Origin: Psilocybe cubensis
Taxonomy: Eukaryota
NCBI GenBank assembly: GCA_017499595.2
Contig: CM039009.1
Coordinates: forward strand, 62,001 to 126,000
Length of the DNA: 64,000 nt
Reading direction: 5' to 3'
In this document: one piece after another, positions 1 through 64,000 of the stretch
Layout: each line of letters begins with the position of its first letter
Numbering within the stretch: position 1 is the first letter of the stretch
Position numbers and translations under genes: made by a program
Notes under the pieces: generated by a model
Told to the model about the DNA's origin: nothing
Databases searched by the model: none
Seen by the model: only the letters and a program-made list of their open reading frames with translations

Positions 1-159
1 GATATATGCAAAATCGGTTTTGCCTTTGCCCTCTCCCCCCTCTTCTTCTTGGCTAATAGGGGGGCAGAGCCTATGGCCTAGAAGAAAGATGGTTAGAAAA
101 TGAAAAGAAGCAAAAACACAGGAAGTGGGGAGGAAAGGTTACAATAATACAAAATGGAT

Positions 160-612
160 TAAGGCTCCAACCGTTTAGTTTCCGTTTAAATTTTATTACA
201 AACTAAACGGAAACGGTAATAAACAGTTTACAAACGTTTATAAACGTTTGTAAACAGTAAGCTCGAGGGTGGCTACAAGGGCAGGCGTTCAACAACGTTC
301 AACGCATCATTTGTCCTAATGCGGCCGATTTGCCAAGGAAGATAATAGTCGGCACCTAATTGGTACAAAAATGGGACCAAAACAAGAGTGCAAATGAGTT
401 AGTTTGGTGTAAAGAATAAAAGATGAATCATTTGATGTAATACGCACCCAATATTGTCCAAAAAAGAGATATACTTTAGCACAAAAATCTGTTACCGTTT
501 GAACCGTTTATAAACGTTTGTAAACTGTTTAGCAAGGCTCGTAAACTAAACGAAACGGTAAATGGTATATACCGTTTACAAACGATAAACAAACGAAACG
601 GTTGGAGCCTTA
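160..612. mobile_element. Non-autonomous hAT-like MITE (453 bp)
   Basis: 17-bp TIR TAAGGCTCCAACCGTTT / AAACGGTTGGAGCCTTA. Flanking direct repeat AAATGGAT at 152-159 and 613-620 (8-bp TSD if the termini are TA; the repeat can also be read as 10 bp). Many subterminal AAACG/CGTTT motifs; no coding capacity. Confidence 0.85.
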
Positions 613-3600
613 AAATGGATTGTTGACAATGAAAGGAGTAAAGAAGTTTTAAAATTTGAAGAAAAAACTGCTCGCTCACCATATTGTCATCTTGGTCGCT
701 CCCCTTCTGGGCCGGATCTCTGCTCTTGGTGCTGGAGACCTTTGCTTTTGCAGGGGGGCCCTTCACCCGCTGGGAAGGTTGGGGGTTGTTAGATTACAAC
801 AACACTTGAGAGGACGTCAGCGAGGAGGTAGTTCAATTACCAGATGAATTGGGCATCCTTGGGGTGTAGCAATAGACAGATAAGCTTGAAGATGTGGAAT
901 TCAAGCTGGTTATCACAATCTTCAATTCAATTGTCCTACAACGGAGCATAGGGCGTGTAGCTGAAACAGCAGTGATAAGGCGCAGATTGTGTAAATCTAT
1001 AGTAGGGAACCTTTATGAATCATCATCCATTGATATTTTCGTCTGCTTAGTGACCCCCGAGTGTATCTAATTACAGGTATAGAAATTTAATTTTCCTATT
1101 GTTCATGTGTCATAAGATACGAAGCTGCTGTGGTATAGCTCCGTAACGTCTCTCCCACCACATCCTTCTGAATTGTTGGCTAAGAATATACAAACCAATA
1201 CCGGCGCAGAACCACGAGTGTCATAGTAGGAATTCTTTTAATACTCCCAGTCGGAGCCCCAGACCACTCCTCTGGTTGATATGATACCTATATTTACTAA
1301 ATAATAAATACAGGTTCAACAAACCGGATAAAGTTGTCCGCTGGTAGATAGCATGTATCCGGGAATTGTCATTCACGGCAGAGGTGAGCCAAGATCAATC
1401 AGAGGGCATAACCAATGCATTCGACGGCCGATTAATCTTGATCTTCATGCCTGAGCGTGCATGGCATCCCCCTAAAATGTAACGCACCTGGACGATGTAA
1501 AGATCCATATTACACTCCAGCAGACCCCAATGCGTGCAAAAAGACCCATAGTGTAAAACCAGCGTATATGCGAGAGTAAATCCTCCACAAAGTAACAGGA
1601 CACACCAACCTGAAACATCGCGATAAGCATGTATGATGTCCCTCGGGAACGGAACTACTAAAGAGGCAGGGCGTAGGAGCGTTGCTGACAGAGGGTGACT
1701 TGGGCCGTCTTCATTCTCCGTAATACCTAACGAGAAAATTTAGTGCCTGCACAAAAGACTAGCAGGCGAGCTCAGTGAGAAAGTCTATACATGCGTCTAA
1801 AACGTGTGCATATGCGCATATGTGCCCCCCGGTCCCCTGCACCTTCGACAGAAAAATATTGATTAATAGAGACAACGATGAGCGCGTATGCGGTCGTAAC
1901 GGTACTCCCGTTCGTCATTCTCGTTGGACTGCACTGGACAAAAACGAGGTGTCAGCGACAACACAAATTCATGTGTCATGCAACATACCCTCTGCTGTTA
2001 GTGCTCATTTAAAAGCGGTCAGCAGATGCGAACGCAGACGGAGAAGCACAGAAAGCAGTCGATTCCCATGCTAATTCGGCCACGCTCCCACTCGCTGTCC
2101 CACCCACGTTCATCCCGGCGTCACCTGCCGTCGACGTATAATCAAACCGGTGGTTTGAGGATACCATCGAACCCATAGAGCGCGTGAATTACACAGTACA
2201 TGCGCATATCGCATATCGAGACCCTGCGCAGAGTTGACGCGGCACTGGGACAGGCAAAGAGACGCGCGGGGGAGCTGTAAGTCATGAGGGTGGAGGGGCT
2301 CTGCAGCGGGTTGCGCGCGTATGAGTTTTGCAGCTAGTGTGTTGATATTAATGTCGAAGGTGCCGTTGTGGTCATAAACGGAGGTTGGGGGGGGGGGATG
2401 TAAAAATTGCGGGTGTGTTTGGAGGCTGGTTTTGCGTGAAAATTGTGGAAGTCTGGGACAAAAACGATGAGATGGACAAATCGGACGCACGATTTCATAG
2501 TTCCCACGACATTCCTATCCTCCTCCGTCTTCAATCGATTTTTCTTGCGTCTTGTGAGTGTTGACTTATTGGTCGTCAAATTGGTGGTGGATGTATCCGG
2601 TATCCGTAGGAGAGGATCTGAGGGCGGGGTTGTAAAAGGGGGAGTTGGTGAGGCTGTATATGGCGGAGTCAGCGATGGTGACATTGTGGAGGAGGAGGAG
2701 ACGGATGTGATGGTAAATGTGGAAGTGTACGTACCATTAAAGCGTGATAGTCATAAAAGACGACATGCAGATGAGCGAGAGACGACAGTGAATTTTTACA
2801 AGTCCGTCGATTGCTGCCAGCAAAACAAGGACAAATACGCGAGACACTCGTCACCTGTAACGCTTGCCTCTTTCGATTACCGTGGATTTCGATTTCGAAT
2901 CGTTCATGCGTCTTCCGACCACATCCTACATCATTCACCTTGTATCCCTACGAATTCTGCTGGTCGTGCATATATCACGAACGTTGGAACTACTGCAATA
3001 CGCTGCCATGTCCCCTTCTGGATGTCGTCCCAATCATCGCTCATTTGTCTAGTCGATAGGAGGTTTCGAAGCGTATATACACCACAATGTAATCAGTGAC
3101 AGGCAGACATGAAGAGATTGGGAAGGATAATGAGGAATTAAGACATTATGCCAAAACCATCTAAACTCGCTGATAAATAGAAAAAAGAGTACAGGTTGCC
3201 TTTACAGTTTGGAAGCGCCGAGAGAGACGTTTGATGACACTGTGTAGCATATAGGATATGGAGTACTCGACAGTACTCTAGCAGGTCCGTCGCTTGCTTC
3301 ACGGCATGGTAAGACTACATCTTCGGCAGTTTGTACTTCGTGATACCCTACACCAAGATGTTCGGTAGCTTCCTAATAGATATCATCTAATACTCTTAGT
3401 CAAACAAACATATTTTTAAATCCAATTCAATTTTCTATTCAGTCTTGAAGTTCCATGATTAAATACTTTCAAACAAAATGAAACTTGTACCTTAGAACTC
3501 CTCTTACATTGGCGGTGGATCAGCCATTGAATGACACTGTGATGGGCTGTGCATCGTAGTTTGGTCTTGATCGGCCTCGCGTAAACAAGTGGAATGCTTA

Positions 3601-3830
3601 GTTCTCAGTTGCCTTCGCATGCACAGCGCTATGACGAATGCAATGGTTTTGAATGGTTTTAAAAATATGTTATAATTATATTCTGCATCCCCCAAGTAAT
3701 TCATGTATTTTTTCAGAATGTGCATAGTAGTTGATGATACGGCATGGTAGAATGCGATGCCTGCAGCAAGCCTGCAGGATACTGTGCTGGAGGAATAATG
3801 AAAAATGGTGTTTTTACGTAATCTGCGGTA

Positions 3831-3936
3831 GGCGCTATAGCTAAGTGGTTAAAGCGACAGATTAGAATAGTCAGCTAACTTCGCATCTACAATCTGTTCC
3901 TCTTTGAGGGCGCAGGTTCAAATCCTGCTGGCGTCG
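3831..3936 (+). tRNA. tRNA-Ser(AGA) with 24-nt intron (3868-3891)
   Basis: GGCGCTA...TGGCGTCG acceptor stem, D-loop TAGCTAAGTGGTTAAAGC, anticodon arm ACAGA-TTAGAA/A-TCTGT, long variable arm CCTCTTTGAGG, T-loop GGTTCAAATCC. Confidence 0.95.
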
Positions 3937-4336
3937 ATTAAGTTTTGAATGTTTTACAGTTTCACCCGGCATTTCAGCAGTAATGTGTTCCATAAACTAA
4001 CTTTGCTTTTCTGTCAAAACATAGAAGAATGCTTCGTTTTTCTTTTTCTATAGCATGCGGACCGTACCGTCATGTTTGTTTTTCCAATTCCAAGTCGGTT
4101 ATATTGGCATAAATACTGTAACGTCTTGTAACCCTGGGCCCTACATTCAGTACACCTTCCAGTTATGGACGAAAAACTTTACATTTGGCTGATGACTAAC
4201 CACAAATATCAGAAAAGAAAATGAATATACAGAATAAAGGAAGGTCAAAATGACAGATACTATACATAATGATGCTAGAAGTGGCTTCTTTCAGGGTGTA
4301 TTGTTTGTTCAAATTGAAACACTGAAAGGCTCAGTA

Positions 4337-5674
4337 CTAAACCGATGAAGTGGCCTTGGATAACCGTTTCAATTCCATCACGGGCATTGACACCTCCTCG
4401 ACCAGACCCGAACTAACGATATCGGTTCTGATAGAGATTACACCACTCCCATCGAAGTTTTCTGAACTCGGCATCGAGCGAAATTTAATTGGATCTACAT
4501 GGGTAAACACTGCTGGTCTGGATTCCGATACCACCGTGGGAGAGGATGAATCCATGAGTGCAATTCTTGCAACCAGTACAGTGGGAGCCAAGCCCTAAGT
4601 GTACTCTTTAAAACCCAGTTGATTATATGATATTGAGTACTCACCGCAAGAATTACTGCGACTGCTTGAACATAGTACAGTGCAATATATACCGGACCTT
4701 CGGAAGACGTAAAAGACAATGGAAGTGCGGTAATAATTGCCAAGACAAGCATTACAAGTGAGTATACGGCCGCTGATTCTACGATGACGGTCGTAACTCT
4801 TGTAAATTTCTGCCTGTAGGTATTTCTAGTGGATCTAGACGCGTAGTGTATCCTGTACGCCATTAGCAATGTTGTTGTGACAGCAGTAGCAAGTTGAACA
4901 AATGGCAGAGCGGCTTCAATTCTGTCATCCGCTAAAATATCAGACGCCTTCTTATCTCCATTGTCGAAGAGTGCATCGAAGATAGTCGCGGCTGCTGACA
5001 AGGCTTTAAGACCAAGTTAGCTAGGTAGTCTATCTTCGGTTACTAAAAGGTGACTTACCAAGCTCTGTGAGTAGAAGGAGAGATGGGATTATGATTGCTA
5101 TTATCGACCTTCCCCATACATGGTAGCACCTCCATATCTGTACAGAAATGCATGAACAAGGATATCTTACAGACGTAACATTACCTACCAACAGTCCATC
5201 CGACACAACGAATAGGGCATAAAAACAGAAATCGTTGAGAAAACGTGTACCCCACGTGGACTGAAGCCCTCCCAATGCTCCCCAGTAAATTGAGTTTTCG
5301 GTGTTCGTATTGATTAGAACCAAGCGATCCAAGAAATACCACTGTAAAACAACCTCGATGAAGCACAAAATGTACAGCGTTGTGATGGTCAGAAGCACGA
5401 TGGAATTTCCTGGGACCGCCGTTCTCTTGCATACTGTAAATCGAGCTCTTATAAATTGTATGTGTTAGTAGTGAAAAGGACAGCGTACAGCAAATATACA
5501 TTGTTCCAACATAAACCGTGGTATATATTCCTGTTTAACGTGTTATACAACGTGCTCGCATAATATAGTTTTCAGAATAAACTTACCCATCAAAAAATTT
5601 AGCCCCAACGTCGAATTCAGACTGGCGCTAATAACATCTTGGATCCCGACTGGAACGCCGTTGCTGGTAGACAT
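4337..5674 (-). CDS. Multi-exon polytopic (7TM-like) membrane protein of a basidiomycete-expanded family
   Basis: Hydrophobic exons in ORFs 5030-5398, 4495-5001 and 4337-4591 joined by GT-AG introns; family motifs SDGLL/IWRCYHVW, IVESAAVYS and G(L/M)APTVLVARIAL. Start MSTSNGVP at 5674. Confidence 0.75.
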
Positions 5675-8284
5675 AGCAATGAGCAGTCGAACAAGGAACC
5701 AGCCAGGAGATTGTGATATTATATATGCGCGTTCAGAAGCCGTTCACACGAATTCCCTTCCAGGGCAGTTAAACTGGTGACATCAACGAGGGTCTGGAGT
5801 ACACAATTAATATTATCATTCAGGAACATTTGATCAGAGCTGCCGTGCTTCAAAATACCTGGGCGGCCCATGACTGTATTCATCGTTCTCGCATCAATCA
5901 TAACAATGTCTTTTTTCGGCAGTGTGCCGCTGATCGGGCGTCTATTATAAATTCATACCCTAAAGATTCTTGAGAACTTGATACACATTGTACCTTTGAC
6001 CTCAGCAGAAATTCAATGACATCAGTTGAAGAAGATAATTTGCATCCGGCAAGTGAATGATCGTTTCAGTTGTCAGTTCGTTCCCACAACGTTCCCACCC
6101 GTCCGTATGGCGTAGCGTGAAATCTAAAATTTGCAGGATTCAGTGTACTTTGTAATGACAATGAGATATATATGAGATGATGATAGATAAGGTGGTAATT
6201 TAGTGCCATCCTCCTTCATTACTTCCTCAAATCTTCAACGACTTGAATTGTACTTGTTGATGCATCACTCTTTCCAATCACGGAGAAACGAGAAAAATGC
6301 AGTTGGTATAAAACAGATTCCGTTGGTATCTTATGTATACACTCACTTCACGACAAACGCGCAGGTGGGACAGGTGAAATAGGCGCCCAAAACCAACAGA
6401 CTAACCCCATGTAATTAACGGCACTGCACCGCATTTGGTTGGGTAGAGTCGCCGACATTTCAAGGTGTCTCACGGTGCCTATTCCGGGACTGTTTTGACG
6501 GAATTCTCTGATCGCAACGTGGCAAAAATTCGGACCCATGCCGCGTCAATATTGGTCTGTACTCGGGGTACACTGTTCACCCTCCAGGATTATGCACAGG
6601 CATACATAGCAAGGTTTTCTTTGCAAATATCAAATCAGAGATCAGAAATAGTTCCGCCAGATGCTCATATGCCAACATTTTACTTCTCAGGGCTTTCCCT
6701 GCCGACATGCTTCGTATCAGAAACTGATACACAAGAATTGCAAGTACTCTTCATCTGGAGAGCAATCAGTAAATATACAGAAAAAGCTCGGAAGGCAAAT
6801 TTGAGGGCTAAGCTACCAGCCTACCGTCCAACACATATTGATTCTTCGTCCCTCTACTATAAGATGCACCCTCTGCCTCTGTTTCATCCCTTATTCCCCG
6901 TCAATACAAAGTGTCACCTCGAGGTATACGAAACTATCCAATACAGTGCATCCAGCCGTAGATGTGCCACCAAGGAGGACGAATTTAACGAGAGTCACGA
7001 TGCACCACCTGTCGCTACCAGACACAGACAAATTTCCAGTGTAGACCTCATCAGGCGCCTACACCCGCAATTGTATTTGCACCTGCCTCTTGAATCCTGA
7101 GCTTCACTGCAACATCAACACCTAAACCCCAAGCGCGGGTGACAATATCTAATGTTAAATATATTGCTTTCGTTCTATCGTTATTCAGATATATATATAA
7201 ATGTCGAGCTCTACTCTACTGTCTCTACATCTACCTCGACTCAATATCTACCATCTACATGAAAACCTTGAGCTTAAAACCAGAAGTATAAATATAACTA
7301 CAGATGTACTTACAAGGATTAACGAGCGGGAGGGGGAGTGGACGGAACGAGTTACGAGAAGCACGAGGACGAACTTTGAAGTCTAAATGTAAAGTTGACC
7401 GCCGTGTAACTTTAAGCCATGTCACAACAAAAAAGCGCTGGTGAGAGTACTAATACTAATAGACTCGAACCCCTTGTACTGTGTACTGTGTGGGCAGGCG
7501 AAGTATGAGAATGTCAAGGGATAGAGATAATAAGACACAATAAAAATCAGAAAGCTGAAAGAGGAAAAAGCCGGATATGCATGCATGCCCATACCCATGC
7601 CAATGCCGTGTTATAGAGATAAAACCAAAGAAACAGTAATGCAAAACATAATAATACAAACACGCGGTAAAAATGAAGATAGAACTGTGCGCATATGCTG
7701 TATGCTGTATATTGTATGCTGTATATTGTATGCTGTATGCTGTATGTTGGGTGTTGTGTAGCTAGTGAACGTGATAAAGATACTATCTAAAATGTTAAAA
7801 ACGCAGAAGATGATGGTGATAGAAACGAGAAACGATGTGGATGTCGATATATAGCGGCCGACGTGTGCACAACTCGGGGAAAGCATTAAGATACAACGAG
7901 AAGCGTGAAACGAGAAACGAGAAGCGTGAAGAGAAATGTGAAACGAGAAACGAGAAACGAGAAGCATAAGACGTGAAAGTAGAAAAAAAATATAGAAAAC
8001 AACACTAAAAACCCCCAAATAAAAACCATAAAAAGGAAATGCACGAGAAGGATATTAGAAAACATCAACTTGAACTGCGATGGATGAGATAGAAATGAGA
8101 TTGAATGAAATAGAATGAGATAGTATGAAATAGAATAGAATAGAATGGATGGTGATGAGCGTGAGTATCGAATCAAACCAGGCGAGCAGCATTGGCAGAG
8201 GCATCGGCAGCGTCGTCGTCGTCGTCGGCGGCGGCGGAGATTCGAGGTACGAATCGTGAATCGTGAATCGTAAATCGATATCGT

Positions 8285-11200
8285 TCATCGCTCCCCAAAC
8301 CCATACCCGAACCCGAATCCATAGCGCACACTCTTCCCACCTTCACATCCCCCACCACCATGTCCATGTCGAGGTTCAACAGGACTAGGCATCGGCGTCT
8401 CGTCGTCGTCGTATTCATGGTCATCCGTACCACACACTTCACCCTCGCCGTCACCATACCCGTCGCCGTCGTCGTCGGCGGAGTGGGTGTACACGTAGGA
8501 TTTGTGCGCGTTATAAACGTCAAGGGCGCTATGGACGTTGTGCGCGTTACGGACATCAAGTGCATTATGAACGTCGTACGACCCATGCGATCCAACATGC
8601 GCATTCATAGGGAGAGGAAAAGGCGAGGGATAGGAAGGTCGTATGTGGAGCTGTAATTGTGGGAGTGGTGTCGTTGTCGTTGACGCTGTCTTTTCCAATA
8701 TCGTTGTCCGAGTCGTTGTCACTGTCTTTTCCACTGTCGTTGACGCTGTCGTTGACGCTGTCGTTGTCGTTGACGCTGTCGTTGACGCTGTCGAAGTCGA
8801 AGTCGAAGTCGAAGTCGCTGTCAAACTTGATCTCGAATTCGATCTCGATTCCAACCTCGACGCGGACACGAAAGACGAAGACGAAGACGAAGACGAAGAC
8901 GACGGAGCTGTAGAATAAATCATCCCGCCCTCTTCCTCATCCTCCTCCTCCTCCACGTGTCCATGTCCAGGTGAAGGCGGAGACACGAGTCTAGGCGGCG
9001 CCGGCTGTACCGACGCCACACCATTCTCCTTACCCTTACCAATACCAACACCAAGCCCAGCTAGCTCAGCCAGCTCGGCACGCTCATCATTCAAGAGGGC
9101 GCGTAGACGCGCGTATGCCGATTGCGTTGCTCCTGCTGCGCCAGAGCCCGCATTTGTTCCTGCTCCTGTGCCAGTGCCCGTATTTGCGCTCACGCGTGAC
9201 GCTGCCGCCGACGCCGACTCTGACCCCGACGAACCTCCCCTCCCTTCTGAGCCCCTAACCTCAGACTCGCCCTCGCGCTCAGGCATCAAAGCCTGTTTCG
9301 AGGAAGAGAACGATGAGGACGAGGACCGCGTCCCTGTGCTTCTCCCCGGCTCTCCTACACCCACACCCACACCCACATCCGGGCTGGCACCGGCGCTGGC
9401 ACCCATACCCGCCAAAGAACGAGAGAAAGAGCGAGGAGGAGGCGGGAGGAGAAGGAGGGATGTTATATCCTCCCCTTCCCCTTCCCCTTCTCCTTCTTCT
9501 CCTTCCTCTTCTTCTCCTTCTCCTTCTTCTCCCTCTCCTTCGGCATCCTCTCCTTCGGCATCCTCCGCATGATCCTCGACCGTCGTTGGCACCGCTGAAG
9601 ACCCAGCCCCGCCCGAACCCGCCCCAAAACGTGGGCCAAAATCAGCCTGTCTCAACGTCCGAGTCCTATCTGACTCTGCGAGTGGTTTTCTCTTCGTCAT
9701 CTTTGTAGTGTACGGGTTTGAGGATGGGTGCGGGGATGGGGATGGGGATGGGTGCGGGGATGGGGATGGGTGCGGGGATGGGGATGGGTGCGGGGATGGG
9801 GATGCTGAGCTGGAAGATGTTGAGCTGGAGCGGGATACTGAGCTGGAGGATGCCGAGCTTGAGGGGGATGCTGAACCGGAGGGGGATAATCTTGAGTTTG
9901 AGCTGGAGTTTGAGCTGGAGGATGCTGAGCTGGAGGATACTGAGCTGGAGCGGGATGCCGAGCTGGACGATACTGAGCCGGAAGATCCCACCCTCGCCCT
10001 CGTACCACTCCCTATCACCCTCATAGACGACTTTTGCTTGGGTGCTTGTTTGGGTGCCTGCTCTCGAGTTTGCGTCTCTGCAGGTGTTCGCGTCGACCCC
10101 GCACTCGACCCAGCACTCATCCTCATCCTCGACCCCGAACCCGAACCCGAACTAGGCGCCAAACTCGACCCCGAACCGGAAGAAAAAACAACGCGCTCCT
10201 CGCGCATCAACGCGCGTCCTCTCCCGTTCCCACTCGCATTAGCACCCGAAAACGCACCTGAAAACGCACCCCCCACGAGCGTCTCCTCGCGCTTCAGCTG
10301 TCTCTTCGCCCCGCTTGCCGTGCTTGTGCCTGTCCCTATCGCTGTCCCTATTGCTGTCGCTGTCGCCGTGTTCGTACGAGAGCCAGAGCCAGAGCCAGAT
10401 CCCATACCCACAAACTCCATCCTCGTCGTCGCGTTCGCGTTCGTCTTCTCGTTCGCCATCCTCGCCATCGTCTTCCCGTTCGTCTGCTCCTTCGCGTGCT
10501 CGGTCGTGTTCGCGTTCCCATTCGAGTTCGCGTTCGTCGCCATCGTTTCGTTCGTTGTCCTCGCGTTCTTGTTCCCATTCGCGTTCCCATTCGCATTCGC
10601 ATTCGCTGGCGCTGGCGCTGGCGCTGGGCCGGGAGCGGGTACGGGTGCGGGTGGGTATGCAGGTGTGAGACCAAGCGGCGACGCGTGTGTGTACGTGCGC
10701 GTGTTCCGCGTGTTCCGCGCGTGGTTCGTGTGGTGTGCAGCCTTTTGTGCGACGGCGAGGGACAGTGTAGGTTGGAGTCGCTGTGGCAGGACGGGTGCGT
10801 GTGTGGGTGCGGGTGCGTGTGCGGGTGCGGGTGCGTGTGTAGGTTGGAGTGTGGAGGAAGAGGAGAGTGAGGAAGATGTTGAGGAGGAAGATGAGAAGGT
10901 GGAGAGTGAGGATAAGGCACCCGCAGCACCCCCGCCACCGCCAGCACCACCGACGTCGCGCGGTAGCTGTATCCGCAGAGTTATATCTTCACCTTCGCCG
11001 TCCAGATCCGCGTACGTGTCTGGATCTGAGTCGAGGTCGAGGTTGAGGTTGAGGTTGAGGTTGAGGTTGAGGCGTTCTTCTTCTTCGCACTCCTCGAATT
11101 CTTCACACTGCTCGCGCTCTTCGCACTCCTCGCATTCACATTCGCCATCTCCATCTCCATCTCCATCTCCGAGATCAAACTCGTCGAACTCGTCGAACTC

Positions 11201-12210
11201 TTCCTCCTCATCTTCTTCCTCTCCATCTTCCTCCTCGTCTTCATCTTCTTCTCCATCTCCATCATCTTCTTCAACACCAACCCCTCCACCACCACCACCC
11301 CCACCTACATCAGAGCTAGAATCCGAGTCAGAGTCCGAGTCCCACCCCCCCTCCTCGTCCATTTCAACAACTTCATCCGTACTCCCTTTCCATCCTCCTT
11401 GGGTAGTTGGTATGTGTTTGAGGTTAGGTGGGTGTTTGTGTTTGGGGTGCGGAACGGGAACGGGGGTAAGTTTTTGTCGGGAGTGTATAGGGATATTGGT
11501 AGTCGTAGTTGTATCCGTAGTTGTATCCGTAGTAGTAGTAGTAGGAGGAGGAGTGGTGGTGGATATACTGGAACTAGTTGCACCCATACTCGTATTCGCA
11601 GCGTCGACGCCTACTCCGACGTCGAACCCGAGGGCGCGCATGGCGGCTGCGGAGATGGGCAGGCCGTTCGGTGTGCGCGGGAGGGTGGGTGGGTTGGTGG
11701 GTGTAGACACACCGGCAGTCGGGGACGCAGACGGGGTGTGTGTATGTTGGGAGGTCGGGATCGGCAGACGCGCATGAGTGGAAGAAGAGGATGGAGGGGG
11801 TCGAACGGTGTCTGTGTTGTTGCGTACTATGTACGCAGGAGATTTGGGCTGTGAAATGAGAAATAAGGTTTAGCCTGACGAAGGAACTAGGAGGAGAAGG
11901 AGAAGCAAGTGGCACCGACCTGCAACAAACTGAGAGCGGCATGTGTCCAGCGCAGCCCGTCCAGATCCGCGAATTCAGCTTTGACGCTCAGAAAAGGCTG
12001 CATCAGCAGCTGTCTTTGTTCCTGGCAACATCAAGATGAGCGTCTATTTGTATGGGTGGGTGGGAGACGTACCTCAGTCATATGCAGCGCCTCGGCCTCT
12101 TCAGCGGCCTGCTCGAGCTCAGCTTCCAGAAGGCGCTGCTTGCGCTGCTCAGCACGGGACGCCGCTTGGATATTCAGACTCTCCACCGCCATCTGTCTCG
12201 CAGCAGTCAT
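8285..12210 (-). CDS. Hypothetical 1267-aa low-complexity (S/T/G/E/P/A-rich) protein, 3 exons
   Basis: Exons 12210-12073, 12021-11920 and 11848-8285 are all phase 0, with GTACGT/CAG and GTCGGT/CAG splice sites and a GCTAAAC branch site. The N-terminus MTAARQMAVESLN...LLEAELEQAAEEAE is coiled-coil-like; exon 3 is a 3.5-kb stop-free frame. Confidence 0.6.
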
Positions 12211-12344
12211 ATAGTATAGGAGGAAAAGGAACAAAGCCGTTGAAACACCGCCCAATCAAAAACGGTGACTGTGACAAGCGTGCTTTGTGACGCTTTTTGA
12301 ATTGAACGTTTCCCTTTCTTCTTCACCACCACCACCACCACACA
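12211..12344. promoter_or_regulatory. Compact bidirectional promoter region between the low-complexity gene and PCNA
   Basis: Only 134 bp separate two divergent ATGs; CCAAT at ~12252; this short stretch is largely free of the microsatellite expansion around it. Confidence 0.5.
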
Positions 12345-13907
12345 ATGCTCGAAGCTAAACTCGCAGAAGCCGGCACCCTCAAAAAGCTGCTCGACGGTAC
12401 GTCCTCCTCCTTCTCTCCCTCTCTCCCTCACCCACACCTCCCACCCAGCCATCAAAGAGCTCGTCACCGACGCCAACTTTGAATGCAACGAGGAAGGCAT
12501 CGTGCTGCAAGCAATGGACAACTCGCACGTCGCCCTCGTCTCCGTCAAATTCGGCGCGCCCGGGTTCAAGCGCTACAGATGCGACAGGCCGATGCCGCTC
12601 GGCGTCAACCTCGCGAGCCTCACCAAGGTCCTCAAGTGTGCCAAGGACGACGATATTTGCACGCTTAAAGCGGCGGATGAGGCGGATGTGTTGAATTTGG
12701 TGTATGAAGCCAAGAGTGAGTTTTTTTGGACGCGACGCGTTGCTTCCCGCGTCTTCTCTCTCCTTTTCCTTTTTAACCCCCTTCATTCATTTTGAATCAC
12801 GAACCCTCTTGATACGAGTCCCATCCTCTCGTTCATGCATGCATGCTTGCCCGCCCTCTCCCTTTCTTCATTACACCCTTCCCCTTCTCCCTCTTCTTCT
12901 TCCTTTCTTCCTTCTTAAACTTGTCATTCCTCTTCCCCTTCCCTTTCACCTTCCCCTTCATTCCCATTTTGTGGCTGTGTCCCGTCCCGTCCCCCGTCCG
13001 CTCGTGCGTCCCTGTGTGCGTATTCGCACGTCTTGCTATACCCGTCCTCCACTCGCGCGTGCGCCACGTGCCACGTGCCACGTTGGAAACCGTCCCTGTC
13101 CAAGTCCAAGTCAGAGCCAGAGCCCGAGCCCTGTGCCACTCCGCGTCTTATCCGACGACGCATTTCGGGTTGAGATTACATTTTCGATCTGGTGTTGAGT
13201 TGGATTTGGAGATGAAGTTGGAGATGGCACAGCGCTGTATATCATGATGCGGATAACATCTCCGATCCGGATTTTTATATGCATCTGCACTCGGACGTGG
13301 ACGTGGACTTGGACTCGGACTCGGAATTTAACTTGGACTCCGACATGGTCGTGGTTGTGGTTGTGGTTGTGGTGTAGAACAGGCATAAGGAAGCGCACTC
13401 GCGCTCCTTGTTGTACACCAAACACCAAGGACGGTGAGGAGGGCCGGGGATGGGTGTCTTTTGGTGTTCGATTTCGATTTTTTGGTTTTGATTTTGATTT
13501 CGATATTTTGGTGTTTGATTTCGATTTCGGTTTCGATTTCGATTTCGGTTTCTTTGGTTTTGGTTTTGGTGTTTCCTCCTTTTTTTTTCGTTTTGCTTTT
13601 CGTTTCTTTTTTTCGTTTTGCTTTTCATTTCCATTTTTCTCCTTCTCCTTCTCCTTCTCTCTCTTCCCCTTCTTCTTCTTCTTCTACTCGTTCTGCGAAG
13701 AATCACCGCTTCACCGCCATATCAGTCCACTCTGCGCCTTTTTTTTGGTGGATCCATCAGCGGTTTTTTACTTTTTGTTTTCTGGTTTCTGCTTTCTGGT
13801 TTCTGTGCTTCATGTTCGATGTGCGATGTGGGCTGTGTGCCGTTCTATGCGATTCTACACGGTTCTCCGCCGTTCGCTACCCTTCGTTCCGCATGCGCCA
13901 TTTCCGC

Positions 13908-13968
<61 letters not shown>

Positions 13969-16948
13969 CTCGTGCTCGTTCTACTTCATTTTATGCTCGT
14001 TCTACTTCGTTCTACTTCGTTTTGTGCTTGTGCCGTTCTGCGCCGTTCTGCGCCCTTTTGCACCGTTTTGTAACCGTTCTGGTTCGGTTTGTGCTCTTTC
14101 TGCTTCGTTTTGCACCGTTTTGTGCCCTCCTGCACCGTTCTGCTTCGTTCTGCTTCGTTCTGCTTCGTTCTGCTTCGTTTTGTGCCTTTCCTGTTCCTGT
14201 CCCCGTCCCCGTCCCCGTCCCCGTCCCCGTCCCCGTTCTCATTGCGGTTTCCGTTCTGAGCTGGTCCGAGTCCGAGTCCGAGTCCGAGTCCGAGTGCACA
14301 GGTAGCAGGAAGGGAGGCTGGAGGATGGAGGATGGCGATGAGGAGGACGATGGCGATGGCGTTGATGATGGCGTTGATGATGCGCGGCTTGTGCTTGTGC
14401 TTGTGCTTGTGCTTGTGGTGTCGCTGATGCCGATTCTGATGCTTGTTGTGCGCTGTGGGCGGTGTGGGCGCGTTGTCTGATGATGGCTTCGACGACGAGC
14501 GACGAGGATGTTGTCGTTGTTGCTGCTGCTCCTGCTGCTGCTCCTGTTCCTGTTGCTGCTGCTGCTCCTGTTGCTGCTCCTGTTGCTAGTGGTGGTGGTG
14601 GTGGTGGTGGTGGTGGTGGTGGTGGTGGTGACAGCCTTCTTTATTTTCGTTTTTTTTTTTTTTTCCTTTTTTTCCTTTTTTTCGTTTTTGTTTTCGGTTT
14701 CGGTTTCCTTTTTAGAAAAGGTGGAAAAGGAGATAAAAAACGAGAGCGAGAAGGAGAGGGAGAGGGATGACGACCTCGAACTCAACCTCGAACTTGAACT
14801 CGACCTCGAACTCGAACCCGAAATCGCGCTATTTGAACGCGCTGCTGGGCACATTTCCTTTTCCTTTTTTTCTTTTCTTTTTTTTTGTTTCTTGCAAACG
14901 CGTTGTGTGTTTTTTTTGGGGGGGTTCGTGTTCGGTTTTTGGGTTTTTTGGTTTTTGGAATTTTGGTTTGCGCCTCGAAATTCATTCATTCATTCTTTTC
15001 GTTCATGTCTTTTTCGTTTTTTTTTTTTTTTTTTTTTTTTTTTCCTTTTTTCCTTTTTTCCCTTTTTCCTTTTTTCCTTTTTTCCCTTTTTGCTTTTTTT
15101 GCTTTTGATTTTTCTTTCGTGCTTTATTTTCTTTCGTGTATATTTTATTTCGCTTTCATTTCATTTCCAATTTTTTGTGTTTCTTTTTTTAATTTTTTCG
15201 TGTTCTGCATGCATTTTTCGCATTTCGCGTTCACATTTGCTTTCGCGCATCACATCCCCTCTACTCTTTTTTGCTTTTATCTCGCTGGAGACCTTCCCTT
15301 TGCCGCACGTACGGCTACACTCGCGGGTCCGGTTCGTGGACGATCAAGACATTGAGTGCGCATCCATCCGGGTGCCCCCAATTCCGTGTATTCCCATTCT
15401 CCCTACTCGCGAGTGCAAAACGGGTCTCCCACCCATCTCTCCTCTCCTCCCTTCTCCTCCCCTCTCCTCTCTTCTCTCTCCTTTCCCATCCTCAACCAAC
15501 CCAAAACTAACCCCCTCCCTCCCCCCACAGACTCGGACCGCATCGCCGAATACGACATGAAGCTCCTCGACATCGACGCCGACACCCTCACGATCCCCGA
15601 CACCGAATACGACGCGCGCGTCACCCTGCCCTCGGCCGAGTTCACGCGCATCGTGCGCGATCTCTCGCAGTTGGGCGAGAGCGTGCGGATCGAGGTGAGT
15701 AAGGAGGGCGTGCGGTTCGCTAGTGATGGCGAGGCGGCGAATGGGAGTGTGTTGTTGCGCATGGCGGAGGGTGCGGGGGGAGGGGGAGGGGAGAAAGGGG
15801 AGAAGGTGATCAAGCCGAAGAAGGAGGGTGGGCTTGGAGAGGGTGGATCGCAGGCTAAAGAGGAAGATGACGATGAGGACGGTGGGAGGGTTAAAGTGAA
15901 GAAGGAGAAAGATGCTGAGGATGTTGAGATGGATAATGAGGATGAGGAGGAGGAGTTTAAGCCTAAGGACGACGACGATGAGGATGTGGAGGATGAGGAT
16001 GAGGATGAGGATGGTGAAGAGGAGAAAGAGGATGATGAGGACGATGAGGAGGGTGATGAGGACAGCAAGAAGCGGAAGAAAAAGGTGTGTTGCGGTTGCG
16101 CGCTCCTTTATTATTACTATTCAATCAAATTTATCTGATCCAAAAACCCATAAACCCAGGCAAACGGTAAATCCAAACCCTCCAAAAAAGCCAAAACCTC
16201 CTCCTCCAAGTCCTCCAAACCCTCCAAGTCCTCCTCCAAATCCAAAGGCAAAGCCAAATCCTCCTCCTCCTCCAACCCCGACGAAAACACAGACAACGAC
16301 GCGATAATCATCGAGATGAACCAACACGTTTCTTTGACGTTTTCGTTGAAGTACCTGGTCAATTTCTCGAGAAGCGCGAGTTTGAGTGGGAGGGTGCAGC
16401 TTTTGATGAGTAATGATGTGCCGTTGTTGGTGAGTGTTTTTTTTTGGTTTTGTGGGGGTTTTGGGGGGGTTTTGTGTGTGTGGTGGTTTTTTGCGTTGTG
16501 GGTTTCTTACTTGCGTTGGGCGTTGGGCGTATGTGAGCTGGGTGTTAACACTTGGATTACTTTGACGCGTCGCGTCGCGCCATATCTCGGACCCTGTGGT
16601 TTCTTTTTCTTTTTTGTCTTTCGTGGTGGGTCCGACACGGGCACGGGCACGGGTATGGGGGCTCGTCGGGGTCGGTAACGCGCGGGGCGGATAGAGGTAG
16701 AGCTGCGGACGTGTACTTCGCCGGTTTTCTTGTTCATCCGCCTCTACATCCGCATCTGCATCTTCGCCCCTCCCTCCCTTCTCTTTCTCGCGTCTCTTCT
16801 CATTCCCTCTCCATCCTAAACACAACCCAACCGAACCCAACCACTAACACATCTTTCTTTCCTTCTTTTTTTTTCTTTTCAGGTCGCATACGACTTTGAC
16901 CAAGGATACATCCGGTACTACCTCGCGCCCAAGATCGGGGACGATTAA
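12345..16948 (+). CDS. PCNA: Proliferating cell nuclear antigen (402 aa, 5 exons, ~140-aa charged insertion)
   Basis: Exons 12345-12396, 12449-12715, 15531-16084, 16160-16429 and 16883-16948 splice in frame. Motifs [75 protein letters not shown] and [11 protein letters not shown]. Confidence 0.97.
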
Positions 16949-18001
16949 GTAGTCGTCTTAGTCGTCTGGTCCTGCTCGCGTTACGTGGTGAAGTCATCGA
17001 AGCGAGATGAGGTTGTAGTTGAATTGTAGCTTTACGGAGATCTGAGATTGGGGATTGGAGATCAGATGTGTGAGTACGAGTACGAGTACGAGGTCAAGGT
17101 GGAGGTGTCGTTTATGTATGTGGATATGTAGAAAAGTATTGGTTCTAGTAGGTGTAGGTGTAGGTGTAGGCAGAATTTCATACCCCCTCCCCCCTCTCCT
17201 TTCCCCTCTCCTTTTCCCTTTCCCCTCTCTAACTCATACGCACCGCACGACAGCACAGCCAAAAACGACCTTCCTTCATCTCACTTTACAGCTTGCAGGC
17301 TTGTTTTATCTAACTTTGTTTGAATCTATCTTGTGTTTTTTTATCTAACCTTGTTTGCATTCATCTTGTTTTATATCGCCTTGTTTTGTATCGCCTTGTT
17401 CGATTTTCATCTTATTTTATATCACACTGTCCAATGTCGCACCTACACATTGCCCAACTCACAACCTCACGCCACAACTCACAACTCGCCTTCCGTCCTC
17501 TCAGTCCTCTCAGTCCTCTCATTCCATTTCCCTTTCCCTTTCCATTTCCCCAAACCCCTAAAAGTATTTCTAACTTAAATCAAGGCTATACAATTTTTTT
17601 TTTTTTTGTTAAAAAAAAAATAGTACACAATTACAATTACAATTCCTACACATTCCCACACATTCCTCCTCCTCTTTCCTTCAAGTTATTCATCTATCGT
17701 TCCGTTTTGAAAAAAACCTCGTCGCTTATGAAATATCCCACGAACAGTAACAGCAACAACAACACATATTTTCTAAGCTGTACTTTGCTCTGCTCTGTTC
17801 GTTCTCGTTCTAACTTCATGTTGCTGTGTGAAATAGAAATATTGTCGTGGAAAGTACATACAGTACTAATGACAACAGGTGTGCACGTTCCTGCACTTCA
17901 ACCGACACCAACTATCTCCCCTTCGCCCACCAATTAAAGGAAAACCATGCAGCAACCCGTTGCGAAGGAAGGAAGACGTTCCAACCTCCCAACAAAAGTA
18001 A

Positions 18002-18110
18002 CGACGCCAGCAGGATTTGAACCTGCGCCCTCAAAGAGGAACAGATATTAGAACTTATGGGTGCAACTTATGGTTCTAATCTGTCGCTTTAACCACTTAG
18101 CTATAGCGCC
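18002..18110 (-). tRNA. tRNA-Ser(AGA) with 27-nt intron
   Basis: Exons identical to the copy at 3831; intron CCATAAGTTGCACCCATAAGTTCTAAT. Confidence 0.95.
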
Positions 18111-18292
18111 TACAACTGACCACGCCGGCAGCACAACTCGGCAGCATGTGCCATAAGCGCCCATCTGCCTACCACGAGTGAGACTGAATCAGCCCGAGTT
18201 GTGAAATTGATTCTGAATCGCAATGTCCTCACCAGCCATCGACCGATTTTGGCTTGGTGTGAATCACATCATACAATCGGACTCTACTCGTA

Positions 18293-20093
18293 ATGCACAA
18301 GCTCTTATCGAAACTCGATTCCATCAAAGGTCGAGGTCCACATGCAGGAGATTCCGTGACGTCCAATAGCACCACAGATGAGACATTACCAATTAACCAA
18401 GCGGATGTATACAAGTACAGACGACACAGAGGTGTCAATCTCGGTGAGTTCCCCAACCTCTTCGAGTACGCCGCATGCATCTATACTAACCGGATACCTT
18501 CCTTTAGGATCGTGGTTCGTGCTAGAACGCTGGATCACCGAGAGCCCTTTTAAATACGCAGCATCTCCTGCCCAAAGCGATCTTGACATCGCCCGCGGGT
18601 CAGACGCTAAACAGGTGTTAGAAGCGCATTGGGATACGTGGATCACAGACGAAGATTGGACATGGATTTCAAAAATGGGGCTAAATGCTGTCAGGATCCC
18701 GGTGCGTTTCCGCTTTGTCATGTCACTGTGGAGTAGAAGCTAAGGTTTAGACGACAATAGATTGGGTATTACCACTTGTGCGGAGCCGACAGACGGGTAT
18801 TGGATGGTACAGATTTTGCGAACTATCACGAGGTATACGAAGGAGCGTGGTCCAGAATCATTGGTGCTTGCACAAAAGCCGAAAGTCTAGGTATAGGAGT
18901 CTTACTAGGTATGTACACAACCCATAGAAATCCTTCGAAACTAAGCATTCATTCAATCGTTACAGACCTACATGCAGCTCCAGGTGGGCAAAACGCATCG
19001 TCACACTCTGGAATATCGGACCCACATCCCAATTTTTTCGCACACACCCATAACCAAAGAAACACCATATACATTCTAAAATCACTGCTTCAGTCTCTTT
19101 CATCCCATAACCTCTCCAACATTATCGGAATCGAACTTTTAAACGAGCCAGATCCCCCATCCGATACCGCACTAACGAAATGGTACACCCGCGCCATATC
19201 CGAACTACAATCTCTCAACACAGACATGCCCCTATACCTAGGCGAGTGCTGGCGAACGGGCGTCTACGCCGAATACTTGGCCAACCATCCGCCTCTGGGA
19301 ATGGCGGTGCTCGATCACCACCTCTACCGCTGTTTCACTGCAGAAGATATCCGAACCAGCGTCGACGACCATATCCGCGCCATGGACGACCCAAATGGTA
19401 TATCCCACGTCCTTTCCAGTGCATCAGAAAAGGTGGGACGGGTTGGTGGGGGCCTTGTCGTGGGTGAATGGTCAGGTGCACTCAACCCTGGCTCGCTAGC
19501 TGGAATATCCAATGAAAACGAAAAGAAGAAAGCATACGTCGCCGCTCAACTACGAATGTTCGACAGGTCCTGCGGTGGCTGGTTCTTCTGGACGTACAAA
19601 AAAGAGATGGTAGGAGACACAGGCTGGAGCTTGCGAGATTCAGAAGGCGCCGGGGTGTTTCCTTCCTTTGTTGGCATTCCACGAGACGAACCACGTATAA
19701 ACCAAGTCATACATACCAGTAGAACTTCGGAAAGAGATCTGGCCCATGATCAAGCCTTGGGTAACCGCAGATTTATTCGACGCACTATGAATATTATGCT
19801 GACCTATAGCATATCCAGCTGCCCACACACAGTTTTGGGATCAATACACAGGATCTTACGATCACTCATTATTTGGCCGAGGCTTTATTCTGGGCTGGAA
19901 CGATGCCTATCATTTTATATGCTTCACACCGGCTTCCTCGCAAACGGTCAGCGAAATCGGTTTCTTTGGCGCCTGGGCAACGAGGCGAGCAAGAGAGTTA
20001 AATTTAGATGTAAAAGGGAAGCATTATTGGGAGTTTGAACACGGAATAAAACAGGGTTGTAGTGCAGCCTTGAACGACTACAAAACCATGTAA
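18293..20093 (+). CDS. Glycoside hydrolase family 5 (exo-beta-1,3-glucanase-like), multi-exon, no signal peptide
   Basis: RGVNLG/SWFVLERWI, HWDTWIT, GLNAVRIP/IGYY, DLHAAPGGQN, catalytic IELLNEP and VVGEWS, GWFFWTYK. Confidence 0.92.
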
Positions 20094-20155
20094 TTATGTC
20101 TGCCATATCACGATCAGTGCGAAATTCAGTAAATGGTAAGAGGAAATTCTTACTT

Positions 20156-21454
20156 TCAAAATTCATTCTCGTTGAGGACTATCCCGACTGTCAGAAATTC
20201 AGGCTCTTCTAATAACCCGCCTAAAGCTGATCTTTTCCATCGCACGAACCCCGTGTTGTACTTGTTGGGACAATTACAAAATAAGGCAATATCGACACAA
20301 TGAAGGCTGTTGCAGCTCTCGAAAAGACTCTTTGCAAAGCTCTTAAGCGCAGCAGCCTGCTTAGAAATGCTGGCGGACGAGTCCCAATCTGGCGTACAAA
20401 AAATAAGCCTCTGCAACTGGGGGAATGAGGCAAGAAGTCGGTGATCCTGAGAACAATCTTGGTATTCCATAAACCATTTCCATATTTGAAGTGTTGTACT
20501 CACCGCCATAATGAGGGTTTGAGCAACAGAAAACTCAAGAGTATTCTGAAAGTATGACCCGAATGAGATCGTTTTGATGAAACGTTTCTCTTCGCCTATG
20601 CGCCACGTCAAGGCCCCGTTCAAATTCTTCCAAACTAGGTGGGTAACGTTTTTCCGCGTCAGAAACGTTCGTATAAACAAATAGCTCCCTCCAACGCATT
20701 CAAGAAGTGGCAAAAACTTGGGATCATTCGCCGAACCTTCAAAAAGATTTCGATGCCTTTCAAAGATTATTTCTAGATGAAGGTGTCGGAGGTTGGGTTG
20801 AAAAGTCAGAAAATGCATAATCGGTTCTTCATCACTCACAAATGGCCAACATAAAGAATGTAGCTGAAACGAGGGCTTGGGAATTGTTCCTGGACTAATG
20901 GTGATCTGACCCTCTCTAGAATCCCGCTGCCCGAAGAGCAGATAAGCAGCTGCGGGCCCATAGTCATTCCATGATTCTCGCATAACGAGTGACTTTAAGC
21001 CTGTCATTGCACACAACCCCTCTTTGACCAGGTCCCACAGATGTAAATGGTCCGCGGAATGATTGAGGGGTGCCGAATGATATGCTCGTACAAGAACAGC
21101 AATGCGAGGAGTTGTGGTGATCGTTCGGAGGAACGCTATATGTCTTTCGTAGTCTCCCATCGGTATAAACTGTGCAAATATGTTAGTAGAATATGATCGA
21201 GGAAGCCAGTACCCTCTGCCATAGTGCTGCTGGTATGTATCGTCAGCGTCACAAGACGGAAGTGTCATAGGTGAGGCATAGAGACAACGCTCCGCTTCCT
21301 GCCGGAGGATATGAGATGACAATGTCAGCGAGTAGAGCGTTCTACGATCAGTGATAAAGGCACAGATTGGCTGAACCAATTCAGGTGGAATGGGGAGAAG
21401 CGACAATGGGAGACCCAAAGGTTTATCGTGGATGGTGGTGGAAGAATCCATCAT
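20156..21454 (-). CDS. F-box-like domain protein (basidiomycete-expanded)
   Basis: N-terminal IPPELVQPICAFITDRRTLYSLTLSSHILRQEAERCLY F-box-like segment followed by LRR-like helices; paralogous to 27303-28860. Confidence 0.75.
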   Translation of the reverse strand: MMDSSTTIHDKPLGLPLSLLPIPPELVQPICAFITDRRTLYSLTLSSHILRQEAERCLYASPMTLPSCDADDTYQQHYGRGYWLPRSYSTNIFAQFIPMGDYERHIAFLRTITTTPRIAVLVRAYHSAPLNHSADHLHLWDLVKEGLCAMTGLKSLVMRESWNDYGPAAAYLLFGQRDSREGQITISPGTIPKPSFQLHSLCWPFVSDEEPIMHFLTFQPNLRHLHLEIIFERHRNLFEGSANDPKFLPLLECVGGSYLFIRTFLTRKNVTHLVWKNLNGALTWRIGEEKRFIKTISFGSYFQNTLEFSVAQTLIMAVSTTLQIWKWFMEYQDCSQDHRLLASFPQLQRLIFCTPDWDSSASISKQAAALKSFAKSLFESCNSLHCVDIALFCNCPNKYNTGFVRWKRSALGGLLEEPEFLTVGIVLNENEF

Positions 21455-21646
21455 GGTTGTCTTTCTATGAACAAGAAATATAGGATTTATAGCGGCAATG
21501 ACCTTTAGGGTCACATTGTAACAGAACAATGCTCCAATGAGGCCTAGCGTCTTTCAGGGCCAGTGCAAGATGTTGAATTACAAAGTATATCTAAAAATGG
21601 GACAATGCTTCTCATCGGCGTCAGGTCAACTCGGTGAGGCAATATG

Positions 21647-22312
21647 CACTGCGCGCGCCGACCGCTGTAAGTTAAACATACAGCAGAAAACTTACATGTC
21701 TTATGTAAGTTTTGCTGTAAGTTTGACATACAGCACATGTGTATAAAAAACAAACACTTGGCAAAGACATATTGTGTTTGGTGGCTCTATGCCGACCAAA
21801 CACAATTGCTGTAAGTAGACTGTAAATAGAATAAACACCTAAATTACACAAATTGTGTTTGTCCGGTGTTAGTAAAACATACACATTTTCTGTAAGTTGT
21901 ACAAACAGCACTTACTGTAAGTAAAAATTACACACAAAGAAAACAATTTGTGTATGTTATACTTACACAAGTTTTTCAATTCATTTAATGGTGTAAGTAT
22001 AACATACACAAATTGTTTTCTTTGTGTGTAATTTTTACTTACAGTAAGTGCTGTTTGTATTACTTAAAGAAAATGTGTATGTTTTACTAACACCGGACAA
22101 ACACAATTTGTGTAATTTAGGTGTTTATTCTATTTACAGGCTACTTACGGTAATTGTGTTTGGTCGGCATACAGCCACCAAACACAATATGTCTTTGTTA
22201 AATGTTTGTTTTCCCGACACATGTGCTGTAAGTTGAACATACACCTAAACTTACATAAGACATGTAAGTTTACTGCTGTATGTTCAACTTACAGCGGTCG
22301 GCGCCCGCAGTG
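21647..22312. mobile_element. Fold-back CACTA-superfamily MITE, copy 1 (666 bp)
   Basis: Termini CACTGCG...CGCAGTG; 3-bp TSD ATG on both sides; ~320-bp inverted arms around a ~20-bp spacer; many TGTAAG/CTTACA motifs. Confidence 0.92.
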
Positions 22313-22636
22313 ATGTCATTGAATATGATGATACATCAACTCGAAAGCAAAGGGTTGAGGCCATGCAATGTGTGCGAGGCATTCGACTTAGAACATATTA
22401 AGCCTAGCTTAACGGGGAGACAGATGGTTTTGGGAGTTTGTTGGGTTAAACGAGAGAGAACTAGAGGGAAAAAATAGGTTGATTTCAATCAGAATTCAGA
22501 TATACAGTGGCGATGTGGCGTAAAACACGAGGTTAGTGCCAAATTCGAAGATCAGTGTCCATGGACACTTGAAAAATCTTCTAAAAAGACAGATAAATTA
22601 GGCAAGACGTTATTCAGATGCAAAGATCAAAAGGAA

Positions 22637-22742
22637 CGACGCCAGCAGGATTTGAACCTGCGCCCTCAAAGAGGAACAGATAATCAGGATAATGGGATTG
22701 TTTTATTCTAATCTGTCGCTTTAACCACTTAGCTATAGCGCC
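22637..22742 (-). tRNA. tRNA-Ser(AGA) with 24-nt intron
   Basis: Exons identical to the other two copies; intron TAAAACAATCCCATTATCCTGATT. Confidence 0.95.
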
Positions 22743-22861
22743 TATACCACTACATGTTTTGGTACAGTTATATTGAGATGCAATCAGAGAACTTTTAGAA
22801 AGCCATTGTAACGCATTGATGTGCTTCATGGCGTATCAATGCCCTCGGCGTCTGAATAATA

Positions 22862-24019
22862 TCAAGGTGTACTTGCAAAGGATTTGATATCGGAGAGTCG
22901 GTAACGGTCGCATAGGTAGTGAAATGCTCTGTAAAACAGTCTCTGGGTCAGTTGTACATTTCACATGTTACATAATATTATAAAACTTACATATATCCAT
23001 TGACAAATCTCATCCAAAGAGAGTATGCTTTGGTGCCTCTGAGAGCTTCCGTAACTCTCTCATAAGCATCCAGTGTCTCATTTACGACATCCTCCAAAAC
23101 TTCAATCACGTCCTTATGAAGAACATTGGCGCGGTTATGGATGTAATTATTTCTTTCACCTGCGAGCTCCTCCTTGTAGAATCTGTTCCGGATCACTATC
23201 AGTACAATATTCAAAGGAAATACCACAGCCATGAAAGAACCTACGACAGTATATCATTTCCTAGATTTATAAACATTGAAATATTGTCAATTAACTGGAT
23301 ATAATCCCGTACATGGATACCAAGGTCCTTCGGAAAGAGCATAAATGCGTACGCGGCTGCTGAGCCTGTTTTATTCCTGAGATAATAAGGCCATGATATC
23401 GCAGTATTTGGTATTGACATATTCATAATTGCAGGGGTCTGCTCCATTAAACATCCATTGACAAAGTCACAAGCAGATACGATGATTTTGCTAGCTGGTA
23501 AGGTATCCCATAGGTCATGCATACTTCTCAAAAGTTCGCGGAACTCTGAGAAGAACGAGCTATCAGGAGACTGGCATGCAAGAATCCCGTGCTGGAATGA
23601 TTCCATCGACGAATGGAAGCGAGATCCAAAGTTATCAAGGTAGATAGTGTACCTGTGAGAAGACGATAAGGTAACTAGGTCAGACTTCTATAGGAGATAT
23701 GGGTGATATCTTCATACCACGTATATCGAGCGACTTGCAGCCTTATTTCTGGAGAGTGAGTAGGGTAAGCAAGCTAGCAAATGATCTATCGTTAGTTCTC
23801 CGCTTTTCACCGTCTGGAAACATTGCGAATCACCTCTGCTATCGCGGCCGACTCATAGCACAAGTCCAAAAACCACTTCTCCCCATTGTCGTATGCAAAA
23901 CACTCGGTTTTTAGGGCCGTATAAGTCGCATTCTGTAAAGTTATGCCATTATGTGGTACAAAGTTAATTGTCTTGGTGAATCTTGTACATATATCCTTGA
24001 TACGATTGGTGATCACCAT
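22862..24019 (-). CDS. Trichodiene-synthase-like (TRI5 family) terpene cyclase, multi-exon
   Basis: WPYYLRNKTGSAAAYAF, NSE/DTE metal motif NDILS/FYKEELAGERNNY, C-terminal FH...RYRL. The 5' start is uncertain. Confidence 0.85.
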
Positions 24020-24793
24020 TCGTTACCTCTGCTCCAGAATTGGATTGGAAGATAGGGGAGGAAATCGGTTCTTGCGTTCGTTGGGTACCAGGTTTGATAA
24101 AGATTCTTTTATGTTGTGAGCCGGATAAGAAATAATGAAACCATATATAGTTGAACTTTATTCTACTTGTATGAGGCATGTCAAGCCTCTTCCGATTTAC
24201 TGATGCGAAGTACAAAGTGCAACATAAAGAAAATGTTTCTGATTTGAACTCGGCCAATGCTCGCGTCCGAGTCAATGGTAGGCTGCATATATCCTAGATG
24301 AGAAATTTTTCTTTTACAATCCGTAATAACCCTCATTTCCAGCGGTAAAGAATGCTCCGTATCGATAGGATCTCGTCATGGATTCATATTTTCCGAGATA
24401 AAATGAGGAATGAGTATATTTATTTCCACCAGGTTAGGGGTAATCGGAACAGTAGAAAACTATTTTGGAAGGATTGATATTATCATACAAATTTGACGAT
24501 GTTCTTTGTCGAAAATGCTGCTCTGCGACGTTTCAAACCACCATGGGTCACGTCGTTCTAATGATACTAGTAACGGACAGTAACAGACTACAGGCGATGC
24601 ACAGGGGTGAAATTTTAAACTCAGACGGCCCAGGTGGTCCGTGCACGATGACTGTAAATTAAAATTTAGTAAAAATAACGCTTCTGGTCTGTGCGATAGA
24701 TCAATCTCGCGCGTTCTGCAGTGTCAAGAGATATTAATATTCCAGATAGAGGGTCTAACATTGTTCCAAGGGTTGTAGATAAGGCTACTATAT

Positions 24794-25045
24794 TTGCTGA
24801 TCTTATCTGCTAATAGTGACAGGACTAAAACTAGTACCCTCCTTGGCACGTCAGTTAGTACATGCCTCATCACATACAAGATTCATCCCGCTTTGTTGTC
24901 CAGCGATTCGTCGTATAGGAGAAAGTTCACACGCATTGCAGTAATAATCGACGATTTGGCTGCTGCCTACTCGTTGGTATTGCTTGTCATGACCATTAGC
25001 ACAACTCTTCCCTCCTCGTTTAATCGGCTGTATGGTACAATGTAA
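24794..25045 (+). pseudogene. Degraded fragment of a 7TM-like gene paralogous to 4337-5674
   Basis: YRRKFTRIAVIIDDLAAAYSLVLLVMTISTTLPSSF aligns by eye to YRQKFTRVTTVIVESAAVYSLVMLVLAIITALPLSF; no flanking exons recovered. Confidence 0.65.
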
Positions 25046-26049
25046 GGCCTGGGAAGATTTCCTATTACCTTGTCTCTCTATTTGTGCTGATTTTGGCCTG
25101 GTTTGGCTCCCATATCAGCCAACCCTGACAGTCCTTTTCAGGTGTTCTTCCATATATATAAGCTTTTCTACCCCGCAGGGCATCGACGCATCAACGTTTC
25201 AACAATGACAATGACGAATTAATGTTTTAAAGCCACAATTAAAGTCAAACTTATCAGGACAATCTCCGGTACGGGATCAAAGATCGTGAAAATGAATCCA
25301 ATAAAGACTTCGTTGGCTGTAAGCTAAGAACCGTGCTGAGGCCTTAAAGAGGCACGGTATTGCTTGGGTATTGCCCACGTGTTACTCTGGAGCCCGATTG
25401 AAACTAACCCGACAATCTTGCTTTGATTGAATAGCAGTTAAGTTGAAAGTGATAAAGCTACGATGTATTCGAAGCTGTAGTATGCTCCACCTACACACGA
25501 CACGAACATCTAGTGGACTATTCTCAAAGTTCGATGGAAGGACCAAGGATTAGTATGATTGTACGGAATTGTCCAGTCAAGCTCCTTTTCTGCCTCAAAA
25601 TGACGTCACGAGATATGCAATCATCCGACACTACAACTGGCACCCAAGGTATTAGGCTTCAAGACTATACACAATTAATCCACCCATCCGGATGAAGGAA
25701 GCATAGCACCACTTTGGACGATGAAGGTGGCCTCGGAGCTCGCTCGACGTTGAGTCCAGAGTACTGTGCCGTTAAGCATCTGAGTCGGATTTGCCGACGC
25801 TCAAGGCTATGTCAATGCCTCGTACTACGTTGTCAATAAGCTGGCTAACTGGGCTGCGAATCAGGACTTTATTGGCAGTTACTTCGAGGGAAATTAGCCA
25901 CTACTCTCCTGAGGGATAAATATCTCATTTAGAATATTTATCTACACCTGTTGGATTGGTATAAATGACCTGGTACCCCCGGGCTGATTGTAACATTGTA
26001 TCTGCCTACAAATCGCCCTCTGTCTGTACTACACAAGTTTCTTAATCTA

Positions 26050-26843
26050 ATGATACTGATACATATTCTTTTTCTATTTGCATTGCCTTTTATTCGAGGC
26101 GCCAACGCGTCATTGACACCTGATCAAGTGGTGATCAATATCAAGGCAATTACCACCGTATCTCAAGACGCCAATACTGCTCTCGCACCGCTCTCTCCAT
26201 CCACATCAGTTGCGGTAATTACAACATCAGGCCAAGTAAGAATATTCTTCTTTCTTGGTACCCGTTAACTGTTTCCTGACGAAAAGTCCTTGACTAGAGA
26301 CTCGCGGCTGAGTTCGCAAACATTGTACAGAGCCTCACTGGGGATGTAACTGCCATGAATACCACACCACCGTTTACCGATGATCTAGCTGGGCCTATTG
26401 TGGATGCTTTAACCGATGTGAGTATTCAATTTACTCATGTAATTCCCTATTCAACTGTGGCACTACAGTTCGTAAAGGTCCATCAGATTCTGCTTTCCAC
26501 TGTCATTGGAAAACAGTCTATCTTTGCCCAGTTTCTTCTCACTGCACCAATTGCCGCGGCTCTCCGTGCTCTTGAGTCAGAAGTAGATGTAAGTGCCTTG
26601 AGACTGAAATTTATATCATTCCTCTATGATCCACGTAATTTTCTCATAAACAACTTACATTGCTCCCAGTTTTTCGCGTTTTCGCTTATAGCTTTGATTC
26701 CAACGCGTACCTCATCGGTCAAAGATTGTCAGCAGAGCCTCGATAGTTCTCTTGGAGACGCCATCGCAAAATATCAAGCAATATGCATCCCGAGTGTATT
26801 GTATCCCGCTATTCCCCCTGTCTGTGTATCATTAACATTGTGA
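26050..26843 (+). CDS. Small secreted helical protein (UVI-1/cell-wall-protein-like), multi-exon
   Basis: Signal peptide MILIHILFLFALPFIRGANA; motif FVKVHQILLSTVIGK...APIAAALRALESEVD; C-terminal C..C; TATAAA at ~25960. Confidence 0.7.
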
Positions 26844-27302
26844 GGGGGACATCTAACCGATGGAAGATGGTACCGGACACTTGCGTGTTGCTACAGTAGA
26901 ACGGTTTGCAAGGTTTGCTTCTATCTGCAGAATCAATGTATTGGATCGAGTAAGTTCAAGATCTCCTTGGTGGCAATGCCAAGTCATTGAACATGGCCCT
27001 TCTCAAACACCTGGCAAACGGGTCCTCATCTATCTTATCTCATCCTGGAGGCCTAAACAGCCCCCGTCTTGCATTAACCCTTATTGTGCAATGATATTGT
27101 GTAACATATCATGGACACTAACTGAATATGAGCCACCAGCGGCATCGGACAGTAAATACATGCTTCTCGTCTACTAGTAAAGTCTTTGAACATTATTTGG
27201 TCATACTTAACAAATCAAATCGACATTCTACATCAATTATGAAACAGGCGCGGATCCCCGTCGTCATCACACATACAGGTAGAAAAAGATATATTGATCC
27301 AT

Positions 27303-28860
27303 TTAGGACAGACTGGCAACCCATCTCGACGTTAACCTTCCCCTACGTACTTGATCCATTGTCAAAAGGTCGAATCCTGTCTTGCCTCCATCTAACCACC
27401 TCCTCCTTCCTTTCCATCGGGCATACAGTTTTACCTCTTTCGATCCAGAACCCTCTGAGTGCCCCGAAAAATCGGCCATAACAACAGATGGGATTAGATT
27501 GGTGCTTAAGGCAACATCGATACATTCGAGCTTCCAGCATGTTGTAAACAGATATTCCACCGAGGGCGGCGCCACAATTGATTTTATAGGACGGGGAGGT
27601 ACTAATGCCGCTAACGCCGTGAAGTTACTATGCGAACCTAAATGAGGGGAAGTGAGGTTAGGTGAGAAGGAGGGTGGAAGTAGTGGTCCAGACGCTGGAA
27701 TTGCGAAGAAGAACAAAGTGGAAAGGGGAATGGGAGGTTTTGAGGCATTGATGCGTTTAGATGAGAGAACCAGTTCACGAAGGCAGGGAAGCCTCTGCAA
27801 TACCATAAGGTCCTATTATATGAGCCGTAGATTGATTGAAATTGGGAGAGGATATCAGAGTAGAAAAAATGTTATCACGGCGGATTTTAGTGAGAAATCC
27901 AGGGAAGAATTCATTACGGGAATTGATAAATCTTACCTCTTCATGACAATCGTCTAATTCCAACACCTCCAGCCCACGCAGGTACTCCACAACACCGACC
28001 CCGAACGACGGTCTGTAGATAGTTGCTTCAAAATACAACGCACGGAGCTTTCCCATACCAGAAGTTCCCAAACCATTGATATAGGCGGATGTACTTGATT
28101 TTTCATCAAGTACTAACGCGCTTATGGCATTCTGTGTACGCAGGAATTCTGATAGTCCGGGTTCGTCGTTCCATGTCCTACAACCCCAATACATTGTTTC
28201 TAGTTGGAAGGAAGGACCAGGATCTGGTCCGCATCCATGTACAGCTTCCAAACCAGGGTCTACAAGCGTCAAGCCTCGTATTTCCGACTCATTCCACCAG
28301 GTGCGATGCTGATCTCGCTCGAAGTCAGGGTCGTTTACATATAGAGGATGATCTCTTCTTAACAACAATGACTGTGCCGCAGGTCGCCCATCGAACGTAC
28401 GCAGCCAAAGCTCCTTTAACCCCTTCATTGTGCGAAATGCTCTAGCTGTGTAGCGCCACAGTGGAGTATCTGCATGTTTCAATATAGAGGGTGAGTGGTA
28501 AGCCTTCACGAGCAATGCGAGCCGCGGATTCGTCGAGACAGTTCTTAGAAATAAAAGATGTACCCATGGGTCATCAACGATGGATCTGTAGGATGGAACT
28601 GGTGCAGGTAGCTTTGGATTGGGGTATGGAGACATAGGAGATGCATAAAGCAGAGGCTCAACTCGATTTCTAAAGAAGTGCGATGTAAGAGTCAGTGCAT
28701 GAAATGATCCACGATCGTTGATTTCGTCGACGATAAGCTCCAAGAGCTCTATTGGGATACGCGGAGATGGGTGCATAGGATATGTGAGAGGATAACCAAT
28801 GTTGATCTTTTTATATGACGAGGTGAACGTCGACTCCCTTGTAGTTACTGTTGTTGACAT
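27303..28860 (-). CDS. F-box-like domain protein
   Basis: IPIELLELIVDEINDRGSFHALTLTSHFFRNRVEPLLYASP; shares FLRT..T.PR.A.LV.AYHS, PSFQL and C..L.C.D.AL with the 20156 gene; spliced into ORF 27303-27806. Confidence 0.75.
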
Positions 28861-29799
28861 GGTGAATGGCGAACGTAAAGAAGCATTGAACACACCGACA
28901 AAGCGGAGATAGTTCGGACGGCAACTACCGCGTGGCCAATATGTTATGTAGAGCCGTGAGCACACTGGCAAGGCTTTCTGTCAATACTGCTCCCAGGTAT
29001 CCAGAAAAACATAAATTCTTCATGAGTTTTCCTAGCTGACCGCCTTGTGAACGCCGTCTTGATTGATCCTAACAGTGCTCGAGATGCAAGAGCAAGCCCC
29101 TGGCTATGTTTGCTATCTGACCCTGAAGACGGAAAGTATCAAATGATGCTAGTTTCCCAGCTTTCGAAAACTTCCGCTGGCCCTGGAAATCTGTCATTCC
29201 ATATGGTCCGTGCGCAGAGAGTGATGAAGGAAAACGAAAGGTAGAACAGGGCCGGTCGGTGTTTCTCAGGAGGGGGATCAAGTGATCAATATTCAATCGG
29301 TGACAGCATTGGAATGGCTCCTGGGCTCGTCTCAGAGAATGAGGTAGAAGGACGGATGGGCCTCTTGATATAGTCAAACTACATCATTAGATTTTTCTCT
29401 GTTTTCGCACGATGCGTTGTGGAACAAATCCCCTACATATTAAACTTCCGTTTATTATTATCAAAGTTGTAAGTTCTCGAGATCCATCAGAATTTGTTCT
29501 TCGTTTAATCTGTCAATTAGGATACGAATAATATGTATAAACCGAAACAGCATATGATAAAACTTTCGGAGGTCCATGCCTTTCATGCCTCTGATGAAAC
29601 TGTCGTTACTGAAGATACAAGGTATGTCAGTAAGGCTTGGTACGTTTATGCTAATGCAAACAAGACCCTGTATAGACTCATAAATCGGAACTGGCAACAA
29701 CAGAACCTACTTATATATACAGAGAAATCCACAAGTGTAACTACCGGTTATCATTTTAAATCTCCTGTACACCCCCTTGCACGCACGTTGGCACGCTCA

Positions 29800-30741
29800 A
29801 TGCCACCCCCGCCACCCCCACCCCCGCCACCGCCACCGCCCCCACCCCCTCCCCCGCCCCCTCCGCGACCGTCCCCTCCTCATCCCACCACTTTTCTTAC
29901 CCATACAATTTCGACACAGACGCCAACATCATTGGTCTCGATTTCTACCACGTTTCACGCAACAAGCATCCGACAAAACACTGCTTCCGAAGGTCACTCC
30001 TCCGCACACCTCAACAACAAGTCACAAGCGGGTGGACTAATGAGCCAGATTAATGGACAAAACTCCCTTTTTTCTGCGGAGATAGCCAACTCGTCGACTC
30101 TGACTCTGTACCCCCAGACACACACACTATCTTCGTTAGGGATAGGAGAAAAAACAGATGCGCAAAGCATTCCCACTTCATCTAATTCCGCCCCTGGCGT
30201 TCCTCTTTCCTCTACAGCGCGCCCAGGAGCTTCCAAAAATGCAGCATTGTTTGCCGGCTTTGCAGTAGGGATCTCGTGTGGAGTTCTGTTGCTTGTTTTC
30301 ATCCTAATCAGGAGGTACAGGCGGAGGAAAGCTTTGCGCGTAGAGCCGTACAATAAAGAAGATGAACTCGAGAATCAAATGGTGGACGCTGATTTTTGGA
30401 CCCCAGCCACTGCACCCTCCACTCAAGGCGGCATGACCAGAACATCCCTATGGGTATCGCAACATAGTATGCCAACGACGGGGAATGATGCCAGTGAATT
30501 TTCACAGGCAGTAAATCCATTTACGGGTGGTCCTGAGGTTCCTAATACGGGGTATACCATTGATACAACCGTTCTCGCAGAGCTCGAGAGCATTTGTGAC
30601 CGTTTAACGTCAGAGATGGTGGAAGTGCGAAATCAATCATGGGGGCGGCCTCCAACCTACAGCGCGCTACCTATAACTGTCGCTCTTGCACAGAATCATG
30701 ATGTTCTTGTACAGACTCATGAGTCAGAGCAGAAAGATTGA
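29800..30741 (+). CDS. Poly-Pro/Ser-Thr-rich single-pass membrane protein
   Basis: Poly-P N-terminus, S/T-rich region, TM helix FAGFAVGISCGVLLLVFILI followed by RRYRRRK, PPTY motif in the tail; TATATA at ~29713. Confidence 0.65.
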   Translation: MPPPPPPPPPPPPPPPPPPPPPRPSPPHPTTFLTHTISTQTPTSLVSISTTFHATSIRQNTASEGHSSAHLNNKSQAGGLMSQINGQNSLFSAEIANSSTLTLYPQTHTLSSLGIGEKTDAQSIPTSSNSAPGVPLSSTARPGASKNAALFAGFAVGISCGVLLLVFILIRRYRRRKALRVEPYNKEDELENQMVDADFWTPATAPSTQGGMTRTSLWVSQHSMPTTGNDASEFSQAVNPFTGGPEVPNTGYTIDTTVLAELESICDRLTSEMVEVRNQSWGRPPTYSALPITVALAQNHDVLVQTHESEQKD

Positions 30742-32670
30742 TAAGGACAATATTTCGCGGACAAGTTGTTAGTGTTTCTTACCTGTACAATCATACCGTT
30801 AATCTTCGGTGACCTGTCTTTACTCAAGGAAATTTTTGACCACAAATCAGGAAGATGGTCCACTTCAATTATTCTGTGTCCTTCAATAGCTATCGAACAG
30901 TTTTACCTACCATATTACCGGGCTTGCATTACTTACGAGAATGAACACTATGGACAACTTTTTCGGTTTACAGCCTACAACGGAAGTAACCGCAATTCCA
31001 TGAGGGCGGCAGTGCAGTGCCGTTGATGGCCGTACTTTGCCGTACGATATTTGAGAATGTTCCGTACACCCTTCGAGACCATCCACTCCCAAAGTTCCAC
31101 AATGAATCAGTCTCGATATGAACCTTATTGGATACCTGAAGCTCATATTTCGCAACTCTCAAAATCTTGAAAACAGAAGCTTGAAGTTTTTCCGACTCTA
31201 TTATGAATCAAGGATCGCGGATCATTCCGGATGTTGTTGAAACACTGATGTTCTTCCCGCTTTCTCAGAGAAGTTTTGAATTGGTATAAGCCTATTTGCA
31301 CCCAGGCTCCTAAAGGCGGACTCTCGTATCTAGAAGATGCCTATTCATGTATAAAGAGACGGGTATTGGCTGAAATCAAATATTGATTGATAGTAAAGCG
31401 ACCAATGAAAATAACTTTGGAAGCAGGCAGGATCCGGCAAAGTTTTAATTACTCTACCCATTGATCAACTTTTCAAATCCCACTTCTTTGAATAACATCA
31501 GGTTTGATAAGCAGGCCTCGGAGAGAGTAGCCTCGGATATGAGTGGATACGAGAGACAGGTTTTAGAAAAGCCTGTCGGACATGCATCCTTCCTTCAGGG
31601 TGGAAATAGTCTACAACATTCATATTTGGTCATCTCACTCAATCATACACTCTCGTTTACTCCCTTAAATCGTAATGGATTTAGACCTGTCACCCCTCCC
31701 TGTCGGACTGCCGTAAGGAGACGTGGGTGATGAAAACTGCTCTGGATCCACGATCATCTAGCAATGGGCTGAAGTTACATTGAAATCAATGTACTTTACC
31801 TAGGAGACATCCTTGCGCGTGTACATTTTTGGTCAGTCTGGAAAAAGGGTATGGTTATATTGGATTAGAATTGTTCACATACTCCGGTCTGTCGATCTTG
31901 TTTATCTGTATCCTAACATTATGCACTGTAATATCAATTCCTTTCTATGAACATGGGCCGTTGCGGGCACACTTTCAGCAAACCCTAATCCCTTAAGTTG
32001 GATGTCTTGATTGTAAATCTCCTTCCTATGTAACCTTCCCATCACACACATCAGTGTCTCCTAGTATTGAAGATATTGAAGATATGAGCGCACATCACTT
32101 TTTGAAGATTTCATCAGTCACCAAATCTGTCTGTACTTGGCGCACGTTCATTTTACCATTGTTTTGTGTTTCGCGTGGAGAGGTGTACATGGGATTGGGA
32201 GTCATGTGTGTTCACAGGGCCCGGGAGAGGACATTCGTGTGTATAGAAAGTATTCAATATATGAGTACCTCAGACTGTACCTACCTCCTACCTCACTACC
32301 TCTGGCTTGCTTTGGGGGTGGAGCGACGCAAGCTTAGTAGATGCTATGAGACGTGTTGCTGATGGCGGTACTCTAGGGGACAAATTGATTAAAGTGAGCA
32401 AAACTATCTCATTTGCTGGCTCGGGTCATGGCGCGATCGAGAATATCATACGTATGCTGACGACAGAGTCACATATTCTGGGATTACCTTCATTTTGAAA
32501 CTTGATTTTGTTCGTCGGTACGATATGTTGATACATATCTTGCATTGACGTTAAGTAAAATTCACATATTATACCGTTCAATCAACATTTTGGCTTAAGC
32601 CAAACTTCCTGTTCCAGTCCAAAGGACTTCCACATCCAATCTGAACCTCCGCCGTGATCCATGACTGCAC

Positions 32671-34424
32671 ATGGGTGTCATATCGGGGAGCAAAGTTGTT
32701 TCTGCGGCATCCATATCCAGAGACCCAGGCTCTCACTTACATAAAGATGAAGTAGGCCCTCCCAGGCCCTCTATTACTCGAGAGGGCGTACAAGGCAAAC
32801 CAAGCCTGCCATCACATTTTTCGACAGCATTCATTGACTCCAGCCCGCTGGTCATAATTACACATACTTCCCCAACAGATCAGGTCTCTGGTGGGACTAA
32901 GCTTTCAATCATTGGCAACACAAATACCACTGCGGGCGCCTACCACTGTAAGTTAAACATACAGCAGAAAACTTACATGTCTTATGTAAGTTTTGCTGTA
33001 AGTTCAACATACAGCACATGTGTATGAAAAACAAACACTCGGCAAAGACATATACCAAACACAATTGCTGTAAGTAGACTGTAAATAGAATAAACACCTA
33101 AATTGCACAAATTGTGTTTGTCCGGTGTTAGTAAAACATACACATCTTATGTAAGTCGTACAAACAGCACTTACTGTAAGTAAAAATTACACACAAAGAA
33201 AACAATTTGTGTATGTTATACTTACACTAGTTTTTCAATTCATTTAATGGTGTAAATATAACATACACAAATTGTGTTCTTTGTGTGTAATTTTTACTTA
33301 CAGTAAGTGCTGTTTGTACGACTTACAGAAAATGTGTATGTTTTACTAACACCGGACAAAGACAATTTGTGTAATATAGGTGTTTATTCTACTTACAGGC
33401 TACTTACAGTAATTGTGTTTGGTGGCTGTATGCCGACCAAACACAATATGTCTTTGTTAAATGTTTGTTTTCCCGACACATGTGCTGTAAGTTGAACATA
33501 CACCTAAACTTACATAAGGCATGTAAGTTTACTGCTGTATGTTCAACTTACAGCGGTCGGCGCCCGCAGTGTACAAGGGCGGCTGTAAAAGATAACCAAA
33601 TCCAGGATTCGGATTTTTCGTCCGAAACCAGGGCGCCAACCCATCCCATTACCACGCTCCTCACGGTCACCGTGACAGCTACAGCTTCTTCGAAGCCTTT
33701 ATTCATATCTACAGGGTCTGTTGCTCCCAATCCAAGTCAGACATTATTTACAACCCCAAAGACTTCGATTTCATCGACAACAACAACATCTAATATTTCT
33801 TCAACCTCGCTTTTAGCAGATCCCCAAACAACCGTCCAGCCAAGCCAATTGAAGACATCTTCAACAAAGGTTATTCCTATTTCCATCAGCATCGTGGCAG
33901 TGGCACTTGTCGTAACACTTGCCATGTTTCTTATTCGGAGGAGATTCAAGCGGAGGGATGAGGGCCGTCGGGACACTATAGTCCAATTGTTGAATGCTGA
34001 CGTCAAAAAGCGGGACCACGTCCTTAACATAGACCCCCTCTCATCAAATTCTACGTCCACTTCGCAAAGGTATATGGACACCGTTGAAGAAGTTGCACAC
34101 CCCGTAGGAGGTAAAACACCTGTGGACGCGGAAACACTTCGAAGAATGAGTGACAGCACTATTGCGAGTATACCGAGCTCTACGCAGAGATACATGTATA
34201 ACGTTGGGGTCGCAAAATATCCCACTGGAGGTGATACTTCTGTGGCCAGTGGTACGCCACGGAAGATTAGTTGGGGTACCATTTCGAGCACACAGACCTC
34301 TGCACAGAGGCTGAAGATGGAATTTCCACTAGATGAGGGGTACAAGACCCCCGCTTACAGGTCGACATTATCGTATCTGAGTTTTGTGGATGACGGTAAC
34401 CAATCAGGACGTAAATATTGTTGA
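32671..34424 (+). pseudogene. S/T-rich single-pass membrane protein gene (368 aa reconstructed) disrupted by a CACTG MITE
   Basis: Removing 32928-33571 and one TAC restores the frame ...GNTNT-RAAVKDNQ...; TM IPISISIVAVALVVTLAMFLI followed by RRRFKRR. Confidence 0.75.
32928..33571. mobile_element. Fold-back CACTA-superfamily MITE, copy 2 (644 bp)
   Basis: CACTGCGGGCGCC...GGCGCCCGCAGTG termini; 3-bp TSD TAC; near-identical to 21647-22312 except for a 22-bp deletion in the left arm. Confidence 0.92.
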
Positions 34425-35368
34425 TAAAAATGTGTAGTCTTCGCACCGTTTCTCACAGGTCTTAACCTCATTTGAGTCACCATCTCACGTAATATATTCA
34501 CATTTACATTGCTGGGCAATTAATGTAGTCTAAATCCTTCCAATCGAAAACCTCAACCTGCTTCTTAGTACCTTCTGGACAAATTATTTTATCCTACTAT
34601 CTGGCCAACTTCCTTTTGATAGAGCCCGACAATACACCGGTGAGAGACAACGTTGTATAGCGGGACTCGCGGAATGAGTTACTCCGTATATTTCATCTGA
34701 TTGATAGACTCAGATAGTACCTTGGAAGCCACCAGATGTGTTGTTCTGCGTTGATGGTATCGGTTATATGAACTAACGCCTCCGCAGCCAACAAGCTCAT
34801 CACCGGTATCTACGATTAAAATATCAAACGTTCGAGCTAATTAATAACGGTTAATTAAAATATCTATGTTCAAGCTTCTAAATTAGTTTCATGTAACGAA
34901 AGAGGGTGGCTATATAAATCAAAGATTAGCACATCTTCATATTACTATGAGCAGTGTCAATAGACAGTGAACATTGGAGCAGCTATCCAATTGCCTCTGA
35001 GAGGAAGGTGTTCTAAATTGGCGATTTAAAAGCTAGCCATCCAAGACTACAAACCTGCCACATATTTTGGTACTGACCCTCTGATGAGAGAGGCGGGGAT
35101 AATGAGCGACCCCCGGAGTACAGGTCGATACAATGGTCCCTGAGATTGGGGATTTAGTTATCAACCAAGACAAAGTTTTTATCACACAGTTAATTGATTA
35201 CGTCGTGTTTAAGTCTTGCCTCATACTGCATAAACAGCGATAGAAGTTTGATAACAGAATGATTTCGGTTCGACGATCCATTCATTCTATGCTTCAGAAT
35301 CGACTTCGATTTTGGCGCTCAGCCAAGTCAAACCAATCGTTCAAGCACATGACCACTGTGTTTGTACA

Positions 35369-35453
35369 GCATTAATGGGGTAGTGGTAACCTGGGTCGTT
35401 GCCATTCGAGTAATTAGCTCGACCCGCCGGGGGTTCGATTCCCCCTTAATGCA
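35369..35453 (+). tRNA. tRNA-Gly(GCC) with 14-nt intron
   Basis: GCATTAA...TTAATGCA acceptor stem, anticodon arm GGTCG-TTGCCA/T-CGACC, intron TTCGAGTAATTAGC, T-loop GGTTCGATTCC. Confidence 0.9.
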
Positions 35454-36578
35454 GTTTCGAACATATGGGAATTTTTGTCTTTCAAAACGAAGCAACCTAT
35501 ATACTGTTGAAGGCTCCGATACAAAATACTCTCGTATTTTTGGGGTGTCATGCTTAAATTGTCTTTTAGCCCTGGTATGAGCTGTCCCAGTATCTGGTAC
35601 ATGTCAAGGTGTCGGTGCAAGCCATCTTGTACACAGTTTGTGGTAAGCGGATAACACCCGATAATGACAGCCCAAAATTTACAAGAACCATCGGTTAATC
35701 TCCGTCTCTTGAGAAATTATTATATTTGCCTATCATTCACACGAACCCAAATCCCCTCTAGATCATTAGCTCAAACATATTTTTCCGTAGATCATTTGAT
35801 TTTATTGCATGTGATAGACGTAGTCGACACTTTTCCAGACCGCTAGTAGCTCTAACCACCAGGAAGAACTGCTTTCACACCAAGTTTATTTGCAGACAAG
35901 TTCACACTAAAAGTAGTTTAATGATTCAATAAGTACGGTTGCGCTCAAAAATTATGGACGCTATCCATAAATAAAATCTATCCCTTGTGCTGAACTTTCA
36001 CCATCTACCAGTTACTTTCATTGTAAAGTCGGTTAGGATTACTAGCTATTTCTGACAAGTGGGTTGCCGTCCGGCCCACTTTTTGAAAGGTTTTCCTATA
36101 AGGGGAAGGAAGAATGACATAAGCGTCGGCGAGATGACATCATACGGATACATTCTTTGCTAGACGTCCTTATGGTTTAGGGAGTGCACTGAGGTGCATG
36201 TACGTTCAGAATACCTTACCTGCACCATTGAACAACCTATACATTTTTTATGGGTCCTCAAAATTTCAACTCTCATACCGCACCAGAGAAACATGTTTCA
36301 TTCTTCGAAAATTTTCGTCTTTCTTGATGAAGAACATGGTGAAGATGTCGAGTAACGCGACTGCGGGTATCGGATGGTATACACGGGAAGAAGCACAGTC
36401 AACTTCGACACATACATGGTCGAACACACTGCTGCGATTTCGGGTGACAATCCGAGTATGACTGATAGGCAAATTACGAGGTATAAAACCATTAGAGAGA
36501 GATGTGAATCTCTAGGACCATTCACAAACAACCTCTTCTGCAAACGAGTACCTCCCTTATCTAAACTTCAAGTTAGGG

Positions 36579-37915
36579 ATGCGTCTCTCATTTGTTCTAT
36601 TCGCTATTTCCTGTGTCACAGATGGATCATTTGCTTTTCCTTCCTATGCATCGCTTGCTGGGCTAGAGAGAGCAGAATTAGAAAACGCTATGTCTTCGCT
36701 GAAATACAGCCCTCCCGGAAAGCCTCCAGGTCCTCTCAAAGATACATCGTCGAAGTTAGTTAATGATGCTCGTCATCCTTGGAAGCCAGTTCGTCCAAGT
36801 GATCAACGTGGGCCGTGCCCCGGTCTCAATACTCTTGCATCTCATGGAGTGAGTAGTTCATCTTACACTATGATACTAACTAACATGATTATAATGCTAG
36901 TGGCTTCCCAGGAACGGCATCGCCACTCCTGCACAAATTATTACAGCTGTTCAAGAAGGTTTCTTTAATGTCACTTTAGGCTGGAATATTTCCTGACATA
37001 AAGTTCTAGGATATAATATGGAAAATGATCTTGCTAGATTTGTCACCTATGCGGCGCATTTGGTTGACGGAAATGTTGTGACCGACCTCCTCAGCATTGG
37101 CGGGAAGTCCAAGCTTACGGGACCTGCACCTCCCCCTCCTGCGATTGTTGGAGGTCTCAATACCCATGCTGTTTTTGAAGGAGATGCGAGCAACACTCGA
37201 TGTGAGTTTTACGTCCCCAACCGGAACATTTGCTGAATCAATTCTAAATCAGCCGATGCATTTCTCGGCAATAATCACGAGTTCAATGAAACTTTGTTCG
37301 ACCAGGTATGGTCGTTGATACAATGCTTTACTTGTGAGACTGAGGTTTTCTTGCTCTTTATAGCTCGTAGGATACGCCAACAAATACGGCGCCGGAAAGT
37401 ACAACGTCACAGTGGCTGGCGAGTTCAAGTGGAGACGTATTCAAGATTCTATCGCCACAAACCCGGAATTCAATCTCCTTTCCCCTCGAATCTTTACGGT
37501 ATACGCTGAGGCCGTGTTTCCCATCAACTTCTTCATTGATGGGCGCCAGACAGACCGCCAACTTGATCTCGATGATGCTCGCAGCTTCCTGCAGAATATG
37601 CGCTTCCCAGATGATTTCCACCGCCGAAATGGTTCTATTGGCGCAGATGAGATGAGGGATATTGCCGCCATACACCCGATCAATCCCGGCAGGAACGTGG
37701 GCAAAGTCAACAACTATGTCGAAGATCCTACCTCTGCTGGCCTTGCCGATTCGTGCAAGCTGTACAGCAGTTTCGTCACAGATATTGTCCAGAAGTTGTA
37801 CCCCGCACCCACCGGAAACTTACGCAAAGCCTTGAAAATTAATTTAGACTACTTCTATAACAGTATCCCGGTGACTATACCTGGATGTGCCCAGGTCTTT
37901 CCCTATGGATCTTGA
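36579..37915 (+). CDS. Heme-thiolate unspecific (aromatic) peroxygenase, long-type, secreted
   Basis: Signal/propeptide AFPSYASLAGL, proximal RGPCPGLNTLASHG, HAVFEGDASNTR (EGD motif), YAEAVFP (catalytic Glu region), C-terminal C..VFPYG; several GT-AG introns. Confidence 0.95.
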
Positions 37916-39053
37916 CCTAGACGCTCTAGATACATGTAATCATACGTAGCCAATGCGCACGAGTAGAAGTAGTGCTTCAGAGCGGTTTGTTTCACACCTA
38001 GGATTTATCACGTTGCCATATATTTACTGAGCTTTATATCTAAAGCCCACCTGGCCATTAGCGAAGAGATCTAAGGAAGATGTAACTATTGTCTCCTCGT
38101 TACTAGCTTGAGGGTTGGTTTGTGTTGGTGGTACGTCCATTAACGTGGGGAACTCGATGCTGACATCGACATTTACCAGTCGTCGAGTAGGTAAGATCTG
38201 TCGCATCGCTGCGTTGCGAACTGTAACAGACTAATACAAGCTAAATATATATTTTAAAGTTGGTGAAACCTCATCTTCAGATGTTGATGGTTGTTACATG
38301 GTGGTCGGCACAGACGCATCAATTTAAATTAAATCTCCGTCGTGGAAATATTGATCGTGACAACCGGTTCTTTGAATAGCGCACTTCAAAGGTGAAAATT
38401 GCATGAGTTGAAAAGATTCAGGAAATCGTGAAGTAGTGAGAATATAATCAAAAGGATCAAAATTGACGTGACCTTATGTCTCGAGATGTTCTTAGATGAC
38501 TATATATCTCTGAGAAGAACATATTATGATCAAAGGCTGACTTTGAAAGATTAGCCTCCGGATGATGAACATCGATCAGCCGCTGAACATCAGCAACGAG
38601 ATGAATAAATTATTCTAGCTCAAAACACTCGTGTTGATCGTAGAATATGATACCGAAGTATCCATGCCAATTCTAAACTTTCCAAGACTCGGGAGAGATA
38701 CAACCGTTGTATACGCAAAATATAAATGCAGCAAGTCACTTGAAGTTCTACTGTAGTTGCCATCAAGCTCATTGGCTTGCTAGCTACCATCCGTAAAGGT
38801 CACCAATGCGATATGTATCATTCTATAACCCTGAACTGGCCGTGTAAGAACATCCTTGTACCCTCTTTTAATTTCCCTCTGGTGCATTGTTTATTCTACA
38901 ACCCTGGCTGGACCCTTTTTAGATAAGAAACAAGGTACTGTAAACGGCGCTGATCTAGTTGACTAAACCTGTTTCATTAATTCATCTCTCGTCTCTCTCT
39001 CGTCTCTATGTATGCAGACTATCAAGACGCACTCCCTGTCACCCTCATTGGCC

Positions 39054-40318
39054 ATGAACGCGGAAGAACAACTATTCATTAGATCATGGATACAAGGGAC
39101 ATTGCTCGGGACAGCAGCATTTGGTGGAAACGTTGTGCTTTTCACTCTTAACTTCAATCTTTTATGGAGCAGGTTGAAGGTGGAAAGGAAAGAAAATGGA
39201 AAGTACTCTTGCACAAGTATACTTTTACTGGTTTACATTGTCTCCGTCATATCGTTATGCATCGCCGTAGAAGCTCCCGAAGTGTTCGTCACTCAGCCTG
39301 GTCATAAACCAGCCATAGGAAGTAAAGATATAGAAAAAGCGTTCCCGAATGGATCCATTCTGTTCATATTTGAAGGCACCCCCAGTTTCATTGGGAACAC
39401 TGCGTCGGTTATGATCCAATGTTTTGTATCAGCCTTACAGGTGAGTCCATGACTTAATATCTCCTTTGCATTATACACTTATCTTGCTATCCAGCTGTGG
39501 AGATGCTTCGTCATTTACAGAAACTCGAGATCAAATGTATGGCTCTTAGTATCATTTCCAGTCTTGCTATCCGTTTCCTCCTTAGGTATACATATACTAA
39601 CAGGCTTGGCTATGGTTTGTCACTGACAAAGTACCCAGTTCTAGGAGTCGTATTCCTTGTTCAAATTTCAAGACCGGGAATTCCATCCCATTTTTCACTT
39701 AGATTGGTGTTTGCGTTTTCCCTAATGGCACTCTCTTCAAACCTAGTTTTCACTCTCATGATTGTCACGCGCCTTGTCATATACCATCATACAATCAAAA
39801 TGTTGGTGGGGAGTAAATATGCTAGTCATTATACCAGCATATCGTCCATGTTCATCGAATCGGCGGCGATTATCAACATCTTGGCGCTTCTCACTCTCAT
39901 TGGTGTGAAACTGAGGAGTCCAGTGGTTAGCCTTGTGCTTCTGAGCTACGGCCAGATTGAGGTGTGTTTATTGTTCCATATTTTCATCTTCATTGGGTGA
40001 AACTTTAAAATATAAATTTAGGCATTGGCCTCATTCATGATCATATACAGGGTGGCAAAAGGCACCGCATGGTCGTCTGGAACGGCCCACGAGTTGATTT
40101 CCCAGAACGTTGCAGGAAATGGCGGCTTCAATCCCAGCGTTCCCGATGCTGCGCGGCTTTCAGCAATGAGGTACAGAGTCTCACCGAACATGACGCAAAT
40201 CAGCACGTCATTCAATTTCACTCATGGCACCGGATCACTGAACGTCCTGTCAAGTTCGGTGACAGAGCCGAGTGTTGGACCAGCAACCTTCGAAGCACCC
40301 TCAGAAAGAGAGCAGTGA
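39054..40318 (+). CDS. Multi-exon polytopic (7TM-like) membrane protein
   Basis: Hydrophobic exons with (L)WRCFVIY, MIVTRL, YTSISSMFIESAAI and MIIYRVAKGTAW motifs typical of this basidiomycete family. Confidence 0.75.
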
Positions 40319-40803
40319 ACTACATACCGAGTACACACCTTTTATTGTGTCTGGACATGGACGATTTCACAGAAAGCTCGGATGATTGCCCCTAAGCATT
40401 ATATTATTGTAAAATATTTTGTAGAGTAGATTTTAACCCCTGTTGCCAGTCTTATGTCAAGACTCGAGCTGTACCACATATCCGTTTAGCAACCAAACAG
40501 TGGCCTTCGAAAAATTCCTGCAATGGCCTGAGGCTCACATTTAATGATGTTGCATAGACAGCTAACTAAAAACGCTAAAACTGTGAAACACACTATGACC
40601 GATTCACCATTATCATTCATGAAAGACACCGTGCCGAAGGCTCTGAGCTCAAGGTACTTATAAGGGTCAAAAAAGACACAAACGTCACAGATGTTAAATA
40701 ATTGTGATATCGTTCTCGCCGATTTAGTCCGCCCCAGGCTAAACGTAACGTTTGAATCTTTTTCCATTTTCCTGCCAGTTTGTAGGATGGATTGGTTACT
40801 TAC

Positions 40804-41069
40804 TGTGACGGGGCGCGTTATTCACACGGGTCCCGGCACACTGTCGAAGCTCAAATGACTGGATAAAGTGGTCTATTCCAGCTCGTCCTACCACTACTCA
40901 AACTACTCGTATTTATACTACTCTATCTACTTATTTACGTCATATGTTTATTGTTTTGAGCAAGGTTGAAGGCGACAGAAAGAAATAGAATATCTTCGAA
41001 CATATGAATAAATCTTCCGAAGATAAGATAAGATGTGCTTACAGATGAACGACTAGTGACTCCGTCACA
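40804..41069 (-). repeat. 3' LTR (266 bp) of the Gypsy element
   Basis: Perfect 8-bp terminal inverted repeat TGTGACGG...CCGTCACA; purine-rich PPT-like GGAGGGCGTA immediately upstream on the minus strand; the pol stop codon overlaps the LTR start. Confidence 0.8.
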
Positions 41070-43320
41070 TACGCCCTCCAGGCATTCCCTGGGAATGACT
41101 TTTCTTCGGTCCAGCCTTGGAATAAGGTTGAAAGCGTCGTTTCGGATTGGTAATCGAGTTGAGTACGAACTGATTGACTGACTTCATCTGCCTGACATTC
41201 GAAATTGAAGCTGAAATTTCCATCGCATTCTCGATCTCGGCGTTGGAAGGGAAAATAACTTCGAGAGGGAATCGCTTGGCAGTCGGAGGAGTGAGGACTT
41301 TGCCCTCGACGTTGAAAATCGTGAGGCGTGCTTTCGGGTTGGGATCCTCGTGTAAATAACTGATGAACTCATAATAACCGATGGGCAATATGAGTCGATT
41401 CGCGTCAGACTTGAGGGCTTTGTAAGCGAATGAGATATATTCCTTCAGTTGCGCGGCGTGAATGACATGGAGCATGCCGGCCGGATCGAGTATACCATAT
41501 TCGTAGCGTGACAAGTGAAATACCGTGGCAAAACCGTGCGCAGGGACCCGGAGAATATCGATGCAAGGTCGTCCCTGCAAGTCATGCGGAAGGGTGGTGA
41601 AGAACATCTGCGACATGTCGATTTGGTCGTGGTTGATTCCCGATTGACCTTCACCCGATGCGGGGGTCACAACGTTTGCCGTCGTAGGTGCGACAGGCGG
41701 AGTAATATTTGCAACGGTAGGTGTTTGGGTAGCGATCGTCGCGGCTGCAGCCGTGGGCAATTGAGTGACCGGCTGCGCTGGTGCAGGTGTCGGCATTAAG
41801 GTGGCCGCCGGTGCGGTTGGAACCATTGTGTCCGTGGGAGTTGTGCCAGACGCCGCTGCAGGACTTTGCGAATCTGGTGAGATATCCATGTTGTTGAACG
41901 AGGTAGTGAGATTAGAAGTCGTGGTGTCGGCGTGTGACATGTGAGCAATGAATACAGCCAGGTAAGATGAGTGGTGTGAAATAGAGCCTTCAGTATGTGA
42001 ACTGTAGGATTTATATATCGCTCTGGTGATTATTTCCTCATCTAATATGGTCATTAATCCGACAAAGATTTGTGGGTCGTCTGGTGTATCTTTGCGGATT
42101 TCTCTAGAAAGTTCGTTAACTGTCTTGGCACCTTTTGCCTCTAAGTATTCTTCAAGTTCCTGTAAGTGTTTCACTTCAGTGTATGGGAGCCAGCTCTTGT
42201 CTCCTGACCTCCAAAGTACTTCAAATATAATGTTATTACTGTCTTTACTGTGTGAGACGATTTTCTCTACTGCCCACTCGCCCTCCAAGTCTTCATCACT
42301 GAAGATTTGACCGTCCAGACGACCTGGAAACAAGCGGTCATCATTAGGTATATGAATCCGTAGCAAGGACGCGTGAAATACGTCATGCACACCCCTTTTT
42401 CGTAGGTTGGCCGAAATTTCCACGCAGTACGAATTGTTGCCGAAGTCCTCAATAATTCTATACGGTCCCACAAAACGAGGTGCTAGCTTAAAACTCAGTC
42501 CTTTAGGTAGTGTGAAATTTTTAGTGGAAACATACACAAAGTCACCTTTCTGAAATGGTGCCCGAGTTCGTTTCCTATTCGCATTACGAATTGTCTTTAC
42601 TCGAGACGCGATCATGCAATCATGTGCACGCATAATCGCCGACTTCATTCGTCTAGCAAATGCACGTACACCGGGAAATTCACTGGGCTGATTAGATTGC
42701 CACAAAAACGACCTAGGCATACGTCCCATGTTGAGAAAGAAAGGCGCAAAACCTGTACTCTCTGATCGTGCCGAGTTGATTGCAAATTCTATTGCTGGTA
42801 ACTTCTGTACCCAATCCTTTTGATTCATAGAAATACAATGCCGGAGCATCTGCGCCACTGTCTTATTGGCACGTTCAGTGGCGCCATCACTTTGCGGGTG
42901 GTAAGCACTGGACATTCTCAATTTAGTACCAATCAGTTTATGAAGCTCCTGCCAAAATTGACTAGTGAACCATTTATCACGGTCACTGACAATTGCATTT
43001 GGCAATCCGTGATGCTTGTAAACCTCAGCAAACACCAACTCCGCAATATCCTTAGCTTTGTAATTCATACGGCCGGGAACCAGGTGTACCATGCCAGTGA
43101 ATAAATCAATGATTACGGTGATCATATCAAATGATCCGTCTCTATTCTCTGACACGGGAAGCGGGCCCACAAAGTCTATACCTATAACTTCCCAAGGTTT
43201 TCTGTTCAACTCCAATGGATTCAGAAGGCCGTAGGGCTGCTTATGACTATCTTTCCCTCGCATGCAAAGTGTGCAAGATTTGCAGAAGCTGTCAACATCT
43301 TTAGCTAAGGAATGCCACCA
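41065..43320 (-). CDS. pol: Gypsy pol, 3' half: integrase (CC, DDE core, GPY/F), chromodomain, long C-terminal extension
   Basis: WWHSLAKDVDSFCKSCTLC, IGIDFVGPLP, IVSDRD, SAYHPQSDGATERAN, PRFVGPY, VFHASLL, chromodomain EWAVEKIVSH...FEVLW. Confidence 0.95.
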   Translation of the reverse strand, partial: WWHSLAKDVDSFCKSCTLCMRGKDSHKQPYGLLNPLELNRKPWEVIGIDFVGPLPVSENRDGSFDMITVIIDLFTGMVHLVPGRMNYKAKDIAELVFAEVYKHHGLPNAIVSDRDKWFTSQFWQELHKLIGTKLRMSSAYHPQSDGATERANKTVAQMLRHCISMNQKDWVQKLPAIEFAINSARSESTGFAPFFLNMGRMPRSFLWQSNQPSEFPGVRAFARRMKSAIMRAHDCMIASRVKTIRNANRKRTRAPFQKGDFVYVSTKNFTLPKGLSFKLAPRFVGPYRIIEDFGNNSYCVEISANLRKRGVHDVFHASLLRIHIPNDDRLFPGRLDGQIFSDEDLEGEWAVEKIVSHSKDSNNIIFEVLWRSGDKSWLPYTEVKHLQELEEYLEAKGAKTVNELSREIRKDTPDDPQIFVGLMTILDEEIITRAIYKSYSSHTEGSISHHSSYLAVFIAHMSHADTTTSNLTTSFNNMDISPDSQSPAAASGTTPTDTMVPTAPAATLMPTPAPAQPVTQLPTAAAATIATQTPTVANITPPVAPTTANVVTPASGEGQSGINHDQIDMSQMFFTTLPHDLQGRPCIDILRVPAHGFATVFHLSRYEYGILDPAGMLHVIHAAQLKEYISFAYKALKSDANRLILPIGYYEFISYLHEDPNPKARLTIFNVEGKVLTPPTAKRFPLEVIFPSNAEIENAMEISASISNVRQMKSVNQFVLNSITNPKRRFQPYSKAGPKKSHSQGMPGGRM

Positions 43321-43633
43321 CATCAGTAAATCCGGATTTTCGGAGGTAACTCAACGTATTGTCCTGCCAACCGGATGTAGCATCAAAGTGGGCTGTAGAC
43401 AGTATAGCGTCATGTGTCATCGGCGGGATGCTCCGTTGAGCTCTGTAGCATTCCAACATTACTACTGCGAGCTTTGGATTTTCCTAGCTATCTCTATGTA
43501 CGATTCCAGACTTAGGAGAGTTTGATGTCCAATGTGATTGGTCTCAGTAAAGCTCTTCAATCATATCAAGCAATAAAATGTACATTTTTAAAGGCAATTA
43601 AGTGTCTATTTACAATGTAGTATCTTGACCCTA

Positions 43634-44184
43634 TTAATGATCCTGACATTCTCGTATGAGATCCTGCCCATTACTAAGAAAGTGTAGAAACAAAGTAGTT
43701 ATCACTGTGACTCACCTCTACCGTTCGAATATGAATCTGGCCGTTGGCTATAATGGACATCCCTTGGGTCAATATGTGCTCGGGGCTGCCTGAGTCTGCA
43801 TCCCGAAGTGTCTCCTCCTAGTTATCTTAAGCAAGAGTATCAACTTGAAACTTGAAGAAACAGAAAACTCACGGCTCGTGCTTTGAGCCACTGGTCACCC
43901 TCGGTAATCTTGGCTTTAGCCAACGATAGTAACCTTGGGTCCAGGGTGGTCCAGTTAATTTCGTTGAAAAGGGCCAGGATGGCCAGTATCAGCCTGTTCT
44001 CGGTCAAAAGGACCATTTTTTGGGTCTGCTCAACTAACTGAGCCATTTCCAAGTCGTATTGCTGTCTTTGAGAAGCAAGTGAGGCGGCCTCTGGGAAAGT
44101 TGTAGGATGTATTAGATCTGGGAAAGTAGGGGCCAATACTTCTGCTTCGATTCGTAAAATTTCCTCATAGCTGATGATTTGCAT
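43634..44184 (-). CDS. Small helical hypothetical protein (element cargo), 3 exons
   Basis: MQIISYEEILRIEAE...WLKARA, GTGAGT intron, EETLRDADSG...IRTVE, GTGAGT intron, DLIRECQDH*. Confidence 0.55.
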
Positions 44185-44428
44185 GGTGTGTGATACGCTC
44201 ACTTTGTCGTAGTTGGAATTCAAGCTGAAAACAAACTTTGCGGGTATAAAAATTCTTCAGGGGTTCTGTATACGTAAAACAAAGTTCTATAGATTTTTCT
44301 AGGCTAGTCTAAGAAGATGCCTATCTAACTGAATGCGGGAGGAGCGCGCGTAGTGGTGGCAAGCAAAAGAGTGATTATTGAGAATGCGTACTACATGGCG
44401 CGGTCGTGAAAGTTGAAACTTATTGAGA

Positions 44429-45620
44429 CTATGTGGCAGTTGCAGCACTCTCACCAAAGGCGCATTTGCCGACCCAGAGTCGCCATTGCAAGGCTTGTGC
44501 GAGGGCACGTTCGCAGCGACCAATTTCACGAGGTGGGAGACCAGATAACCTTGCCCAAGCACGGTTAGAATAACACTTTTCTTGTGAAAATTTGGAGGCC
44601 AGGATGAGGGATGCCAGAAAGGCTCTACGGGGACACAGGAGGGGAGATGGCAAAGAAAGGGTGGTGGAAAGAGGAGCCGTTGAGACCTGCACATCTACGC
44701 TGGACAGAGAGTCTTGTGGATAGATGCACGATTCAGCCAGATCTTGTGAACCAGAATCGGCAACACGGAATGTTTGCATAGAATTGTCAATGAAATTATT
44801 GATGATGTTGATCTTGCCGGAGTTCTCAAGAGCAGTAAGCTCAGCATCCATCGCCAGCTCTTCTGGGGTAGCTTTCTGAATACTGCTTTTGGGCTGAGCA
44901 TAAGAGCGAATGCCGATGTTTTCCTCTTGCAAAATCTGTGGGACCTTGGGACGAATGGATTCTAGATAACATAGTGCTATCTGCAGTACGTTTTTAGATG
45001 TCCTTGAGTGGCGAAGGACTTTATAAACAAAAGACTTGAGGGGTAATATCTGATCGGATTTGGTGCCCGAGGCAAGCAAGAGGGTCGGGGAAGGGTTATG
45101 GCCGGATACGGAGGGATGACTGTTGTGTGGATGTATTGGATGTGTATGAGACGCTATGGATTGCAAATCGGAAGAGATCTGCTTGGAAGTTGGACGGGAA
45201 TGAGTAGGAGGAAAAGAGCTACCCCCTACTTTGGCGGGGGGTAGGAACACGGAAGGAATATCCTGAGGGTGCCAGATCTCGGACAAGGTGCTGACAGCTT
45301 GATCTGCAATGGAATTTAAAAAATAAAGTGAGTATCTCCGGCAAGGTGGGCGCTAATTGAGGACAGGACAGACCGGCAAGCCTTGAAAAAAATTTTTGTT
45401 TAGAAGAAGAGGCGCTCTGGGAAGAATCCTTTGGAATTTGCGCAGTGGTGGGTGGAATAGATGAGTGAGAACAACTTGATTCTGCAGAAATGAGACGGAT
45501 GGAGGGGTATTCAGTAGGTAATGATACAGAGGCATGGCAGGTATGGATTGTGGGAGAGAGGCCAATGCTTTCCTCTTGCAAATTTTGGGAACCTTGGGAC
45601 GAATGGCTTCGAGATAACAT
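44429..45620 (-). CDS. Pho80/Pcl (Clg1-like) cyclin-box protein, 373 aa, one intron 45304-45373 (element cargo)
   Basis: DQAVSTLSEIWHPQDIP, FVYKVLRHSRTSKNVLQIALCYL and SPLLCPRRAFLASLILASKFSQEKCYSNRAWARLSGLPPREIGRCERALAQALQWRLWV. The start codon is uncertain. Confidence 0.85.
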
Positions 45621-45965
45621 AGTGCTGTCTGCAGTATGTTTCCAGATGTCCTCAATCCTCAAAGGACTTCAGTGGGTAGAAATAGGGAGGGAATGTCTTG
45701 AGGGCGCCAGATCTCAGATAAGGTGCTGACAGCTTAATCTGCAATGGAATTGAAAAAATAAAGTGAGTATCTCCGGCAAGATGGGCGCTAATTGAGGACA
45801 GGACGGACCGACAAGACTGGAGGCGAATTTTTGTTTAGAGGAAGAGGCACTCTGGGAAGAATCCTTTGGAGTTTGGGCGGTGGTGAGCGGAAGATGAGCG
45901 AGAACGACTTGATTCTGCAGAGATGAGATGGATGGAGGGATATGCAGTAGGTGACGATGATACAG
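45230..45965 (-). repeat. Tandem partial duplication (~435-bp period) of the cyclin 5' exon/intron
   Basis: AAAATAAAGTGAGTATCTCCGGCAAG.TGGGCGCTAATTGAGGACAGGAC occurs at ~45321 and ~45756; there is also a second ILQTALCYLEAIRPKVPKI copy at ~45575-45645. Confidence 0.85.
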
Positions 45966-46112
45966 TGTGAGAAAGCGGGACTGGTGAGAAGCGGCTGTTG
46001 ATATTGATCCGAGTCGTCTTTGTGTACAACGAGGCCGGCGTGTTGGGTGATAATTTGAGTGGCAATGTGCATTAGGGATTGAAAACTTTGTGGGTTTCCT
46101 GAGGTGGATATG

Positions 46113-49100
46113 TTATGATGACAGGGCCAAATAGAGTTCTTTGTCAAAATATTTGTTTAATCGGAACTCGGTGCTAGTGGAATGACTGTTATGTGTAGTA
46201 AGGCTTCGCCTTGCCTTCTCGCCCATCTGAGGGACCAGATCAACCAGGGAGCGTATTTGATTCAATGGTAAAATTCCACCCATAATGGTGTTATCTGTAC
46301 GTTGACTTCGTTTTAATTTATACATGCCGGTTATTGGCTCTGGGTAAGGTCCACGGATCGCAGAACCTAGAGACTGTGGCTGATTTAAAACCTCAAAACG
46401 TTGGACGTATGCGAGAAATCTTCCAGTAATATCGGGAGACACAGTACTGGGTGTCTCTCCGACAATGCGAAAAATAATACGAATGTTGACGACAGAATGG
46501 CCTACAATATTGGCTGGTCAACGGGGTTCGGAAAAAAGTCACAAAGAAGTACTACCTTGAAGCCCGCTGCGAGGCCACTCCTCAGATTCATCCACGTTTA
46601 TGATTGCTGAATCGAAGTATCCAAAAGGATGTTTGTTAGATGGCGGATATGCATTAAGTGTGACTGCCTCCAGGATCTCATGAGGGTATTGGTACGCAGT
46701 CGACTGTATACGGACCTTATGCCATACCTCAAGTTTTGAATACGGCAACGGACAACCGGGAGGAGAAACACGCCTGCCAGTTATCCCCTTGATGTGATAA
46801 CCTCGAGAATTGGTCTGTCTCGGATTTGATTCCTTATTGATGAGTGACACATAATCGGCAATTGCTGGTCGTAGGTCGGGAATTTTAAAAATGCTCGCAA
46901 CCTCGTCGATATGCAATCTTTTGGAACTAGCATCCCTAGATAAATGGGCAACAACGTTTTTGCTGCAAGAAAATGTTCTGTAGGGGACTGGGCCTTCCAA
47001 TACGCCACGCTCATAGAGACTAGCTTTGTAGAAGTAATCCACAATGCGATTGGACTTTGCTGATTGAAAGGTTGTCATCGGCATGATTGTTGAAAGAAGT
47101 TCTGACGTTGTGTCCATCACAACCTCGCCGTTTTCCTCCCCCTCATCCCCCTCCTCCTGCTCCTCCTCATCCGTAATTGTTGCAGAGTGTATAGCCCGAA
47201 AATCAATCCTCATTTCTCGTATAGCTGTAAACAAATCGAAATTGCGCAATTTGTCACGACGATCAAGGTATCGACAAACTTGAGGCTCGTATCTTTGATT
47301 ATTGCTGGAACTGGAAGGGGCTTTGACCACCTCGATATGTGCATGCTCTGTCGTGTCTGCAGACCATTGGATTGCACATCCATTTAGTCTAATTGCGTGT
47401 ACTACACTTTGCAAAAACTCGAGTTTTGGAATATAGAAATTATCGATTGGGTTGTTTTTTTTACCTCGACGTGCTCCCGCGTCAAGGATGGCTTGTTTAT
47501 TGGCATGGAAATCTTGCAGTGCCTGCTCAATTCTGAGACACATTGCCTCGGAGATTGTTTGAGATTGTGCGAGATACCGAAAGTCCATCAGAGACCGGAT
47601 GGCTAAGATAAAGGGTGTACTGACTGTGTCTGCAATGAGAGCAACAATGTATCGCTGAACGTCCCGATGTTCCCTACCGGTCACTTGTTTCAAGGAAGAA
47701 ATCCCTTCCTTGAAGTGTCGGAAACCAGTGCGGTGCTGTAAAATCGAAAATCGAAAATCCAATTCGGAACCTCCGACTGCAGCAATGCACCATTTTGCAT
47801 CATGATCCCAGAACATCTTGTGCCAGTGATGAAGGGGTTCAGGCGTAAGGAATGCAGAAGGATCAGACAAGGGCCAATCTCTCCAAAACGGTAGGTGAAC
47901 CCCATTGAGACGGTGCTTTTTGCTTTCTTTTAGATATGGTTCGAGATGATTAGGGGGCTTAACATTGTTGATGGCCATGATGGTGTTGATTGTATGATCT
48001 GCAGTTCGGGAAGGGTGGCGAAAGGAATCCCCAAACGTCTCGTATTGTGCCAACGTCACAGAGGATGTGGATCCTGCGACGCAAGCCGCCAGAGCAGATT
48101 CTGGAGTATCAACGATAAGGGCAGCAAGCGGTGTAAAGCAGAAACGATTATTCCCCAATGCATCTGCCATGGTGGTTCCCACCCTCGCAGTTTGTTTGAC
48201 CGATTCTAGAGCAATGTCCATGCACTGGTGATATAGCCGTGCTGCCATCATCCCATTCACAGCTTTGGAGCGATGAAGAAACTTTGGTATGGGAAGAAGA
48301 ACAAAAAGAAGGAATAAATGATTTGACGATTTGTTTCTAACGTTCATCATTATGTTGGCAATGCTGATAAGGCCAGGGTAGGCGACACGGCCTCCGGTCA
48401 TGTTGGAAATGTTGGTTTTATCCGTGGAAATAATAGGAGGTACAAGTGTTGCTCCTTTTGGGAGCTGGTCCTTGGGAACCTTGTTATACTGTCGTCAAAC
48501 TTGGACAAAGGCATTGCTACTAACCTGCATAAAATGCGCAATGTCACCGCTAAACCACTCAGTGTATACCCGCATCATCTCGTTGCACTTGTCGAAGAGC
48601 TTGAATGGGCTAAAGTGCATGCTATCTTGGAGCAAGGGACTGATGAGAAGCGCCTTGATACATTCCAATCCATCGCGGTAAAAAAGCGTTAGCTGATTTT
48701 TGCTTGGTATTTCTGGTATAATCGTTTGACTCTTCCACTGCGGACCAGAGGGAAGGATCTCTGCCCGGTTGCGTAGATCTTTTGCCGACTTGTAGGACAA
48801 GTTGAGTTTTTTTATCTATACGGGATCGACTCAGCTGAAATAAATAATGATGGGAATGTACGCTCAATTACCAGTTCAAGTTTCAAAAAATCATTCAGCA
48901 TTCCTACGCTCATGTCAGAGCGAAGTAGGAACAGGGAGAGCTCCCATTCATCTTTCGAGGCAAAAGGATAGTACAAATTTTCCGCCCGCTGGGGTTCGAA
49001 TTGATCCTGTTTGAGCTGATCCATGAATGTAAGGCCTGTTCCAAATGCTCTTCCAGCCCCGTTATAATCCTCCTTCACGTACGGATAGTTGTATTTTGAT

Positions 49101-49417
49101 GCCTTGGGGGGTGGGTCATCTTCCATCTCTGATGACGCGCCAAGAAAATTGTCAATATAGTCCACTTCCATAAAATTACCAATTTCGGGAGAAGGGTCTC
49201 GAGATACGGGGGTTGCTGATCTAGATGTAGAGCTTGAACGATTGGACTGAAAATGCATAACGTTCTCATATTGAAAACAACATGCCGATTTTGGTTGATT
49301 GATGTGATTTTGGACATCTGCATGCTTAGCAAATGGCTTGTTGCATCGAGGACAACGCACACAGATTTCCTGAGTTCTCTTGCCCTTGCCCTTTCCCATG
49401 TTGAAACAACGACTCAT
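46113..49417 (-). CDS. Plavaka-type (CACTA/EnSpm-related) transposase, multi-exon
   Basis: N-terminal CPRC..H..C zinc finger, YYPFASKDEWEL, LSYKSAKDLRNRAEILPSGPQW, LFYRDGLECI, RVYTEWFSGD, GATLVPPIISTDKTNISNMTG, IVDTPE, PEPLHHWHK, WSADTTEHAHI. No stops in the exons. Confidence 0.9.
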
Positions 49418-49888
49418 ACAAAAGCGAAGATACGAAAAAAAAACTGATAATGTAATGTTCAGTAACGTGCAGTGGGTCTATAAATGTTATCTGATTATGT
49501 CTCCGTTAATACAAACAAATTTCACATGGGTTAGTATTCAACCAATCCGTAGTACAATCCAAGGAGGGCTTCGGAAGAGCTTTACTGTATATACGCACCA
49601 GAACAAAGACACTAACACATTTTTTGAAGTGGGTGGAAGAAGCATCAACAAACGTAAGTTAGTTGATTTCATTGACCTTGATGATAAATTCAAACGCACA
49701 GCAGTTACAGTAAAGCCAGAAGCTTTCATCCCAGCGAGTATTTGCGTATTGGTCTGGCGATACGAGCAGCACACAACTACAGATAATAAAACAATCGTCA
49801 TTATGTTACAGGACATACACGCCTTTCAGTACTAAATAAAACATGGCATGTATGTAAATCAAGATGTGTGTCAATGTGTTGTACAATA

Positions 49889-52800
49889 TCAAAGTCGCCG
49901 TCGTTTAGAAGGCGGAACAGACTCTGATTCTGATGAAGAGATAAGCATTTGCGACGTAAAGGCATAATCGAACACACGTACTCGGATTTGTGCTCTCCAG
50001 CTTGACTTTCATGCCATCCAGATACAGTTTATCCCTCACACTCGTACCAAGTTCCAGAATCTCCTTGGGAGTTCCTAGTTTGTGACGTGGTTAGTGAATA
50101 TCCAAAGGCAGACACTGGTCCACCTACTCAATTGCGTTGAGGAATCCGCACAGGCATCACAGTCAATGAGAGTGATTACGGGTAACTTGAGCATCTTTGG
50201 GACCGAGGAACGAGGAAGCTGGTCGATACTGCGACATATAACCTTGTTCAATTCTCCGCTGCAGACGCCCTGAAGCTGGACAAAAAGCAAACTGGTGTCG
50301 GTACAGCAAGGGGCACCACCAATGTTGTTATGTTTGGCTTCTGCGTCGTAGGCTAGAATCATACGGGCATAGCGGCAAAGTATCATTTCATGGAACTTTT
50401 CTGTCGCCATGATATTTTGTGCATCCTTGTTTTTGTCCGTCTCAATCATGTAGTGGATGGACTTCGTGCGATGACATAGCCACTCTAGAATAGCCAAGGC
50501 TTCGCCACGGGCAAAGATGCACGCCTTGCGCTCTTCGTCGCTCAGGCTGTTGGTATCCCACCGCATCCATGCGTCTAACTGTGCCGAAGTCTTGGTGGAG
50601 AACATCTGATCGGGATTTCGATAGGTCTCGTAGTCGAGCGCATTTGCCAAGATCATGCACACGCACAGAGCTATCAAGCTCGAGTATCCGGACTGCGTAC
50701 TGTAGAATGGGACATGGTACATTTCATAAAAATCTGAGAGAAAATAGAAGAAAAGAATCAGATATCTTGTAGGAAACGGTAAAAAACCTCATACCTTCTG
50801 GGTCGCTGTCACCTTCAACCAAAACCTTGTAGAACCAATGTATGGTTTGCTGCAGGAAAAATCGGGACGTTGAATGATTCGTATTCGTTGCCCTGTATCC
50901 AGCGGTAAAACAGTGAATGATTCCTGTCAGGGTTTCTTCGAAGGAAGTGGAGGAGTAAAAATGTCCGCCACGGCAAACCACTGAGGAGATAGAATACGCC
51001 ATATGTAGAGTATTCGGTCTCATGAAGCTGTTTTTCAAAGTAGCGTCAATATAATCAAATGGGTAGGACATTCAAAAATCACATACAGTTCTGACTGGTT
51101 ATCGAGAACAATCGCCTCGTAAATCCAGTCTTGGTGGTGCGTTTCCCCGTAATCCAGCTTGTCTCCTAGAAATACACGGCGGTCAGAAGAAAGGTCAACA
51201 TCCAACCGTCTGGGATACATGATAATCCACAGCTTCAGTCCATGAAGAGGTTGGATGAAGGAACAGAAACCATTGGCATCGATATGGATATCTGAAAATG
51301 CCCCCTCTGTAGCTACGAGTCCCCATGACATATCACCAAATGGGACGGGGGTACTATACTTCCAGCTACCAGATGTAGCCCGAAGAGCAGCCGCCTCAGT
51401 ACTCAAGTCAAAAGAGTGAGCGCCTGCATGAGGTAAAGGGATGTCGAGGGCATTGAGGATCTTTCCTCTTTTGCCTTTCATCCTCGCTGCTTCCATGACC
51501 TGAGAGAGGGACCCACGCTTAATCCTCTCGATGGGGTTAGACGACATGGTCGACATATCTGTTACGGCCATTAGCATGAGACGCAGAAAGAAAAATCAAA
51601 ACATCGAAGAGGAAACACACCTTGGATTGACCTGGTGCTCGTCATATCACCCATATGGCGACGTACCTGGCTGTAGAACTCGTCGGAGCAAGTTGAAATA
51701 GACTCCTCTTGAGAAGGAGACATAAGGACGACGTTCCTTTCAGAGAAAGACTCCATCAGATACATGGATTTCGTGGTGCTGCGGTCGAATACCGCAAAAC
51801 ATGATTCTTCGGGACGTGCTATGTGCAATGGAACTCCATCGACGTAGTCACTCTCGACCAATTCCAGAACCCTTTCAATACGATCCACGTCGGCTTGACT
51901 CTTGTTTGGAGAATAAATAAATGACGAAAAAATCAATATCGAGAATGACTTACATGGGCAACAACGCAGAAACTTTTAAGTTGGCCACGACCGTTGTAGG
52001 TGGACCAAACTTTGGTGCCATACACCTTCTCCGGAGTGCTGACGACATCAAGGGTGGTGTTGCTGTCGTACAGATCGACATCAATACACAGGTCGTCGTC
52101 CGAATCAAATGTGTCGGTAGCCTGCGTCGGCTTGCGTTTGGGAGGCCGCTTGGAAAGGCCCTGCCGGCCCTTCCCTTTCCCTTTCTGAGAGGAGTCAGCC
52201 GTGGTGTTTTTGCTCCTGTTTATCTGGGAAACAGGAGGAATCCTCAAAATAAGAGGAGCAGGAGGTGCGTTCTCCCCCTCCTTTTCGCCTTGGCTGTCTT
52301 CCAATGTATTCCTCTCCATGTCTGAGGAATCATTGTTTTGCTCTGGGCCTACCCCCTCTCCATCGACCGACATTCTGTCCTCCTGGACTGGTGGAACATC
52401 CCCTTGCCCCTGCTTCTCGGTCTCATTGTCCGACGAACTGTCGTCTGGCCTTTCCTCCTCACCATCTTCTGACATTCGGTTCTCCTCGTCGGGTCGTTCT
52501 CCGTCTTGCCCCTGCTTTTCGCCCTCGTGAACTTCCGACATACGATTTGCCTCGTCAGAAGACCCTTCAGCTCCTTGTCCAGCCCCGCCGTCTCCCAAAT
52601 TTTCTGGACCATTGGTATGTGGACCATCCTCTATTTGATGGTCGACATCAGCTTGCTCCGGATCGACGTTCATCTCACAATCCCCTGCAGTTGAGGGCCC
52701 AGTATTCTCAGTCTGAAGTAGACCAGATCCAATATCATCACTCCGCGGCAAACCAGGTTGCTCGTCCGTGGGCACATCCTTGCCAGCCACCGAAGATGTG

Positions 52801-54452
52801 TCTTCCGGAGGCTGTATATCTGAGGTAGGGACCGTATTGTCCCCGTTCTCCTGTTGACCCATGCTGACATCCTTGCCAGCCACTGAAGACGTGTCTTCCG
52901 GAGGCTGTATATTTGAGGTAGGGACCGTATTGTCCCCGTTCTCCCGTTGACCCATGCTGACCATTTCCGTCGTGTCCACTTCGTGATCATCGTCACCCTC
53001 CGCGTCTGCGTCGGACCCTTCACAGGTGGTTTTTTCACCATGATGGGAAACGGTCTGAAGTTGAGCTGTTTTAAACGGATTTAAATCATGTAATTGACGC
53101 AGACTTTGCTTATAACTTACCGTGTGGTTCAGTGCTGCGCCTTGCTAGGTTAGAATTTGCTGTAACCTCGGCGCTGCTCGTTGACGCTGGCCAATTATTA
53201 GTTTAAATTGTTATTTTGTTACAGTACGTAGAACACACATATGAAAAAGTGAAACGCGGGATCTTGTGCAATTACCCGCTCGCATTCCATCCAGCAGTCT
53301 GAGATAACAAGTTTATATAAGGCTGACTGGATGTCGCAATTTTGCGCTGCAATGATTTTCCAAATTTCCATCTCCACTTCACGCAGAACACGGCGGCGAC
53401 AATTACCGAGCGCTTTTGAGGCCTAAAGGAGTGCGTTAATCCAAGTTAAACTGGGAGGATGTGGATACACCTACTTTAAGCAGCTGCTCCCGGTCACATT
53501 TCTTAGAATACCAAGATTTATTCACAAAAAGAAGGATGGGGGATATGAAAAGGGCGACATGCAGAGGAATTTTTAAATGAGATGGCGTGACCTCTGAGAG
53601 GAACAACGCAGCATCAGGATGGCCGCTTGCACTAGGGTATGTTGAGCAGATTGTATCAATGAATAGAGGAAAGAAAACTTACTAGAGATTTGCAAGAGTA
53701 GCCGTGTCCGTTGGAATGTCTGGTAGAACGTGTTCATCGTCCTTCATACCGCGCATTCCTGACAAGATTTGGTAGTGTAGCGAGGCGCAGTACACATTCC
53801 CGATTATTTTCCCCACAACACCCTTGAAGTGGTTACGCGCCAGACAGAGTAATAGCGTTGATTCCGAGGGCCCGCCCTGGGTGAAAGCGGATGACGGCGT
53901 GTCACTGATAGAAGGGGTGTTGATGTTTCTGTGCAACTTAGAGTCGGCTCTGAGGATGCGCTTCCTGGCAGAGCAGAGCATTGCCGGCCAGTCCTTCAAG
54001 TCATCTACAAGCTACAATAATTGTTTGAAAATTAAGAATTAACATTGAGTGACTTCATGATCGCATACCTTGAACCGTGAAAATATTTCCTTAGTTCCTG
54101 TGCTGGCCTGTATTTCATTCAGGGGCACGGTCACCGGCAACGATGGTCCAAAGGCTGCTGGCCACAACGCTACGAGATCGAGTAGACGGTATGCTGCAAA
54201 TAAGCTACCCGCCTGCTCCCATGTAGCCGAGGTTACGCAGGGTGTCTCTACGATGCTGTTCTGAAGGGCAGCCAAGCTTTGCCTATACTTGATGGCCGCT
54301 CGCATGCTCGATGATGAAACATCGTAATTCAAAAAGGTGAAGTCCTCATATCGTCGGAGGAAATCCACCATCCTCTACAGAAACTTGATATTAGTACCAT
54401 AAATGGCAATCCAATTAAGACCTACGCGGAGTGGGTGCGACTCTGGCAACAT
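49889..54452 (-). CDS. Large multi-exon JmjC-domain 2-oxoglutarate/Fe(II) dioxygenase with acidic disordered linker (element cargo)
   Basis: WGLVATEGAFSDIHIDANGFCSFIQPLHGLKLWII (HxD) and FMRPNTLHMAY...CRGGHFY (distal H); 93-bp internal tandem repeat at ~52775-52960; C-terminal PSKRRRL NLS-like. The exon joining and the 5' end are inferred. Confidence 0.75.
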
Positions 54453-54741
54453 GTTTTCCAGAGTCTGACGAACGACCTGCGTTTCGAAGGGAAACGCCAG
54501 AATTTCTTCAGCTTGGAGTCGGGCAACGGGGGAAATCTTCTGGGCTTGCACTACAAAACTTCAACGTCTCACCCTGCATTCTATTTCTTTGGGTACTTAC
54601 TTTTTTTTGTGTGTTTTTTTCTGGTGTCTCAAATTTTCAACTAGATGAATTTTAACTGAACGAAAACTATTATAGAGTGTCTAGAGTATTGTCTATGTCT
54701 ATTTTATTAGAATGTATGTTAAATCTATGGGGAGGGGTACT

Positions 54742-55008
54742 ACGCTATGACGAACGGAAAGAAAAACAATCAAGTTGGAAACACACTATTTCCGGAGCGA
54801 TTCTTTAGGGTAGGTTTCCCGTCCTGAAGTCACGAGTTGGTTAAAAAAACGCCCCCTTACATCAGCCGCATCACGGTGATGCGGCTGATGTAAGGGGGCG
54901 TTTTTTTAACCAACTCGTGACTTCAGGACGGGAAACCTACCCTAAAGAATCGCTCCGGAAATAGCGTGTTTCTCACCATATGTTTTCTCTTTCCGTTCAT
55001 CATAGCGT
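54742..55008. repeat. Long perfect palindrome centred on 54875
   Basis: 54786-54874 is the exact reverse complement of 54876-54964 (89-bp arms, 1-nt spacer: CATCAC-G-GTGATG); degenerate pairing continues out to 54742/55008. Confidence 0.95.
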
Positions 55009-55112
55009 CTTATCATAGTAATAGGTTGTGTAGTATCTAAAAATAAATTATCACAAGTTAAGATGATAAATTAAGTGAGATGAACATCGATTAACAGTCT
55101 TTAAGACCCACA

Positions 55113-57472
55113 ATGTCTAGTTATAAACGCAGACGACTTGACAGCCTAGGCAACCGCACAGTGTGTACTAATCCAACCCTCCATCTAATCACTAACTTCA
55201 GGGAAATTTAATTATGATCTCAAAAAATCAGGACATTAATCCCTTCATAGACATTGAAGCAGCGGTTTCCGATGATGATGAAAGTTCGGAAGAGCTTGAT
55301 TATGAAGGGGGCCAACTACGTATGTTCCAATAATTTACATATATTCTGCTCAATATGTACTGATGCTAATGGGTTCTGACATACAGTGAATGATAACGAT
55401 GAATACTCTGAGGATGAGGAACGTGTTGCACACTCTCGGCTATATCATGCCATGCAAAATACAGATAACGCTGATGAATGGAGCGATTTGTTGCCCATGC
55501 TTCTGCCTTCACGCATGAAAATTCGTCCTGACAATGATATAGAGCCATCTAGTTCACGAGAACTTATACAGAAATATGGCAATCCCCAACCAGGAGGACT
55601 TGGTGATAATAATTATATGCCTTCCGCGACTGATATCATGTATGAAATAGGTTGCAAGGTACGCAAAAATAATATAAGTCTTCAGTCAGCATTTATTGAT
55701 CACCTTACGAGTGATAGGTTGGACGCGAAGAGGCCGTCGCTTTCAAAATTATGCAGATGTCAACGAACCCTACATTTCCCATCATCCTTGCCCGGTCTGT
55801 CTTCGCTCAATCCTCAATTCCTGGGAGAATCTACGTCGAGGCGCCATCAATGCAACATGCGCATACGTTAGCCTGCCTCGTTAGAGAGCTTAATCCGACA
55901 CATTTAGTTAGGCTATCCTTGGAGAGATGTATGGAGATCCTATCTCATCCCCCACCCTCACGCCCTGAAGACCAATCGTGGGTCAAGGTTGCTGGAAAGC
56001 GTAAGGCTTGGACGACCTACGCAAATGCTACCGGCCTTGTGTTCACATTCCAGGGTCGGAAAAGTGTTGTTCTTATCCCCAGACCTCCGGACAACATCAA
56101 GAAATCGCACCTCGACAGGATATTCCAGGATGGATTTATTATCACGGATTTCGACGCCATCGATCTCAAATATCTTTCCAATGTCCTCCCAACATCGTCC
56201 GAGTTGGAGCAATTTTGCGAGTGTCCATTTGTAACGACGGAGACCTTAGCGCAAGCCTCGAAAGCCATCTCCATGACTCGACTGAAACGATATAATCGAG
56301 TCAAAATTATTGGTGGAGAATACTTAGGTCTTTTTGGAACGGTCAAGAGTGTTTCTGACGCTGAGGTGGAAGTGCACATCCCCTCCCAAGGTATAACACA
56401 AGCAGTTGCACTACACGATCTACGTGCAGCTTTCCAGATAGGCAATAGTGTTGAAGTCGTTGAAGGGGATCACAAAGATCTCCATGGATGGGTGTCAGAC
56501 TTTGATGGAAGATCTGTTTGTATTATCGCCCCAGAGCACGAACGCGAAGTAGGTGAACTGTCATTCTCTTTGTCTCAGTAGTGTTCAACACATTTTTCAG
56601 GTCATTGTGCCCATCCACACAGTCATATTCTACGTCCCCCCTGCCCATGCTACTCTTCGCCCGCGAAAGCGTCATTCGTCAAAGCTTGGAGAAAGAGACC
56701 ACAACGACGTCTATATAGGTTTGAGTGTCATCGTTGTCGGGAATAATACATTCAAGGGGTACTATGGCATCGTTAAAAGCACTACCCCCGACGGCTTTGC
56801 AGACGTTGAGCTGGAAGCTCGTAACCAGAGGGTGGAACGTATTAAAATATCACATTTAATTATACAGTATGTGGTTTCACTTGATTCGTTGACTGTCAGG
56901 TGCTTACTGACATTGTTTCAAGCAACCGAGAACATATAAATTCCGCTCAAGACCCCGGGCCTTCTGGTGGAGCAACTCCAATGCCGTCCACAGTAGCAAG
57001 TTTTCTGTCTCCTGCATGGAATCCGTATTCAGCAATACCTGTACACTCGGCGGTGGAAATCGCAGAACTACCCTCAACCGTCGCTCACTGGCTAGATACG
57101 AAATACGATAAGCTGAAAGGATTACGATTAAAAGTCGTAGACAAATCCAAGGGCGACCATCAAGTGGCGATGGAACTTCTCAGCCTTACCGACGATACTG
57201 CCCACCTAGCATTACTGGGACGTACACTGACATTACCGAAATCAGTGTTGTTTCCAATTCATCCTGTAAAAAAGGACGACTTCGTTACACCGCTTGAGGG
57301 CGATTCAATGGGGATTATATTCAGGATACGATCAATAGACAAGGATATTTGCGTTGTACATAAATATCCCGTTACTCGTATGAAACGCGGTGATACATTC
57401 CCAACTTTTCCGACAACATCTTTGATTCAAATCTTCCCCCCGTCCCGTGGTGTCAAAGTTGTAAATATGTAG
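55113..57472 (+). CDS. Spt5-like NGN + multiple-KOW protein (element cargo), multi-exon
   Basis: KRRR...INPFIDIEAAVSDDDE acidic N-terminus, YEIGCK/VGREEAVAF and SVFAQSSIPGRIYVEA (NGN), KOW motifs RVKIIGGEYLGLFGTV, SVEVVEGDHKDLHGWV and SVIVVGNNTFKGYYGIV, plus GATP...SPAWNP. Confidence 0.8.
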
Positions 57473-57639
57473 GGTGCAGCATTACTTGTATCTCGAACAC
57501 GGACTTGTAGACATATACGGGTTTTATGTCATTCTATTTAAGTGTATTTCGGCAATCAACAGTGCTAATGGTTCGTAATGTGTTGATCGTCTTGAACTTA
57601 AGCCACCACCACCACACCAAATTGTTGCCTATCTTTATC

Positions 57640-57995
57640 ATGAACCATTCCAATAGCAACAACGCTTCGCAACCTCAAAGTCGCCGCCTCCCTAGCATAC
57701 CCGAAGAGGCAGAGTTCTTCGTTTTAGGTCTATTTTCATGTTTTAATCCACCTTCCTCTAGAATCAAGGCATAGAGGCCGTTAAAAAGGCTCTTGACCAA
57801 TTTCAACTCACTGAACAGAGGTGTCTAGAAGTTCAGGCAGAGCTACGTTGTTATATGGACGACATTATGCGAGCATATAAATCCAATGAAGATCTTCTGT
57901 TTGAAACCCAGCTCGAAATCGCCCGTCTACGGGTATCCCTCATTAGTCGGGGAATACCTATTCTAATGCACCCTCAGGATAATCCGCGATCATGA
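57640..57995 (+). CDS. Small coiled-coil hypothetical protein (element cargo)
   Basis: MNHSNSNN...IPEEAE plus a downstream frame GIEAVKKALDQFQLTEQRCLEVQAEL...; the splice junction is uncertain. Confidence 0.4.
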
Positions 57996-58266
57996 TAGGT
58001 GCAGTCTTTTCCCCTCTGAGATGTAACTTTACTTAACTCTAAGTAGGACATGGAATCTGACTATAATGTATATGTGATATATTGTAGTAGATAGGGGTAC
58101 TGTTTCAGTACCTGTAATTTCTATATGGCACGATATATTTTTGACTGATGTCCGTCGCCTTAAATTTTGAAAAGAGGCTAATTTCGCATACCTCCGGATC
58201 GTAGCTTGACATAATTCACCACCCCTTATCTCTATTTCTGCATTACAACCGTCAAACCAGCCCAAT

Positions 58267-61008
58267 ATGCCACCTAAAGGATCCAAAAAGAAAAAGGCGG
58301 TTGTCAATGCCACGGTTGAAGGTATCATCTATATATCCTCATTACATCCGCATACTTAATGTTTTATCCATCTAGGACAAGAGGTTGAACAGGGTCCGAG
58401 CTCCGTGGCAGAAAACGAGCCACCTCAGGCTCCTGAAGCAGGTCTGTACTAGCATTTTCTTTGTTGAGATTCACTGAACTCCTTATTAAAAAGACCCCAA
58501 TGGCCGTCCTATCCGAAGCACCCGTGGTCTTGGTGGAGTAAATGCTCGGCAGGAGAAAACATCTAACATCATTTTTATTGACTTCGAGAAGGCTGGGAAG
58601 AGGAAGTCAAGGGCCGCCAATGTGGATACTAGCGCCATGCCTGAAAATGAGATGGCGCCTCCCTTGAAGAAAACTCGCAATGGGGTGAGTCTACTGTTCT
58701 AATCTTAAATTTGCTATCTTCCAAGCACATCTAGGTTACCGTTGTGCCGCATGTAGGTCCCCCTATTCAAATGCAACCAAGGCCAACGCCTTCAGTTGCT
58801 CCTTGGGATGTCCAACAAGTCCAACCAAGCCCACGACAATCTCAGGGTGCCCCCCCTCCTGTCCAGATCCAACGTGCAGCTCAGAGAAATCAGGAGCACT
58901 CAGAGCTTGATCATGCTGTCCAAAGACCCACTGCCCCCATCCAGCGCCCCGCTGCTCCGGTACAACAGCCAGCACATCCTGTCCCGCGCCCCGTACAACA
59001 TGCAGCACATCCTGTCCCGCGCCCTGTACAACACGCAGCAAATCCTGTTCAGCGTTACGCTGCCCCTGCGGTAGAGAATTCTGTCCAATACTACGATGCC
59101 CCCGTACAACAACCAGTGCATCCTGTAACACAACATGCCCCCATACAACAGCCAGTGCATCCAGCAGCCTATAACGCCCACCAAGAGGCTAGCATCAGCC
59201 ATCAAGACGAGGAGGAGCAACAAGATTACGAAGGCATAGAGCAGGAGGAAGATGAGGAGGAGGAAGAGGGGGATAGTGACGGTGAAAGGCGATCTGAGGA
59301 AGCATCAGGGGACGAATGCATGCAAGGAATTGATGAAGAGAATATTGGGGATGAAGAAGCTCTCCAATATGTCGACGGTGATGAAGGTTACGACGACGCG
59401 GGTCAAGATGATGAAGAGCCTGCTGCCCAGCGTTGGTTTAACTCCACCTTTATGTCGTGTTTGCTTACCACCTATGTTTGACAGTGGTTGATGAAGTTTC
59501 CGATGATGAAGAGGAGAGGAGAGCAAGGGCATTGCTCCGCCAGCCTTCCCCCCATGTAATCATTTCTCTGCTGTATTTAATGTCTAGCTAATGTATTATT
59601 GATATAGGTTGTGGAAGTAGAGGATGTTCTTCAAGAACACCGTCGTCGTAATCGGGCGAACAAGCCACCTCGCCCTGAGGCATTGCGCAAGGCGGCTGTT
59701 TCGCAAGGAGCCGTATCCCAAGGTTTGACAAGGGAGAACAACGAAGCATCTGACGATGATGAGGTGCTTGGTGAGGCACACATCGCTCATAAGAAGTCCA
59801 GTACTTCTTCTGCTAGGGAAGTATCCAAGCATTCAGTTGCATCCTTTACTGGTTACTGGAAAGATGTGCTCAAAATTGCACGCAAACTGATGTGCCTGTA
59901 TGTAGTAGAGGAGGTCCCCTTTCCCACTCGGGAAAATCACTTATTAGTCGCCGATGGATGTGTGAAGATGGCAGTAACCGTGTTTGAAAGAATGAACACG
60001 GATAAAGTGTTGCCTGATAGTAAGTTCTGTCTTCTGTGATTTTAGTTAATTGGTTTACATAACTTTGCAGAGAAAAAAATGCTCCTAGACAGGAATACCG
60101 CCGTAACGGTATATTTTTAGCGTGTTCTTTTAAGGATATCGTACTAACGTGTCTGTTCTCATTAGGCATTTGTCTACGCGTCAACCTTCCGGGGAAGACT
60201 GAAGACGATGATCAGACCCCTGGTCAAAAATGCGTATGGCCTCGAAGTCCCGTCGGAGGTCATCGCCGCGAACCCCAATATGTTTGAAAATCAGATGGGG
60301 GAGATCGAATACATCAAGGACAGGGTAGCATATTGGCTACTCAATGGTAAATACCACCGGGGTGTTGCCAAAACCCGAGTGAGTTCGCCGTCCATTTTAC
60401 CTGGCTTACCACTCATTGATTTGTTTCCAGTATCACGATGTCCCATTTGGACATCCTTTTGTGAAGAAGATCTGTCTGGACTTCTTCTACCATCCTACAA
60501 AAGGGGTTGCAGTCCCCATCAAAGGTCTGGAGACAAAGACGGATTTCTTCAAGACATCGCTTCCCCACAAAGCATTTGCGCTTGTGGCCAGTTGTGTAGT
60601 TCTGATTTCTCTCCTGCTATTGGCACTGCCTTGCTAACAAGCATTTTGCTGTAGATCCACAACTGTCTTGAGGAGTGGAGGGATGGGATTGACCCTGCAA
60701 GAGGTGGTCCGTGTTCGGGTATTGAATTCAAGGGAGAGGAGTACTCCCTGAGGTATGATGCCTGCATGTTGGTTGCAGCAGAGGCAGAGAAGGATACCTT
60801 GAACCAAGGTCCTCGCTTGGCTCGCTTATGTAGGGAAGTGGCTGAGGAAGGATGGTGTGTATCTTTTTTTATTCATTTCTTTCTTTGCATCATTTAGATC
60901 TCCATAATCAGTGCTATTATGAGGCCTACGAAGAACCCCCCCAACCCTTATAGGATGACTCTCCATTCTATCCCACAGGAGGAACTAGATTACGGTCCAG
61001 AAGGGTAG
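58267..61008 (+). CDS. Multi-exon nuclear protein, probable DUF6532-type, with P/Q-rich and acidic regions (element cargo)
   Basis: MPPKGSKKKK start, PVQ/HPV repeats, then YWKDVLKIARKLM..Y...EVPFP, STFRGRLK...RPLV..AYGL, PFGHPFV, FALVASC/IHNCLEEW.DG; many GT-AG introns. Confidence 0.7.
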
Positions 61009-61276
61009 TTGGGTGAATGAGCGGGGCAGCTGCCGGGTGTGGATTAGAAGATACCATATTTAGATCGTCACGTATTAATAGTTATGCATCTACTAATAGA
61101 AACATGTTTGGTCCGATCCAAACATAGATTATCTATTTTTAAAATTGCCCATTTTAGTCAAAAATGGTTCGGTTTTCAGTGTGATATTGGCACTTGCAGG
61201 AATAGCCACACAACACTATACAAATGAAAGTGGATACTATATATGCCTTTGTACCTATTTGCAGTGTGTTATGATG

Positions 61277-61368
61277 TGCTACAAATCTGTGGTAGCATGC
61301 TACAAATCTGTGGTAGCATGCTACAAATCTGTGGTAGCATGCTACAAATCTGTGGTAGTATGCTACAA
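61277..61368. repeat. Subterminal tandem array, 4.4 x 21-bp TGCTACAAATCTGTGGTAGCA
   Basis: Units at 61277, 61298, 61319, 61340 and a partial one at 61361; each unit is itself TGCTAC...GTAGCA. Confidence 0.9.
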
Positions 61369-61594
61369 TTTGTATGTCAGTTGTATACAGAGGGGTATGG
61401 ACCATGGTAAGCATGCTACACGCCGCTACACAGCACTCGCGTTACAATACAGATCACTACAGAGTACCATGTCACGTTGGTACCAAGCTACAGGTACATC
61501 AGTGTGTGTTACCCAAATGGGACCGTTACTATGGGCACTACAGAATTACGTATCACTACGGATCATTACCTACTTGGCCCCGGTATTGCTGATG

Positions 61595-64000
61595 CATACG
61601 ATTTCTCTAAGGTAACTGTAAGTTTTACGGGCGCCTAAATGTGCCAATAGACAATGAGCTTCCATTATCACAAACTCACGGATAGATCTGCCTTCTTTAG
61701 TGCGTACATTAGGTACACATAAGACTTCTCTACCGTCCTGCTTGAGATATAACAGTCCAGACGATTCATCAAGCCTGAAACTCTTGAATTCTTTAGGTCT
61801 CTCAACAATAGGTCGAAATAACACATCCTCAACATATCTATTATTTATTTCATTAACAACATTTATACCATTGAGATCCTCAAATACATTCATTGGGTCA
61901 ACATCAGGCAATGTGAATGCGGGTGTAGTATCATGATTGCAGACCAGTTCCTGGTCAGCAATACTATCTGTTTGGGTACCCGTATCAGTCTTGCCTTGTC
62001 TAGGAGGTAACCGAATGACTAACCTTTCATTTTGTTCCGCAGACACGCCCTCCGTTCCTTCTTTTGGTGACTTAACTTTAATTAGGCCACGCATACGAGC
62101 GGCGAACTCGTCTGAAGTCTCAGGCCGTCCCGTTTCGGCACCTTCACGTTCTCGAATCCGTTTTGATCTCCGTCCCACAAAGTTTGGGTTAAGCGCCGAA
62201 CATTCCGCTTCCAAACCAACCAAGACAGGGTGCGTTATCGCACTCAATGTGACTGCCATTGAATCCCCATTCTCTGGTGAGTCATACTCAGTGTATTCCG
62301 ATGCCGAACGGACTGTTCCTGGCGCATCATTGGAGTAAATCCTGGATAGCGCATCACTAAGAATATTTTCTGTTCCCGGGACGTAAATAACCTCAAAGTC
62401 AAACATCGCCAGTTGTTCCAGCCACCGAGCACGCCTTCCGCTGCTAGCACGATCAATATCTCGATGACTCAAGACTGTAACTAATCCCTTGTGATCTGTA
62501 AACCAACGGAACTTCACACCAAGTAGTAAGTCCCGGTATCGCATCATAGTCTCTAACCCAGCTAACATTTCGGCTTCGTGAACTGGATAGTTCTGCTGCG
62601 CAGGTGAGAGTTTTGCCGAGTAAAAGGCTGCAACTGGTGCAGTCTTCCAATCCTCTCCCTGACTGATGACGCCAGCTATGCCAGTAACACTGGCATCTGT
62701 TATAACATTGACTGGTGGCGCTCCTTTTGAGTAATCAAGCGGGCGCCTATGGTGATTACGAAAAGCGCTTGCGCGCTGCTTTATCTCATCAAATGCACGT
62801 TGGTGAGTGGGTTCCCACCGAAAGGGAACTTCTTTACTCGTTAAAGTGTGTAGAATTCCCATCGGAATTCGCACACTCTCAATATCATCCGCAAGATAGC
62901 TTGCCGCACCTAAAAATCCACGCAATAACTCGCGATTTGTGGGTGTTTTCCACTTCAGAAGTGCGTCAACTTTATGCGGGTCCATTTGGATGCCCTCATC
63001 GTCGACAATCCGGCCTAGTATCTTGACTTTCTTGCACAGGAAGTCTAACTTGTTAGCTGATAGATAAAACTTCTCTTTCTGTAGCACATCTAAAACAATT
63101 AAAACATGCTCGATGTGTTCTTCCAGAGTGTCTGAATATATTACTAAATCATCAAGGTAAGGGTCCATAAATTTGCCAATGTATGGAGAAAAAATATGAT
63201 TCATCAGTGACTGAAATGTTGCAGGTGCATTACAGTCCCCTTGCTGCAATACATGCGAAACCATGTTTCCATTGGGTGTTGAAAAAGCCGTCTTCCACAC
63301 ATCAGCAGGTTCGATTCGGACTTGCTCATATGCATCTTTTAAATCTATTAAACTACGATACGGTTTACTTGATACTCGTCTCATGATGCCGTCGATGTCC
63401 GGCAAAGGGCTTGTAAGTTTCCTTGTATTATTATTACGAGCTCGTAGATCTATAACAGTCCGCAGCTTTGCCGGCTCTCCCGGTTTGGCAGGCTTTGGAA
63501 TGAACATCATAGGTACGGTATTCCTTGAATTTGTAATTTCCCACCGTCCTGTTCTAATGTAATCACTTCGTTTCTCAACCCACTGGGGCATGAATGCCTC
63601 GGGGCATCGTGACGGGCGCCATGGGTACTGTACTTCATCGTTTATTAAATCTATCTTATGATTAATTGCTCGAAGAGGTGGTAACGGGGTCTCAGCGGCT
63701 GTTTTACACAGCGGCGCGGCCTTATGTTTCAAGAAGTCTCGAACCTCGTCGAAATTTTCTTCCCTAATCCGAGCTGCTCTTGATTGTAAAGTACGAACGG
63801 CAGATCCTTTAATTGGTAACGCCGTGTTGCTACCAATAATTACTCGAGTTGGATTAAACCCAACTAAAGCTTGATGCTGGTACATGAATGGAGTACCCAG
63901 GATCAAGTCATAGCTGGATAAGTTAATTATATCAAAGGCTCTAACCTCATTGACGCCTTGATACGTCAGTTGGGCGCTTGTTTTATAATTTACCTTCGAT
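61595..64000 (-). CDS. pol: Gypsy pol, 5' half: end of protease, RT, RNase H, start of integrase zinc finger
   Basis: LILGTPF, RTVIDLRARN, LIDLKDAYEQ, QQGDCNAPATFQ, YLDDLVI, ITDASVTG, QQNYPVHEAEML, FTDHKGL, NILSDALSR, EAHCLLAHLG; the ORF runs off the window end. Confidence 0.95.

Follow-up and report, generated by a model that had tools for sequence, protein, structure and literature searches.

PlavakaB transposons have published termini 5'-CATCA..TGATG-3' and a target-site duplication (TSD) of 2 or 3 bp, and the accessory gene described for them is a PE-type TET/JBP dioxygenase (Kojima 2025, PMC12730594). In the red alga Bostrychia, giant Plavaka elements of 17.4-19.1 kb carry the accessory genes PAG1 (unknown), PAG2 (an N6-adenine methylase plus SET) and PAG3, which combines a 2OG oxygenase with a DNA-binding domain that the authors discuss as ParB-like (bioRxiv 10.1101/2025.02.11.637652). 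The same preprint gives TET/JBP as the sole Plavaka accessory gene in fungi and cites anti-silencing accessory genes elsewhere, namely VANC of VANDAL and SET or 2OG genes in Helitron and Harbinger. The PlavakaB termini and TSD, and giant Plavaka elements with chromatin-type accessory genes in red algae, are already known from these two sources (PMC12730594; 10.1101/2025.02.11.637652). For fungal Plavaka elements, we found no description of a cargo set of histone-demethylase-like, Spt5-like, cyclin-like and DUF6532 genes; JmjC, Spt5, KOW, cyclin and DUF6532 do not occur in the main text of Kojima 2025 (PMC12730594), whose TET-negative Plavaka family sequences are in the supplements. Here we describe an insert with such a set in a 64-kb window of Psilocybe cubensis DNA, the window being the whole stretch analyzed.

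Boundaries and class of the insert

The insert is 18,274 bp long (43321-61594) and, as read from the sequence, has the termini CATCAG...CTGATG and a duplicated CA. Its features and those of its flanks are, in window coordinates:

41065-43320, minus strand: host Gypsy pol, 3' part, with the second half of the H2C2 finger, integrase core (rve), SH3 (SH3_Tf2-1) and a weak chromo domain
43319-43320, no strand: left TSD copy, CA
43321-43335, plus strand: left terminal inverted repeat CATCAGTAAATCCGG; beyond it, the sequence resembles the right end more weakly as far as about 43349
43336-43820, plus strand: left subterminal region, five TGTAG motifs and no CTACA
43840-45352, minus strand: cyclin-like gene; main exon 44432-45352, 3' part uncertain
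45219-46112, minus strand: partial tandem duplication of the cyclin gene 5' region (repeat families D1, D5, D7 and D10)
46113-49477, minus strand: Plavaka transposase, four exons
49977-54650, minus strand: large JmjC-domain protein gene, about nine exons, 5' end approximate
54742-55008, no strand: 267-bp near-perfect palindrome between divergent genes; 133-nt arms, 92% complementary
55113-57472, plus strand: Spt5-like gene, start mapped by P0156
57511-57992, plus strand: short ORFs without family, between the Spt5-like and DUF6532 genes
58490-60894, plus strand: DUF6532 protein gene
61095-61579, plus strand: right subterminal region, ten CTACA motifs and no TGTAG, mirrored by the left end
61277-61368, plus strand: subterminal 21-bp tandem repeat TGCTACAAATCTGTGGTAGCA, 4.4 copies, from a repeat search
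61580-61594, minus strand: right terminal inverted repeat, CATCAGCAATACCGG on the minus strand
61595-61596, no strand: right TSD copy, CA
61597-63999, minus strand: host Gypsy pol, 5' part, with RT (RVT_1), RNase H and the first half of the H2C2 finger, running off the window

The right end reads ...CCGGTATTGCTGATG and closes at 61594, and 12 of the 15 terminal bases are identical in inverted orientation between the two ends. The left flank reads WWHSLAKDVDSFCKSCTLCM...; the right flank, taken on the minus strand, is ...EAHCLLAHLGARKTYSYLREIV, after which the insert begins. When the insert and one CA are taken out, the sequence reads directly in frame as YLREIV-WWHSLAK. The Pfam profile provides an independent test: the right-flank piece covers Integrase_H2C2 positions 4-32 of 59 and ends two residues further on, and the match of the left-flank piece begins at position 35; therefore, nothing is lost where the halves meet. 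We saw no uninterrupted Gypsy copy or empty-site read among the raw reads of the sequencing runs, so the TSD rests on the logic of frame and profile. These readings confirm to the base the insert bounds proposed in the earlier note, and they bear out the split of the Gypsy integrase zinc finger and the 2-bp TSD that it had read there.

The terminal pattern CATCAGNAANNCCGG, with at most one mismatch, occurs within the 64-kb window only at the two insert ends (chance expectation 0.20; at least two matches in 3 of 100 shuffles). The termini and the 2-bp duplication agree with the published PlavakaB class, and kindred termini of the form CATCAGCAA(A/T)(A/T)CC.G.TTT are found in metagenome Plavaka loci. 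In structure and identity, the insert is almost certainly a PlavakaB (CACTA/EnSpm-related) DNA transposon. Its subterminal GCTACA repeats are inverted between the two ends; the first 500 bp hold five TGTAG motifs, compared with 1.06 per kb over the window. The 21-bp repeat differs in copy number among element copies, as seen in a joint 61276->61319 that skips 42 bp in 29 reads. The palindrome has the center CATCAGCCGCATCAC-G-GTGATGCGGCTGATG, and all 10 of its mismatches lie in the outer 45 nt. Its central base is C, not G, in 37 of 86 reads, and strand-switch joints and a dip in depth are also seen there.

Transposase and accessory genes

The transposase exons (48812-49477, 48495-48815, 46539-48494 and 46113-46517) can be joined at every junction by a frame-preserving GT-AG intron, and metagenome loci keep all four in the same order. 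Exon 48812-49477 bears a C2H2-like finger. Pfam matches are to Plavaka (6e-64 over profile positions 103-325 and 1.1e-16 over 1-99) and DUF6830 (3.8e-45). Judged from its sequence, the gene is intact, as the earlier note held, and of the DDE type, and the element is probably autonomous.

The exon map of the JmjC gene comes from the P. cubensis proteins P0004-P0007. The predicted product has a conserved N-terminal region, acidic repeats and a C-terminal JmjC domain at about 50075-51975. The family profile matches PHF2/PHF8/KDM7/KDM2A among PDB sequences at E 7e-9 to 8e-6; up to E 10, the best 14 of 16 matches are JmjC lysine demethylases and the other two are noise. An AF2 model (pLDDT 88.2) has ceKDM7A as its best Foldseek match (1.1e-11), and the matches listed (to rank 50) are JmjC-type oxygenases, with KDM7A, PHF2, PHF8 and KDM2A nearest. 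The protein carries HID...H and GLKLW, with metal and 2OG residues in place. At 50% identity its family comprises 916 clusters. Of 152 members, 100 retain the strict H-x-D...G-x-K-x-W motif; the divergent paralogue P0007 is without H-x-D. UniRef labels several members "JmjC domain-containing" (eight Agaricales genera).

We considered whether the enzyme is instead a very divergent TET/JBP-type (PE-type) DNA demethylase. Distant TET/JBP-like proteins that ordinary profiles miss are found in Agaricales transposons, including PlavakaB (Kojima 2025, PMC12730594), and a Pfam scan of the element protein itself does not recognize a JmjC domain. This reading is nevertheless very improbable, given that the PDB matches above the noise are JmjC lysine demethylases throughout, that no TET appears among the Foldseek matches listed for a confident model, and that Pfam scans of 40 relatives turn up weak JmjC matches in 7, in line with the UniRef names. 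Profile and predicted fold thus confirm the cargo dioxygenase as a JmjC protein of KDM2/7 type, and no TET/JBP gene was found in the insert; the earlier note had likewise named a JmjC dioxygenase and seen no TET/JBP gene. The likeness to KDM2/KDM7 (JHDM1, PHF8, PHF2, KIAA1718) extends to fold (Foldseek E ∼1e-11, target TM 0.5-0.63), profile, the H-x-D...H triad and the lysine in G-x-K-x-W, but sequence identity is only ∼11-14%. The Pfam scans report no reader domain, whether PHD, CXXC, F-box or another. The element protein has a conserved N-terminal region of its own as well as acidic repeats, and it is multicopy and transposon-borne.

Spt5 is the large subunit of DSIF; specialized paralogues include plant SPT5L/KTF1 and, in bacteria, NusG paralogues such as RfaH, found on operons acquired horizontally. 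The element gene resembles Spt5 and these paralogues in an acidic N-terminus followed by NGN and then several (here at least three) KOW domains. The Pfam matches, all above the gathering score, are NGN (3.1e-5), KOW2_Spt5 (2.5e-11), KOW5 (1.2e-7, found also in the next exon) and KOW (8.1e-7), and phmmer against PDB Spt5 gives 1.2e-8. These matches confirm the predicted protein as an Spt5 paralogue bearing both NGN and KOW domains. It is transposon-encoded and, at ∼700 residues, much shorter than host Spt5 (∼1,000-1,100); we recognized no C-terminal repeat region in it. RfaH/NusG may serve as a working analogy, that of a dedicated elongation factor coded by the DNA it serves. A separate observation is that the Spt5-like homologue in metagenome locus L003 gives a faint match to RDM3/KTF1 (E 0.19).

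The DUF6532 gene encodes a basic N-terminus, a P/Q-rich acidic exon and then three domain exons, which match the profile consecutively over positions 55-101 (23.2 bits), 113-158 (17.0) and 158-188 (14.6). The Pfam matches of the cyclin-like gene, to Cyclin_N (E 0.0032) and to Cyclin (PF08613, E 0.0049), fall short of the gathering score, and the nearest ESM Atlas clusters (scores 0.93 and 0.92) are 91-93% PF08613. The protein gave no match by PDB phmmer, and a single-sequence fold gave nothing. It is thus probably a cyclin of the PHO80 (PHO80/Pcl) type, which is not an obvious transcription-CDK cyclin. The duplication of its 5' region has 81-88% identity at a spacing of 433-649 bp, and the duplicated ORF text is visible. 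Of six cargo genes claimed previously, four stand: the JmjC, Spt5-like and DUF6532 genes, the last also through an exon-by-exon counterpart in locus L008, and, more weakly, the cyclin. The two small ORFs found no support, as Pfam at E up to 1 returned only noise and the metagenome loci held no relatives.

Copies, retention and competing explanations

About a dozen or more near-identical full-length copies lie at different sites in the Psilocybe genome. In raw reads of a related strain (run X15), depth over the whole insert is uniform at ∼13-26x the single-copy level, with 372-602x in 28 interior bins against 20.9x in the pure right-flank bin (both directions summed). In a second run (X1), contig word depth is 114.5-163.5 within the insert and 10.7 in the right flank. 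In X15, 57,536 of 67,515 reads (85%) are at least 99% identical, and hundreds carry unrelated flanks precisely at both ends: loose ends fall at 43319, 43320 and 43321 in 53, 121 and 215 reads (389 total), with low consensus agreement, and behind 61594 in 313 reads (agreement 0.39). Therefore, the insert is a young, multicopy unit that moves whole; its youth and the existence of further copies, both predicted earlier, are upheld by these many full-length copies with different flanks. In X15, 236 of the 296 variable places differ from the window by C>T or G>A. We examined the 39 best-supported differences; in this set, CpG is the site of 14 of the 21 window-specific T/A states and of 6 of the 7 minor changes that are C>T or G>A. 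The differences between copies are thus mostly CpG-to-TpG, the pattern expected from cytosine methylation, which suggests CpG methylation of the copies and hence their targeting by host silencing.

The explanation that we judge best, and probably correct, is a young autonomous 18.3-kb PlavakaB element whose accessory genes would form a self-encoded module. The element inserted by cut-and-paste into the Gypsy integrase zinc finger, duplicating 2 bp (CA), and the transposase would bind the terminal inverted repeats and subterminal repeats and mobilize the whole unit. With its copies apparently CpG-methylated and so under host silencing, the accessory genes would serve to keep them transcribable: the predicted JmjC enzyme would strip repressive histone-lysine methylation off element chromatin, and the Spt5 paralogue would ride RNA polymerase II instead of host Spt5, securing elongation through the long element. 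On balance, we think that the cargo has been kept by selection for the benefit of the element; the specific anti-silencing and elongation mechanism is a tentative proposal.

The accessory genes could also be host genes or fragments captured passively, as in Pack-MULE or CACTA gene capture, that hitchhike without use to the element. This is unlikely. In its favor, no JmjC or cyclin homologue lies in the flanks of 28 metagenome Plavaka loci, seven of which extend at least 3 kb upstream of the transposase. The last transposase exon is present in 15 loci, and in 7 of these the terminus follows after only 326-497 bp; in the insert, which has its cyclin there, the distance is 2,792 bp. The JmjC and cyclin genes are therefore lineage-specific additions rather than core; the cyclin, its 5' region partly duplicated, seems a recent one of uncertain use. 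Passive capture accords poorly with the four cargo genes being complete multiexon reading frames and not fragments, with the size of the JmjC family and with the conservation of its catalytic motif. It also accords poorly with recurrence: the metagenome loci L002, L003 and L004 each have an Spt5-like ORF upstream of their transposase (PDB Spt5 at 2.9e-6), and in L008 a DUF6532 gene adjoins the transposase, matching ours exon by exon at ∼29% identity, with two exons above the gathering score. The transposases beside these genes are only ∼52-53% identical, which argues for long retention, and the Spt5-like and DUF6532 genes would be old companions of the transposase lineage.

Two further readings concern the unit itself. 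At least two unrelated nested elements, a minus-strand transposase block and a plus-strand block, might meet at the palindrome, whose center has terminus-like CATCA/TGATG motifs and which shows structural variation in reads. Such a composite is improbable: depth is even across the 18.3 kb, strongly supported loose ends occur at the two outer termini only, single contigs start at the edge of the palindrome and continue across the plus-strand block (54943-61306 in X6, 54943-60165 in X1), and L008 has a like arrangement, with its DUF6532 gene upstream of and opposite to the transposase. Whatever its history, the insert now moves as one unit. That the repeat arose by segmental duplication or assembly artifact, not transposition, is hardly credible. 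No contig or read among those listed crosses the insert from end to end, and we saw no empty site, but the inverted termini are those of a published transposon class, the 2-bp TSD and seamless split of a protein domain accompany them, and the unrelated flanks at both ends come from an independent raw-read run.

Comparison with known systems

With VANDAL VANC and the Helitron and Harbinger genes, the element shares the concept of a transposon-borne factor altering its own chromatin state, a function that we infer for the Psilocybe cargo; there is no sequence relationship. With the published PlavakaB elements of Agaricomycotina it shares the Plavaka transposase (PF18759), the CATCA..TGATG termini and a 2-bp TSD, and both are hosted by Agaricales and have accessory genes beside the transposase (Kojima 2025, PMC12730594); unlike in those described there, no TET/JBP was found in the element here, which carries four other genes. 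The Bostrychia elements are alike in size class, in joining a transposase to several chromatin- or DNA-modifying accessory genes, and in having internal tandem inverted repeats and a proposed anti-silencing role (10.1101/2025.02.11.637652). Their accessory genes and host kingdom are different, and the copies described in that preprint are mostly degenerate, whereas the Psilocybe copies are 99% alike.

Insertion site, termini and transposase

The insert occupies 43321-61594 (18,274 bp) within a Gypsy integrase gene. Read directly from the plus strand of the window, the left junction (43320/43321) is ...GGAATGCCACCA/CATCAGTAAATCCGG... and the right junction (61594/61595) is ...CCGGTATTGCTGATG/CATACGATTTC.... 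The Gypsy pol frame, followed on the minus strand from the right window edge, ends ...EAHCLLAHLGARKTYSYLREIV and then enters the insert, and the frame beyond it, in the left flank, reads WWHSLAKDVDSFCKSCTLCM...; once 43321-61594 and one CA are deleted, GTA and TGG meet in frame. In Pfam Integrase_H2C2 (59 positions), the 68 residues that precede the insert cover positions 4-32 with two residues left over, and the first residues past the insert match positions 35-58, so the domain is cut cleanly and nothing is missing. Pfam places a Gypsy-type reverse transcriptase and RNase H in the right flank and the integrase core, an SH3 domain and a weak chromo domain in the left. The restored frame and the abutting domain halves set a 2-bp target-site duplication, CA/CA, for this one copy.

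The element begins with CATCAG at 43321 and finishes with CTGATG at 61594, and its 15-base ends are inverted repeats that match at 12 of 15 positions, with CA at both flanks. The terminal pattern occurs at only two sites in the 64-kb window, which are the two element ends (chance expectation 0.20). Short subterminal repeats are oriented by end: the first 500 bp hold five TGTAG and no CTACA, and the last 500 bp hold ten CTACA and no TGTAG, at a window rate of 1.06 per kb. Near the right end, a 21-bp unit is repeated 4.4 times. The junction sequences, the split of the integrase domain and the uniqueness of the terminal pattern thus return exactly the bounds, and the frame its 2-bp duplication, that the earlier note had claimed. 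Outside the element, the stretch 8285-16900 is G+C-rich (0.51-0.58) and strongly negative in AT skew, and both strands carry long ORFs, one of them of 1,194 aa (8285-11869, minus strand); Pfam gave no match for these long ORFs.

The transposase, also claimed previously, is that of a Plavaka element. Its gene consists of four exons, with a C2H2-like finger in exon 1, and frame-preserving GT-AG introns are available at every exon junction. Two exons match Pfam Plavaka (PF18759) almost completely, at positions 1-99 and 103-325 of 325 (216.8 bits, cut-off 26.3), and DUF6830 follows. The order of the four exons is kept in metagenome contigs encoding transposases 38-61% identical to this one. A metagenome scan queried with a transposase exon retrieved 28 loci, 15 of which have the last transposase exon; seven of these 15 show a terminus ...TT(T/G)GCTGATG 326-497 bp behind that exon. 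The reverse complement of this terminus, CATCAGCAA(A/T)(A/T)CC.G.TTT, is close to both element ends and so lends independent support to their assignment; no complete pair of terminal inverted repeats could be defined in these partial contigs. In Kojima 2025 (PMC12730594), PlavakaB families are defined by termini 5'-CATCA..TGATG-3' and target-site duplications of 2 or 3 bp. Judged by its sequence, the element is assignable to the PlavakaB type, with termini, duplication length and Plavaka transposase all fitting, and we regard the structural part of this account, a cut-and-paste element with the features described, as close to certain. The transposase would recognise the terminal inverted repeats and the subterminal GCTACA repeats.

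Accessory genes of the element

Beside the transposase, the earlier note had placed a JmjC dioxygenase, an Spt5-like NGN/KOW protein, a DUF6532-like protein, a cyclin and two small ORFs in the cargo. The first two are borne out by the evidence that follows, the DUF6532-like protein is supported by colinear profile matches that each fall below the cut-off, and the cyclin stands as probable only; the two small ORFs found no support in Pfam scans of the element ORFs.

Accessory genes assigned in the element
43840-45352, minus strand: cyclin-like gene (Pfam below thresholds, ESM Atlas neighbours)
~49977-54650, minus strand: JmjC protein gene (mapped with four Psilocybe cubensis proteins)
55113-57472, plus strand: Spt5 paralogue gene (acidic N-terminus, NGN, at least three KOW domains)
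58490-60894, plus strand: DUF6532 gene (three consecutive exons on consecutive parts of the profile)

Pfam JmjC gave no match in the window exons or in three of the Psilocybe cubensis proteins (P0004, P0005 and P0007), and phmmer of P0007 against the PDB returned noise only. It took a family profile and a model to recognise the domain. Searched exhaustively, the C-terminal 609 residues yielded 916 clusters at E <=0.001, and among relatives Pfam JmjC matched weakly in 7 of 40 (best E 2.5e-4) and in 2 of 35. A profile of 40 family members retrieved PHF2, PHF8, KDM7 and KDM2A from the PDB at E values of 7e-9 to 8e-6. The AlphaFold (AF2) model of the protein (pLDDT 88.2, pTM 0.91) gave KDM7A, KIAA1718, PHF2, PHF8 and KDM2A as the best 30 listed Foldseek matches (E 1.1e-11 to 5.5e-9), with no TET among those listed. 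The window exons contain HID, GLKLW and TLHMAY, corresponding to the H-x-D motif, the G-x-K-x-W lysine and the distal histidine; the columns of the metal triad and the 2OG lysine are nearly invariant in the family, and 100 of 152 members have the strict motif. On the profile-to-PDB search and the modelled fold, the predicted cargo dioxygenase is confirmed as a JmjC protein of KDM2/7-like type.

Assignment of this dioxygenase to the TET/JBP type is rejected on both the profile, which finds JmjC demethylases in the PDB, and the listed Foldseek matches of the fold. Pfam detected no Tet_JBP domain in the 37 distinct ORFs scanned across the element, and the sole dioxygenase found has the JmjC fold, in agreement with the earlier statement that no TET/JBP gene was seen. 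Kojima 2025 (PMC12730594) reports that PE-type TETs are missed by Pfam, so one could lie among the unassigned ORFs.

Nine Agaricales genera are represented among ten JmjC-family members that we looked up, and UniRef gives several of them a JmjC label. Members occur in Panaeolus cyanescens, Gymnopilus dilepis and Agrocybe chaxingu, among others, and several lie on contigs no larger than 7-26 kb. An Ulp1 (Peptidase_C48) domain is also present in 4 of the 35 long members (within P0009-P0155), a domain common in proteins of plant CACTA and Mutator transposons. P0004, a public 1,973-aa Psilocybe cubensis gene model, fuses the JmjC protein to the Plavaka transposase of another copy, and P0005 and P0006 skip the exon holding the distal histidine; the fusion and the skipped exons are annotation artefacts caused by the element.

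For the Spt5 paralogue, the NGN domain (PF03439) scores 24.3 bits against a cut-off of 22.4, and the PF03439 annotation is carried by P0156, a close relative. One exon exceeds the cut-offs for KOW2_Spt5 (43.7 vs 28.9 bits), KOW5 (31.6 vs 27) and KOW (29.1 vs 22.3) and matches Spt5 in the PDB (E 1.2e-8), and the next exon exceeds that for KOW5 (27.7 vs 27). The last exon shows no sign of a C-terminal repeat region. Homologue searches yielded little, with none in the search for longer proteins, one Psilocybe protein in the near search and no relative when the exon was scanned against metagenomes; the nearest ESM Atlas neighbours, which we treat as a lead only, are several Basidiomycota clusters of short KOW/NGN proteins. 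The three DUF6532 (PF20149) exons score 23.2, 17.0 and 14.6 bits, none of them reaching the cut-off of 24, and are colinear on the profile; the counterpart in metagenome locus L008 reaches 29.5 and 24.8 bits, above the same cut-off.

The cyclin-like gene remains below the Pfam thresholds (Cyclin_N 17.6 vs 23 bits; Cyclin 17.7 vs 21). Its protein lies nearest to clusters of PHO80-type cyclins (PF08613) in the ESM Atlas (0.93), phmmer against the PDB returned noise only, and a single-sequence AF2 model, with a pLDDT of 38.3, was too poor to use; it is a probable PHO80-type cyclin. The 5' part of this gene is tandemly duplicated at 45219-46112 with 81-88% identity, and this partial duplication predates the burst that produced the copies of 99% identity.

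Between the divergent JmjC and Spt5-like genes lies a 267-bp palindrome (54742-55008), the inner ~90-bp arms of which are perfectly complementary. At its centre, CATCAGCCGCATCAC-G-GTGATGCGGCTGATG, each arm carries the PlavakaB terminal motif twice. The central base is C instead of G in 37 of 86 reads (flip-flop), and strand-switch joints and a dip in depth occur here as well. The palindrome may serve as a bidirectional promoter or as an internal site for the transposase, or it may be the trace of a past rearrangement.

Copies, age and signs of methylation

In X15, a raw-read run of a related strain, 67,515 reads fall on 42700-62400, of which 57,536 are at least 99% alike, and proteins named Psilocybe cubensis are 97-99% identical to the element exons. 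With both directions added together, the 28 interior bins have depths of 372-602, the bin of pure right flank 20.9 and the left bin, into which 36 bases of the element fall, 37.3. As depth is flat across all genes, the repeated unit is the whole 18.3 kb, cargo included. The run totals 1,631.7 million letters and the contig sets of two other runs come to ~40 Mb, which gives a single-copy depth of ~35-41x and thus puts the element at some 13-15 genome equivalents; if just one of two nuclei carries the flank, the element would stand at ~26 times the flank. In X1, a run examined as contigs, word depth is 114.5-163.5 in the element and 10.7 in the right flank. X15 reads leave into unrelated sequence at both exact ends: 215, 121 and 53 before 43321, 43320 and 43319 (agreement 0.42-0.58), and 313 behind 61594 (agreement 0.39) with 60 behind 61597. 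The reads therefore uphold the earlier note's reading of a young element and remove one condition that it had set for refutation, the lack of other copies.

Among the 389 best-supported loose ends on the left, 121 and 53 still match the flanking A or CA, which is commoner than for random flanks and hints, as a weak lead, at a target preference for a dinucleotide ending in A. The empty-site joint from 43320 to 61597 is not among the best 15 of 17 X15 joints, no record spanning the whole insert was seen in the reads and contigs examined, and no uninterrupted copy of the split Gypsy was seen in the reads examined.

The copies differ in small ways. A form lacking 1,374 bp of the transposase gene (47762-49137; 25 reads) indicates that at least one non-autonomous copy exists, and the length of the 21-bp array varies between copies (29 reads). 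Smaller X15 variants join 48088 to 48147 (19 reads) and 59099 to 59185 (26 reads) or duplicate 108 bp at 44445-44552 (18 reads). Six reads join 43718 back to 43321, most simply a copy inserted in the left end of another copy.

Relative to the window, 236 of 296 variable places in X15 are C>T or G>A. CpG context was examined at 39 of the best-supported 40 of 297 differences, the palindrome centre being set aside. Within these 39, 14 of the 21 sites at which the window has T/A and the majority C/G are at CpG in the majority sequence, as are 6 of the 7 minor C>T or G>A changes. The observed/expected CpG ratio is 0.81 in the element vs ~1.0 in the flanking Gypsy sequence. Deamination of methylated CpG would leave such a pattern, and on this indirect evidence the copies are taken to be methylated.

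Origin and possible role of the cargo

The related loci bear on how long each gene has accompanied the transposase. Three of them (L002, L003 and L004) have an Spt5-like ORF upstream of the transposase, with an NGN-like motif and KOW1-like and KOW segments, and the ORF of this set matches Spt5 in the PDB (E 2.9e-6). L008 has a DUF6532 gene upstream of the transposase and on the opposite strand, the same arrangement as in the element, conserved exon by exon at ~29% identity and with two exons above the Pfam cut-off. Both genes are thus recurrent companions of this transposase lineage. No JmjC or cyclin homologue occurs in any of the 28 loci, seven of which extend 3 kb or more upstream of the transposase. 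In seven loci the terminus lies only a short way behind the transposase, which shows that the cyclin was acquired in the present lineage. Judged by the gene content of these loci, JmjC and cyclin are newer additions than the Spt5-like and DUF6532 genes. One paper records DUF6532, Plavaka and KDZ domains in the same Ganoderma genomes.

Beyond its DUF6532 gene, L008 carries a gene for THOC2 (THO complex subunit 2; 677-1947), which presumably belongs to the host and would set the outer boundary of the related element. L001 (1198-2224) and L008 (6767-7961) have in common a further upstream ORF with N-termini ...SNDIS(T/I)KD(S/F)ST... and no Pfam family, which may be another accessory gene of that sub-lineage.

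The main rival to a functional cargo is passive gene capture. It fits best for the cyclin, whose role in any mechanism is doubtful, and worst for the Spt5-like and DUF6532 genes; we consider it somewhat probable that the cargo is under selection. In the mechanism we propose, the JmjC enzyme would strip repressive lysine methylation from the chromatin of the element, since its active site is intact and its fold is of KDM2/7 type, and the Spt5 paralogue would replace host Spt5 on Pol II, securing transcription through the long silenced unit. We offer this specific mechanism tentatively, with the balance somewhat against it. The wider proposition, that fungal Plavaka recurrently carry their own Spt5-like elongation factor, joined here by a KDM2/7 demethylase in a module that overrides heterochromatin/5mC silencing and drives 18-kb transcription, is more doubtful still, and we regard it as unlikely. 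If true, it would parallel, in a eukaryote, the NusG paralogues dedicated to bacterial mobile DNA, and the short Spt5-like clusters and the 916-cluster JmjC family in Agaricales would be explained as transposon-borne. The family is very young, with about a dozen copies, and its host is a mushroom that can be cultivated, which leaves the idea open to testing.

Many entries of Agaricales gene sets that are listed as "JmjC domain-containing", "NGN domain-containing" or DUF6532 proteins probably belong to transposons, a warning to annotators of which the P0004 fusion is an example. Transposons with their own chromatin and transcription factors can show how mobile DNA escapes silencing. Giant Plavaka-flanked repeats have been reported in Amoebidium. 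Giant Plavaka elements with chromatin-type accessory genes have been described in a red alga in a preprint (bioRxiv 10.1101/2025.02.11.637652), which gives TET/JBP as the only Plavaka accessory gene known in fungi. JmjC, Spt5, KOW, cyclin and DUF6532 do not occur in the main text of Kojima 2025 (PMC12730594), and we found no JmjC or Spt5 cargo for fungal transposons in the literature searched; the family may already be deposited. The PlavakaB structure is already published, and the JmjC, Spt5-like, DUF6532 and cyclin-like cargo is, as far as we found, new for fungal Plavaka. Whereas the published fungal examples carry TET/JBP DNA demethylases, the present element carries putative histone-demethylase and elongation-factor genes instead, and it points to a route through these two activities.

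Follow-up and report, generated by a model that had tools for sequence, protein, structure and literature searches.

A mirrored upstream module as a candidate central control region of a PlavakaB-type transposon in Psilocybe cubensis

Plavaka elements are abundant in mushroom genomes and their ends have been defined only recently; to our knowledge, nothing is known about the control of their genes. The cis sites bound by element-encoded proteins coincide with a promoter region in the subterminal repeat/promoter regions of En/Spm (CACTA) elements and in the operator/enhancer (IAS) of phage Mu, which lies between divergent promoters. Transcription of the maize element MuDR reads inward. In herpes simplex virus, the origin OriL forms a long perfect palindrome to which an initiator protein binds. 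The terminal inverted repeats of MuDR (maize Mutator) carry the mudrA and mudrB promoters (part of PMC10401008), and in transposon vectors dual divergent promoters serve as a protection against silencing (part of PMC6842454). For PlavakaB, termini of the form 5'-CATCA..TGATG-3' and duplications of 2-3 bp are described (Kojima 2025, available part of PMC12730594).

The window analysed here, a stretch of 64,000 nucleotides of Psilocybe cubensis DNA (contig CM039009.1, positions 62,001 to 126,000), includes a PlavakaB-type transposon with a long palindrome between its divergently transcribed genes (Table 1). The closest known kinds are the MuDR-type repeat promoters (part of PMC10401008) and bidirectional promoters. 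Unlike MuDR, in which the repeats occupy the two ends of the element, the window has two copies that abut mid-element, face outward and are not transposition ends. As in bidirectional promoters and dual divergent elements of the UCOE type, a short gap separates divergent units, although ordinary bidirectional promoters are not long perfect palindromes. In contrast to En/Spm and Mu, the window arm lacks shared subterminal motifs, and binding of element proteins to it is only putative. Foldback CACTA-type MITEs, two of which lie in the window, resemble the palindrome in their long inverted arms and short spacer, but they have CACTG...CAGTG ends, clear 3-bp duplications and two window copies, all of which the palindrome lacks. 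Unlike OriL, the palindrome has nothing that suggests replication. A full-text search of the Plavaka literature gave no palindrome by title or abstract among the matches listed, and in the available part of Kojima 2025 (PMC12730594) the word 'palindromic' occurs once, in another context. A further search, on palindromes, bidirectional promoters and divergent transcription in DNA transposons, likewise gave nothing comparable among the matches listed.

Table 1. Positions of the palindrome, its motifs, the flanking genes and the host element (window coordinates except for the L009 repeat, which is given in those of its own contig).
Feature	Position	Strand	Size	Basis or remark
Left arm of palindrome	54742..54874		133 nt	repeat search
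Right arm of palindrome	54876..55008		133 nt	repeat search
Central unpaired base G	54875		1 nt	between arms
Perfect core, present copy	54786..54964		179 bp	89+1+89
Perfect core, majority of copies	54778-54972		195 bp	G at 54785
Motif GAACGGAAA	54752..54760	+		mirror 54990-54998; same order in L009, L001, L003, L004, L008
Motif TTTAGGG, telomere-repeat-like	54804..54810	+		mirror 54940-54946; also in relatives
Motif CGAGTTGG	54833..54840	+		mirror 54910-54917; CGAGTGG in relatives, same order
Motif CTTACATCAG	54856..54865	+		mirror 54885-54894; contains the terminal hexamer CATCAG; in both arms of the relatives' repeat
First clear exon, left unit	54039..54371	minus		ORFs
JmjC/cupin-like part of left unit	51035-51595	minus		Atlas lead alone, score 0.92
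Plavaka transposase gene	46539..49477	minus		PF18759 E 6e-64, DUF6830 E 3.8e-45 on 46539-48494
Spt5-like gene (NGN + KOW)	55113..57472	plus		Pfam; exons by tblastn of P0002
Host element, PlavakaB-type DNA transposon	43321..61594		18,274 bp	CATCAG...CTGATG termini
Target duplication CA	43319-43320 and 61595-61596		2 bp	
Integrase ORF	41065-43350	minus		one half of Ty3/gypsy pol
RT/RNase H ORF	61570-63999	minus		other half of Ty3/gypsy pol
L009 repeat arms	3075-3293 and 4233-4473			43 nt at 95% + 158 nt at 98% complementary

The host element fits PlavakaB in its termini, its duplication size and its Plavaka transposase domains. All 6 terminal bases match between the inverted ends, and more matches follow. 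The element cuts a Ty3/gypsy pol inside the integrase zinc-binding domain; excising exactly 2 bp yields a 208-aa open frame across the joined flanks, whereas 0, 1 or 3 bp give 110-120 aa. Both halves of this pol are still open, which indicates that the insertion is young. The subterminal stretches (43321-43720 and 61200-61594) carry TGTAGC(AT) and GCTACA motifs in opposite orientation, which look like candidate transposase-binding repeats, and a 21-bp tandem array of 4.4 copies (61277-61368) lies among them. Direct repeats occur in the left part of the element (45239-45457 versus 45674-45892, 88%; 44932-45021 versus 45580-45669, 81%). Elsewhere in the window are the two foldback MITEs, of ~650 bp each (21647-22312 and 32928-33571; duplications ATG and TAC), with internal sub-palindromes such as ATTGTGTTTGG...CCAAACACAAT, and three copies of a tRNA-gene-like unit (3817-3936, 18002-18124 and 22637-22744) that contains GGTTCAAATCC and probably an intron; these three units were not called by ARAGORN in its default mode.

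The ORFs with coding support are all on the minus strand to the left of the palindrome and all on the plus strand to its right, in agreement with the initial annotation. The left unit (50075-54371, minus) continues through its JmjC/cupin-like part toward the transposase. An annotated P. cubensis model, P0154 (1973 aa), which in another copy fuses the left-unit exons with the transposase, maps from 54173 to 46806 entirely on the minus strand, so that the strand divergence is real. The left unit also has an acidic low-complexity region and a 93-bp tandem duplication at 52774-52961. An in-frame stop (54375-54377, minus) is located between the first clear exon and a stretch resembling the N-terminus of the left gene of the metagenomic relatives described below, with which it shares PFET; the left gene of the host element family may have lost its original start. 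On the right, the ATG of the Spt5-like gene is placed by P0002, an annotated protein of another copy that is 97% identical. The Spt5-like protein is a divergent Spt5 paralogue in which an NGN domain is combined with several KOW domains. In a representative library, 268 relatives reach E <=0.001, whereas a word-based search gave only one match; relatives of greater length were not found by a word-based protein search.

Base-by-base pairing outward from G54875 bore out the earlier description of a perfect 179-bp palindrome with 89-bp arms and a single-nucleotide spacer. Over their whole length, the arms are 92% complementary by the repeat search, and this pairing gives 10 mismatches in 133 nt, which fall only at distances 90, 98, 99, 102, 103, 104, 107, 108, 112 and 124 from the centre. 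The outer arms had been called decayed; they are indeed imperfect, but only in a 15-bp patch (98-112), by one substitution (124) and by one change private to the present copy (90). Symmetry ends abruptly past 133 nt, and local alignment of the outer flanks detected none beyond it (58 of 300 shuffles do as well). The palindrome begins and ends as ACGCTATG...CATAGCGT, unlike the CACTG of the window MITEs or the CATCA or TGT of Plavaka, and is flanked by CT on both sides (54740-54741 and 55009-55010), a 2-bp match expected by chance in 1 of 16 cases. Folded as single-stranded DNA it reaches -147.9 kcal/mol, compared with -30.6 +/- 3.9 in shuffled sequences, none of which (0/200) is as stable. The palindrome lies within the 741-bp gap between the minus-strand ATG at 54371 and the plus-strand ATG at 55113. 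Its arms stop 105 bp short of the right ATG, and their distance to the left ATG is at least 370 bp; TATA-like AT-rich stretches are found directly outside both arms. These distances and the external TATA-like boxes suggest that the arms may be upstream elements rather than core promoters, which in the host element family may lie in the AT-rich flanks.

Several other structural accounts of the centre were considered. The outer arms hold TGACG and CATCA, as would be expected if two PlavakaB elements abutted at the palindrome; this was ruled out by the matching outer ends and target duplication of the 18.3-kb element, by the equal read depth of its two halves and by the absence of the partner ends from the window. 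A circle or head-to-tail junction was rejected, as its hexamers would point in the opposite direction. A central mini-element of 31 bp, CATCAG...CTGATG with TA on either side, is indistinguishable from chance, CATCAG being common.

The palindrome might have been a fold-back chimera of the assembly, a possibility the initial annotation had raised, and it was sought in reads. Public runs were aligned to 53400-56400, and sister copies were judged through the reads. In X16, a run of raw 151-nt Illumina reads, the centre base is covered by 125 reads. In another run (X2), contigs break symmetrically at 54807 and 54943, and between them a 61-nt contig (54845-54905), with 0 differences, is built of exactly the 31-mers that cross the centre; with 30 nt per side, it is one below the bridging rule applied. 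A chimera of one assembly would leave no centre-crossing reads or k-mers in other runs, and an assembly fold-back is thus refuted; the palindrome is present in the reads and in the sister copies they represent. X16 depth is ~520 on the flanks and 328, 190 and 307 in three bins across the palindrome, and at the centre it is 24-37% of the flank depth. This dip is read as a bias against snap-back fragments and could hide copies with a different centre; no alternative structure is backed by more than 48 X16 reads. At the centre base, 51 of the 125 reads have C instead of G, as reads wholly inside the perfect core fit either strand; flip-flop isomers, which this G/C mixture might indicate, were rejected in favour of mapping ambiguity. 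For work with short reads this is a caution: contigs break at the palindrome, and two thirds of the read depth is lost there.

The element belongs to a family of copies that are at least 99% alike in X16. The input of this run was ~1.6 billion letters, which, for a P. cubensis genome that we take to be about 46 Mb, corresponds to ~35x coverage and about 15 element copies; minor alleles occur at 3-26%, and these fractions together with the read depth suggest roughly 10-30 near-identical copies. Depth is ~520 on both sides of the palindrome, the two element halves being equal. Five window alleles occur in only 3-9% of the X16 reads. One of them, A54785, is private to the present copy: G is found there in 283 of 303 X16 reads and in the X2 contig, and this G pairs with C54965, so that most copies have perfect arms of 97 nt. 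C>T and G>A changes prevail among the copy differences in the X16 reads of 53400-56400, accounting for 14 of the 30 places listed, and copies of the metagenomic relatives differ chiefly at CpG sites, a pattern that suggests methylation-driven or RIP-like mutation.

Of the eight joints listed for the 3-kb stretch in X16, five touch the 267 bp. They include a deletion from just past CATCAG to 55035 (11 reads, both mirror readings counted), an arm repeated in tandem (9 reads) and a central insertion of 6 nt (16 of 145 reads). In a minor variant, 54566-54810 is shared at ~88-90% identity and is followed by three tandem units of TCTTTAGGG, as seen in 40 reads with a loose end at 54810. Left-arm-specific states are common to this ~12% diverged variant, while the inner arms show zero differences, which indicates that the inner arms are younger or homogenised. 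Joints that skip exactly 54742-55008 were sought at three or more reads, and none was found in X16.

The conservation of this arrangement was examined in metagenome contigs. A scan with a single Spt5-like protein detected no relative, and one with a 5-sequence alignment gave nine loci that encode an Spt5-like relative with 31-37% identity. Soil-metagenome relatives of the divergent gene pair share 25-40% protein identity with the window; they comprise one family plus one sublineage, whose left arm is off its contig, and a Pfam scan of their loci gave no match that places them in a Plavaka element. An inverted repeat is present upstream in all four loci that reach at least 1.7 kb in this direction (L001, L007, L008 and L009), the remaining five of the nine being too short on the upstream side to judge. 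In L009, the left gene and its counterpart in the window are collinear (tblastn E 8e-5, 2.8e-8 and 4.7e-4; pairwise E 8e-5). The L009 repeat edges are 59 and 58 nt from the start codons, and when aligned the arms extend to ~35 nt from both ATGs (3016 minus, 4531 plus). The arms of the relatives are separated by 60-940 nt, a spacer that would not extrude, suggesting that the mirror duplication is conserved and the hairpin is not.

Within each lineage the arms are 98-100% alike, whereas between lineages only ~35 nt of blocks persist. Independent evolution of the arms since a shared origin is thereby excluded, and they would have been homogenised or formed anew by repeated duplication; the 'ongoing homogenisation or selection' proposed in the initial annotation thus gains indirect support from the arm comparison. 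The L009 arms enclose a 66-nt unit that contains a CCAATTGG palindrome, an incomplete copy of the arm and ~750 nt between direct repeats. Comparable stretches are seen at L009 3300-4269 and in L001 and L007, with ~750-870 nt between direct repeats of ~105 nt (66-nt unit plus inner arm). The direct-repeat spacing differs among the relatives' copies (865, 983 and 881), and the inter-arm stretch may have arisen by partial tandem duplication or as a nested insert.

The arms of the window and of L009 have four blocks in common, GAACGGAAA, TTTAGGG, CGAGT(T)GG and CTTACATCAG, with their order kept. Among 1000 dinucleotide shuffles, 13 equalled the collinear chain of exact matches of the left half and 24 that of the right half, a moderate level (~0.01-0.02) from two tests that depend on each other. 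A common 10-mer over the whole intergenic regions is unremarkable, as 307 of 500 shuffles reach one, and weight is therefore placed on the order, the positions and the mirrored arrangement of the blocks. Seven of the nine loci have the right-arm TTACATCA block, and the other two lack that part of the sequence. In the sublineage locus L006, the gene is 86.5% identical to that of L001 and the inner block is 91.8% identical over 61 nt, while the adjacent outer arm is unalignable. In the window, L009 and L006 alike, 220-290 nt separate the block from the Spt5-like ATG downstream of it.

The best explanation of these features, which stands about an even chance of being correct, is that the palindrome is a mirrored upstream or promoter module of the transposon with concerted evolution of its arms. 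The central control region would be made up of a single module in two inverted copies, each copy facing one outward-reading transcription unit: on the left the JmjC-like gene followed by the transposase, and on the right the Spt5-like gene and its neighbours. Each arm would present GAACGGAAA, TTTAGGG, CGAGTTGG and CTTACATCAG in this order, about 230-290 nt upstream of the start codon that it faces. As the same ordered sites occur in each arm, the same factors would drive or license both units. Arm-to-arm conversion or repeated inverted duplication would keep the arms alike or make them so again, and in the host element family this process would have led to a near-zero spacer and a perfect core of 179-195 bp. 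The potential to form a hairpin or cruciform would then be a by-product of the history of the arms and not a conserved property. A symmetric bidirectional promoter serving both sides had been suggested earlier; this option gains support from the mirror repeat at the same site in the relatives, from its arms reaching ~35 nt from both start codons and from the ordered motifs. A promoter or upstream-activating function is what we infer, and the factors that would bind and the homogenising process are likewise proposed.

Alternatively, the palindrome might be primarily a docking site for element proteins, as a transpositional enhancer, as transposase-bound pseudo-ends or for Spt5-like loading, with gene control being secondary. 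The most conserved block, CTTACATCAG, holds CATCAG, the exact terminal hexamer of the element, and agrees with the PlavakaB terminus CATCA (available part of PMC12730594); moreover, the CATCAG block forms an inverted pair beside the centre both here and in the relatives, and the deletion joint breaks directly past it. However, CATCAG is a common word (48 in the window, 19 in the element), the number of 7-10-mers that the arm shares with the terminal 400 bp does not exceed that of control segments, and the subterminal TGTAGCAT repeat is absent from the arm. For a cut of the terminus type, the joint would have to lie on the other side of the hexamer, and the equal depth of the element halves argues that these are not mobilised separately. 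Docking as the main role is thus considered unlikely. A similarly low standing is given to a neutral structural scar, in which a recent inverted duplication or the repair product of a fragile site was fixed by a burst of the family and the symmetry has no role. Perfection would need no selection among copies at least 99% alike, the boundary at 133 nt is sharp, and palindromes are known to be unstable (part of PMC8053094), as the joints touching this one and its tandem-arm, deletion and insertion variants illustrate. Yet a scar would make the mirror repeat with the same blocks at the same position in relatives of 25-40% identity a coincidence, and inner arms that are identical, next to left-arm states common to a diverged variant, point to later formation or homogenisation of the inner arms.

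Read-through transcripts could form a perfect stem of 89-97 bp and serve as a source of hairpin RNA for RNA interference, either silencing the family or used by it. The predicted stem is very stable, and Mu killer provides a precedent of hairpin-driven transposon silencing (part of PMC3440606). An Rfam search gave 11 matches at E up to 1, weak ones to generic miRNA-precursor models, all of them far below gathering scores (best 40.1 bits versus a threshold of 90), and no family at threshold. Such a role is doubtful, because with transcription outward from the flanks neither unit would contain both arms, the relatives have long spacers, and the family, which is multi-copy and apparently recently active, does not seem to be silenced. 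Insertion of an independent foldback MITE into the ancestor of the element family, which the initial annotation had named as a possible refutation, is highly improbable. Such MITEs exist in this genome, the edges of the palindrome are sharp and CT is present on both flanks; nevertheless, a 2-bp flank match is expected in 1 of 16 cases, the ends differ from every type of terminus found here or reported for Plavaka, no second copy is found in the window and no X16 copy is precisely without the palindrome. In addition, the minor variant carries the left flank and the outer left arm as one piece (54566-54810), and the repeat of the relatives has the same blocks at the same site. Finally, a replication origin of an excised form, or else an assembly artefact, has an almost negligible probability. 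OriL is also located between a divergent gene pair (available part of PMC10541914), but the element is of the DDE cut-and-paste type and a Pfam search of 33 window ORFs, mostly in the element, found no replication gene; together with the non-extruding spacer of the relatives, this leaves nothing in favour of the origin or cis-replication element once suggested. The artefact is refuted by the reads and k-mers of independent runs that cross the centre.

If the reading as a mirrored upstream module is true, the palindrome would be the first candidate control region of a Plavaka element, with a defined set of four short candidate sites, and would illustrate concerted evolution of regulatory DNA within a mobile element. 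A more far-reaching version, which is very unlikely at present, regards the region as an element-encoded control hub that is kept symmetric by arm-to-arm conversion and docked by the transposon's own factors. Equally speculative, as part of the same reading, is the nature of these factors, which might be the Spt5-like NGN-KOW protein or, through the terminus-like CTTACATCAG, the transposase. If true, this would be a eukaryotic transposon counterpart of the logic of bacterial ops/RfaH or of the phage Mu enhancer-operator, and silencing-resistant transcription of both gene blocks would be coupled to transposition. For the mirrored module itself, a central mirror-symmetric control region would represent an 'inside-out' version of the MuDR design. 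With a JmjC-like enzyme and a paralogue of the Spt5 elongation factor encoded alongside, the element would offer a place to ask how a multiplying transposon escapes silencing.

What the first reader, a model, noticed from the sequence alone, without database searches (positions are those of the whole stretch)
55113..57472. Transposon-borne Spt5-like (NGN + KOW) elongation-factor derivative
Seen: Spt5 architecture (acidic NPFIDIEA N-terminus, NGN motif PGRIYVEA, at least three KOW motifs, one TP/PAW remnant), but strongly diverged and lacking the long CTR. Established: Spt5/NusG governs polymerase processivity, and specialised paralogues such as bacterial RfaH and plant SPT5L/KTF1 act on particular loci or in silencing. 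Inference: an element-encoded paralogue could promote elongation through heterochromatic or long transposon units.
Basis: partly seen in the sequence, partly recalled or inferred. Interest (0 to 1): 0.78.

Follow-up and report, generated by a model that had tools for sequence, protein, structure and literature searches.

The report
Transposon-carried compact Spt5 paralogue
A mushroom jumping gene of the Plavaka type carries, beside its transposase, its own intact but slimmed-down copy of Spt5, the universal helper of RNA polymerase II, which suggests that the transposon tampers with how the cell transcribes it.

Summary
Window 55113-57472 (+) is an intact six-exon gene for a 684-aa Spt5 paralogue. 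It has an acidic N-terminus, NGN, KOW1, KOW2-3, a KOW5-like domain, one CTR-like unit (SPAWN) and a KOW6-7-like tandem. It lacks KOWx-KOW4 and the CTR array.

"Transposon-borne" is shown. The gene lies inside an 18,274-bp insertion (43321-61594) with PlavakaB termini CATCAG..CTGATG and a 2-bp duplication CA. The insertion holds a complete Plavaka transposase and splits a Ty3/gypsy integrase in frame. A public read set holds the exact empty site and the element's ends joined to other flanks, at higher depth.

The protein belongs to a large diverged family: 268 cluster representatives, and the 15 named family members plus the near-identical hit come from 8 Agaricales species. The family branches apart from canonical Spt5. 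Metagenome relatives give dN/dS of about 0.3.

The function is inferred, not shown: it probably docks on Pol II in place of host Spt5, for the element's benefit. No RNA evidence was obtained. This copy differs from the other copies at four codons, all missense. No paper describing this was found, but earlier notes of this scan report the same family in this genome.

The parts
43321..61594 (.). PlavakaB-type DNA transposon, 18,274 bp, which carries the Spt5-like gene
   Evidence: It has CATCAG..CTGATG termini and a 2-bp duplication. Removing it restores a gypsy integrase frame. A contig of run X1 joins 43318 to 61595. Loose ends at 43320 and 61594/5 lead into other flanks.
43319..43320 (.). Target-site duplication CA, left copy (the right copy is at 61595-61596)
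   Evidence: Read directly. In the joint, two letters fit both sides.
43321..43335 (+). Left terminal inverted repeat CATCAGTAAATCCGG
   Evidence: 12 of 15 bases match the reverse complement of the right end. The termini fit PlavakaB as defined by Kojima 2025 (PMC12730594, passages).
61580..61594 (-). Right terminal inverted repeat (reads CATCAGCAATACCGG on the minus strand)
   Evidence: Its first 9 bases equal the start of the Plavaka-11_AB consensus in Table S1 of PMC12730594.
61256..61381 (.). Subterminal array of a 21-bp palindromic unit, inside a right-end cluster of GCTACA motifs
   Evidence: Five listed copies in register at 21-nt spacing. 8 of the element's 9 GCTACA motifs lie in its last ~1 kb.
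46542..49477 (-). Plavaka transposase gene
   Evidence: Plavaka PF18759 positions 1-99 (E 1.1e-16) and 103-325 (E 6e-64), plus DUF6830 (E 3.8e-45). The in-frame stop at 48495-48497 lies in a short GT..AG intron.
54742..55008 (.). 267-bp near-perfect palindrome, about 100 bp upstream of the Spt5-like start codon
   Evidence: Arms of 133 nt, 92% complementary. DNA fold -148.4 kcal/mol, z -31.9. Its centre reads CATCAG..CTGATG flanked by TA on each side.
55113..57472 (+). Spt5-like gene: six exons, 684 aa
55232..55658 (+). Acidic N-terminal region (exons 2-3), including NPFIDIEA at 55238-55261
   Evidence: D+E make up 22% of residues 1-137. Spt5_N is weak (17.5 bits). The motif aligns with the N-terminal FxxxEA motif of human and S. 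pombe SPT5.
55718..55957 (+). NGN domain (protein residues about 137-216; PGRIYVEA at 55820-55843)
   Evidence: Pfam Spt5-NGN 24.3 bits, the structural model and the alignment to human SPT5 NGN.
55979..56287 (+). KOW1 and the following linker helices
   Evidence: Strands and helices of the model. The family profile aligns with human SPT5 KOW1 (WVRLKRG..IPRIDY).
56288..56548 (+). KOW2 and KOW3
   Evidence: Pfam KOW, KOW5_SPT5 and KOW2_Spt5 hits at exon-4 residues 194-224 and 242-277. Foldseek match to 4ytl, the KOW2-KOW3 structure.
56748..56834 (+). KOW5-like domain (exon 5)
   Evidence: Pfam KOW5_SPT5 28.7 bits. The family profile aligns with human SPT5 from residue 704 on, the part the Pfam KOW5 hit corresponds to.
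57008..57022 (+). Single CTR-like unit SPAWN in a disordered linker
   Evidence: Tryptophan stands at this aligned column in 20 of 29 rows, and [ST]PAW[NDE] in 13 of 29. Canonical Spt5 hits have 2-5 such units. It aligns with the S. pombe TPAWN repeats. pLDDT is about 50-60 here.
57077..57448 (+). C-terminal tandem beta-barrel, KOW6-7-like
   Evidence: AlphaFold 10-residue block means of 92-97 from exon-6 residue 61 to 170. The best Foldseek match is 5ohq, human KOW6-KOW7 (E 8.9e-6).
58735..60651 (+). Downstream element gene(s): a Pro/Gln-rich and acidic ORF, then a DUF6532 match
   Evidence: DUF6532 at E 7.2e-5, 23.2 bits, just under the gathering score of 24. It lies on the same 6,364-nt contig as the Spt5-like gene in X1 and X2.
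41068..43320 (-). Ty3/gypsy integrase, downstream half of the split pol gene (the host site)
   Evidence: rve, SH3_Tf2-1 and Integrase_H2C2 positions 34-58. The frame continues across the empty site.
61595..63999 (-). Ty3/gypsy RT-RNase H and the start of the integrase zinc finger, upstream half of the split pol gene
   Evidence: RVT_1, RT_RNaseH and RT_RNaseH_2.

Best explanation
Shown: the gene is an accessory, non-transposase gene of an autonomous, recently amplified PlavakaB DNA transposon of a Psilocybe-type mushroom. It encodes a compact Spt5 paralogue from a large, old family. The family is kept by selection, its named members are all from Agaricales, and it is distinct from canonical Spt5.

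Inferred mechanism: the protein keeps the parts of Spt5 that sit on RNA polymerase II.
- NGN and KOW1 lie over the clamp and the DNA.
- KOW2-3 and KOW5 are kept.
- The acidic N-terminus is kept.
- The KOW6-7 tandem is kept.

It has lost KOWx-KOW4 and all but one CTR unit. The CTR array is the platform that recruits host co-transcriptional factors. The protein therefore most likely takes the place of host Spt5 on elongating Pol II and changes what the elongation complex does. The likely beneficiary is the element's own long, multi-gene, methylation-prone DNA: read-through and processivity, or escape from co-transcriptional silencing. It would thus be a eukaryotic, transposon-borne counterpart of the specialised bacterial NusG paralogues such as RfaH.

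How it would be aimed at the element is unknown.
For: Gene and fold:
- An intact 684-aa spliced frame.
- Pfam NGN and KOW hits above the gathering scores.
- AlphaFold pLDDT of 89.9 and 82.4.
- The best 24 Foldseek matches of exon 4 are SPT5 chains in Pol II complexes. The C-terminus is most like human KOW6-7.
- The family profile matches human SPT5 at E 2.2e-90 (N-terminal motif, NGN, KOW1-3, then from human residue 704 on). Most human residues of about 500-617 stand as insertions against the profile, and about 618-703 and the CTR are skipped.

Carried by the element:
- TIRs, a 2-bp TSD and in-frame restoration of the gypsy integrase.
- A contig with the exact empty site, and other flanks at both ends. 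Depth is about 550-690 over the element against 78.5 for the empty-site contig in X1. One 6,364-nt contig spans the gene at the element's depth.
- No inner inverted repeats that would mark a nested insertion.
- A complete transposase.

Family and selection:
- 268 representatives at E <= 1e-3.
- 15 named family proteins from 7 Agaricales species, plus P. cubensis. Several genomes hold several paralogues that fall in different 50%-identity clusters.
- 100 of 110 tree rows form one clade (support 98) apart from canonical Spt5.
- All 8 metagenome loci with the whole exon keep the big exon open, and dN/dS is 0.28-0.43 at dS 0.14-0.35.
- The single CTR-like unit and the C-terminal tandem are conserved across the family.

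Link to other mobile DNA:
- One Agrocybe gene model fuses a family member to a Tet_JBP match. The score of 29.3 bits is below the gathering score of 34.9.
- Locus L011 has a Helitron_like_N ORF about 5 kb from a fragment of the gene.
- Metagenome copies share a multi-kb repeat with one sharp common boundary.
Against: - No test of function or binding was possible.
- In the NGN motif G-Y-I-Y-V-E-A of canonical Spt5, the first Y is R here. Across 29 rows it is variable (R 10, W 9, S 3, Y 2). As I recall, this position lies in the polymerase-binding patch of archaeal Spt5, so polymerase binding may be altered.
- A protein without a CTR array cannot recruit CTR-dependent factors. From what I recall of fission-yeast work, that could favour silencing rather than oppose it.
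- The window's copy differs from the majority copy at 4 codons, all missense. Two turn the KOW 'GD' into 'GN'.
- The other genes of this element are not shared with the metagenome loci that carry relatives. The gene is therefore not tied to one element type.
Confidence: 0.6

Rival explanations
1. Transposition adaptor. The Spt5-like protein rides on Pol II and binds the transposase or another element protein. This would couple excision or integration to transcribed or paused DNA, as some retroelements use polymerase-bound factors to choose targets.
For: The KOW6-7-like tandem and the single CTR unit are conserved and would be free for a partner. The gene travels with a transposase. Relatives lie near other transposon genes, Helitron_like_N in L011.
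Against: Relatives occur with different neighbours, so a specific transposase partner is unlikely to be general. The one insertion site seen is inside a retroelement, not an obvious Pol II pause site.
Confidence: 0.14
2. Silencing-type or interfering paralogue. Like plant SPT5L/KTF1 or Paramecium Spt5m, it would serve non-coding transcription that feeds small-RNA pathways, as copy-number self-control or a domesticated host defence. Alternatively it would act as a dominant-negative that blunts host Spt5 functions.
For: Specialised eukaryotic Spt5 paralogues known so far act in such pathways (Spt5m: PMC5416832 and PMC8934623, search listing and abstracts only). The family profile also matches Arabidopsis RDM3/KTF1 in the Pol V complex 8hyj (E 5.6e-45). 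Loss of the CTR array fits an altered, not a normal, elongation complex.
Against: There is no Argonaute-hook: one GW dipeptide in 684 aa. The match to canonical SPT5 is much stronger than to KTF1 (2.2e-90 against 5.6e-45). Being carried in many copies by a mobile element fits a gene that serves the element better than one that serves the host.
Confidence: 0.13
3. Functionless passenger. A host SPT5 duplicate was once captured by a transposon and is simply copied along and decaying.
For: All 4 differences between this copy and the majority copy are missense. 19 of 24 differences over the element run G:C to A:T in the window copy, 12 of those 19 at CpG, as expected for a silenced, methylated copy. 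The deposited P. cubensis model P0001 stops at 329 aa.
Against: The frame is open over six exons with all splice sites intact. The architecture is kept at 25-40% identity across about 100 cluster representatives. dN/dS is about 0.3 in the relatives. Family-specific features are conserved. Four changes are too few to tell relaxed from purifying selection.
Confidence: 0.08
4. An ordinary host gene that merely lies in transposon-rich DNA and is not part of an element.
For: The region is a patchwork of retroelement and DNA-transposon sequence.
Against: The gene lies between matched TIRs. It is absent from the empty-site contig, has the element's depth, and sits on one contig with other element DNA.
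Confidence: 0.02

Closest known systems
Canonical eukaryotic Spt5 (large subunit of DSIF, partner of Spt4)
   Same: The same order of parts: acidic N-terminal motif, NGN, KOW1, KOW2-3, KOW5, CTR motif, KOW6-7. The profile match to human SPT5 is E 2.2e-90 and to S. pombe Spt5 E 2.7e-82. Structural matches are SPT5 chains in Pol II elongation complexes.
   Different: - 684 aa against 966-1042 aa for the full-length canonical hits looked at.
- No KOWx-KOW4.
- One CTR unit against 2-5 in the canonical hits counted.
- The first tyrosine of the NGN motif GYIYVEA is replaced.
- Multi-copy and transposon-borne.
- A separate clade in the tree.
Plant SPT5L/KTF1 (RDM3), the Pol V partner in RNA-directed DNA methylation
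   Same: A lineage-specific Spt5 paralogue beside the canonical gene, tied to transposon biology. The family profile matches it at E 5.6e-45 (8hyj_W).
   Different: KTF1 is a host gene with a long WG/GW Argonaute-binding tail (recalled). The protein here has one GW, is encoded by the transposon itself, and is closer to canonical SPT5.
Paramecium Spt5m (development-specific Spt5 paralogue)
   Same: A specialised Spt5 paralogue connected with transposon-derived DNA and non-coding transcription (PMC5416832 and PMC8934623; search listing and abstracts only).
   Different: It is a host gene of a ciliate and acts in genome elimination. No sequence comparison was made here.
Bacterial specialised NusG paralogues (RfaH and relatives, some plasmid-borne)
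   Same: By analogy of role, these are extra copies of the universal NGN-KOW factor that act on horizontally acquired or long operons and oppose silencing (PMC7593976 and PMC7819879; search listing and abstracts only).
   Different: They are two-domain bacterial proteins aimed by the ops DNA signal, with a fold-switching KOW. Nothing of that kind was tested or seen here.
PlavakaB DNA transposons (CMCT/CACTA-related; Kojima 2025, PMC12730594)
   Same: The carrier element has the defining termini 5'-CATCA..TGATG-3', a 2-bp TSD and a Plavaka transposase.
   Different: The cargo described in that paper is a TET/JBP dioxygenase. 'Spt5', 'KOW' and 'NGN' do not occur in its held supplementary file, nor 'Spt' or 'KOW' in its main text. 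This element has no TET/JBP match.

Membership tests
Spt5/NusG superfamily | NGN domain | tested here: met
   Pfam Spt5-NGN 24.3 bits against a gathering score of 22.4. Model and Foldseek matches to SPT5. Alignment to human SPT5 NGN.
Spt5/NusG superfamily | One or more KOW domains after the NGN | tested here: met
   KOW 29.1 bits, KOW2_Spt5 43.7, KOW5_SPT5 31.6 and 28.7, all above the gathering scores. The C-terminal tandem is most like KOW6-7.
Canonical Spt5 orthologue (host DSIF subunit) | Array of CTR repeats | tested here: not met
   One [ST]PAW unit, against 2-5 in five canonical hits. No Pfam CTD hit, whereas canonical hits have one.
Canonical Spt5 orthologue (host DSIF subunit) | KOWx-KOW4 module | tested here: not met
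   No KOWx hit, and only a sub-threshold generic KOW4 score of 13.7 bits. In the alignment of the family profile to human SPT5, most human residues of about 500-617 stand as insertions and about 618-703 are skipped. Canonical hits do have KOWx and KOW4.
Canonical Spt5 orthologue (host DSIF subunit) | A host gene at a fixed locus | tested here: not met
   It lies inside a mobile element with an empty site and other junctions. It falls in a clade apart from canonical Spt5. The host's own SPT5 could not be searched for.
Canonical Spt5 orthologue (host DSIF subunit) | Binds Spt4 and the Pol II clamp | not testable with these tools
Canonical Spt5 orthologue (host DSIF subunit) | Acidic N-terminal region (Spt5_N) | tested here: inconclusive
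   17.5 bits against a gathering score of 24.2 on the 41-aa exon frame alone. The motif aligns with human and S. pombe N-termini. D+E make up 22% of residues 1-137.
Plant SPT5L/KTF1-type silencing paralogue | WG/GW Argonaute-hook repeats | tested here: not met
   One GW and six tryptophans in 684 aa.
PlavakaB transposon (the carrier element) | Termini 5'-CATCA..TGATG-3' | tested here: met
   43321 CATCAG.. and ..CTGATG 61594. The definition comes from PMC12730594.
PlavakaB transposon (the carrier element) | 2- or 3-bp target-site duplication | tested here: met
   CA on both sides. The empty-site contig has it once.
PlavakaB transposon (the carrier element) | Plavaka transposase | tested here: met
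   PF18759 covered at positions 1-99 and 103-325 of 325, plus DUF6830. No phylogenetic placement within PlavakaA or PlavakaB was made.
RfaH-like specialised NusG paralogue | Recruitment by a DNA or RNA signal in the target unit; fold-switching KOW | not tested
   No signal was searched for. The resemblance is one of role only.

The most novel reading that the evidence does not exclude
Large DNA transposons of mushroom-forming fungi encode their own RNA polymerase II elongation factor. This compact Spt5 would displace host Spt5 on polymerases that transcribe the element. It would build a CTR-less elongation complex that reads through 18-kb and larger methylated elements and escapes co-transcriptional silencing. 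That would be a eukaryotic analogue of RfaH-type anti-silencing, and part of a transposon 'epigenetic toolkit' alongside the TET/JBP dioxygenases that related elements carry.
Probability: 0.3. Interest if true: 0.85.

Novelty: new variant of a known kind. Interest (0 to 1): 0.64.

Why it matters
Spt5/NusG is the only transcription factor shared by all life. Its known specialised copies are host genes (plant KTF1, ciliate Spt5m) or bacterial paralogues that protect foreign operons (RfaH). A eukaryotic transposon that carries its own Spt5 would show that mobile DNA can reach into the core of the Pol II elongation complex.

It also offers a natural minimal Spt5, without KOWx-4 and with a single CTR unit, for asking what those parts do.

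This window makes the case directly testable. It holds a complete, young, multi-copy element with exact ends, an intact transposase and an intact Spt5-like gene, in a species that can be grown and edited.

In the searched library, no paper held any of these term sets:
- Spt5 with Plavaka
- Spt5 with Kyakuja
- Spt5, transposase and Agaricomycetes
- Spt5, transposon-encoded and fungi
- Spt5, 'DNA transposon' and mushroom

. The founding paper on these transposons (Iyer et al. 2014, PMC3918813) could not be read. It may already mention the linkage.

Tried and rejected
- Whole-genome search: no genome is held for this window. Copy number, other copies and the host's canonical SPT5 could not be examined directly.
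- RNA evidence: no RNA holder was listed. The two runs guessed to be RNA laid nothing on the element. This says nothing about expression.
- Protein word-index searches: the 'longer' search with exon 4 found nothing. 'near' found only P0001.
A six-row alignment then gave 11 loci, all of one close sub-family.
- Synteny: tblastx of the element and of the whole window against those loci, and tblastn of all stored proteins against the window, found nothing shared beyond the Spt5-like gene.
- Pfam on 46 neighbouring ORFs of those loci gave only the Spt5-like gene itself (3 ORFs) and one Helitron_like_N. No transposase could be tied to that sub-family.
- Fusions: of 53 long hits scanned, 3 carry extra domains. 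These are one Tet_JBP and two RTC4 matches, all below Pfam's gathering scores. A fourth hit has weak WD40-type matches.
- No Spt4-like or TET/JBP ORF was found in the element. 31 ORFs of 70 aa or more were picked from the 89 listed and scanned, besides the larger ORFs.
- dN/dS among the element's own copies: only 4 differences in the gene, too few.
- Iyer et al. 2014 is not held. One paper search failed on a term with a slash and was rephrased.
- One search listed only the best 15 of 1,376 papers, so it could not exclude a Kyakuja+Spt5 paper. One search did.
Full report
**The gene**

On the + strand, 55113-57472 is a six-exon gene: 55113-55160, 55232-55319, 55387-55658, 55718-56548, 56601-56866 and 56923-57472.
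- The five introns are 52-71 nt and all GT..AG. At least two, as read, have a CTNAC-like branch site.
- The spliced frame is 684 codons with no internal stop.
- Exons 1-4 agree with a deposited model of a 97%-identical Psilocybe cubensis protein, P0001 ('NGN domain-containing protein'). That is an annotation pipeline's model, not RNA evidence.
- Exons 5 and 6 rest on homology: tblastx to metagenome relatives and the profile alignment to solved SPT5 structures.

**What it encodes**

Pfam gave Spt5-NGN, KOW, KOW2_Spt5 and KOW5_SPT5 on exon 4, and KOW5_SPT5 on exon 5. All are above the curated cut-offs. Spt5_N scored 17.5 bits, below its cut-off of 24.2, on the short exon 2. Nothing was found on the exon-3 and exon-6 frames.

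Structure prediction:
- Exon 4 was folded with a 79-row alignment and reached pLDDT 89.9. Its best 24 Foldseek matches in the PDB are SPT5 chains of Pol II elongation complexes (8.8e-14 to 2.2e-8). Next comes the yeast KOW2-KOW3 crystal structure.
- Exon 6 was folded with 27 rows and reached pLDDT 82.4. It has a disordered first 50 residues or so, then a confident tandem of small beta-barrels. The best match of that tandem is the human KOW6-KOW7 structure 5ohq (E 8.9e-6, TM 0.76 on the target).

A profile of the family matches human SPT5 at E 2.2e-90, S. pombe Spt5 at 2.7e-82 and Arabidopsis RDM3/KTF1 at 5.6e-45. The alignment runs through these parts in order:
1. the N-terminal F-x-D-x-E-A motif
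2. NGN (family PGRIxVEA against human KGYIYVEA)
3. KOW1
4. the linker
5. KOW2 and KOW3

Most human residues of about 500-617 stand as insertions against the profile, and about 618-703 are skipped. The alignment resumes at human residue 704, the part that the Pfam KOW5 hit of exon 5 corresponds to, skips the CTR and ends in the human C-terminal part (residues 994-1052), the region that the Foldseek match of exon 6 assigns to KOW6-7.

In the disordered linker sits one unit, SPAWN (57008-57022). It aligns with the TPAWN repeats of S. pombe.
- In a 29-row alignment, tryptophan stands at this column in 20 rows and [ST]PAW[NDE] in 13. Four of the 29 rows (P0112, P0119, P0126, P0128) later proved to be canonical-type; none of the four has the tryptophan.
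- Five canonical hits have 2-5 such units.
- The protein has one GW dipeptide, so it has no Argonaute hook.

The result is a compact Spt5: everything except KOWx-KOW4 and the CTR array.

**It is inside a transposon**

The ORFs on either side are two halves of one Ty3/gypsy pol gene on the minus strand. RT-RNase H and the start of the integrase zinc finger lie at 61595-63999. The rest of the integrase lies at 41068-43320.

Between them lies an 18,274-bp insertion, 43321-61594.
- It begins CATCAGTAAATCCGG and ends CCGGTATTGCTGATG. That is 12 of 15 bases as an inverted repeat.
- It is flanked by CA on both sides.
- Taking out the insertion and one CA joins the integrase frame exactly. The frame ends ..REIV on one side and goes on WWHS.. 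on the other, the expected H2C2 finger.
- These are the termini and duplication length that Kojima 2025 gives for PlavakaB (PMC12730594, passages read). The first 9 bases equal the start of his Plavaka-11_AB consensus (Table S1).
- The element holds a full Plavaka transposase on the minus strand (46542-49477). PF18759 is covered at positions 1-99 and 103-325 of 325, followed by DUF6830. The in-frame stop between the two ORFs lies in a short GT..AG intron.
- The right end has five listed copies of a 21-bp palindromic unit and 8 of the element's 9 GCTACA motifs.

**Independent confirmation from public reads**

Three runs of one study hold 95% of the sampled words of the gene region. Two of them were laid on 43000-62000.
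- Run X1 has a 3,272-nt contig that joins 43318 to 61595, with two letters fitting either side and no mismatch in the flanks. That is the empty site. Because the gypsy element is itself repeated, this contig may come from another gypsy copy rather than from an allele. Either way it fixes the ends of the insertion.
- At 43320, and at 61594/5, other contigs run from the element's ends into unrelated sequence: two flanks on the left in X1, another in X2, and one on the right in each run. The element therefore sits at other sites too.
- Summed word depth over the element is about 510-780 in X1, against 78.5 for the empty-site contig, and about 200-310 in X2.
- A single 6,364-nt contig (54943-61306) spans the Spt5-like gene and the DUF6532 gene at the same depth as the rest of the element.
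- No inner inverted repeat suggests a nested insertion around the gene.

**State of this copy**

The contigs differ from the window at 24 places in 18 kb.
- 19 are G or C in the contigs and A or T in the window. 12 of those 19 sit in an ancestral CpG and 7 in CpA. This pattern is expected from deamination of methylated cytosine in a silenced copy.
- Four differences fall in the gene, and all are missense: L204, C303, N329 and N379 in the window against S, R, D and D.
- The last two change the 'GD' of two KOW motifs, which the family consensus keeps.
- The copy is intact but slightly worn. Four changes cannot separate relaxed from purifying selection.

**The family**

A full HMMER scan of 1.84 billion cluster representatives found 268 at E <= 1e-3, 75 at <= 1e-10 and 9 at <= 1e-30. 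I looked up 30 representatives.
- 15 are named family proteins from seven Agaricales species: Cyclocybe aegerita, Agrocybe chaxingu, Panaeolus papilionaceus, P. cyanescens, Tricholoma furcatifolium, Arthromyces matolae and Tulosesus angulatus. P. cubensis adds an eighth. Several genomes contribute several paralogues that fall in different 50%-identity clusters.
- 5 are unnamed or mislabelled family proteins from metagenome or read-assembly data.
- 10 are canonical-type Spt5 of chytrids, Rozella, plants, a gregarine, or unnamed sources.

Typical full-length members are 650-800 aa. They have the same Pfam pattern and lack KOW1_SPT5, KOWx, KOW4 and CTD hits, which the canonical hits do have.

In a FastTree tree of 110 rows rooted on canonical Spt5, 100 rows form one clade (local support 98). 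Six canonical rows and P0119 lie on the other side. P0112, P0126 and P0128, which are canonical-type by Pfam, lie in between. The median end branch is 0.65 changes per column. This is a quick tree with long branches. It shows a separate, old radiation but not its origin.

**Selection and mobility in relatives**

A metagenome scan gave 11 loci, all of one sub-family, 82-94% identical to P0003.
- The 8 loci with the whole big exon all keep it open. Across the 28 pairs of loci, dN/dS is 0.28-0.43 where dS is 0.14-0.35, and 0.59-0.64 for two close pairs. Two near-identical pairs are uninformative.
- These loci are diverged copies of a multi-kb repeat. L001 and L008 are collinear over about 7.6 kb at 82-89%. 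Three different contigs come from one metagenome.
- Homology in all six loci aligned starts at the same base, upstream of the gene. Beyond that point L006 and L010 have flanks different from those of L001, L008 and L011. This looks like an element end but was not proven to be one.
- Their other ORFs have no Pfam match, apart from a Helitron_like_N ORF in L011. None resembles the other genes of the window's element.
- The gene therefore recurs in mobile, repeated DNA of more than one kind. This agrees with earlier, unchecked notes of this scan on the same genome: a Spt5-like gene beside a Helitron, and one inside a giant CACTA-type element.
- One Agrocybe gene model fuses a family member to a Tet_JBP match, and two models fuse one to an RTC4 match. 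All three are below Pfam's cut-offs, so they are only hints.

**How it probably works**

Shown:
- It is an intact accessory gene of a young, multi-copy PlavakaB element.
- It is a member of a selected family, known so far only from Agaricales, with the Spt5 fold.

Inferred from established knowledge of Spt5:
- In solved elongation complexes, NGN-KOW1 closes the cleft over the DNA, KOW5 sits at the RNA exit, and the CTR is the phosphorylated landing pad for capping and Paf1/Rtf1-type factors. This part is recalled, apart from what the entry titles show.
- A protein with the first set of parts but without the second should occupy Spt5's seat on Pol II and give a differently equipped elongation complex.
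- Because the element encodes it, the simplest reading is that it helps transcription of the element itself: 18 kb, several genes, and targeted by cytosine methylation to judge. It would do so by processivity or by evading co-transcriptional silencing. The closest analogy of role is bacterial RfaH.

Against this reading:
- The tyrosine of the NGN motif is replaced and variable in the family. As I recall, it lies in the polymerase-binding patch.
- A CTR-less complex might favour silencing.
- No targeting signal is known.

The rivals cannot be excluded with the tools at hand: a Pol II-to-transposase adaptor, a silencing-type or interfering paralogue, and a decaying passenger. They are weighted in the rival explanations.

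**Novelty**

Specialised Spt5/NusG paralogues are a known kind: RfaH and relatives, plant KTF1, ciliate Spt5m. A family encoded by eukaryotic DNA transposons is a new variant of that kind.
- The five literature searches named under 'why it matters' found no paper.
- The Kojima 2025 paper does not contain 'Spt' or 'KOW' in its main text, nor 'Spt5', 'KOW' or 'NGN' in its held supplementary file.
- Iyer et al. 2014 could not be read.
- Public databases carry the proteins only under automatic names.
- Within this scan the family has already been reported twice in this genome. This window adds the cleanest case: a complete element with proven ends.

Noticed in passing
window 54742-55008: A 267-bp near-perfect palindrome lies about 100 bp upstream of the Spt5-like start codon. 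Its arms are 133 nt and 92% complementary; the DNA fold is -148.4 kcal/mol, z -31.9. Its very centre reads CATCAG..(19 nt)..CTGATG, the same terminal hexamers as the element's own ends, flanked by TA on each side within CCCCCT-TA / TA-AGGGGG. It could be a 31-bp remnant of a Plavaka-type element in a palindromic site, a transposase-binding site, or a bidirectional regulatory region. Contigs of both read sets break inside it.
   Followed up: partly
window 43321-61594: The window's copy differs from the collapsed copies in two public read sets at 24 places. At 19 of these the window has A or T where the contigs have G or C, and 12 of those 19 lie in an ancestral CpG. This looks like methyl-cytosine deamination of this copy.
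   Followed up: partly
window 41068-43320 and 61595-63999: One Ty3/gypsy pol gene is split in its integrase zinc finger by the Plavaka insertion. The frame is restored exactly when the insertion and one CA are removed.
   Followed up: yes
window 21647-22312 and 32928-33571: Two 666-bp stretches about 11 kb apart match each other both directly (92%) and in reverse (86%). Each is therefore itself palindromic. They may be the ends of another foldback-type or TIR element that encloses ORFs without Pfam matches (27775-28980, 29521-30741).
   Followed up: no
window 8285-16800: A G+C-rich stretch (0.51-0.58) has strong negative AT skew (to -0.41), a 1,194-aa ORF (8285-11869, minus strand) without any Pfam match, and many long overlapping ORFs on both strands. 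It is probably low-complexity or repeat-coded sequence.
   Followed up: no
window 51936-53144 (minus strand): An ORF inside the element encodes an acidic, Ser/Asp/Glu/Gly-rich protein with a 93-nt tandem duplication (52774-52959). It has no Pfam match.
   Followed up: no
L001-L011, e.g. L001:653-720: The metagenome relatives share a sharp common left boundary (TTCTGCTTAGTCATAG..) followed by a small GTCATCA..TGATGAC hairpin. L001 has the first ~63 bp duplicated in tandem. L011 is a rearranged copy about 5 kb from a Helitron_like_N ORF.
   Followed up: partly
proteins P0151, P0152, P0160: Metagenome annotation pipelines name members of this fungal family 'ribosomal protein L24' or 'transcription antitermination factor NusG', because of the KOW motif. 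These labels are misleading.
   Followed up: no
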